Shown one piece after another: positions 1-64,000 of a stretch of 64,000 nt of DNA. The DNA is from Macrostomum lignano (lineage: Eukaryota). The position numbers were made by a program, and so were the translations under genes. The stretch is from NCBI GenBank assembly GCA_002269645.1, contig NIVC01002823.1, forward strand, positions 73,874 to 137,873. Direction: 5' to 3'. The notes beneath the pieces are model-generated. The model worked only from the letters and a program-made list of their open reading frames with translations, ran no database searches and was not told where the DNA came from. Each line of letters begins with the position of its first letter. Position 1 is the first letter of the stretch.

Positions 1-3000
1 AGCTACACCCAACTCACAACAAGCTACACCCAACTCACAACAAGCTACACCCAACTCACAACAAGCTACACCCAACTCACATGCTACACCCAACTCACAA
101 GCTACAACCAACTCACAAAAAGCTACACCCAACTCACAACAAGCTACACCCAACTCACAACAAGCTACACCCAAGTCACATGCTACACCCAACTCACAAG
201 CTACAACCAACTCACAAGCTACACCCAACTCACAACAAGCTACACCCAACTCACAACAAGCTACACCCAACTCACAACAAGCTACACCCAACTCACAACA
301 AGCTACACCCAACTCACAACAAGCTATACCCAACTCACAACAAGCTACACCCAACTCACAACAAGCTACACCCAACTAACAACAAGCTACACCCAACTCA
401 CAACAAGCTACACCCAACTCACAACAAGCTACACCCAACTCACAACAAGCTACATCCAACTCACAACAAGCTACACCCAACTCACAACAAGCTACACCCA
501 ACTCACAACAAGCTACACCCAACTCACAACAAGCTACACCCAACTCACAACAAGCTATACCCAACTCACAACAAGCTACACCCAACTCACAACAAGCTAC
601 ACCCAACTAACAACAAGCTACACCCAACTCACAACAAGCTACACCCAACTCACAACAAGCTACACCCAACTCACAGCAAGCTACACCCAACTCACAACAA
701 GCTACATCCAACTCACAACAAGCTACACCCAACTCACAAGCTACACCCAAATCACAAGCTACACCCAACTCACAACAAGCTACACTCAACTCACAACAAC
801 CAACAACCAACTCACAAGCTACACCCAACTCACAACAAGCTACACCCAACTCACAACAAGCTACACCCAACTCACAACAAGCTACACCCAACTCACATGC
901 TACACCCAACTCACAAGCTACAACCAACTCACAAAAAGCTACACCCAACTCACAACAAGCTACACCCAACTCACAACAAGCTACACCCAAGTCACATGCT
1001 ACACCCAACTCACAAGCTACAACCAACTCACAAGCTACACCCAACTCACAACAAGCTACACCCAACTCACAACAAGCTACACCCAACTCACAACAAGCTA
1101 CACCCAACTCACAACAAGCTACACCCAACTCACAACAAGCTATACCCAACTCACAACAAGCTACACCCAACTCACAACAAGCTACACCCAACTAACAACA
1201 AGCTACACCCAACTCACAACAAGCTACACCCAACTCACAACAAGCTACACCCAACTCACAACAAGCTACATCCAACTCACAACAAGCTACACCCAACTCA
1301 CAACAAGCTACACCCAACTCACAACAAGCTACACCCAACTCACAACAAGCTACACCCAACTCACAACAAGCTATACCCAACTCACAACAAGCTACACCCA
1401 ACTCACAACAAGCTACACCCAACTAACAACAAGCTACACCCAACTCACAACAAGCTACACCCAACTCACAACAAGCTACACCTAACTCACAGCAAGCTAC
1501 ACCCAACTCACAACAAGCTACACCCAACTCACAACTAGCTACACCCAACTAACAACAAGCTACACCCAACTCACAACAAGCTACATCCAACTCACAACAA
1601 GCAACACCCAACTCACAACAAGCTACACCCAACTCACAACAAGCTACACCCAACTCACAACAAGCTACACCCAACTCACAACAAGCTACACCCAACTCAC
1701 AACAAGCTACACCCAACTCACAACAAGCTACACCCAACTCACAACAAGCTACACCCAACTCACAAAAAGCTACACCCAACTCACAACAAGCTACACCCAA
1801 CTAACAACAAGCTACACTCAACTCACAAGCTACACCCAACTCACAAAAAGCTACACCCAACTCACAACAAGCTACACCCAACTCACAACAAGCTACACTC
1901 AACTCACAAGCTACACCCAACTCACAAAAAGCTACACCCAACTCACAACAAGCTACACCCAACTCACAACAAGCTACACCCAACTCACAACAAGCTACAC
2001 CCAACTCACAACAAGCTACACCCAACTCACAACAAGCTACACCCAACTCACAACAAGCTACACCCAACTCACAGCAAGCTACACCCAACTCACAACAAGC
2101 TACACCCAACTAACAACAAGCTACACCCAACTCACAACAAGCTACATCCAACTCACAACAAGCAACACCCAACTCACAACAAGCTACACCCAACTCACAA
2201 CAAGCTACACCCAACTCACAACAAGCTACACCCAACTCACAGCAAGCTACACCCAACTCACAACAAGCTACACCCAACTCACAACAAGCTACACCCAACT
2301 AACAACAAGCTACACCCAACTCACAACAAGCTACATCCAACTCACAACAAGCAACACCCAACTCACAACAAGCTACACCCAACTCACAACAAGCTACACC
2401 CAACTCACAACAAGCTACACCCAACTCACAACAAGCTACACCCAACTAACAACAAGCTACACCCAACTCACAACAAGCTACACCCAACTCACAACAAGCT
2501 ACACCCAACTCACAACAAGAAACAACCAACTCACAAGCTACACCCAACTCACAACAAGCTACACCCAACTCACAACAAGCTACATCCAACTCACAACAAG
2601 CTACACCCAACTCACAACAAGCTACACCCAACTCACAACAAGCAACACCCAACTCACAACAAGCTACACCCAACTCACAACAAGCTACACCCAACTCACA
2701 ACAAGATACACCCAACTCACAACAAGCTACACCCAACTAACAACAAGCTACACCCAACTCACAACAAGCTACACCCAACTCACAACAAGCTACACCCAAC
2801 TCACAACAAGCTACACCCAACTCACAACAAGCTACACCCAACTCACAACAAGCTAAACCCAACTCACAACAAGCTACACCCAACTCACAACAAGCTACAC
2901 CCAACTCACAACAAGCTACACCCAACTCACAACAAGCTACACCCAACTCACAACAAGCTATACCCAACTCACAACAAGCTACACCCAACTCACAACAAGC

Positions 3001-6000
3001 TACACCCAACTCACAACAAGCTACACCCAACTCACAACAAGCTACACCCAACTCACAACAAGCTACACCCAACTCACAACAAGCTATACCCAACTCACAA
3101 CAAGCTATACCCAACTCACAACAAGCTACACCCAACTCACAACAAGCTACACCCAACTCACAACAAGCTACACCCAACTCACAACAAGCTACACCCAACT
3201 CACAACAAGCTACACCCAACTCACAACAAGCTACACCCAACTCACAACAAGCTACACCCAACTCACAACAAGCTATACCCAACTCACAACAAGCTACACC
3301 CAACTCACAACAAGCTACACCCAACTCACAACAAGCTACACCCAACTCACAACAAGCTACACTCAACTCACAACAAGCTACACCCAACTCACAACAAGCT
3401 ACACCAACTCACAACAAGCTACACCCAACTCACAACAAGCTACACCCAACTCACAACAAGCTACACCCAACTCACAACAAGCTACACCCAACTCACAACA
3501 AGCTACACCAACTCACAACAAGCTACACCCAACTCACAACAAGCTACACCAACTCACAACAAGCTACACCCAACTCACAACAAGCTACACCCAACTCACA
3601 ACAAGCTACACCCAACTCACAACAAGCTACACCCAACTCACAACAAGCTACACCCAACTCACAACAAGCTACACCCAACTCACAACAAGCTACACCAACT
3701 CACAACAAGCTACACCCAACTCACAACAAGCTACACCCAACTCACAACAAGCTACACCCAACTCACAACAAGCTACACCCAACTCACAACAAGCTACACC
3801 CAACTCACAACAAGCTACACCCAACTCACAACAAGCTACACCCAACTCACAACAAGCTACACCCAACTCACAACAAGCTACACCCAACTCACAACAAGCT
3901 ACACCCAACTCACAACAAGCTACACCCAACTCACAACAAGCTACACCCAACTCACAACAAGCTACACCCAACTCACAACAAGCTACATCCAACTCACAAC
4001 AAGCTACACCCAACTCACAACAAGCTACACCCAACTCACAACAAGCTACACCCAACTCACAACAAGCTACACCCAACTCACAACAAGCTACACCCAACTC
4101 ACAACAAGCTACACCCAACTCACAACAAGCTACACCCAACTCACAACAAGCTACACCCAACTCACAACAAGCTACACCCAACTCACAACAAGCTACACCC
4201 AACTCACAACAAGCTACACCCAACTCACAACAAGCTACACCCAACTCACAACAAGCTACACCCAACTCACAACAAGCTACACCCAACTCACAACAAGCTA
4301 CACCCAACTCACAACAAGCTACACCCAACTCACAACAAGCTACACCCAACTCACAACAAGCTACACCCAACTCACAACAAGCTACACCCAACTCACAACA
4401 AGCTACATCCCAACTCACAACAAGCTACACCCAACTCACAACAAGCTACACCCAACTCACAACAAGCTAACACCCAACTCACAACAAGCTACACCCAACT
4501 CACAACAAGCTACACCCAACTCACAACAAGCTACACCCAACTCACAACAAGCTACACCCAACTCACAACAAGCTACACCCAACTCACAACAAGCTACACC
4601 CAACTCACAACAAGCTACACCCAACTCACAACAAGCTACACCCAACTCACAACAAGCTACACCCAACTCACAACAAGCTACACCCAACTCACAACAAGCT
4701 ACACCCAACTCACAACAAGCTACACCCAACTCACAACAAGCTACACCCAACTCACAACAAGCTACACCCAACTCACAACAAGCTACACCCAACTCACAAC
4801 AAGCTATACCCAACTCACAACAAGCTACACCCAACTCACAACAAGCTACACCCAACTCACAACAAGCTACACCCAACTCACAACAAGCTACACCCAACTC
4901 ACAACAAGCTACACCCAACTCACAACAAGCTACACCCAACTCACAACAAGCTACACCCAACTCACAACAAGCTACACCCAACTCACAACAAGCTACACCC
5001 AACTCACAACAAGCTACACCCAACTCACAACAAGCTACACCCAACTCACAACAAGCTACACCCAACTCACAACAAGCTACACCCAACTCACAACAAGCTA
5101 CACCAACTCACAACAAGCTACACCCAACTCACAACAAGCTACACCCAACTCACAACAAGCTACACCCAACTCACAACAAGCTACACCCAACTCACAACAA
5201 GCTACACCCAACTCACAACAAGCTACACCCAACTCACAACAAGCTACACCCAACTCACAACAAGCTACACCCAACTCACAACAAGCTACACCCAACTCAC
5301 AACAAGCTACACCCAACTCACAACAAGCTACACCCAACTCACAACAAGCTACACCCAACTCACAACAAGCTACACCCAACTCACAACAAGCTACACCCAA
5401 CTCACAACAAGCTACACCCAACTCACAACAAGCTACACCCAACTCACAACAAGCTACACCCAACTCACAACAAGCTACACCCAACTCACAACAAGCTACA
5501 CCCAACTCACAACAAGCTACACCCAACTCACAACAAGCTACACCCAACTCACAACAAGCTACACCCAACTCACAACAAGCTACACCCAACTCACAACAAG
5601 CTACACCCAACTCACAACAAGCTACACCCAACTCACAACAAGCTACACCCAACTCACAACAAGCTACACCCAACTCACAACAAGCTACACCCAACTCACA
5701 ACAAGCTACACCCAACTCACAACAAGCTACACCAACTCACAACAAGCTACACCCAACTCACAACAAGCTACACCCAACTCACAACAAGCTACACCCAACT
5801 CACAACAAGCTACACCCAACTCACAACAAGCTACACCCAACTCACAACAAGCTACACCCAACTCACAACAAGCTACACCCAACTCACAACAAGCTACACC
5901 CAACTCACAACAAGCTACACCCAACTCACAAGCTACACCCAACTCACAACAAGCTACACCCAACTCACAACAAGCTACACCCAACTCACAACAAGCTACA

Positions 6001-6191
6001 CCCAACTCACAACAAGCTACACCCAACTCACAACAAGCTACACCCAACTCACAACAAGCTACACCCAACTCACAACAAGCTACACCCAACTCACAACAAG
6101 CTACACCCAACTAACAACAAGCTACACCCAACTCACAACAAGCTACACCCAACTCACAACAAGCTACACCCAACTAACAACAAGCTACACC
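1..6191. repeat. 21-bp minisatellite array (CACAACAAGCTACACCCAACT)n with 18-bp variants and higher-order duplications
   Basis: Unit read directly. Diagnostic variants at 81-185 recur exactly 816 bp later (e.g. CCAAGTC at 171 and 987). The array runs off the left edge of the window. Confidence 0.98.
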
Positions 6192-6753
6192 TGGCTCAAA
6201 CCGAGTTATTCAAACAATCTCAGCAAGTCTTACTGATCAGGGACAGTTCTATTTATAGCAACTTCATCCTCAGCTTCTCTGCTGCACTTATCAAAACTCA
6301 GCGTCTGTTTATTCAGCTGCAGCTCGAGATGGTGGCAGGAGCGCAGCCATGATGTCTGTCTAAGCCCAAGGAGCATGCAACGCCTGGCAGCTTTTCTGTC
6401 CTACAAGTCTTCCGGCTCCTAGATATCAACCGCTAATCCGGAAGGCTTTGCGATCTCGACTGCGCTTCGTCTCTAGAGCAGGTGAGTACCTCAGTTTCGC
6501 AGCCAGGTAGCTCCTGTAGACCCATTTATCAGAGGCGGGGGCCGCGTGCACCCTGGCGCACTGCACTTTAAGCGACATTGTCACACAACCGGCGAGAGGC
6601 ATTACTGCCGCCCATTCCGCCGACTCCCCAGAGCAGCGCGCGGATGCGTACGCAGTCATACGCACTGGTAGGTAGCTGGGTATGTACACTTCTCTGTGCC
6701 GTTAATTGCACGAGCAGAGCCAAGCCGAGATTCCAGTTTAGCTCCAAATTAAT

Positions 6754-6827
6754 GTGACTGCACTTGGAATCGAGCCTGGGCCGCTAGCACACCAGAGCAC
6801 CGTGCTGGACCACTGGGCTACGGACCC
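6754..6827 (-). mobile_element. tRNA-derived sequence (SINE head or pseudo-tRNA)
   Basis: Minus strand reads GGGTCCGTAGCCCAGTGGTCCAGCACGGTGCTCTGGTGTGCTAGCGGCCCAGGCTCGATTCC, with A-box-like TAGCCCAGTGG and B-box-like GGCTCGATTCC. Acceptor and T stems do not pair well. Confidence 0.5.
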
Positions 6828-7867
6828 CCCTCCTGTAGACCCCAGCATCGGGAACTTGTCTTACAATTTGGTTCAGCCGATCAGCCGGTTCCGCTGTTTC
6901 GCATGCCGTCGTCAGCTGGGCCGATTCGGCCGTCTTGACGGATTTCGCGGCCAATTTGCGACTCTTTGAGAGACCAGTCGCTTGCAGTCAATGCAGGCGG
7001 AGCATTAGCCGGAGGGGGTAAAGCTGCGATCGCCAGACTTTTATCCCAGCTGGGCTGGGGAAAACACAACATTCGGAGAGGAGAGGAGAAGAGGAGGCCT
7101 TGCAAAGAGAAACGATGTGATTTGCCAGCTCGAGTCAGGGAGCGTGGCGAAGCGGTGGGGGTGGACAGCGGCTCTGTGGCGAGACAAGAGCGGCGATCGG
7201 GAGCGATTCAGTTTATGAGGATATGCCGGCTTTGCCTGCTAATCCGCTGCGAGGAAGGGAGGGAGAGAGGGAGGGAGAAAGGGAGGTGTCGGTGAGGATC
7301 TCGAAAAAGGCGGGATGAGGGGACGAGTCGGGTCCCCGGCCCTGCTCTGAGCAGCATGTCTGTGTGGCATCGCCAGAGCTATGGCTGAGTTACCTATTTT
7401 TCTCTGGCCCGGATGCGGCCTCAGTCCTGGTTGGACCATCTCACTGCTGGATGCCGGTCAACTGCCTGAACACGACTGTCTACCCCCCCCCCAGCATGCG
7501 TGTGCATATGATAATTGCTGACCATGACTGTGAGCATTTGATTCATATGCTGTCAGGCCGCCTTGTTGTCAGGCCTGTGGGAGCTGAACAACTATGAATG
7601 AAGAGATACATAAACCGGGATTCTTAATTAAAGGATGCGCAGTTTAATTTTGATAAACAATTTTGCTTGCCAGAAGACTTTGAGAAGAAGCCACTGATGA
7701 AAGAGCTTTGAGCAACACAAAATTTATTTTTAAAAAAGTAGGCAATTTCAGTGACTTGAAACCTAAAAAAAGTAGAAATTCTATGTCTGTGAAAATCACT
7801 CAGTTCTTGGCATTCATTATAAGCAGACTCCAGGGAATCTCGGAAACATTTCTAGCTTGAACTTACA

Positions 7868-8164
7868 TTGGATGCCTACGGGACTGAATGTCACTGCAGC
7901 CTAGACTCCCAATGGATGCACACGGGACTGAATGTCACTGCAGCCTGGACTCCCAATGGATACACACCGGACTGAGTGTCACTGCAGCCTGGACTCCCAA
8001 TGGATGCACACCGGACTGAATGTCACTGCAGCCTGGACTCCCAATGGATGCACACGGGACTGAATGTCACTGCAGCCTGGACTCCCAATGGATGCACACG
8101 GGACTGAATGTCACTGCAGCCTGGACTCCCAATGGATGCACGCGGGACTGAATGTCACTGCAGC
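7868..8164. repeat. 44-bp tandem repeat, about 6.7 copies
   Basis: GGACTGAATGTCACTGCAGCC starts at 7881, 7925, 7969, 8013, 8057, 8101 and 8145. Confidence 0.95.
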
Positions 8165-8612
8165 TTTGCTGATCTTTCCATTTTTGTCTGCTGAATGCAG
8201 CAATTCTGTTCAAAGCTTTAAAATGTCGAAGAAATACAAAAAATTGTATCGGCCTTGCGAGCCCAAAGAAACTGCGCAAGGATGCGGTATTCGAGTTTCA
8301 CCTGACCACTGAATCTGCAACATGAAAGCAATTAGACCTCAGCTCAGCCTGACCCCAGCCTATTATTATTATTCTTCATTTTCCTGGCCGCTTTCATCTT
8401 TCTAGGTTGCCATGTCAACACAGGTCCAGAACCCAGCAGAAGGCACTTGGCCCCCGAAAGCATGACGGCCTAGACACGGTGGTTTTGCATTTTTTGAAAC
8501 TGCAAATTCTTTTTCTCGCTCATGCCCGGCCGCATATTTTCAGCCTCCCTAGGAAATCTCTGCAGATGATGGCGAATGGGGAAAAGGAGAATTTCCCGAA
8601 CGGTTCCGATGC

Positions 8613-8614
<2 letters not shown>

Positions 8615-8651
<37 letters not shown>
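8615..8651. repeat. (AG)n microsatellite
   Basis: Direct reading. Confidence 0.95.
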
Positions 8652-8652
<1 letters not shown>

Positions 8653-9299
8653 GGTCTTAAGAAAGTACGAAGTCAGGAAGAGACTATCGCGGAGGAAATT
8701 CTTCGTGAGAAGGAGATCGGTGACCCGGTCTAGCGGACAGCAGATTCGGATCTGAAGAGGCTGCAGCGCATAGTTTAGAATAGAAAAACTGATGAGGAAG
8801 CGGTCCAGCCTCTCCTTGATCGGCGATGTCGCTTTGCGATACGGGCTGGCTGGTTATAACGGTGATCGAAACGTTGAAGAATTACGAGTATCACACTGAG
8901 CAGCCAATGAGGAGCTTTGGCTCAGCCTTCTGAAGCTGTTGCAAGTCACGACAAGACAAACAAATAGGATAGCGGTGTAACAAAATTTTCTGCGAGGACT
9001 TCCTCACCCGCGGCAGCAGTTGACCCACGGATTGCGGCCGCGCCAGAAGCTGGAAGATACTGCTATGGCTGCGCAGTAAAGTTCAAGCGCGTCCAGTAAC
9101 CGCAGCAAACTGAATTACTGGTACACTTAAATATAATTTAGTGCAGAGGCACTTTGTCTAGTACTAGCACAGCTGTGGACGGCGGTTGGAGTGTCTTGTA
9201 AAGATTCAAGGCACTGGGCACTTGAGTAGCGGTTGGTTAAAAAATTTACTACATGTAATTTCAAGTTACATTTTCTTTTGCCCCTCCATTTGTCTATGG

Positions 9300-11115
9300 C
9301 CAAGACTGTGCTGAGACTCTCCGATGCAGTCCTGAGACTCCGATGCAGTCTTGAGACTCCGATTCATTTCTGAGACAGTCCTGAGACTCCGATGCAGTCC
9401 TGAGACTCCGATGCATTTCTAAGACAGTCCTGAGACTCCGATGCAGTCCTGAGACAGTCCTGAGACAGTCCTGAGACTCCGATGTAGTCCTGACACTCCG
9501 ATGCAGTCGTGAGACTCCGATGCAGTCCTGAGACAGTCCTGAGACTCCGATGCAGTCCCGAGACAGTCCTGAGACTCCGATGCAGTCCTGAGACTCTCCG
9601 ATGCAGTCCTGAGACTTTCCGATGCCGTCCTGAGACTCCGATGCAGTCCTGAGACTCTCCGATACGAGCGTACAGTCCTGAGACTCCGATGCAGTCCTGA
9701 GACTCCGATGCAGTCCTGAGACTCCGATGCAGTCCTGAGACTCCGATGCAGTCCTGAGACTCCGATGCAGTCCTGAGACTCCGATGCAGTCCTGAGACTC
9801 CGATGCATTTCTAAGACAGTCCTGAGACTCCGATGCAGTCCTGAGACAGTCCTGAGACAGTCCTGAGACTCCGATGTAGTCCTGACACTCCGATGCAGTC
9901 GTGAGACTCCGATGCAGTCCCGAGACAGTCCTGAGACTCCGATGCAGTCCTGAGACTTTCCGATGCCGTCCTGAGACTCCGATGCAGTCCTGAGACTCTC
10001 CGATACGAGCGTACAGTCCTGAGACTCCGATGCAGTCCTGAGACTCTCCGATACGAGCGTACAGTCCTGAGACTCCGATGCAGTCCTGAGACTCTCCGAT
10101 ACGAGCGTACAGTCCTGAGACTCCGATGCAGTCCTGAGACTCTCCGATACGAGCGTACAGTCCTGAGACTCCGATGCAGTCCTGAGACTCTCCGATACGA
10201 GCGTACAGTCCTGAGACTCCGATGCAGTCCTGAGACTCTCCGATACGAGCGTCGGTCCTGAGACTCCGATGCAGTCCTGAGACTCTCCGATACGAGCGTA
10301 CAGTCCTGAGACTCCGATGCAGTCCTGAGACTCTCCGATACGAGCGTACAGTCCTGAGACTCCGATGCAGTCCTGAGACTCTCCGATACGAGCGTACAGT
10401 CCTGAGACTCCGATGCAGTCCTGAGACTCTCCGATACGAGCGTACAGTCCTGAGACTCCGATGCAGTCCTGAGACTCTCCGATACGAGCGTACAGTCCTG
10501 AGACTCCGATGCAGTCCTGAGACTCTCCGATACGAGCGTACAGTCCTGAGACTCCGATGCAGTCCTGAGACTCCGATGCAGTCCTGAGACTCTCCGATAC
10601 AGTCCTGAGACTCCGATGCAGTCCTGAGACTCCGATGCAGTCCTGAGACTCTCCGATGCCGTCCTGAGACTCCGATGCAGTCCTGAGACTCTCCGATACA
10701 GTCCTGAGACTCCGATGCAGTCCTGAGAATCCGATGCAGTCCTGAGACTCCGATGCAGTCCTGAGACTCCTTTGCAGTCCTGAGACTCCGATGCAGTCCT
10801 GAGACTCCGGTGTAGTCCTGAGACTCTCCGATGCAGTCCTGAGACTCCGATGCAGTCCTGAGACTCCGATGCAGTCCTGAGACTCTCCGATGCCGTCCTG
10901 AGACTCCGATGCAGTCCTGAGACTCTCCGATACAGTCCTGAGACTCTCCGATGCAGTCCTGAGACTCCGATGCAGTCCTGAGACTCCGATGCAGTCCTGA
11001 GACTCCGATGCAGTCCTGAGACTCCGATGCAGTCCTGAGACTCCGATGCAGTCCTGAGACTCCGATGCAGTCCTGAGACTCCGATGCAGTCCTGAGACTC
11101 CGATGCAGTCTCTGC
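9300..11115. repeat. 19-bp minisatellite (CAGTCCTGAGACTCCGATG)n with 21-bp and 29-bp variants and a 48-bp composite unit
   Basis: Direct reading. The 19-aa and 16-aa periodicities in the ORF track match 3x19 and 48 nt. Confidence 0.97.
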
Positions 11116-12016
11116 AGTCTCGTACTAACAAGAGTCACTATTTAAAACACTGCACAGTTGAGTGCTTACCATTTTAATAGCCCTGTCGTTTCAGAACTTT
11201 CGAGGCCACAACTCCCCTGGTTTTATTGGGCCCTTTTCTGCCTTCAAGTGGACTTTTATCCTGAACAGACTCACCCCAGCCATGAAAAAAATATTTAATT
11301 TGGAGACTAGAAAAGCAAGCATGAAATCTACGCCCTTGTCGTGCCGTGTTGTCACAGACGTTTTTAATTTAATTTTCCAAAGAATTGGCTCAGCTGAAGG
11401 GCTGTGCTGTTCTCTTCAGCTCACTTCAGTTTCCTGTATACGATAATTGAATCAAAGCAACTCGCATTTTCTACTGTAAAATATTTGACATCAATCGAAT
11501 GGGACCGCCAAAGTCCCGGGTTCGAATCCGTGTGCTCGCAGCACCTGGGGGCTTGTGCAGTATTCGGGCCAAGTCCCACCCTAAAGGATTGACTGAATGA
11601 CTGAAATAAAATTAATTCCAACATTCGATGTCGAATAGAGTTAAAAAATTTATCAGTGTAAAGGAAATACGCTGGAGAGATAGAAGAAGGGAATTAATTA
11701 ATATTAACATGCTTCCCTGAGCAGCTTCAATACTTTCCGCGCTTTTTTAATTTGAGCGATTCAAGTCAATCAATTTGCGACTTTGAATTTAAATTCCAAA
11801 TTCAATATCCCTCTTGAGTGACTCGCAGCTGAGGCTCAGAAGCTGCAAACAATGAGAGCCCGGCTTTTGCTCACAAATGATTCTGAGAGCTTTCCTGAGC
11901 AGATACTGCTTTATTGCTTCACTGGACAGCCTCAAAATCTAATTTTATCCGCCAGAAATGCTACAGATGGCACGCTGCAGATTTAAAACGTTCCAACATC
12001 GGATTACAGCCTACCC

Positions 12017-12410
12017 ATTGATTACAAATGGCACTTTATTCAGATTGATTACAGATGGCACTATATTCAGATTGATTACAAATGGCACTATATTCAGATT
12101 GATTACAAATGGCACCATATTCAGATTGATTACAAATGGCACTATATTCAGATTGATTACAAATGGCACTATATTCAGATTGATTACAAATGGCACTATA
12201 TTCAGATTGATTACAAATGGCACTATATTCAGATTGATTACAAATGGCACTATATTCAGATTGATTACAAATGGCACTATATTCAGATTGATTACAGATG
12301 GCACCATATTCAGATTGATTACAAATGGCACTATATTCAGATTGATTACAGATGGCACCATATTCAGATTGATTACAAATGGCACTATATTCAGATTGAT
12401 TACAAATGAC
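12017..12410. repeat. 27-bp minisatellite (ATTGATTACAAATGGCACTATATTCAG), about 14.5 copies
   Basis: Direct reading. Confidence 0.95.
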
Positions 12411-12750
12411 AACCGTCAGTGCTCAAATGGCACCCGTCAGTGTACAAATGGCACCCGTCAGTGCTCAAATGGCACCCGTCAGTGTACAAATGGCACCCGT
12501 CAGTGCTCAAATGGCACCCGTCAGGGTACAAATGGCACCCGTCAGTGCTCAAATGGCACCCGTCAGTGTACAAATGGCACCCGTCAGTGCTCAAATGACA
12601 CCCGTCAGTGTACAAATAGCACCCGTCAGTGTACAAATGGCACCCGTCAGTGTACAAATGGCACCCGCCAGTGTACAAATGGCACCCGCCAGTGTACAAA
12701 TGGCACCCGTCAGTGTACAAATGGCACCCGTCAGTGTACAAATGGCACCA
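12411..12750. repeat. 21-bp minisatellite (CCGTCAGTGTACAAATGGCAC), about 16 copies, abutting the 27-mer array
   Basis: Direct reading. Shares the core ACAAATGGCAC with the 27-mer. Confidence 0.95.
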
Positions 12751-13245
12751 TTCAAGTACAATATTCGCACAGCACCCCTCAGGCTGAATCTGACAGCTGT
12801 CATTCATACAAACCATTATCAATCATAATTTTATTTTTAACTTGACCCAGCAGTACAGGTTGCGTTATTTCCGTCTAGATCAAAAAAGGCGCAGCGGCCA
12901 ATCTACTTACCCCAGACTCCAGGCGCTCCATCAACTCCAATTATCAATAGAATAAAAGTTTGTGTAACCTGTGGCGCTTAGCAACCGGCCGGCTCACTCA
13001 GCTGATGTGCGCACGCGCGAATTCGAACATCGCTGCTGCCGCATTCGGTTGATCAGGGAGACTGAGAGAGAGACAGACCGACTGCTGGGCCGCGGCATCT
13101 CTCAGCCTTTCGAGGTTAAGCATTTTAACCCCCCCCCTATATCTCTCTCCTTTTCCCTGCCTTTAAAACTCCCCTCTCGCTGACCACTGACGCATCGGAA
13201 CTGACAGGCCTGAATGGGGCGGCTAGCGAGGTGAGAGGAGATTCG

Positions 13246-13247
<2 letters not shown>

Positions 13248-13287
<40 letters not shown>
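13248..13287. repeat. (TG)n microsatellite
   Basis: Direct reading. Confidence 0.95.
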
Positions 13288-13291
<4 letters not shown>

Positions 13292-14484
13292 GCACGGGGC
13301 ATTTGTTGGGCCATACGCATACAACGGGACCCGCACTGTTGGGCCAAAAAAATGTTGGGACTGTCCCATCAAGTCCGTCCAACACTTCCAAAAAACTTAC
13401 AATAGCAGCTCAAAAAAATACTCTATGGATTCAGCTCGACAGCCTCTTTTTGATGGTGCAACTCATTTTTAATAATTTTACTTGCTGTGTCAATAAATAA
13501 GCAAAAACTGGCGTCCCAATAAGGAAAAATGATACAAAATTCGACCAAATCACTATTGGGACACTGAAATGGCTAATCTGCTCCCGCATATTTTTATTGG
13601 TTTTTTCTCATATTTTTACTAATAGTAGATTTCAAGCGCATTCATTTGCTGCAGTCTTTGTTTCAAGACGTAAATACATAGCATACATTAAAATACATAC
13701 AAAGCAAAGCATAGCAAAACACTTTTAAGGGTATTTTATTGTCAAAGGATGGTTCTGGATGGAGATAAACCTAAAGAAATGACAAGGGCTTACATGTACT
13801 TCTGACTGTGATGGGCATCAGTACTCTACACGAACTAAATTGTTAGGACAGTGTTGCAGTGTTGAATACAACAGCCCACTCTTGTTAGGACTCATGCTAT
13901 TGACTGCTGCGCGCATTCGATATTCTATAAATTGTTGGGACTGTGTGCTAGAGTGTCGTTTACAAAAGCCCACTCATATTAGGACTTACCCCGTACATGT
14001 TAGGACTAAGCCCTACCCCCCTGTGTACATGGCTCCAATTTACCAGAGTCCCCTTGCTATTTAAGTGTACATTTATTTTGGTCTATTATTGACGCCACCC
14101 CGCAAACGTACGGTAAACAAAATTGGCATGTACTCGCCATGCTGAAATCAATGGTCAACTCTGCCTCTGCCATGGCACCCGAGTCACCATGGTATGGAAA
14201 GAACAGCATGGAATGGCACAGCGATAAACATGTAAGTGGTATTAAAAAACTTTGTCGGAAACAAGAAGCATTTATATTTAAATGCTATAAAAATACTGCT
14301 CCTGCTAAGCAGTACCTACCTTTACTTCAGGTATATCACCTTTGATCAACTGCCATGTGGCGCAATTGTCAAAGGATCCGTCGACTTTAACCGGTAAGCT
14401 GTAAAAGCTTTGAGTAAAACTTGACATTTCGTCTGAATCCATTGACATTCAATAGCCTACGTGTCCAACCACAAAAATTATAAG

Positions 14485-17400
14485 TTTTGTACTTTTAACT
14501 CTCAGATCGGGTCTTAGCAGATTCTATAGTTATGCATGCAAGGGCCCCTCAGAAGAGATGCTTAAACACTGCAGTGCATTTTTCCTAGCAATTATTGGGA
14601 CACGAAGTGTTGGGCCACTGTGTGTGTGTCTAGTTTTTTCCGCATTTGTTAAGTCACCTAAAGAACTCAATTAATAAAGGGCTCCAGAACAAATTGATGG
14701 GCAAACGGATGACACACTGCACAGAGACTTGTTGGGACAGATTAAAAACAGCTTATTTTAGAATGGGTACACTTTACTAAAGTAGAATGCTCCTATAGAA
14801 AGCTGCAAGCAAACTAGCATCTTCTGGAGCTGACATGCAGAGAAGAATGATTTTGTCGTCCTTGAAATCACTAAATCGATATGCGAAATCGATCTTTTGC
14901 TAATCCCACCACAGGTTCCAGTGAAAAGAAGAAACGAAACCCATTGACTAAATTGGCAGTCGACTCAATCGATGCCGACTGCAACTGACCTGTCAGCTTC
15001 GAACTCAGGAGAGCAGCTAATAGACTACGAGAGTAATGCTAGATGCCAGAATGCTTCACAGCATCAAAGTCTTAAGCAGAAGCTTCAATGAAAGGTTAGT
15101 TCATGCTGTGGCTGCATTCGTTTTCGTGTCTAGAAGCGTTATAACTTTTTGTACTTTTAACTCTCAGATCGGGTCTTAGCAGATTCTATAGCTATGCATG
15201 CAAGGGCCCCTCAGAAGAGATGCTTAAACACTGCAGTGCATTTTTCCTAGCAATTATTGGGACACGAAGTGTTGGGCCACTGTGTGTGTGTCTAGTTTTT
15301 TCCGCATTTGTTAAGTCACCTAAAGAACTCAATTAATAAAGGGCTCCAGAACAAATTGATGGGCAAACGGATGACACACTGCACAGAGACTTGTTGGGAC
15401 AGATTAAAAAACAGCTTATTTTAGAATGGGTATACTTTACTAAAGTAGAATGCTCCTATAGAAAGCTGCAAGCAAACTAGCATCTTCTGGAGCTGACATG
15501 CAGAGAAGAATGATTTTGTCGTCCTTGAAATCACTAAACAGATATGCGAAATCGATCTTTTGCTAATCCCACCACAGGTTCCAGTGAAAAGAAGAAACGA
15601 AACCCATTGACTAAATTGGCAGTCGACTCAATCGATGCCGACTGCAACTGACCTGTCAGCTTCGAACTCAGGAGAGCAGCTAATAGACTACGAGAGTAAT
15701 GCTAGATGCCAGAATGCTTCACAGCATCAAAGTCTTAAGCAGAAGCTTCAATGAAAGGTTAGTTCATGCTGTGGCTGCATTCGTTTTCGTGTCTAGAAGC
15801 GTTATAACTTTTTGTACTTTTAACTCTCAGATCGGGTCTTAGCAGATTCTATAGCTATGCATGCAAGGGCCCCTCAGAAGAGATGCTTAAACACTGCAGT
15901 GCATTTTTCCTAGCAATTATTGGGACACGAAGTGTTGGGCCACTGTGTGTGTGTCTAGTTTTTTCCGCATTTGTTAAGTCACCTAAAGAACTCAATTAAT
16001 AAAGGGCTCCAGAACAAATTGATGGGCAAACGGATGACACACTGCACAGAGACTTGTTGGGACAGATTAAAAAACAGCTTATTTTAGAATGGGTACACTT
16101 TACTAAAGTAGAATGCTCCTATAGAAAGCTGCAAGCAAACTAGCATCTTCTGGAGCTGACATGCAGAGAAGAATGATTTTGTCGTCCTTGAAATCACTAA
16201 ATCGATATGCGAAATCGATCTTTTGCTAATCCCACCACAGGTTCCAGTGAAAAGAAGAAACGAAACCCATTGACTAAATTGGCAGTCGACTCAATCGATG
16301 CCGACTGCAACTGACCTGTCAGCTTCGAACTCAGGAGAGCAGCTAATAGACTACGAGAGTAATGCTAGATGCCAGAATGCTTCACAGCATCAAAGTCTTA
16401 AGCAGAAGCTTCAATGAAAGGTTAGTTCATGCTGTGGCTGCATTCGTTTTCGTGTCTAGAAGCGTTATAACTTTTTGTACTTTTAACTCTCAGATCGGGT
16501 CTTAGCAGATTCTATAGCTATGCATGCAAGGGCCCCTCAGAAGAGATGCTTAAACACTGCAGTGCATTTTTCCTAGCAATTATTGGGACACGAAGTGTTG
16601 GGCCACTGTGTGTGTGTCTAGTTTTTTCCGCATTTGTTAAGTCACCTAAAGAACTCAATTAATAAAGGGCTCCAGAACAAATTGATGGGCAAACGGATGA
16701 CACACTGCACAGAGACTTGTTGGGACAGATTAAAAACAGCTTATTTTAGAATGGGTACACTTTACTAAAGTAGAATGCTCCTACAGAAAGCTGCAAGCAA
16801 ACTAGCATCTTCTGGAGCTGACATGCAGAGAAGAATGATTTTGTCGTCCTTGAAATCACTAAATCGATATGCGAAATCGATCTTTTGCTAATCCCACCAC
16901 AGGTTCCAGTGAAAAGAAGAAACGAAACCCATTGACTAAATTGGCAGTCGACTCAATCGATGCCGACTGCAACTGACCTGTCAGCTTCGAACTCAGGAGA
17001 GCAGCTAATAGACTACGAGAGTAATGCTAGATGCCAGAATGCTTCACAGCATCAAAGTCTTAAGCAGAAGCTTCAATGAAAGGTTAGTTCATGCTGTGGC
17101 TGCATTCGTTTTCGTGTCTAGAAGCGTTATAACTTTTTGTACTTTTAACTCTCAGATCGGGTCTTAGCAGATTCTATAGCTATGCATGCAAGGGCCCCTC
17201 AGAAGAGATGCTTAAACACTGCAGTGCATTTTTCCTAGCAATTATTGGGACACGAAGTGTTGGGCCACTGTGTGTGTGTCTAGTTTTTTCCGCATTTGTT
17301 AAGTCACCTAAAGAACTCAATTAATAAAGGGCTCCAGAACAAATTGATGGGCAAACGGATGACACACTGCACAGAGACTTGTTGGGACAGATTAAAAACA

Positions 17401-18362
17401 GCTTATTTTAGAATGGGTACACTTTACTAAAGTAGAATGCTCCTATAGAAAGCTGCAAGCAAACTAGCATCTTCTGGAGCTGACATGCAGAGAAGAATGA
17501 TTTTGTCGTCCTTGAAATCACTAAATCGATATGCGAAATCGATCTTTTGCTAATCCCACCACAGGTTCCAGTGAAAAGAAGAAACGAAACCCATTGACTA
17601 AATTGGCAGTCGACTCAATCGATGCCGACTGCAACTGACCTGTCAGCTTCGAACTCAGGAGAGCAGCTAATAGACTACGAGAGTAATGCTAGATGCCAGA
17701 ATGCTTCACAGCATCAAAGTCTTAAGCAGAAGCTTCAATGAAAGGTTAGTTCATGCTGTGGCTGCATTCGTTTTCGTGTCTAGAAGCGTTATAACTTTTT
17801 GTACTTTTAACTCTCAGATCGGGTCTTAGCAGATTCTATAGCTATGCATGCAAGGGCCCCTCAGAAGAGATGCTTAAACACTGCAGTGCATTTTTCCTAG
17901 CAATTATTGGGACACGAAGTGTTGGGCCACTGTGTGTGTGTCTAGTTTTTTCCGCATTTGTTAAGTCACCTAAAGAACTCAATTAATAAAGGGCTCCAGA
18001 ACAAATTGATGGGCAAACGGATGACACACTGCACAGAGACTTGTTGGGACAGATTAAAAACAGCTTATTTTAGAATGGGTACACTTTACTAAAGTAGAAT
18101 GCTCCTATAGAAAGCTGCAAGCAAACTAGCATCTTCTGGAGCTGACATGCAGAGAAGAATGATTTCGTCGTCCTTGAAATCACTAAATCGATATGCGAAA
18201 TCGATCTTTTGCTAATCCCACCACAGGTTCCAGTGAAAAGAAGAAACGAAACCCATTGACTAAATTGGCAGTCGACTCAATCGATGCCGACTGCAACTGA
18301 CCTGTCAGCTTCGAACTCAGGAGAGCAGCTAATAGACTACGAGAGTAATGCTAGATGCCAGA
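14485..18362. repeat. 662-663 bp tandem array, about 5.9 near-identical copies
   Basis: ACTTTTAACTCTCAGATCGGG starts at 14491, 15153, 15816, 16479, 17141 and 17803. Copies differ by a few SNPs and the length of an A run. Confidence 0.98.
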
Positions 18363-18884
18363 GTGCTCTAAATAACGAGACTCCTGTTTTCTCACTCGAC
18401 CGGAATTTGTTGTTTAATCTGCTTAACTAATCTCTGCGTTTCAGTTTTTCAGTTTCACTGTCAATTTCAGGTTTTTTTCTAAGCGCAAGTGTAATTGAAT
18501 TCTTTATTCATATTAGTCAGGCATATTGCGTACAGCATTATAGCGTATTAGTTAAGGTAAAGGTAAATAGACTGCTTGTAACTAGTTTTTCCTTCATGTG
18601 GATTGGCTTTAACGAAGCCTTTTGTATTTCAAGTAATGCTGAATTCGCTGGACTGAGGACAATATAGTTACACGATGATATGCTATTCCTTCACTTTCAA
18701 TAGATCATACTATTAGTATGGGACGTGCTTTTTTATTTCAATGTATGCTTTTTTTCATCATTTAAATGCTAAAAATACTTAATAGGTCATTGCACTGTGT
18801 GTATGTGTGTGTTTTCGTGTGTCAAAAAAAATTGCAAAATAAGTGCCCACCATTGTATACCGTACCAACAAGTGCCCGGTGCGT

Positions 18885-18887
<3 letters not shown>

Positions 18888-18928
<41 letters not shown>
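18888..18928. repeat. (TG)n microsatellite
   Basis: Direct reading. Confidence 0.95.
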
Positions 18929-18930
<2 letters not shown>

Positions 18931-19507
18931 ATGAAGCAGCAAGTCCGTTTGCCCTTGTTTCCAATCACTCCCGCTCTCCCTCTCTCTCCTGATTTCCCCA
19001 GAAATGCGCGCCCCACCCCGATGCACCCAGAAGCGCCACCAAAGCGGAAAGTCCGTCTTTCAGTCATGCGGCGCCGCCGCCGCCGCCGCCGCCACCACCC
19101 ATGAGGAGCTTCAGTCAGCGAGCCCGGAGCCCCAGCTGCAATTATACTAACTTACACAAACAGACGGCCCATCTCTCTCTCTCTCTCTCTCTCTACCTTT
19201 TTCTAAGGTTGACGCGCATTTTGGTAGCCTAAACTTGAAGGCAGTTTTAGCTAAACACCTCACCTCAAAACCCTGCTTCGGATTTGACCGTCTGGCAACA
19301 GACTGGTGGGCAGGGGCCAGTCTGCGGTGCTGATATTAATACTTGGCACAGTTCCGCGAACTTCAAGACTGACGGTTGCACTTTTTTCACCGTCAACAGC
19401 CTAAAGACCGGCGTTGACAGGGGTGGGCAGCAACTGAAACAAATGGCTAAGTGATTTATGAGGTCGCCGCGCCTAGAGGTCGATTGGCTGACTGTCTTTT
19501 AGTAAGG

Positions 19508-19826
19508 GTGAATCAGGAAAAGTGACAGAGATTGGGAGTGAATCGGGGAGGGTGACAGAGATTGGGAGTGAATCGGGGAGAGTGACAGAGATTGGGAGTG
19601 AATCAGAGAGAGTGACAGAGATTGGAGTGAATCGGGGAGAGTGACAGAAATTGGGAGTGAATCAAGGAGAGTGACAGAGATTGGGAGTGAATCGGGGAGA
19701 GTGACAGAGATTGGGAGTGAATCGGGGAGAGTGACAGAGATTGGGAGTGAATCGGGGAGAGTTACAGAGATTGGGAGTGAATCGCGGAGAGTGACAGAGA
19801 TTGGGAGTGAATCAGGGAGAGTGACA
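19508..19826. repeat. 30-bp minisatellite (GTGACAGAGATTGGGAGTGAATCGGGGAGA), about 10 copies
   Basis: Direct reading. Confidence 0.95.
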
Positions 19827-21352
19827 ATTAATTAGAATGAATACCAAGGAGCGGCAAAGGCGTTTTGTATTTGAAAGCAAAAAAGTTAAGGAGGAGTGAA
19901 GTCACAGCGAAATCCATTTCAGCAAGCAGTTGCACCCATAATTTTCACTTTCTGTCCCCTCCTGCCGGGTGCAATCCATTATTTTCACGTTTGAAAATAG
20001 GAACGGCACGGGGCTTGGCAGTTCGAAGCAAGGAAGACGGAAACACAGCGCCGCGTGTCTAAACTGGGGGGGGGGAGCGGAGTGTTTCACTTAATGGGAA
20101 TTCCGCTGCCATACAATTGAGGTCATTAACCATGACGGAAGCTCTAGCTTGAAAAATGCACTTGCATATTGGTACACGCTAACTAAATAGCCATTATACT
20201 CCACCCAACTCCCACCCACACCCAGCCTGAACCCATCCCAATATCCACCCACTCAAACCCACACCCAAACCCAAACCCCCACACCCAAACCCCAGCCCAA
20301 TACCTAACCCAACTACTCCAAAGCAGCTGGCAGACGAGAGTGCAAAAGGCAGAATGATGCAGTGTTGTCAGGCTCAGCATGATTGCAGGAACATGGGAAC
20401 TGGGATTGCGGTGGAAAACGTGATAGTTAACAGCCACCAGGATTTGGCAAGCTGCCCCAGCCTCCCCGAATCAGCCGGCCGGCTCTGCCTCATCACCGAT
20501 TCCCGGCCATCTTCGGCCTTCAAGCCTGACCTCCCGCGGCTCCGCCACCAGCCCCCATTTCAAAGATCGAGGCATCGGTTTCCCCGAGAAAGCATATATT
20601 TTTACGGATTGGGGGATGCGGGTTATCCTGAGTTTTTTGAAGGATCCGAAATCAGCCTGGCCAGCCTGAAGAATGCAATTTTCCCAAAGCCAAAGATGCA
20701 GAACGGAGTGCAGCTGGGAGGGAAGAATTCGCCCCAGATGGGGAGGGGGATTGGAAAATTTCTACTGCAGAGGGCGGCAGTGAAAGGCCATCATCATGAG
20801 CCGTCAGGGCATTGCGGGAGCGATGGACTGGACTTGAATTTTTGCAGCATTCAGCCGATTACTTCGTCGGTAAGGTTGGATCGCACAGTTTAAGATTAAA
20901 AGTACATTTTGTTTTGCTCAGATTTGGTCTTTTCAATTACTAAATTTTAACGTAGATAAATTCAGCGGAATGAATTGCTGCAGGTGCAAAATCTATGAAG
21001 CTAAAAAAGGCCTGAGCAACGGAACCCTGTCCGGTTGGAAGTCGGACAGCTTCGAACCCAAAATGTCAAGTGCGGCCATTGCGCACCAACTATTACTATG
21101 GTGCTATATAATGAATACTAAATACTTAGCTGTAGTAAACAACAAATGCAGCACATCTTTTGGCAGCTTGCCAAACTCCCGTACAGCTAAAAGGTAACAC
21201 AGCACAACCGGTGCGTGGGACAACTTTCCTGCGATCCAATAAATTCGGTCACGGAGGGCCCCAGCGAACTGCTGCCCGGGTTCAACCCAGGCTGCCGCCG
21301 TGACTCTATGGCCACACGTTGGACCATCAGGAAAATTGGGGTAAATCCGGTA

Positions 21353-21465
21353 AGTCCTGAGACTCCGATGCAGTCCTGAGACTCTCCGATGTAGTCTTGA
21401 GACTCTCCGATGTAGTCCTGAGACTCTCCGACGCAGTTCTGAGACAGTCCTGAGACTCCCCCGAT
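21353..21465. repeat. Short dispersed copy (about 5 units) of the 19/21-bp GTCCTGAGACTC(TC)CGATG minisatellite
   Basis: Same unit and orientation as the array at 9300-11115. Confidence 0.9.
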
Positions 21466-23680
21466 GGAGCTTCTCCTTGATCTATAATTCCCCTGCACAT
21501 CACTTCCTTTTTCGACCTTCAAATGTACCTGAACTCGTATGTTACTATGATAGCTTCTAGCGGTACTCGTACACAAGACGCGCATTTCGAACAGAAAGTT
21601 CCTCAGCTGATAAAGTAAACAAATGAATTGCAGATAATTTGATAATTATCAAGCGATTTATCCCAAATCAAACCTCCCCCCCCAGATGCCATCCGGCATA
21701 GACTGTATGAGAATCGAATTTCCACCTGCCGCCGTGCAAAGAGTGATTAATGACTGATTGGCCGGCCTCTTATCTGTTGCGCATCATCTGCGACTGCCCT
21801 GCTTGTACGAAAGCCAGCTTTCTGCTTGGCGTTGGTTGCCTCAGTTTCTTCCCACGGGCCTCTGAATTCCCCCCCCCCCGCTCCGAAAGCTCTCTTACGA
21901 GCGTAGTAGACTATTTTAAAGTTTCAAAGGACCCGAGGTTCGGATTGAGAGGCTTCGCGGGCCGGAGTTTGCCGACCCCTGATCTAGGAAAACTTTTAGA
22001 TCAATTTAGGACAAATCTGCGGTTTAGACAGAATTTCTATTGACCCTTCTGTGGGCGCATCATGGGGGCGCCATCGTGAGGGCGCCAGCATCAAGGGCGC
22101 TACAGCTGCTTCAAAAGGGGGCACCTAATAGCAGGGGGTGGGGACGCCATAGTTCTCCAGCCGCTGGAAAAAGCGCATATCAGATACTTACTCTGGCTAT
22201 TTAAAATTCGGAGGTTCGCAATTTATTTTGCAGCGAAAACCACCCGGCCTGTAACAGCTTGCGCCCTCCTATACTTAAGCTGTCCATAGGAAATGCAGGT
22301 AACGCCGCTTGTGAACTGGCTATACAAAAGGTGCATGCAAATCAGGGGACAGATAAGATTTTTTGCCTAACAACGCCGGGACAGTCAGTGCAGTTCCAGA
22401 AGATCCCCCATGACGCATCCCCGTGCATTTTCTTTCATGATCACAAGCGCCGCGGGGTCTCCACATAAACGAATATAGATAGATCTCCTAACATCCCAGT
22501 CTGTTCCAAGTCGCACTGCAATCACCTGCCGGGGGGAGAGTCCGGGTGAGAGTGGAAGATAGGGGAAAATTGGAAGTGGCGGCCTGGTGCAGGCATGCAT
22601 TATCCTCGGTCATTAACATCGCACTGACGGCACCGAAGATCCAACAGGCTGCGCCATCTCATCTCCTTGAATGAGGTCCTACAGCAGGTTGCAAGTGTGC
22701 GACATTTCGGTCGCCTAGGGCAAGGATTTGCAAATGTGAAAAGGACAAAGAGCATTGGATCGGACAGCCATTGGTAAATACCGTTTTATCAGCGCATTAA
22801 TCAAGTCACGGATATGGCTTCATCATTTTATCGTTTTTACCGAAAGTTTTCTCGTCTAAAATTTGTGTTTCTTCAATTAAGTACAGTATAATAGTAGCCC
22901 TTCGCTGGAATTGGCTTGGTTATAGTGGTATTGTAAACAACCGAAGCCGCAGTACACCCTGAGTGAGTGCGTACGCATCCGTGTACAGCGAAATGACCAT
23001 GACAGACCACGCAGGCTGCAGGCGGACTGTCGCCGTGATGTGGGGCTCGTGTCCAAAGCTACGGTGATAACGGTGATGCACCCTCTAGTTTAAGTCTCCA
23101 TTGTTTATTCCGTGCGATTCTGACTACTGCAAGTAGGTCAGTGTAAACAAGTGTATGGCACTTGCACTTGACGTCTTAAGTTGCAGTCTTGCAGTTGACG
23201 TCTTAGACTGGCTCCGCCAACAAAGTAGAATAATAAGGCTAATAAGTCTGACACCATATAACACTTTATAGGTTCCAGAAAAAGGGCACAATGCATTAAT
23301 AAGCGCAGCCTGTCGAGACACAAAAATGTGCCAGAAAAAGCGTTCTCTGTAATTGCAACAATCATCTTTTGAAAGTAGAAAATTGTGGAAAAACTTCAAC
23401 AAGAAAAAAAGATCTGGTTTAAACTAATGCAAGACTATTAATATTGCCACTGCTATATTAAACAGTTAAAAAAAATGCGCAAAACAGCGCTTGGACCTGT
23501 AGCAGGAAGAGAACTGGGGGTTGAAAAAATCCAGTTGAAGATAACAAATGCGGAATTGATAAATAGATTCCGAACAAAACGAAGCATACAGTTCGCGGCA
23601 ATTCAAACAGATGTTGTGTCAACGTGCGGCTCACTCAGCTTCAGTTTGCAAGATAAGACAACAACAATCAGCCCAACGGA

Positions 23681-25108
23681 TCAATAGTAGCGACCCTGCT
23701 TGGCGGCAGCGGCAGAGTTGGGCGGCTCCGGACTGCGGCTTCGCTTGCTGGCAGCGGCGACGACAGCGGCACGGGGCGGCGGGTTCATTGGCTTGCGGAA
23801 CACGTCCTGGATGCCGCCACTGCTGCTGCTGCCGCCGCCGCCGGCGCCTCCGCCGCCGCGGCCGTGTGGAGGCTGCATCAGCGGCTGAGGCGATGGCGAG
23901 CGCGAGCTGACCGACTGGCGAAGGTAATCAGCGGTTGGCGAGCCCAGCTGCCACAGATAGTCTGACCGCGCCGGCGACGGCGGCCGAAGCGGCGGCGGTG
24001 GTGGCGGCGATAGGCGCCGTTTCTGCTGCTTTCTCAGCCGGCGCAGCATGAGGAACTCCTCCAGCCGGCGGGCGTCCTCGTCGGTGATGTCGTCCTCGCT
24101 GGCCGGGTCCTCGCCGATGCCATCATTATCTTCGTCGCTGTAGGCCTCGTAGCGAGTCTCAAATTCGTGGCGATTGCGCGGGCGGCGCGACGAGTCGCAC
24201 AAGCTGACGGAGCCCGACGGCAGCCGGCGGTCGTGCTGGCGCTCGTAGTCGCGGCCAGAGCTCGAAGGATAGCCGGGTCCGCTGTCGCCAACAGCTCGGC
24301 GGTGGCGATGGCTGCGGCGGCGTTGGCCAGAGCCGCTGCTGTCCCAACGCGAATTTCTGGCCTCGGCTGCTGGCACCGGAGGCATCAAAGTGATGGCGCT
24401 GGCGCCGCTAGACTCGGCTCGGCCGGTCCGATAGTCGCTACGGCGCTTGAACACCCGATCCAGGTGGTGCGCGTTGGCCGATTTAAACAAATTATACGAA
24501 TGGCCAGGCGAAACCAGGTGACCAGCGCCGGCCGTGCTGACTGGCCGCCTAGAGCTGGCGCGGCGCTGCTCATCCGGCGGCGAGTGAGTCGAATAGCGAC
24601 GCAGCGAATTGGCGGACCGGTGCGGCGCCCGGCCGCTTCTGCCGCTGTGCGGGTCGAATGCAAACTGCTCAGGCGGACTGAGCGGACTCTCCTGGCGGAG
24701 CTTGTCCAGGTACACAATCGAGCTGGTAGGACTCGAGCCAAGCGAGTCTGGCGCGTCTGGCAGGTCCCGATACTGGCTGAGCTGGGAATCCCGCTTGAGC
24801 GCGACCATCGAGTTGGCGCTGCCGCCGCCTGCCTGCGCTGCCGAGGCTGCCATCTTGGCCTCATCATTATATGGCGGCAGTGAATGTTTGCCCATCCAGC
24901 GGCGCATGTCCCGCAGGAACACGTCCAGATCGCCGCCGTGCGATGGGGCCAAGGGCCTGTAAGAAGAGGCCGACCGCCTCACCAGCTGCTGCTGCCTGTC
25001 GCTGCCTTGGGCATCGAAGGCGAGGTCAGCCAGGGAAGCGCGGTGACGCAGAGTCCTGTCCTCATCGCTCAAATGCTGAGGAGCTGGCAATTTGCTTGAG
25101 CTTGACAT
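23681..25108 (-). CDS. Uncharacterised 475-aa low-complexity/disordered protein (single coding exon as seen)
   Basis: ATG-initiated GC-rich ORF between AT-rich flanks, with GC-ending codon bias. A TTTTCAG acceptor-like site lies about 80 bp upstream of the ATG. No domain recognised. Confidence 0.8.
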   Translation of the reverse strand: MSSSSKLPAPQHLSDEDRTLRHRASLADLAFDAQGSDRQQQLVRRSASSYRPLAPSHGGDLDVFLRDMRRWMGKHSLPPYNDEAKMAASAAQAGGGSANSMVALKRDSQLSQYRDLPDAPDSLGSSPTSSIVYLDKLRQESPLSPPEQFAFDPHSGRSGRAPHRSANSLRRYSTHSPPDEQRRASSRRPVSTAGAGHLVSPGHSYNLFKSANAHHLDRVFKRRSDYRTGRAESSGASAITLMPPVPAAEARNSRWDSSGSGQRRRSHRHRRAVGDSGPGYPSSSGRDYERQHDRRLPSGSVSLCDSSRRPRNRHEFETRYEAYSDEDNDGIGEDPASEDDITDEDARRLEEFLMLRRLRKQQKRRLSPPPPPPLRPPSPARSDYLWQLGSPTADYLRQSVSSRSPSPQPLMQPPHGRGGGGAGGGGSSSSGGIQDVFRKPMNPPPRAAVVAAASKRSRSPEPPNSAAAAKQGRYY

Positions 25109-27050
25109 TTTAGTCTTTTATTGTCTTCAAAGCTGCTTGACTTGGCTTTGTTGCTTATTTTCTATCAGAACTTACTGAAAATTAAATAGAAGGCTTCTTA
25201 CTCATCATGATTATAGCAAAAAATAACTAAACTTCACTTTTGTTTCTTTGCTATAAGAATAAATAAAGAAATAAAACTAAAACAATACAAAAATTAATTT
25301 AAATAAATATGTAACCAAGAATTACTCAATACTTGTATGATTAATTAAAGAAAAACAAGCAAAAAATTCTAGCCTTCAGCACTATTTATTTTAGAAGTCA
25401 ATTTCAACTAAAAACACTGAAATTCAAATAAACCAGTTTCAAATATTTTGAATTTAGATCAAATAATTTTCTTATACCAGTATATATACCAACAGTTTTG
25501 CATATATTAAAACTATCTACTGAAAATCAAACTAAATTAAATTTTTAATATTGAATTTTTGTTTAATGACCAATGGCAATAAATCCACCATAGAGCATAG
25601 ATATTCTTAATTTACAATCATAAGCATAACCTTTTATTATTGAATGCTTTGGAATTAGTATTATTTAGCTAGGCACTACAAGTAGAACTAAGTAATAAAA
25701 AGAAAATCAATGACAATTGATACATTCATAACTTTATTCCATTCTTTGTTGTTTATTCTGTCATTTAAAATAGCATATAACAAGGGTATAAGTGCATTTC
25801 AAAAAGTGTTAGGTCGATTAGGATTGATGGAATGTAGGTCCCTATTAAAAGCAAGAATTAGATTTTCAGATATTTATTACACTATAGTAAAGATAGGCAC
25901 AATAATCCTTGTCTTCGAAAAATTAATCCCATTGCCCTCTTATTTTATATTCTCACCACACATATACTATAGATTGTTGCAAAAATATTTTAAAAGTAGA
26001 ATAAAAATTAGAACTATTAAAAATTGATAACCCTAGTGATTACAAAATACACATAAGTAATACAGCACATATTTACTATTAGTTTAAAACTATGCCATGA
26101 ATTGGTAGAATAACTAATAATTCAACTAGAAATGCGATAAATCAACTATATCGTTTATACTTAATTTTAAGGTACAATTTTTCAAGTGGAAGGCATAACA
26201 TTGTAATGATAAAAAAATACAGAACCCAACAAGAATCTATATATACCGAATACTGAACACTTATGTTTTCGGGTACTGTCGGGGAAATGGAAGATTTATA
26301 GAACTCGCTGTGCCACAGTAGAGTGTAGGATTAACTTGTTACAGCGATAATTGTCATGATATATACGAGTTAATAATCAGTTTTCACATAAAACAATATA
26401 AATCATCAGCAAGACGCTGACGCTATACGCTTTTGAATTTCATACGACAATATACCAAGCACATCCATAAAGCATATCTATCAAGTATTCATTAAAAACT
26501 AGATAAACTTGTAAGAATCGAATCGAATCGTGCGGTCGTGGCACCGCGAGCACATTTTTTTTATTTTCGTGCCTCCTAAACTGTACAGAATTTTTAGCAT
26601 GTTTGTTTGGTGCATTGAATAAAGAACCTACAGGAAGTAAATTTTGTTTCTTTATTAAAATCTGTAAAAGTTTTATTACATCGACAGATTGTTGTATTTT
26701 TGCATCATTTGTTTTTTCTCGGCATTTTATTTGCATTAGATCGCACAGAAATAAAAGTGTAGGAAGCGATCAGTTTCGCAGAAAAAGGGTTACCATCGCT
26801 TAACACATCGTAGACGTATATTGACAAGCAACGTCAGTGAACACGAACGAGATGCACCTTACATCCAACAGTATATCGAGGAATTGGAATCAGATTAGAT
26901 CTTAGTTTTATAGTTGATCTACCCCAGCTAGGTACTATTACCTATGTACCATGTCCATGTCCATAGGATATTGTCCCAATAGTTAAAGTTTCAGCAAAAT
27001 TTTACCTTACAAGTTCCATAAAATTATCTTTTTATATTTTACTTCAAAAC

Positions 27051-30000
27051 ATGGCTTATTATTGCGACTCACCCACATGTGCATCATGCTGTTTGAAGAC
27101 GGTTTCAGTTACAGTGACAATGATTTTGATGGTAAGTGTTTTATATCTTATCAAAAATATTTTTTGTTATCTAGTTAAGGGTCAAAGACAAGATTTTTTA
27201 GTTAAATCAATTAAAAATATGCTAAGGAGAAAAAATGGCACTTGCATTTAATTTAACATTTTAATGTATACATTTAAGTCAGTTGATAGATAATACTTAG
27301 ATGTTGTATATTGTATATTGATATCTATATGGCTATATCTATCTATATTCATATTGCCATTATATTTTACTTAAAAGTTATAAATAGATACTAAGAATAA
27401 ATTGAAGTAATAAGAATCCCAACCAACCTTCCATTTTTTGTAGAAAAGGCAAGCCAAGACATTAGTGTTACATTATTTATTTATTAAACTAGTAACAATA
27501 GCATATTTGAATAATTATACTAATTCATTGTGCTAATATATATTTTAATGGTTATAATTGCTTTATACAGTATGGATATATTGACATTTGTAAAAGAGCT
27601 ATTATCTCCTTCTTTTTCCCTCCTCATTTTGTAATAAGGTTAAGACTAGCTTTGGCAAAGTTAAATGTTTTTTATTTTTAAACTGCTTCCCAGTGTTTAT
27701 CTAATTTATATTGCAATGGTACTAGAAAAGAATAGATTAAAACCTAGATAAAAAGAGAAAGTTGCTTAGTTTTCATATTGAATTTGCTATATTTTTGGTA
27801 GACTAGACATTAGAGCAAAATCTGGATAATTCAATAGATATAAAAAAATAAGGCATTTTTATAATTTTCTGGTTTTAGTCTAGATATTGGTCTTGATTCT
27901 TGATAACCCAATTGACAAAATAGTTCAAAAACTAGCTCTTTATATAAGAATACCTCCAAAACTAGATGACTGAAATGAAAGTTGGGTGAAATCCAGACCT
28001 AAATAGGATAGAAAAAGCAAAAAAAAAATAAATTCTTTAAGGATATTGTCTGTAGTCTCTAACTTAAGTAATTGTAAACTATACAAATATAGTTCTCTAG
28101 AAAGTATTTGTTTTAGCAAAGGTTACATTTGATCAATATTTTCCAACAAAAAATCACCTATTATATCTTTTAACTAATTTAGAAAGATCTGAAAAGCTGA
28201 TTAAAAATTCTTTATGACGACTAAAATAAAATTATTCTTTGTTTAACTATTTAAATATAATAATGACAATTAAACAGTAAGAAAAGTTTTGGAACTTTAC
28301 TTGGACAATTTACTCTGTCATTGACAAAATCTACTTTTCTTCCACCCAGGCCATCTGTGTTGAGCGGCTGGTGCTGGATCTGCTTGGCTACCAGTGGACG
28401 GGCTGCATCTTCGACTTCGCCACTCTCCTCAGCTGCCTGTTCGCCGTGGCAGCCGTCTGCCAGCTGCGGCCGGGCTTCTGCTACGCTGTTGGCGCCTGGC
28501 TGCTGGCCTGGCTCGGCTGGAACGCCTTCCTGATCTGCTTCTACCTGGACGTCGACGGCCTGCAGGAGCGGGCGGCCAGCGTGCTGCACTGGGGCACTGG
28601 CAAGACCAGCTACTGGCGAAAGCTGCTGATTGGCTGCTCAGATTATCGGCTGCAGCTGCGGCTTCCGGTTGCGTTGCTAGGCAACCAGAATAACGGCACA
28701 GATAGTTCCGCTTTGTGGTGCCTGGTGGATTATCGAACAGCCGAGCTGCTGCACTGCGCAGCGGGGGGCGGCGCCGCCCTGCTCAGCATCCTGCTGCTCT
28801 GCTGCCTCGCCTGCCAGCTGCGCGAGGAGCTGCGCAAATTCGAACGGCCCGGCGGCCCCGCCTCCGCCTACCTGCCCGTGTCGGCCAACTCCAGCTTTGT
28901 GAAGATCCGGCCAGGCCGCCGGATGATGCGCCGGCCCGGCGACCACCCCGAGGCCAGCCTGTCCGACGCCGCCGCGGCCGCGGCTGCCGCCAGCTACGCC
29001 GACAATTCGCTGGGCCGCCGCTCGGCCGGCAGTCGTCGGAGCAGCGTCATGCGCGACCCCCTGCCCTGGGTTGAGCTTCAGGTGACCGGCGCGCCGCCGC
29101 AACAGCAGCAGCCGCCGCCACTGCGAGTCAACAGCGACGAGGGAGAGGCCAGCGAGTTCATCGACGACGCCCGGCCGCCGCCCTACACGGCCGGGTCCAA
29201 TTACCCGCGGCACCGGCCGCCGCAGCAGCAGGCGAGAAGGCGGCACCGCAGCGCCGGCAGCAGCGGCCGCAAGCGCAAAAGTCGCAGGCGGGCAGCGGCG
29301 GCTCCTCAAGCGGCGCCAACTGGCGCTGGCGCCGCCGTTAGTCTCACCGCTGCGTCGATTCCTCGGCCATCGTCGGCTATTGGTTTCCATGACAACCTGG
29401 CCTACGCTAGGGACGATGAACTAGATGATCCACCGCCGCCTCCTCCGCCGCCTGTTCAGCAGCTGCCGAAGCTGCCACAGTTCAATCCGACAGCCGGCGG
29501 CGGCGGAGTCGTGAACCGGACCTTCCGCCTGTCCTCCGAGTCCGTGCCTGGCGGCCCAGCCACGCCCTACGCGTCTGGCGCCGCTCCGATCTTCCGGCAG
29601 CAGCAGCAGCCGCCGTTTGCCCAGCTGGGCGATGACGAAGAATTTCCGCCGCCTCCGTCTCCGGCGCTGTTCCAGCCGCCGGTGTCTCAGCCGCCCCCGC
29701 CGCCGACTCAGCAGCAGCAACAGCAGCAGCCAACTGGGACTTCGGCTCAGCAGCGGCTGTTCAGCCCTCAGCAGCAGCAGCAGCACAGCATTCACAGGCC
29801 ATTGCGCAATCAGCAGCCCGCCGCCGCCGCTGTTTCGAGTTCCCGCAGTCGAGCTCCCATCTCACCCGATGCAGCGTTTTCAGGCCTCGACCAGCTTGAC
29901 GGCGGCGACGCCAGGCTGAGCACCCGCGGCCAGCAGCAGCCGCCGCCGCACCTCAGCCGCTCCTCTGCCGAGCAGAAGCCAATCTTTGTCAGCACGAGAA

Positions 30001-30224
30001 GCGAGGCGGCCGCGGCTGCGGCTGTTGCGGCTGCTGCCGCTTCGGCATCTTCCACTGCCGCAGTTGGCGGGCCAGCCTTTGGTCACGTGACCTCGCCTCG
30101 GGCCAGCCTGCCTCGCCATCCGTCATATCGAAGCGCCACGTCTCCAGGAGTCGGAGGCGGCGGCGGCGGAGGAGATGCAGGAGTTTTTATCGGAGGCGTT
30201 CACGGCAGCTCTGTGCTCATCTGA
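27051..30224 (+). CDS. NKAIN: Na+/K+-ATPase beta-subunit-interacting (NKAIN) family protein with long Pro/Gln/Ala-rich tail; exons 27051-27131 and 28350-30224
   Basis: The spliced N-terminus MAYYCDSPTCASCCLKTVSVTVTMILM|AICVERLVLDLLGYQW...WLGWNAFLICFYLD...SYW matches the NKAIN motifs (ERQIFDFLGYQW, WNVFVICFYL). Phase-0 intron with GTAAGT donor and CCCAG acceptor. Confidence 0.9.
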
Positions 30225-31476
30225 GCCGCCCTAGCAACCAAATCTTGCCAGTGATTGCTTGTTTAACAATTACTAGCTACTACCCTGACAAGTAGTTTGT
30301 GCGGACATGTAACTCGCATCATTTTTAGAGTTTTCAAATGCCTCCCGCTTTTACGCGTGGTGCCTTGTTGGAAATGAATTTACATGTCTTAGTGTACTTT
30401 TATAAAACCTTTGTACATTACTTATTTCACCTACTGTACATACTTGTACCTGTATAAACACATGTAAAGTGCAGCCAACTTGTGTCTGCAATCGAATTCT
30501 TATATATTGTTCCAGGAATGTGATATTATTACATTTGGATTTTAAGTGGCTTTTTTATCTTTACGCGATGTTTTTCAAAGCAATTTTCAGGGTCTAATTG
30601 AATATTTTGACATATAGACATGCGCTAATGTTGCTACTTTGGTGAGTAGTGTGCTGGATATTGTTGGACATTCTTTGCGATATAAAATTTTAGTTTTTAT
30701 TCATTGGTTATGAAGACGAATTGATATTTATAGTAGATGATGATTGCAACCTGTAGTTCTACTGCACCAAATGTTTTATATATTAAACTATACATATCTG
30801 TGCACTTTACTCTGCCAAGACTGTTGAACACTGAACTGCAATTTCTTATTTTGTAAATCTAATACGTATGTTACTGTATTAAATATATTAAACATGCTCG
30901 TATCTTCAATTTTCGGATTCCTCAAATTTCTGCAGTAATTTTCTCACTTTCTTTTATTTTGTGGCAAAAATGCGTTTTTTCTACTAGCAGTTTTCTAATG
31001 AGTAGTACGATGACGATTTTAAAAATACTTTTATCCGCGCTAACCTTAATGATGCCATTGCATCAAACCTGTGCTAATTTGCTGCTCTGTCTGAGTCTGT
31101 CTGTTTTGTTCTGTTTTCCTGGCGGGCTGGACGTAGGGCGTGCGTGCTTTTGAGACAATTTCCACGTGTTGCATCACCGCCCCATTCTCGGCTCCCAGGC
31201 CCTGGGGCTTCTCGGTGGCAAGCATTCGGTGTCGCTGCATGTCTTCGAGTTGCGTTGCTAACGAGCCATAAATTGCGACTGAATAGCCAACTGTTGCGTA
31301 ATCGCTCAGGACTGTTTGCTGAGCTGCCCGCCCACCGCATGCGGCTCGGGCCCACCGCTGCTCACCGTGCAGAAAATGCTCAACATGAATGTATTGCATG
31401 AACAAGCGCTTGGTTGCAATGAAAATTGTTCAAGTTTCATCTCTGCTTTTCCAGGAGAATGCTCGATCTTCTAGCC

Positions 31477-31477
31477 C

Positions 31478-31562
<85 letters not shown>

Positions 31563-31564
31563 TA

Positions 31565-31620
<56 letters not shown>

Positions 31621-31634
31621 TAGTGTCTGTCTGT
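31477..31634. repeat. (CTGT)n microsatellite with CTTAGT interruptions
   Basis: Direct reading. The same interruption motif occurs in the B9D1 intron. Confidence 0.95.
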
Positions 31635-32718
31635 TTTCAACGCAGATTTCAGCTATAATAAATCAGAAAACCGAAGCAGTTGAGCAGAGGTCTGCTCCAT
31701 CTGGCCAGCCCCAAGCATTGCCCAGAGCGCCCCAAAAAAGCAGCACTGATCCCCTCACTTTACTCTGTTGTGCCGTAGAATATTTGCCGCTCTTACCTGC
31801 AGAAAGAGGGGGAGGGCGCTACGCCTTCACGCACCGGTGACGCCCACGCAGGCGCGAGCGCGCATCTCTGCGTGTTGCTGTGCCTGAAGATTTCTATTTT
31901 TAAGTTTCTCTTCCATCCAGGGAGTCCTACTGAGTGAGGCGGAGTCTGGAGCGGGAAGAGCTCGCTTGATTTCGTCGTTTTTTTCTTTGAACGTCTCGGC
32001 TCATTCGCGAACTTTGAAGCGCATAACTTCACGCGATACTTTTTATCTGACTGTCTCCTGTTCGTAAAATGAAAAACTTCATTTGGAATCAAGTTGAGTT
32101 TCAGTCCAGTTGTCTAGTAACAGCTGTCCATGACTATTTTGAACAAGCAGAAGCAGAGATGGGTAAGGGCAGAAGAAGAAAATTTTGGGAAAGGGCCGGT
32201 GCCGCAGGTCCCGCCTCGTGCCGCCGGCCCACACCCCCAGGCCCCCAAGACTGTTTGCTCAAAACTTTCACTTTCATAACTGGAGCCCTCGGCACTCTGC
32301 GGCCGTTACTGAGGTTGGCTTCTATTGCAACTGCTATGGGGCATTCAGTCTATTGAAGAAAGCGGATTTCGTCTGCAGGCAGAGAAGTTCCCTGTTGAAA
32401 CTATTTCTAAAGAAAATCAATGGTCAGCCATAGGGTAGCCTGGGGTGAAACTTGGGTTTGGCAACCGCAGATGCGTTCGTGCCAATGCATTCATTATTCA
32501 ATAGCTTTTTAGGGCAGGTGTGCTCAGCTAAACGGCGTGAATCTGAGTGGACACACAAGAGAGAACTCAAGTCTGCATTCAATTATTTAACGGACTCAAC
32601 TGGTCGGGTGTTTGCACGCTATGCTTGGAGTTCGTCTGGTGATTGCCTGAAACTCTTGCGAAGCGTTGTGAGTTTGTTGCCTGTCTGAGCTCACGGGTTT
32701 TTTAAGGAGTTTGCCATT

Positions 32719-33087
32719 CATAAAATCACCTGAGTCAACGGGTTAGTGATGAGGTTGTCACTCATAAAATCACCTGAGTCAACGGGTTAGTGATGAGGTT
32801 GTCACCCATAAAATCACCTGAGTCAACGGGTTAGTGATGAGGTTGTCACCCATAAAATCACCTGAGTCAACGGGTTAGTGATGAGGTTGTCACCCATAAA
32901 ATCACCTGAGTCAACGGGTTAGTGATGAGGTTGTCACCCATAAAATCACCTGAGTCAAACGGGTTAATGATGAGGTTGTCACCCATAAAATCACCTGAGT
33001 CAAACGGGTTAATGATGAGGTTGTCACCCATAAAATCACCTGAGTCAAATGGGTTAATGATGAGGTTGTCACCCATAAAATCACCTG
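32719..33087. repeat. 44/45-bp tandem repeat, about 8.3 copies, each containing TGAGTCA
   Basis: CATAAAATCACCTGAGTCAA starts at 32719, 32763, 32807, 32851, 32895, 32939, 32984 and 33029, with a partial unit at 33074. Confidence 0.96.
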
Positions 33088-33871
33088 TATCTTATCTATT
33101 TATTGCTTTAGTGGTACAACTCTCAAAATTGTCACAATAAAAGATGTAAAAGAAGACTTTGAGCTGCCAAGCAATACAGGTGTGAATAAGTTTTCACTGG
33201 ACGAACCTTGCAGCTAATGAAGAGGTGCAATTATTGCTTTTCCGGTCTTCAGCCCCCCCCCCCAGCCACAGTGCAGGTGAAGCTCAGTTGAGGTCCGCAG
33301 AAACTGCATGGTGAGTTCTGTGAGCTGCTGCTGAGATGAAGCGGGGAGTTGGGGGCGGTGGGGGCGGCTGCAGGTCTCTGACTGACTGCAGAGCAGTGCC
33401 TTGCACAGAATGAAATAAATATTCTTAGGAAGGGCGACAGTTCAGCTGAGACTCTCCCGCTCTCGCCTTTGCCGTTCAGAAGATAAAAAAGCAGAGTAGG
33501 CCCAAGTTCGGGCTCAGCTGCAACTCAGCTGTACATTATCTCAGAATTATTTGCCGCAGAGCCGTGCGAGCTTCGCCTGTCCAAATTCGGACTTGTTCGA
33601 GATTCAGCTGCTCACTGGGCTCGGTTTTGGACCCGTCTGCCCTGCCAGACTGGCCCCCTATTGGTCCTGAGCAGGGCAAGGCCTGAGCACTGAGACAGCT
33701 GCCCAGGGGGTCAGTGTGTGAATGGGTGAGGCAGGCCTGTGTTTTAAATAAATTGCCTGCAGACCGGACCCCCCACCCCAGCACTCTTGAAATTCTACTT
33801 CGCATTTCTCTCGCTTTGCATTTCGTTTTGTCTTGGAATCGAGCTCGGGCAGTTGCAGCCAACATGCGGCC

Positions 33872-38629
<4,758 letters not shown>

Positions 38630-38681
38630 CGGTTGCCATGGAAACTGATCAGAGGACAACTGGACTAAAAATTCTGTCAAA

Positions 38682-39143
38682 AATAGACACTCTCAGCTGC
38701 TGACAATAGCCACTCCCAGCTGCTGACAAGAGATACTCCCAGCTGCTGACAATAGGCACTCCCAGCTGCTGACAATAGGCACTCCCAGCTGCTGACAATA
38801 GCCACTCCCAGCTGCTGACAATAGCCACTCCCCAGCTGCTGACAAGAGATACTCCCAGCTGCTGACAATAGGCACTCCCAGCTGCTGACAATAGCCACTC
38901 CCAGCTGCTGACAAGAGATACTCCCAGCTGCTGACAATATGCACTCCCAGCTGCTGACAATAGGCACTCCCAGCTGCTGACAATAGCCACTCCCAGCTGC
39001 TGACAAGAGACACTCCCAGCTGCTGACAATAGCCACTCCCAGCTGCTGACAAGAGACATTCCCAGCTGCTGACAATAGGCACTCCCAGCTGCTGACAATA
39101 GACACTCCCAGATGCTGATAAGAGACACTCCCAGCTGCTGACA
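38682..39143. repeat. 23-bp minisatellite (CACTCCCAGCTGCTGACAATAGC), about 20 copies, just 3' of the Ig-mucin stop
   Basis: Direct reading. Confidence 0.95.
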
Positions 39144-40274
39144 GAAAGCACTTCTCCACAGACATTTTCCAATCAATCTTTCATGAGATTTTAGAAGCCA
39201 CTAAATGGCCGAATATCTGGTGGCCAATTTGTGCAATTTTCTGCTTTTGCAAAAGAACAGAATGAACTTCTGAACTGCTACATGTATCACAGGTTCCAGA
39301 AGACTACTATTGACTTTGATTTGGAATTCTTGTCCCGGTTGCTTTCGCTCGGGAATGTGAGACATGCGAACAATGTACTTTTAATTAGTTGCCTTGTTGC
39401 AAGCATATTATCTCCATTACGTCTTTCTCTGGTTCATTAACTAATCTTTTTTGCGTGTTAAATAATGTCTCTTATGCGCTTATGTTTGTGAAGACTGCTT
39501 TAAAAGTCCACAAAATATTTATTAAACTCCTTTCCCTGTTCATTGTGCTGTGCAACTGTACGCTATGATCTCCTGCACTGATGTTTTCTGTTTATTTCAT
39601 TTTTACCTCACTTCAAGTTCTGCGGGCAATAAATCGGCTGTCGGACAGTACAATCGATGTGATAATATTAGCACTAACTGGGTTGAAGATTAACTATACT
39701 GTAATCATGTAAGTTCGTCAATTCACTATTTTGTTAATATCGAGTACTTTATTGAATTCACTAATGGACATGGTAAGCTAGTTGCATGTGATAAAAATAA
39801 AAATGCAAACTACTCCATTTTCGAGAATAATTGCATGCGAGTATAAAACTTATTGCATTGTTTGCATTGCTCTTCGCGATAGCGTCATGGCCATTTATAG
39901 AGCACAGCAGCACAATAGTGCAATTGCGAAGAAAAACAATTCATCTTTACTTTTCATAAGCATTTGAAGCAGTTTTTGTACTATAAGTAGAAACACAAGC
40001 ATTTTAATGGAATTATTTAATCGAAACTGCAAAAGACAAAAAAATCTGAGGAACCAGCGTCTTGTAAAATGGCAAAAAAAATATGTATATTTGAGAAAAC
40101 TATTTTACATCATGGTACTGTTGGAAGCAGGCAACTATTTCGCAAATCACCTGTTCATTAAATGTCCCGATTACAAAAGTTCAGCGTCCGAGGCAGCTTA
40201 GCACCGAAAAAAAGCGAATTTGTTAATTGTTATTTGTTAATCCGTAAGAAAGGATTTTCAGGTAGTTAACAGAG

Positions 40275-42542
40275 CTACAGCCTTGTACTTTGACGGACTC
40301 GATCTAGCCGTTTGAAAGGCTTCTTCTTCTTCTTCTTCTTCGTCTTCAGCGCTCGCTTTACCGGCGCGGCGGCGCCGAGATTTGCGGGGGCCATCGCCCC
40401 ATGCTCCGAAGGAGCGAGAGACATTTTCCCGGGTTCCGGAGGAGCTCCTCGTGATCGTTCCCGACCAGGGCCATCCGTCGAGCGTCTCCCCGGTGGCAGT
40501 GAAGTAGCGCATGGGCGCTGTCGTCGAGTTCTCCGCAGTCCGGGCACTGCGGATTATCGATCATACCGAATCGGTGCTGGGTCTCGGCGCAGAGCATCGT
40601 CATGCCTGCGCGAAGCTGGCACACCGCCGTTTGCTCCCGCCGGTCTCTCGCTTTGAAGTCCGGCCAGGGTTGCGGCAGGGTTTCTTTCTCCAGGGTCCGG
40701 CGATCGCGGCGAATGGCTGCTTTTGCGGCGTTGAAGGAGATGGGCACTTCCTCTTGGGGCAAGCCTCTTGCCATGCCGGCCGCGCGGTCCGCCGCTTCAT
40801 TAAGGCTGATGCCGCAGTGGGCTGGCACCCAGATTAGTTCTATGTCGGCCGTTTCGTTGATGTCTAGCATGTGGCGCCAGCAGTCCGTACCGGTCTTAGT
40901 CGCCTGGGCTAGTGGTCCGGCCCCTAGTGCTGTCAGTGACGATAAAGAGTCGCTACATAGGCGAATCTTCTTTTCGCTCGGGCTGCGGTTGTTCTTAATA
41001 AAAACCAGTGCTTCGCGGATGGCTATCATTTCTGCGTCAAATGAGCTACAGATGATTCCGGCCGGGGCCTTGCGCACATGGCTCGCCAAGTTCGTGCAGG
41101 TTATAGCGGCGCTGCCGCCGGGTCCGGTGCCGTCCGCCACCGATCCGTCTGTCCACACGCTGATGTCAGCCTCAGGCAGTGACTGCAGAAACTCCGTTGC
41201 CGCCGCGCTCCGGGACTCCTGGGGGTCCGTGCGGCGGCATCGGGCCGAGATGTCCAGGCGGATGTTAATGTCCCGTGTGTCGCACTCCCACGGCGGGATG
41301 CCGGGGCTTACCGGGTCGCCTCTTTTGTGGGAATCCAATATGGCAACCGACGGCAGCTCCAGTGCCGCCCTCCTCCAGCAGTTCCGGAAGGGGCGGGTGG
41401 CGTCCCGCGGGTCGATGAGGTTCAGCGAGTTCGGCTGTGCTTCGTCGTCGGCGCCGCCGTCTCCGTGGGTGCGGCCGTGATCGCGTGCCAAAGCTTCGTA
41501 GGTACGGTTTTTCAGTCTAGGCCTGGTGTTCCGCAAGGCTACTTGTCCCGCCGAGACACTCGGGTCGAGTCTGAGGACTCTTTCCCTTAGGCGTGCCGCC
41601 CTCTCGGACGCGATGAATGAGAGCGGTGTGAGCCCGGCCAGTTGTAGGACTGAGCGGATGTTGGTCGGCATGATACATCCCGTAATCAGTCTCGCGCACG
41701 CGTTCTGCTGCTGTTCAATAGCTCGTCTGGTGGAGGGGGCGGCGCCGCATAGCCAGGTACCTGCGGCGTACTCGGCCACAGCGCGGACGGTACTGATGTA
41801 GGCTGTTCGGATCGTTTGTAGATCAGCTCCGGTGCTCCTGCCGGCCATCGCTGCGAGCGGTCGGCGTCTGGCGCACATCTTGGCGCGGACTGTCGCGGCG
41901 TGCTGCGCGAAATTGAGTTGACCGTCTAGGCGAACACCGAGGTAGTTCGGGGCTGGGTCAAAGGCTATTGGCTTGTCATCGATGAGCAGGTTGAGTCTCT
42001 TTTTGCCGTTTGATTCCTTTGCGTCCAGCGTGAAAGTGCCGTACACGCTCTTTTCCACGCTGAGCTCCACTTTCCATTCCTTGCACCACTGTGAGACGGC
42101 GTTCAGCGCGGGTTGCAGCTTCTCTTCACATGTGTCCAGAGACCTGTTAGAGGTCAGGAGGGCGCTGTCATCGGCATAAAGTTTGATGGAAACACCCGCG
42201 GCGGCGTTTAGCACCGCATCAGCCAGATCGTTGACGTAGACTAACCACAGTGTGGGGGCGAGCACCGACCCCTGTGGTAGTCCTTCCCGGAAGATGCGTT
42301 CTTTGCTGGTGCAGTCGCCGACGCGCACGCGGGCTCTTCGGTCTGACAGGAAGGCCTTGATCCACCGGATGACGTCGGCTGGCACTCCCAAGTCTCGCAG
42401 CTTCGAGTAGAGAGCCGCCCTCCAGACTCTGTCGTAAGCGCGGCTAAAATCAAGCAGGCAGAGCACTGACCTGATGTGCGGGGTGGCCTCGAGCTTGTCG
42501 AAAATCTCCTGGGAGATGTCGGCAATGAGCTCCTCGTTTGAA

Positions 42543-42587
<45 letters not shown>

Positions 42588-43795
42588 ATGATGCTCAAAG
42601 TGGCCGATCACCTCGGACCGGGGTCCGCGTCGGTACGATGTCAAACTGCCGCGAATGGTTGCCCTGGCAACGGCTGCCGGGTCGCGCTCGCCATTAAAGT
42701 AGTGATGCCCTGCCCGGCTGCTCAGGTGCTCATTGATGGTGCCTCGCCACCAGCCCGCCGTGTGCCGCCCTGAGCCGCCCACGCTGACAGCTCGAGTGAA
42801 CTGCTGCCGACTGTCCGCTGGGGGCACCGGCGGCTCCTCCCGCTGGCGTTGAATCCCTCGGGACAGCAGCTCGGACAGGTCGGCAGCGTCGGTGACAGCT
42901 TCGGCCAGCTTCAGCAGCGTTGGCCGGCGCTGGCTGACGGCGCTGGCAGCTGATGCCGCTGTTGTCCGATTGCCATGGCCCGAGCTGCTGCTACTGCTGG
43001 CTGCAAGCTCGTTCGGAACTTCGTCCAGCAACGAGTTATCATCCAAACCGTCTGCGACCGCTGCTGCTGGTGCTGCTGCCGTCGGCACCTTTGGTTGGGT
43101 AAGGATGCTGCATTGCTTACTTATAGCTGTGGTATCTTGTACTGGCTTTGTCTCTTCTATGCTCTAAGTTTCTGTCTGGATTTAGTCCATGAGGATGTCT
43201 GGATGAATTGGTTTGGCCCTAATGGTGTTGGATGCTTAGTTGGATCTTTTGATAGGACTTTCTGCTTTGGTGAACTTTACTAAGGCTTTTGATTCCTTGA
43301 ACTTTGTCCTGTAGTTCATTGGTTTGGTCCATGCTACACTCGCAACCCGTGCAGAAATCACTAGAGACGGGTTTCGCTGCAAAAAACTGCATTGTCAAGT
43401 TAGGAAGCTGGCAATTAGTAAACTTTCGAATGGCGAGAAGGCGAAAATGTTGAAAACTTCCAACACCAGCCTCCAGATAAATTTACACGATTTACGAGTG
43501 TAGAGTCCTTCAAATTGAGCTGTTCGTGCATCAGCCTCCTTACTGCATTTTGCTTTGATGTTGCCGCCAGTGCTGCCGAACTGCGGGCCGCTCGGGCATC
43601 GGTTGAGACTGGCAGATGAAGCCGTCGGTGCGGCTTCGAGTTCGCCGACTGCAGCTTCACTGTGGCGGCGCGTCGGTGCCCGCTGTCGAAGCGGTCGTCT
43701 GTAAAGGCGGCATTGTCGAATGCCGGATATCGGCGAGGATCGTAGATGGCAAAGAAGGCCACCGAGGACGATGGAGACGGGGCTGATGAAGCCAT
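40275..43795 (-). CDS. Uncharacterised protein (295 aa if intact, ending PFKRLDRVRQSTRL) whose last exon is interrupted by a LINE; exons 43795-43496 and 43088-42535 + 40308-40275
   Basis: Phase-0 splice CTC|GTAAAT...CAAAG|GTG joins the two ORFs. Removing the LINE and one TSD restores a continuous frame to TAG at 40275. The true 5' end may lie further upstream. Confidence 0.7.
40321..42534 (-). mobile_element. 5'-truncated non-LTR retrotransposon (I-group-like): partial RT, RNase H, C-terminal CCHC knuckle, (GAA)n tail, 12-bp TSD
   Basis: Motifs LDFSRAYD, GLPQGSVLAP, YADD; RNase H WTDGS...DAE...SDS...WVPAHCGISLNEAAD; CPDC...H...C. Stop at 40358-40360, then (GAA)7. TSD CGTTTGAAAGGC at 40309-40320 and 42535-42546. 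Confidence 0.96.
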
Positions 43796-45012
43796 GGGTT
43801 CTGCTTGAGTAGGCGGAAATGTCACAAGTTACGTTTCTTCGCTAGAAAGTTTTGCTCCGAGAACTGCTCAGGACTAAGAGCACAGCTACACTCAGACTAC
43901 AGGAGCGGAAGGCAGCCGGTGTTTCTGTGGATTTCTAGAGACTCGAACAGCGGCTATACTGCAGCAATGCGCAGAGGGCTGGGGTGGTCGCGCTGGTGGC
44001 AGAGGCGGGCTTTCAATGCAGCAAGTTGGGGGAATAAATTGGCTGTGCGATCGATATCCTTGAGGAGGTTGCGCGGCGCCGGGCCACCCCTCTCTCTCTC
44101 TCCTTTTCTTTCTCTCTGACTCTTCCCTTAGCTGGTGTGTGATGTGAGTCACTCGCCCAAGCCAAAGAAAGACCGAGAGGTTTTACTGCAGATTAGACTC
44201 GCCCGCCGAGGCACGAAACTAATGTCAAGACGCTAAATGTATCCCAACTTCTACGCTTTGCGTCGAAATTAGTCGATAAACTGCAAAATTTACGTTTAAT
44301 ACTGGGAAAGCCATTCGTGCATTTGGCCTGCTTTTCATGACTAAATTATGGCAGAAAGTTTTGCAAAAACTTCAATGCATTTGACTGTAACAGTTGGAGT
44401 ATACTCGTAGAATCGATCTTATTTCATACACTGATTCTGTTTTTGTTGTTGGTGGTGGTGTTTTTGTTGTTGTTGTTTTACTTGTTTTTTTATTACTGTT
44501 GTTGCTGTCTCGACGTTGTTTTACGCTCGTAGTTGTTTCAGTTGTTGTTGTTGTTGTTGTTGTTGCTGTTTTTGTCCAGCAACTTGCTTTAACAGACCGA
44601 AAAATATGAAGGAAATTAACAGTACCGATGCTCGTCTCTTAGATTGTAACAGCCAATTCAAAGTTCTTAAGCGTATTTTTTTAATTGTTACGTCACCAGC
44701 CAATAAGATGTCTTTATTTAAACAGAAACATGCAATTCTGTATAAAAGAATTGCTATAACGGGTACTTGTAAGTGTAAGAAAAGGTCCGGATTCGGGGAC
44801 AACCAGCCAACAGGTCACCATTACATCTGAATCAGAGTGGTCTAAAACTGTGTGCAAATCAAGACAGGTGAGAATAAATACTGATACTGAGGCCGCTGAA
44901 GTGCGTCCGAGCGGCCGCTTGGAGAGTTGTGGCCAGAGTTGGCTTAAAGCTGCCACTTGGTGACCACTGGTTTCGAAGTGGAAAATCTAACATGCTTATA
45001 CACTTATGTCAA

Positions 45013-45270
45013 GGGGTTGTAGCCTTTTAGTCAGAGCGTCGGACTCTGGACAGAAAGTTCGGGAGTTCGATTCTCGACCCACAATCGGAACAATTTGTAT
45101 CCTTGAGCAAGATTCTTAACTCTGCATTGCTTCAGTTCACCCGGCTGTAAAAATGGGTGCCAGCATTAGCTGGGCTAATTGAGGGTGGGCATGACAACCC
45201 CCAGTCCTTGGACTGAACAGCCGTACGCAGCCTTCAGATGCGCCGCGCAATAGCTGCGGCTGAGCTGTCA
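45013..45270 (+). mobile_element. tRNA-derived SINE with MIR/CORE-like central domain
   Basis: Head GGGGTTGTAGCC...GAGTTCGATTC, then TGTATCCTTGAGCAAGATTCTTAAC...CTGTAAAAATGGG, resembling the CORE consensus (TGTGACCTTGGGCAAGTTACTTAAC...CTGTAAAATGGG). The 3' end is approximate. Confidence 0.75.
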
Positions 45271-45365
45271 GTTGCACATCTAGTCCAGTTGGGCCATGGA
45301 CCCTTCCCGCAGGGGTGGATCACACTTCAATGATGCTGAGTGTATACGGGTATTTTTGAATATCT

Positions 45366-46109
45366 ATGGCAGAAACTATAACGGGAATCGCCTACGCCTA
45401 CGTAAGATCCTATTCCAACACGCGGCTTCCATCGGAAGACGATACTCAAGCCTCAAGCATGGCAGGAAATTTCAGCTCGATCGTAGAAACCGGCCTGTTG
45501 TCAATTGTTTGCATCATTCTGCGCACCCTGAGACGAACTTCTCATTTAATATTGGTGCACGTCAGCTGGCTGGTGTCACTAGCTGAGCTGCTGCTGGCTA
45601 CAGCCATTAGCGGTCAGTGCAGCTTCTACCTGGGCTCCATGCAGTGGCACCTGGTGCAGACAGCCGGTCTGTTCGGCCTGCTGGGCGCCTTGGAGTTCTC
45701 CGGCTGGCTGGACAGGCCCAGTCTGCTGTGCAGGCTGCCCAGCTTCCCAGCCTGGCTGACTCACAATCTGTCGAGAAGGCAAGAATTTCTGCTGGACCCA
45801 ATTGTGCAGTCCATTGTTGAACGCGGCTCTGTTGCTGGGGCCGGAAGTGTGTTGCTAAGCAGTAGTCTGAGCAGCGCTGATCAGCGACGCCTGGCCCAGA
45901 TGTTCCTTTTGTTTTATCTGACGCTGCTTGCGTGGGTCTGCGGCAAGGGTTGTGTTTTCATCTATTTGTATTACTCGCGATGCGATTATATTGTTAATGC
46001 GCTAGATGGCTTTGCTTGCGGTTACTTGCGCACTTCGTTGCCGGCAATTTTCACGGCATCAGTTATTGTAAGGCTTGTTATGTTTGTCTTCTGTATTTTG
46101 CCTGTTTGA
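45366..46109 (+). CDS. Candidate multipass membrane protein, 247 aa, no family recognised
   Basis: ATG-initiated non-repetitive ORF with 4-5 hydrophobic segments, followed by AT-rich sequence with AATAAA near 46206. Confidence 0.5.
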   Translation: MAETITGIAYAYVRSYSNTRLPSEDDTQASSMAGNFSSIVETGLLSIVCIILRTLRRTSHLILVHVSWLVSLAELLLATAISGQCSFYLGSMQWHLVQTAGLFGLLGALEFSGWLDRPSLLCRLPSFPAWLTHNLSRRQEFLLDPIVQSIVERGSVAGAGSVLLSSSLSSADQRRLAQMFLLFYLTLLAWVCGKGCVFIYLYYSRCDYIVNALDGFACGYLRTSLPAIFTASVIVRLVMFVFCILPV

Positions 46110-46939
46110 TTTAAACTGTTAGGTGCATTCCTATGTGTACTGTAATATTATTTGATAGATTAAATTGATAAATTCTGTTTGAATTACGTAGATGCATGTT
46201 CGAATAATAAATATGTTCACTATTATTTGTTATCAAGTCGAATAATGCAGTCAAAAGTACTTGTCTCGCTACATCCGTTAATTAGATCCAATAATTACTG
46301 CATGTAGTCACCTCTCCAGTCACAGAGATTTCTTTCTTTAGCTGTAACTTTAGACTAAATTCAAGTACAAAGGATGAATTAAGTTGATATACATGTATCT
46401 ATTTGATGTCAACTGAATCTCTACGACTTGCGTGAATGTTTTTACCAATGCTACATATACACAAAATGGAAAAAAGTCCATGGAGTGGTTAGTGGATTTC
46501 TAAATCGAACTTTACTTTATTGGCACTGGCCACCTTATACTAGGCGATCCCAATCGTATTTGCCCGACTATTTTTTAATTTTTCTAGTAAATTAAAAAAC
46601 TTACAGAAAGTACGATTACAACTGCAATGTTTTTATCTTTATGTAAAAGTTTTTCAGTTTCGAATTTGTTTAAATTGTTGACATGACTTTTGTTACCGTT
46701 TGTAAGTTTAATTTGGAATTTTTCTTGCATTTTAAATATTAACGGCCGGGCTTTTGCAGTTATCTTTACCTTTAGGCTTTGCTTCTCATCGATTAATGAA
46801 ATGGAGCCTAAATTTATCCTTGTCGTTTGCTATATTATCATATTATATTATATTATCATAAAGTTTTGAAGTTACTTCTAGTGGCAGTTTTAAACCAGTT
46901 ACATTACATGCATACAAAGCTTGCCTTACATGTAGTGTG

Positions 46940-47232
46940 GGTAATGGCTAGCTAGAGTTCTGGCACCGGAACCTGTTTTCTAATGGCTATGTTCGGCAGT
47001 CTTCTACAGGCAGTTATCTACTAATGAAGTCTTTGAACATTAGAAGTATTTTGTTTTGAATCTCATCGTTTCGTTTTGATCTTATATTGAACATTTCCCA
47101 ATATCAACCACCCGTTAAAAAAAGTATTTTTTTTTCTGCTATATTACACCCATAAATTACACTACTGGAATACCACTGCCGGATCCATAGCCGTTAGAAA
47201 TGGGTTCCGGTGCCGGAACTCTAGCCATTGCC
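46940..47232. mobile_element. Mutator (MULE)-like MITE, 293 bp, TIRs of about 50-60 bp, 9-bp TSD TGTAGTGTG
   Basis: Left end GGTAATGGCTAG(CTAG)AGTTCTGGCACCGGAACC; right end GGTTCCGGTGCCGGAACTCTAGCCATTGCC. Identical 9-mers at 46931-46939 and 47233-47241. Confidence 0.88.
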
Positions 47233-48053
47233 TGTAGTGTGGCTGCCAAGTCAATTTTTTGTCTCTTATTTTTGTCGTCGTCATTTATATTGTGGTAAAG
47301 AGGAGGCAAATTTAAACCTTGATACTACTTTCTTTTTTTATTTTGTTGTAGTTACATTGTTTTTGACGCCAGTTATATGGTTATTGGCTTCCTTTTTTAA
47401 TTCTAGTTTAATCATGTCCATGACAGAGAGTTTTACCAACTTTAATCACATTGGCTGATCCATCCAATTTAAAGAAAATATCCAGATTTTATGATTTTAT
47501 CAGGAAAAACCGTGCGAAATAGAAAATAGAATTTAGTTTTTTATTGTAACGAAAATTGCACAAGCATTGACTGGCTTGATTAGAAGATAGAACTAAAAAT
47601 TATAATTTTTGCTATGCAAATGTCTTGTCTTGCATTGAGGATTTAGAAGAATTCATAAAGTATTGCTGACTGCATTCAAAACAGAAAGCAAGTTGGATAT
47701 TGTAGTTGAATTTTTGACAGTCAATTAAAATAAAAGCCAATAGATATGCTATATCTATATAGTATTTTATGATTAATTCTAATGAGAGTTGATTATAAAC
47801 TTAGAGAAGCTTTGTCTTCTTTGGAAATATACACACGACACTTATTTCAGTGTACAGTTGAATCTAAATTTTAACTTTGTATTTTTTTTAAATAAAAACA
47901 TCTTTTATTCCACATATCCTATTAAAAAGGCTGTCCTATTAAAAATATGAAGGCTTCAAATGTTGAAAACTTAGTTTAAAGCATGTCTGGACGTTGCTAT
48001 GCGTGAAAGTCACTTTTAAAAATATATTGCATGCCAATTTTCAAGCCATCCAA

Positions 48054-49371
<1,318 letters not shown>

Positions 49372-50029
49372 ACTGGAATAGATTTCTCTTCCATGCGCGT
49401 TTTTACTACCGTTAATAATATTAGCGATTATAATCGAATAGCGATTCTGCTGTTTTATTCACTGTTTTCTGCACCTTAAATTTTATTACTTATCTGCAAT
49501 CAGGCTCTGGGAGCAATATAGGCTCGTAAAGCGACAAGCATATTTTTTGTTTTGTTTACGCATCCATAACTGTATGCGAGCTCTACTCGTAGATTTTAAA
49601 CATTTCCAATGTTGGACCCCAGATTTTTAACCTTATGTGTTGCTTAAAAAGTTTTTTTCAAATCGTTGCAATCCTGATATAGGTTTGGCCATTTCCCATG
49701 CTTGTTTATCGCAAATTCTTAAGCTTTCATAACTGATTGATATTGAATTACTAGCTAAATATATATATATATATGAAACGCTTCAATGAACTCAGTTTTA
49801 GACGTTTTCGTGCTTAAAGAATTATGGATTTCATGCTTGATTTTAAGGCGGCTTTGTGCTTTGACGAAGCAACACAAAAACTGTGTTATTGACAAACATA
49901 AACAAAACCGTACACTGCAGTCGTAGCAGTCGTAGCCTGTACTATGGTAATCCTAATGGCCTAAACACAACAAAACTCAACAAAATACGTTGTCAATCAG
50001 TCAGCAGACAACGTCATAAGGCGCGTTTT

Positions 50030-50620
50030 CAAGGCCTGGGCGCGAACGTAGGCCGCACCGCCGGCAGCGTCCAGGTCTCGGCGTTGTACAACAGACGGTC
50101 TCGATCACCGCCTGGAACAACGCCGCTCTCTGGCGGTCGGACAGGGGTCTCGGACTGCAGGACTGTCCTCACAGAGCGAAAGGCAGCCCAGGCAAGTCCA
50201 CGGCGACGTCGCAGGTCCTCGCAAACGTCAGGCACCAGACCGCTGAGGTAGACGAACTGCTGACAGCACGGAAGCTTCGTCACCTGCCCGTCAGCGCCAC
50301 GGCAGAAAATTGCAGCCTCAATGTCGTCCGGCACGCAGAGCACGACAGTCTTCTGCGTGTTGACCACCAGGCCGACGCTCGCTGGCGCTGGGCGGCGCTC
50401 ACCGGTTGGCGTTGACCCACGCGTCGCTGCAGCTGGAAGCCGTCGTCGTTAGAAGGGAGAGCAGTCCGCAGCACTCAGTCAAGCACCAGAACGAACAGGA
50501 ACGGCGCAAGCGTATCTCCCTGAAGCACCCTAGAGGATGTCTCAAAGAAATCCGGTAGGTTTTCCGGTGTTAGCACAGCAGCGTTCGTGCCATGATACAG
50601 CGCCATGACGGCGGAAATCA
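50030..50620 (-). mobile_element. Degenerate RTE-like LINE reverse transcriptase fragment
   Basis: Minus strand encodes ALYHGT...VLQGDTLAPFLFVLVLD*VLR, then VGLVVNTQKT...FVYL...LLYNAETWTL. It has a stop, frameshifts and a deletion over the YADD segment. Confidence 0.85.
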
Positions 50621-51243
50621 CACAGATGACAAATCACAGAAACAAAGTAATTTGTATCACCTTTGTTGGCTAGCTAGGTGAATCTGTAATCTATGCAATA
50701 GCTAAATAAAAACATGTATGAAGACTGTTAATTAATAACGAAAAGCACCTACAGACATGGTATTGTCTCTGAGTAGTCTGCAAGCAATGATCTCGCATTT
50801 ACAGAAGGCCATCGACTATTTTGAGCAGCTCTCCAATCTGTCTGGCCCCGCTTTTGTACGGCAATCAATTGTGGACTCCAGTTTATGGCGGGGAAATCAT
50901 GAGGGTGATGGAGAGGGAGAGGCGTGGGAGAGAGAAACTACGGGTAGGAAAGCCGCGGGGAAAAGTTCAGATCAGCTCATCTCTTCATCAACTTTAGCCT
51001 GACCCGTAAGATCCGCTGATCCCCCACCCGTGCAATCCCCTGATGGGCTGAATCTGCGCCTTCTCGGATCCCCCCGTCCATTCTCAAGGGTTACCGCGTC
51101 CCCGTGCGTCGCTCTGATTGGCGGTTGCCAATGACAACTAAAAATCTCCCCAGTCTCAAGCCTTCTAAAGACAATTGTTCTCAAGGGTTCAGGTTCAGGC
51201 CCTCATTTCCCCGCTGAGCCAATTCACCGCTTTGGGCTCGGCG

Positions 51244-51639
51244 ATGTCTAGCCAAAGAAGCAGCCAGGACGGCAAGAAATACGCAGCCAAAGATGTCAGC
51301 AAAGAGGCGTTCAAAACGGAAAAGAAGCAGAATTTGCGAGTAGAGAGGGACCAGTTCAACTACAAGTCGCAGAAACCGGACGCGAAAAAGCAGCAACCGC
51401 AGCAGCAGCAACCACCGCCATCACATCCGCAAAACCAGCAACCGCAAGAGCAACAGCCACCGCAGTCACATCCGCAGAAGCAGCAACCGCAAAAGCAGCA
51501 ACCACAGCAGCAGCAGCCACCGCCGCCGCCGCTACATCCGCAGAAGCAGCCTCAGCAACAGCAGCTGTACTCTGACAACTGGGACGCCGAAATCAATAAG
51601 GATTTGGAGAGACTGAAGCGCTTCGGACTAAAAGATTAG
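51244..51639 (+). CDS. Small Gln/Pro-rich protein, 131 aa, uncharacterised
   Basis: ATG-initiated ORF with non-repetitive charged ends. AATAAA lies about 65 bp after the stop. Confidence 0.55.
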   Translation: MSSQRSSQDGKKYAAKDVSKEAFKTEKKQNLRVERDQFNYKSQKPDAKKQQPQQQQPPPSHPQNQQPQEQQPPQSHPQKQQPQKQQPQQQQPPPPPLHPQKQPQQQQLYSDNWDAEINKDLERLKRFGLKD

Positions 51640-52477
51640 GATCTGCTAATGCTGATCTGAAGGATCCAGCAGCGATTAGGATCGAATCCAGGATTGATTT
51701 TTTCAATAAAAGTGCAGCAAGCCATGCTGCAGATGATAGAAATATCATCCAAGCCTTACTAGCGTACTGTATATTTGCCTAGCTATAATTTTTATTGGAA
51801 GATATTGTTTCACTTTTATACAAACTGAGATCCTATTCCATTATCACCTTTCACTCGCAAATAAAAGTCGCCATAAAAATGCAATCTCGCAAAAAAATTT
51901 TTCGTTTTGTAACAGACAATTGGCTTTTAAACAATAGGATTTCTGAATTGTAGACTGGCAAGCTTGAGGCCAGGTGCCTTTTTATTTCCATTGTTTCGTT
52001 TTGCATTCAGATGGAACGGCTGGCGATTCCGTGCCAGGCCAATTAATTTGGGGCATCGGTTCTCGCCCATGACGGCCAACCCCCAAGGTACAGAGAGTGT
52101 ACAGTACATGCCTGAATATGACCAAGCCAGGGCCGCTGTTCACCCTGTGTGATCGCGTTCCTGCAGTGGTCAGCTCAAAAGTTCAAAATTTTGTCCATGT
52201 TCAAAATCTTAAAAGTGGAAAATAATAAATCATTCTCTATGTTGAATACTAAAAATTGTTCGTAATAAAATGTTTATGAAATATATTACAACAATATCGA
52301 AATCGGTGAAATCAAATACCAATTATGCTTAATCATTACAAATTCGCAATTCTGATTAAAAAATGATGATTTTGCAGCTCTCTCGACAAAAAAATATCAG
52401 CTGATCTGCTGACGAATGCTCCTGCGGGCCACAATCGGCAATCTTGGTCTTCGGGACGGAGCTTAGACCGTTGAAGT

Positions 52478-52720
52478 AGCACCGGTTAACCTGGGACAGG
52501 ATCAGCACCGGTAAACCTGGGACAGGATCAGCACCAAAGTAAACTCTGGGTCAGGATCAGCACCGGTTAACCTAGTATAGGATCATCACTGGTTAACCCG
52601 GGACAGGATCAGCACTGGTTAACCCGGGATAGAATCAGCACCAGTTAACCTGGGGCAGGATCAGCACCAGTTAACCCGGGACCGGGAGAGAGGATCAGAA
52701 CCGGGTAACCCGAGGCAGGG
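52478..52720. repeat. Degenerate 26-bp tandem repeat (AGCACCGGTTAACCTGGGACAGGATC), about 9 copies
   Basis: Direct reading. Palindromic GGTTAACC core. Confidence 0.9.
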
Positions 52721-52737
52721 TCTGTACCAGTGCTTGA

Positions 52738-53703
52738 CTATCGCCACCACCAGGTGAAAGCGTCAAGTTCCTCATCCCCGCTCTCAGTCAGTTCAAATCC
52801 CGGCGGAACCAGCAGTTCCACGGTCCTACTTTCGCTTCGATACTTGAACGTCGACGAGCTGCGATCGTCGGCTAATCGGCGCAGCACAGAGAGCACGTCG
52901 ACGGTGACGAGAACCGCGGTGGCATCTTCGTGGCAGATGCCGCAGTCGCAGCAGTCGGTGTCGTGCTTCCACGGCTTGGCTATGGCGCTGAGGTTGGCGG
53001 CGGCGCACCGGTCGGCAACCAGCCGAGCCAGCGAGTCGGCCTCAAGCAGCGACTTGGACAGCGACTCCAAGGTCGATGTCGACGACGATTTGTAGGCGAA
53101 AATGGCGTAGCTTTCAAACTGCAAGTCGTTTTGTGGAAAATCAAAGATGAAAGGAGAGGGAAATTCGGAGATTGCAGAAAACTTGTCTGGAGCTTACGAG
53201 CTATCGTGCGATTAAGGCCAGTGTTGGTGTGTCAAGGACTACTGACTCAAGGACTATTCAAGCAGCAGGACGGAAACGGGGTTTCTTGGAAAATTTTAGG
53301 TGGCAGGTTTCAGAGAATATCGCGGCTGCAATTTTGAATCTGAAAAGCTGAGAACACGGTCGACTTGAAAAATACCTTGAACACAAACCTGTTGCAGGGC
53401 AGCTGTCGAGGTTTCTCCAGCCGCAGTCTCTGGAGGAGACGCCCGGCAGTTCAACAGGCGCAGCCGGACGAAATCGTGGCAAAGCGGCGGAGCTGCGGCC
53501 GAGTCGGCAGCCAGCGATCCGACATCCAGCCGGAAGCCGCGGTCCCGCAGCCCGGTGGAATCGAGCAGAACACTGTCCAGCAACCGAGTCTGCTCAGTGA
53601 TTGACACAAAATGAGACCCGAGCCGCTGCCACTGCGGCCAGGACAGGGAAACCAGACGGTGCTGCTGCGGCTGGGAGTAATCTTCTTCCCGCTTCTTCTC
53701 CAT
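52738..53703 (-). CDS. Uncharacterised two-exon protein (about 231 aa) with a CCDCGICH cluster; exons 53703-53389 and 53118-52738
   Basis: Phase-0 join CAG|GTTTGT...TTGCAG|TTT links two GC-rich ORFs in frame. Confidence 0.6.
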
Positions 53704-54777
53704 GAGTTTTCATTCTTTCAGTTGCGACTGTGCTAGTGGACTGAAGTAGCCAAAGCTACTTCGAGAACGTAAAAAAAATTTTGAGTGCTTTTGTGCAGGC
53801 AAACTGAGATAATAAACAAGCACAAGAGCTCACACCACAGCTGTACATTACGCGCACTGCCTTTTGCAAAATCTCTGTCTATTTTAGAGTCCCAATGAAT
53901 CTCGTTCTCACGCGGCTCTTTGGCTGTACAGGAAGACATTTTTTCAACATTTCCTGTCATAGCGATGCGCAGACCAGCTTTATAGCGTATAAGCTTCAAG
54001 GCAAAAAAGCCTGCATGGACTGGACACTCTGCAGAGGCAGAGATTAGTAGAAAAGCATGCATAAGAGCGTACGCTGGTTCACGTAGATTCGATCCTGATC
54101 TACACTCTACAGCTATTTACTTAAGTATTTAAATGACACCGAGCATTGCCAGCTGCATGTACTGCCGCATGTTATTGCAGTGTTCATGCTATTGCTGTAC
54201 AAAGTAATCTTTATCTGGAAAAGCATTTTGGAACAGCTGAATGTCAAAGATATACTGAGGAAATGACGACAATTACTTTGCAATTACAGAATGGAGGCTA
54301 GATTGCCGATTGCTACCATGTAGAGTCAGTTTGCTTGGCTATTCGGTTTACAGAATCTGTCCCAGAACTGCGACCGTATTTAGTGTAGTTCTAGAATTCA
54401 GATTCTTGACCCAATCCTGCTGGGATTTCTCAGGAATGAAAAAAAATGTCTATGAACAATGATAAATAATCAGCGGTCTCAGTGCGTGACAACGATTGTC
54501 TGACGAGCGCGGGTAGGCCTTAGGCCCTGCGCCCCCGACAGGGCACTGCTTCACAAGGCGTTGCTGAATTACAGTAAATATTCATAAATAGATAATAATA
54601 TCGGTATACCCGATACATCTACATCCCGGACAGGTGATTCTAACGGTAAGAGATCAACTAGACAAATTTATTGGTTGAGAAACAGTCCGCGCTAGAAAAG
54701 AAAAAATTCTCAAGAGCACTTTAAATGCACTAGCGATATGATAAATATAGTTACATATACACTACCTCTTATTGTCG

Positions 54778-54998
54778 AGTTACTTTCATAAGCTCGAAAT
54801 TTCATAAGCTCAAAATTTCACAACCTCGAAAACAATTTTAGCAGCCGACTTCACAAGCTGTAAAAATGGTTTTCGAGGTTGTGAAATTTCGAGCTTGTGA
54901 AGTCGCTTGCTAAAATTTTCGAGGATATGAAATTTCGAGCTTGTGAAGTCGGCTGCTAAAATTTTCGAGGTTGTGAAGTTTCGAGCTTGTGAAGCGAC
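54778..54998. mobile_element. Fold-back/MITE-like element made of inverted sub-repeats (TTTCGAGCTTGTGAAG / CTTCACAAGCT)
   Basis: Left-arm units TTTCATAAGCTCGAAA and TTTCACAACCTCGAAAA are reverse complements of right-arm units. No clear TSD. Confidence 0.65.
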
Positions 54999-55692
54999 CC
55001 CTTACTCTCCTACAGTTCATTTCCTAGAAAATTAAGTACAAAGTTTGGCTGACTACAGTATTGTCTAAATGGGTCAAATCACAATAGAAAAAGCAGAGTA
55101 GTTGAATATTTTTTTACATATCCTTCGTTTAAAATTTTGACTCCAAAAATGAGTATGTACGTCATTTAAGTTTGTTTAACTGGTGACATGATTTTTAATG
55201 TTTTTCTTTTTCGTATTTTAAATTGCTGTCGTCGATCGATCATGATGCTGAGCAGCATCCATGATACATTGTCCTAAGTTCTAACTTACTTGCAGTTTCA
55301 CCTTCATTATAATTCTCTTGTCTTTCCCCTTAATTACTGTAGTTAGAAGTTGTGTATCGATTTCTTTTTTGTACTCTAATTTAGAACATTCTGTGTGAAG
55401 TTTGATTTTGCATTTTAAATGCTAAGGAGTTTTCAAATTTCAAATTTTAGTTTTCTAACTTAACTTCTGGAATCTGGTCTACTAAATCTGCCTACTAACA
55501 ATCATAATAGTAGGCACAAGTTAATAATTATTACCCTGTTTTCTGTTTAGATTTATTCATTCAGTTCGTCATTAAGTAGAGACAGTTTGTCATCGACATA
55601 GGCTATAGAGAGACTTTGAGACTTAGTAGGTCTGTTAAGTGTTAACTTTATTTCTGTCATTGATTGGCTTCATACTTATTAGCCTTATTAGA

Positions 55693-63419
<7,727 letters not shown>

Positions 63420-64000
63420 AGCGGCCAGGCGCCTGGAAACTTTGTTTAGGTTGCAATCGGATGCGCTGAAATCCGTTGACTTCTGCCCATTTTTAATGCA
63501 CGGCTTTGCCTTACCTGGTTAGACAAGAGAGTTGCTTATTACATCAATTTTTGAGTTGATTGTGTTGTAACCGCTAAAACTGATATAGAATCTGAATTGG
63601 ATTACGAGTAACCGCTAGCAAGTATTGCTTGTTTTGCTGCGCTTCACAGTTCTTTGCCTTGCTGAAAACCTAGCCGCGTTATATTTTAATTAACAATTCT
63701 GTACTTCCCTATATTTGTCAGTTAACCTTATAAATAGCTGATTTGTGGTGAAGCTGCATAACATTCACTGAATTTGCTATTTGAATTTAGCACATAAATA
63801 GTTTATCTTACTAACGCTTTTACTCACTAAGCTTAGCTCGTAACCCGTTTTACCACGTCGCCTTGTGCCGCACCTCGTATGCAACTATGCGTATCTGTTA
63901 TATAATAAACGAATACTCTGTTTTAAACTTCCTTAGTGTTATTGATTTTATTATATAAAGGAATGTTGCCGCAGTTCAATGCTGAGCGCTCAGAAAAAGT

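What the first reader, a model, noticed from the sequence alone, without database searches (positions are those of the whole stretch)
40275..43088. Young LINE inserted into a coding exon replaces a C-terminal PDZ-type motif
Seen: a 2.2-kb stop-free RT-RNase H LINE with a perfect 12-bp TSD sits in sense orientation inside the last exon of a host gene, just after a poly-His/poly-Gln tract. The pre-insertion allele reads ...QQQPFKRLDRVRQSTRL*. The current allele reads ...QQQPFKR plus 27 LINE-derived out-of-frame residues (GAHCRH...SALPA*). Known: terminal T-x-L is a class I PDZ ligand. Inference: a recent insertional mutation or exonisation that removes scaffold binding, perhaps tolerated because a duplicate copy exists. 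Host transcription would also read through RT-RNase H sequence.
Basis: partly seen in the sequence, partly recalled or inferred. Interest (0 to 1): 0.75.

Follow-up and report, generated by a model that had tools for sequence, protein, structure and literature searches.

The report
Truncated LINE in one flatworm homeolog
A dead, 5'-truncated LINE retrotransposon recently landed in one of three near-identical duplicated copies of a locus in the polyploid flatworm Macrostomum lignano, cutting off the tail of an unannotated orphan reading frame whose intact twin survives on another contig. This is a well-documented but ordinary event in this genome.

Summary
The sequence observation is correct. 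A 2,214-bp RT-RNase H LINE fragment (window 40321-42534, minus strand) is flanked by a perfect 12-13-bp target-site duplication. It sits in sense orientation 4 codons after a His/Gln tract, and both predicted peptide tails read as stated. The window is Macrostomum lignano contig NIVC01002823.1. A ~98% identical homeologous contig (L003) carries exactly the predicted empty site, one TSD copy and an intact ORF ending ...QSTRL*. So the insertion, its youth and the surviving duplicate are shown. The LINE is 5'-truncated: it aligns to residues 517-1234 of a 1,247-aa relative, lacks the endonuclease, and was dead on arrival. The "host gene" is less secure. It has no Pfam domain, no homolog among 15 billion proteins, no gene call in GenBank at either copy, and atypical codon usage. 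On the other side, a 3-exon, in-frame model with consensus splice sites exists in both copies, pN/pS between copies is 0.32 (p=0.025), and all frameshifting indels avoid its exons. It is probably (~55%) a real orphan gene. The PDZ-ligand idea rests on a 3-residue motif and is untested. TE presence/absence between homeologs is pervasive in this neopolyploid, so interest is low.

The parts
40321..42534 (-). 5'-truncated LINE copy (2,214 bp). It corresponds to residues 517-1234 of a 1,247-aa APE-RT-RNase H relative. The endonuclease and the first ~60 residues of RT are missing.
   Evidence: Pfam RT and RNase H; BLASTP to P0005, 41% identity, query 3-713 against subject 517-1234; P0005 domain order APE-RT-RNH; absent from homeolog L003
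40309..40320 (.). Target-site duplication, copy at the LINE 3' end (minus-strand reading GCCTTTCAAACG)
   Evidence: Exact 12-mer found only twice in the window; a single copy at the empty site in L003
42535..42546 (.). Target-site duplication, copy at the LINE 5' (truncated) end
40321..40357 (-). LINE 3'UTR (37 nt) ending in a (GAA)7 tail, directly abutting the TSD
   Evidence: Sequence read; the LINE stop codon TAA is at 40358-40360
42017..42511 (-). Reverse-transcriptase domain. The Pfam profile is entered at position 55 of 205, so it is N-terminally truncated. YADD is present.
40775..41167 (-). RNase H domain of the LINE, followed by a C-terminal CX2C...HX4C motif (CPDCGELDDSAHALLHC)
42547..43088 (-). 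Host ORF upstream of the insertion (putative exon 3, behind the acceptor CCAAAG|GTG). It ends in a (CAT)5(CAG)11 His/Gln tract at 42547-42593.
   Evidence: ORF; intact with a 48-nt in-frame longer tract in L003; no Pfam domain or homologs
42450..42533 (-). 27 LINE-derived out-of-frame codons (GAHCRH...SALPA) plus a stop, forming the new C-terminus of the host ORF
40275..40308 (-). Displaced original ORF end: the last base of the R codon, then LDRVRQSTRL, then TAG. It now lies 2.2 kb downstream of the rest of the ORF.
   Evidence: identical and contiguous with the ORF in L003
43281..43376 (-). Putative exon 2 (32 codons; acceptor TTTTTTGCAG|, donor |GTAAAG). This is a model only.
   Evidence: both substitutions against L003 are synonymous third-position changes
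43544..43795 (-). Putative exon 1 (ATG at 43795; donor GCA|GTAAGG). This is a model only.
   Evidence: the single substitution against L003 is synonymous; the 2-bp and 1-bp indels between copies fall in the intron behind it

Best explanation
**Shown.** A 5'-truncated cDNA copy of an RNase H-bearing, APE-type LINE was inserted into one homeologous copy of this locus in the neopolyploid flatworm Macrostomum lignano. The insertion followed the split of the three subgenomes.

**Inferred mechanism.** Insertion was by target-primed reverse transcription. The plus strand was nicked after ...GAAAGGC. That 3'-OH primed cDNA synthesis on the (GAA)n tail of the LINE RNA. Synthesis or second-strand joining stopped inside the RT region. 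A staggered second nick 12-13 bp away produced the TSD. The copy lacks its endonuclease and the start of RT, so it was dead on arrival.

**Where it landed.** It sits four codons past a His/Gln tract, 11 codons before the stop of an unannotated, lineage-restricted ORF. I judge this ORF to be probably, but not certainly, the terminal exon of a real 3-exon orphan gene of about 311-327 aa.

**Consequence for that ORF.** The last 10 residues (LDRVRQSTRL) are replaced by 27 frame-shifted LINE-derived residues. Any transcript would gain about 2.2 kb of extra 3'UTR, because the LINE has no sense-strand poly(A) signal.

**Likely fate.** At least one homeolog (contig NIVC01001441.1) keeps the intact ORF, so the lesion is probably neutral. 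It is best seen as an early step of homeolog loss. The disrupted copy alone shows an excess of A/T alleles in the broken exon, which is consistent with decay.
For: - **Identity of the window.** It equals NIVC01002823.1 (GCA_002269645.1) at 100% over 21.3 kb. The B9D1 exons are 100% identical to M. lignano proteins.
- **Insertion anatomy.**
- **Truncation point.**
- **Empty site.** L003 carries the empty site with a single TSD copy and no LINE remnant. The flanks are 97.4-98.4% identical.
- **Three homeolog classes.** They are about 98% identical to one another. This matches the S/L1/L2 subgenomes and 1.9-2.4% SNP divergence reported in PMC10733133.
- **Youth of the insertion.** The LINE keeps 738 sense codons with no stop or frameshift. 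Non-coding DNA around it differs between homeologs by about 3 indels per kb.
- **Coding status of the host ORF.** The 3-exon model is in frame in both copies. Sd is 8 and Nd is 7, giving pN/pS 0.32 with binomial p 0.025, against 1.4-1.65 in the off-frames. All 7 indels whose length is not a multiple of 3 lie outside the model's exons. GC-rich blocks coincide with the exons, and GC drops at the stop.
- **Decay signal.** In exon 3 the window has A/T where L003 has G/C at 13 sites, and the reverse at 2. Elsewhere the counts are 48 and 47.
Against: - **No gene call.** GenBank calls no gene at the host ORF in either the filled (L002) or the empty (L003) copy.
- **No protein match.** Nothing in a 5.8-billion-sequence word-indexed search or an exhaustive HMMER search of 1.84 billion representatives (the only hit was a repetitive junk protein) matches the ORF. 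Both M. lignano proteomes are in those libraries.
- **No Pfam family**.
- **Codon usage is uninformative.** The score is about 0 and equals that of the best antisense frame. GC3 is 0.69 against 0.82 in known genes. The low-complexity tail of the real NKAIN gene scores the same.
- **Spurious long ORFs are common here.** ORFs of 200-350 aa occur in GC-rich DNA of this window, for example a 292-aa ORF antisense to the LINE.
- **High divergence.** Exon 3 differs by 2.4-2.9% between copies. That is at or above the genome-wide neutral figure (2.2%) and above the CDS figure (1.1%) of PMC10733133.
- **Small sample.** The pN/pS test rests on only 15 substitutions, and I built the exon model myself.
- **No outgroup.** The direction of the A/T asymmetry, and insertion versus precise loss, are both inferred.
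Confidence: 0.55

Rival explanations
1. The LINE insertion is real, but the 'host ORF' is not a gene. It is a chance open frame in GC-rich, trinucleotide-repeat-rich intergenic DNA between the 706-aa gene and B9D1, so the insertion has no coding consequence.
For: - GenBank calls no gene at either copy.
- There are no homologs or annotated M. lignano proteins and no Pfam family.
- The codon-usage score is about 0 and equal to the antisense frame, and GC3 is 0.69 against 0.82.
- Long spurious ORFs are frequent in this window.
- From base composition I estimate that a 65%-GC stretch of 180 codons stays open in a given frame about 1% of the time, or about 6% over six frames.
- Exon-3 divergence is at the neutral level.
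Against: - The in-frame 3-exon model with GT-AG consensus sites is preserved in both copies.
- All three substitutions in exons 1 and 2 are synonymous, and overall pN/pS is 0.32 with p=0.025, while the off-frames exceed 1.
- All 7 frameshifting indels fall outside the exons.
- The GC-rich/AT-rich alternation matches the exon/intron pattern of real genes here.
- The GenBank annotation excluded transcripts overlapping repeat annotations (PMC5730564). This ORF carries a long (CAG)n tract.
Confidence: 0.4
2. The LINE was present in the common ancestor of the homeologs. It was precisely lost from the L003 copy by recombination between the 12-bp repeats or by gene conversion from an empty copy.
For: No outgroup copy covers the site: L004 starts at window 43539 and L005 at 44051. 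Blocks of zero divergence between homeologs, such as 49372-52737, suggest gene conversion operates here.
Against: - The LINE frame is fully intact over 2.2 kb, whereas surrounding non-coding DNA has accumulated about 3 indels per kb between homeologs.
- The TSD is perfect.
- Precise excision of LINEs is very rare (established knowledge).
- Exon 3, next to the site, is among the most diverged segments. That is not what a recent conversion tract would look like.
Confidence: 0.04
3. The insertion is a selected exonisation. The chimeric protein with a new 27-residue tail is expressed, and loss of a class I PDZ ligand rewires scaffold binding.
For: The pre-insertion tail -S-T-R-L fits [S/T]-x-[hydrophobic]-COOH. 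The premature stop lies in the terminal exon, so by general knowledge of nonsense-mediated decay the transcript would probably escape it.
Against: - There is no evidence that the protein exists or binds PDZ domains.
- The motif is low-information.
- There are no orthologs in which to test conservation.
- The LINE-bearing copy shows excess change (13:2 A/T asymmetry, mostly non-synonymous). That looks like decay, not refinement.
- The intact homeolog still supplies the original tail.
Confidence: 0.03

Closest known systems
RNase H-bearing APE-type non-LTR retrotransposons (I / LOA / Tad1 / Ingi / Nimb-type LINEs)
   Same: The domain order is APE-RT-RNase H-Cys/His motif, seen in full-length relatives and in the retained RT-RNH-CCHC part here. 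The element has a simple-repeat 3' tail, a variable 5' truncation and a 12-13-bp TSD. All known LOA elements carry RNase H downstream of RT (PMC2790886). The I factor ends in a (TAA)n repeat (my knowledge).
   Different: The closest proteins are only 38-43% identical: Convolutriloba, Amphibalanus and marine-metagenome eukaryotic contigs. No clade phylogeny was made, so the clade is unassigned. The tail is (GAA)n and the 3'UTR is only 37 nt. ORF1 and the 5' end are unknown because this copy is truncated.
Exonic LINE insertions as insertional mutations (e.g. human L1 in F8 or APC exons; the Drosophila I factor in hybrid dysgenesis) — from my knowledge, not tested here
   Same: A 5'-truncated, TSD-flanked LINE copy sits inside an ORF, changing its C-terminus and extending the transcript.
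   Different: Here the target is an unannotated orphan ORF of unproven expression, and intact homeologous copies exist. No phenotype is expected or known.
Homeolog divergence and fractionation by TE and indel differences in M. lignano (PMC10733133)
   Same: Three about 98%-identical copies of the locus differ mainly by insertions and deletions. That paper reports 2.2% SNP divergence, rising to about 36% difference when indel lengths are counted. This LINE is one such difference.
   Different: This case is resolved to the base pair, with a TSD, an empty site and a disrupted ORF. It also carries a hint of asymmetric decay in the disrupted copy. I did not find such a case described in the passages of that paper that I read (a term search).

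Membership tests
APE-type LINE (non-LTR retrotransposon), RNase H-bearing group | Reverse transcriptase domain with a YxDD catalytic motif | tested here: met
   PF00078 at E 1.5e-23; YADD at residue 119 of the LINE peptide
APE-type LINE (non-LTR retrotransposon), RNase H-bearing group | RNase H domain C-terminal to RT | tested here: met
   PF00075 at E 5.4e-11, residues 478-608 of the ORF
APE-type LINE (non-LTR retrotransposon), RNase H-bearing group | Apurinic/apyrimidinic-like endonuclease N-terminal to RT | tested here: not met
   Absent from this copy because of 5' truncation: the alignment starts at residue 517 of P0005. It is present in full-length relatives as PF03372 and PF14529. The family assignment therefore rests on homology of the retained part.
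APE-type LINE (non-LTR retrotransposon), RNase H-bearing group | Target-site duplication flanking the element, with an empty site elsewhere | tested here: met
   12-13-bp perfect TSD; the empty site with one copy in L003
APE-type LINE (non-LTR retrotransposon), RNase H-bearing group | No LTRs; a 3' end with a poly(A) or simple-repeat tail | tested here: met
   (GAA)7 directly abuts the TSD. No terminal repeats were found in 39000-45000.
APE-type LINE (non-LTR retrotransposon), RNase H-bearing group | Multiple dispersed copies, including full-length ones, in the genome | not testable with these tools
   No other copy in the window or in about 94 kb of fetched loci. No tool here searches the M. 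lignano assembly.
Specific LINE clade (I, LOA, Tad1, Ingi or Nimb) | Placement within the clade in an RT phylogeny with reference elements | not tested
   No reference (Repbase) sequences were available. Only the domain architecture is consistent.
Protein-coding terminal exon of a host gene | Open frame joined to upstream exons by consensus splice sites | tested here: met
   The 3-exon in-frame model (GCA|GTAAGG...TTTTTTGCAG|, TTA|GTAAAG...CCAAAG|) holds in the window and in L003. The model is mine and is not transcript-based.
Protein-coding terminal exon of a host gene | Annotated or transcribed as a gene | tested here: not met
   No gene call between the 706-aa gene and B9D1 in L002 or L003. 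[quoted passage not shown] RNA-seq was not available here.
Protein-coding terminal exon of a host gene | Homologs or a known domain | tested here: not met
Protein-coding terminal exon of a host gene | Purifying selection between duplicated copies | tested here: inconclusive
   pN/pS is 0.32 and p is 0.025, from 15 substitutions. Exon 3 alone gives 0.51. The indels avoid the exons, with my estimate of p about 0.06.
Protein-coding terminal exon of a host gene | Species-typical codon usage | tested here: inconclusive
   GC3 is 0.69 against 0.82. The LLR is about 0, as for the low-complexity tail of the real NKAIN gene.
Class I PDZ-binding C-terminal motif | [S/T]-x-[V/L/I] at the free C-terminus | tested here: met
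   The tail is ...S-T-R-L* in the reconstructed allele and in L003. This is a low-information pattern.
Class I PDZ-binding C-terminal motif | Conserved in orthologs; binds a PDZ domain | not testable with these tools
   No orthologs were found. Binding needs an experiment.

The most novel reading that the evidence does not exclude
The locus catches the first step of homeolog loss after the recent M. lignano genome duplication. A LINE truncates one of three copies of a young orphan gene. That copy alone then accumulates GC-to-AT changes in the broken exon (13:2 asymmetry, clustered, including two tandem double substitutions). This would point either to relaxed selection or to local loss of GC-biased gene conversion next to the 2.2-kb heterology.
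Probability: 0.3. Interest if true: 0.35.

Novelty: new member of a known kind. Interest (0 to 1): 0.2.

Why it matters
On its own it matters little. Presence/absence of transposable elements is the main difference between the three M. lignano subgenomes, and this is one cleanly resolved example.

It has three modest uses:
- It gives a base-pair-exact filled/empty pair that can serve as a subgenome-specific PCR marker in DV1, NL10 and NL12 lines.
- It shows that an RNase H-bearing LINE family was active after the genome duplication. The family's nearest annotated relatives are only about 40% identical and come from acoels, barnacles and marine metagenomes. LINEs of this species were not characterised in the papers I consulted.
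- It flags a candidate unannotated orphan gene present in both copies, and a possible signature of early pseudogenisation.

None of this opens a long-standing question.

Tried and rejected
1. **Homolog searches for the host ORF.** A concatenated exon query and an exhaustive HMMER search of the 184-aa exon gave nothing usable. The only hit, P0121, is a repetitive artefact.
2. **Pfam on the host ORFs and neighbours.** Nothing was found for the host.
3. **Rfam and tRNA scans of the window.** Nothing was found.
4. **Self-BLAST of the LINE and both flanks against the window, and tblastn of a full-length relative against all loci.** No second LINE copy and no duplicate of the host ORF inside the window.
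5. **The 76%-identical B9D1 paralog locus (L001).** It is intronless and lies in a different neighbourhood, so it is not syntenic and was useless for the empty-site test.
6. **Look-up of the UniRef B9D1 protein P0122.** It is not on record. The route that worked was its cluster mate P0240.
7. **My first exon-1 donor (CTC|GTAAAT at 43496).** I abandoned it because L003 lacks that GT and has a 2-bp deletion there. The upstream GCA|GTAAGG donor is conserved.
8. **An alternative frame for exon 2 (AAKPVSSDFCTGCECS...).** I rejected it because it cannot join exons 1 and 3 in phase.
9. **Codon-usage scoring.** It did not discriminate.
10. **Reconstructing the 706-aa upstream gene to fish for a third homeolog covering the site.** I abandoned this because its acceptor appears to lie inside an (AGT)215 repeat and cannot be guessed exactly.
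11. **The idea that the 'host ORF' is the LINE's own 5' part.** Rejected, because L003 keeps that sequence contiguous with the 3' flank while lacking only 40321-42534.
12. **Literature search for described M. lignano LINE families.** None was found in the papers read.
Full report
**What is in the sequence**

The stretch 40275-43088 was read on both strands.
- The 12-mer CGTTTGAAAGGC occurs exactly twice in the 64-kb window, at 40309-40320 and 42535-42546. A 13th base is also shared.
- The 2,214 bp between the two copies encode, on the minus strand, a reverse transcriptase (PF00078, E 1.5e-23) and an RNase H (PF00075, E 5.4e-11).
- These domains lie in a frame with no stop from 42598 to 40358. 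YADD and the RNase H acidic-residue contexts are intact.
- The element ends with TAA, a 37-nt 3'UTR and a (GAA)7 tail that abuts the TSD.
- A minus-strand ORF (43088..42450) runs into the element from outside. It reads ...HFEHHHHHQQQQQQQQQQQPFKR, then 27 out-of-frame LINE codons, then a stop.
- Removing the LINE and one TSD copy restores ...QQQPFKRLDRVRQSTRL*.

**Where the window comes from**

- An exon at 48054-48458 is 100% identical to B9 domain-containing protein 1 of Macrostomum lignano.
- Its cluster mate P0240 carries four GenBank accessions. That protein led to four loci in assembly GCA_002269645.1 (Mlig_3_7).
- L002 is identical to window 38036-59371. The window is therefore the last 64 kb of contig NIVC01002823.1, and record coordinate equals window coordinate plus 73,873.
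- The other three loci are homeologous copies. L004 is 99.8% identical to the window. L003 and L005 are each about 98% identical to the window and to each other.
- This matches the three subgenomes (S, L1, L2) and the 1.9-2.4% SNP divergence described for this neopolyploid (PMC10733133).

**The empty site**

- L003 (NIVC01001441.1) aligns to the window up to 40321 and again from 42545, and it lacks the LINE.
- The sequence shows one copy of the TSD, no LINE remnant, and a continuous ORF ending ...QPFKRLDRVRQSTRL*.
- This shows three things: the boundaries of the insertion, that the 'host' sequence is not part of the LINE, and that an intact duplicate exists.
- L004 and L005 begin at window positions 43539 and 44051. 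They do not cover the site, so no outgroup is available.
- Insertion after the homeolog split is the parsimonious reading. Precise loss from L003 is a minor rival.

**The LINE**

- The best protein relatives are only 38-43% identical. They come from the acoel Convolutriloba, the barnacle Amphibalanus and eukaryotic contigs in marine metagenomes.
- Full-length relatives are about 1,250 aa, with an APE endonuclease, RT and RNase H.
- The copy here aligns to residues 517-1234 of P0005. About 515 residues are missing, covering all of the endonuclease and the first ~60 residues of RT. It is a dead-on-arrival 5' truncation, the usual product of target-primed reverse transcription.
- RNase H downstream of RT, plus a terminal CX2C...HX4C motif, places it among the I/LOA/Tad1/Ingi/Nimb-type LINEs. 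LOA elements characteristically carry RNase H (PMC2790886). No phylogeny was possible, so the clade is open.
- No second copy lies in the window or in the fetched loci. The genome itself could not be searched.
- Youth: the frame is intact over 2.2 kb, while non-coding DNA around it differs between homeologs by about 30 indels in about 10 kb. Even halved for one lineage, and allowing that many of those indels sit in simple repeats, several frameshifts would be expected in a copy as old as the split.

**Is the host ORF a gene? Evidence against**

- The GenBank annotation calls no gene between the 706-aa gene (which ends at window 38629) and B9D1, in either the filled or the empty copy.
- Neither a word-indexed search of 5.8 billion proteins nor an exhaustive HMMER pass over 1.84 billion representatives finds anything. 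The one hit was a repetitive artefact. Both M. lignano proteomes are in those libraries.
- There is no Pfam family.
- GC3 is 0.69, against 0.82 in seven trusted M. lignano coding segments. The codon log-likelihood is about 0, no better than the best antisense frame.
- Spurious ORFs of 200-350 aa are common in GC-rich parts of this window.

**Is the host ORF a gene? Mitigating points**

[quoted passage not shown] This ORF contains a long CAG/CAT tract.
- The low-complexity tail of the genuine NKAIN gene scores just as poorly.

**Is the host ORF a gene? Evidence for**

- A three-exon model exists: 43795-43544, 43376-43281, and 43088 to the stop. Its splice sites are GTAAGG/TTTTTTGCAG and GTAAAG/CCAAAG. 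It is in frame in both copies, giving 311 aa pre-insertion in the window, 327 aa in L003 and 328 aa for the current allele.
- Between the copies, the three substitutions in exons 1-2 are all synonymous. Over the whole model Sd is 8 and Nd is 7, so pN/pS is 0.32 (binomial p 0.025). The two off-frames give 1.4-1.65.
- All seven indels whose length is not a multiple of three fall outside the exons. The only exonic indel is 48 nt, in the Gln tract.
- GC content alternates in the exon/intron manner seen for real genes here.

I put the probability that this is, or until recently was, a real orphan gene at about 55%.

**Consequences and fate**

- If the ORF is expressed, the last 10 residues are swapped for 27 LINE-derived ones.
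- There is no AATAAA or ATTAAA on the sense strand within the LINE. The first such signals are at 40021 and 40008, about 255-270 nt past the old stop. A transcript would therefore run through the LINE to the original 3' end.
- By general knowledge of nonsense-mediated decay, a stop in the terminal exon should not trigger it.
- The intact homeolog makes a phenotype unlikely.
- In exon 3, the 16 substitutions between copies are lopsided. The LINE-bearing copy has A/T where L003 has G/C at 13 sites, and the reverse at 2. The rest of the 18-kb alignment gives 48 and 47.
- Eight of those substitutions cluster in 64 nt and include two adjacent double changes. Without an outgroup this is only suggestive. 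It fits decay of the disrupted copy under GC-to-AT mutation pressure, or a local loss of gene conversion.

**The PDZ idea**

The tail S-T-R-L fits the class I pattern. The pattern is short; by my estimate about 3% of random tails would fit. There are no orthologs to test conservation and no interaction data. It remains a guess.

**Verdict**

The event is a new member of a known kind. In M. lignano, homeologs differ by about 36% once indel lengths are counted (PMC10733133), so a homeolog-specific TE insertion is expected rather than surprising. Interest is low (0.2).

Noticed in passing
window 42547-43088 compared with L003 4502-5090: The substitutions between the LINE-bearing copy and the intact homeolog are strongly asymmetric in the disrupted exon. 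The window has A/T where L003 has G/C at 13 sites, and the reverse at 2. Elsewhere the counts are 48 and 47. Eight of the changes cluster in 64 nt (43038-42975), with two tandem double changes.
   Followed up: partly
window 49372-52737 and 45366-46109, compared with L003: Blocks with zero substitutions between homeologs (3.3 kb and 0.74 kb) lie next to blocks at about 3% divergence (43796-45365). This suggests gene conversion between subgenomes or cross-polishing in the assembly.
   Followed up: no
window 45366-46109 (+): An unannotated 247-aa ATG-initiated ORF with several hydrophobic, transmembrane-looking stretches. It has no Pfam hit and is identical in L003. It may be another unannotated gene, diverging from the host ORF across a shared 1.5-kb upstream region.
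   Followed up: no
window 1-6191: A 6.2-kb satellite of a 21-bp unit (AGCTACACCCAACTCACAACA, about 297 copies, 96% matches) with extreme strand skew (GC skew -0.8).
   Followed up: no
window 36817-37463 and 38682-39143: An (AGT)215 microsatellite lies inside or next to the annotated 706-aa plus-strand gene. A 23-bp minisatellite (20 copies) lies immediately after that gene's stop at 38629. The minisatellite is the most diverged segment between homeologs (6% plus a 45-nt indel).
   Followed up: no
window 48036-49371 (+): This is the B9D1 gene. It has two exons (48036/48054-48458 and 49180-49371), and its single intron is filled by a (CTGC/CTGT)n microsatellite. A second, intronless B9D1 paralog, 76% identical, lies in an unrelated neighbourhood (L001), which suggests a retrocopy.
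   Followed up: partly
window 28371-30224 (+), 60386-60985 (+), 52738-53703 (-): Other genes in the window: an NKAIN-domain ORF with a ~430-residue low-complexity tail, a PP1-type Ser/Thr phosphatase exon, and an annotated 231-aa minus-strand gene with no Pfam hit on record.
   Followed up: no
L004 position 1 (= window 43539) and L005 position 1 (= window 44051): Two of the four homeologous contigs end within 0.5-1.5 kb upstream of the host ORF exon 3. The assembly may break here because the copies differ structurally around the LINE site.
   Followed up: no
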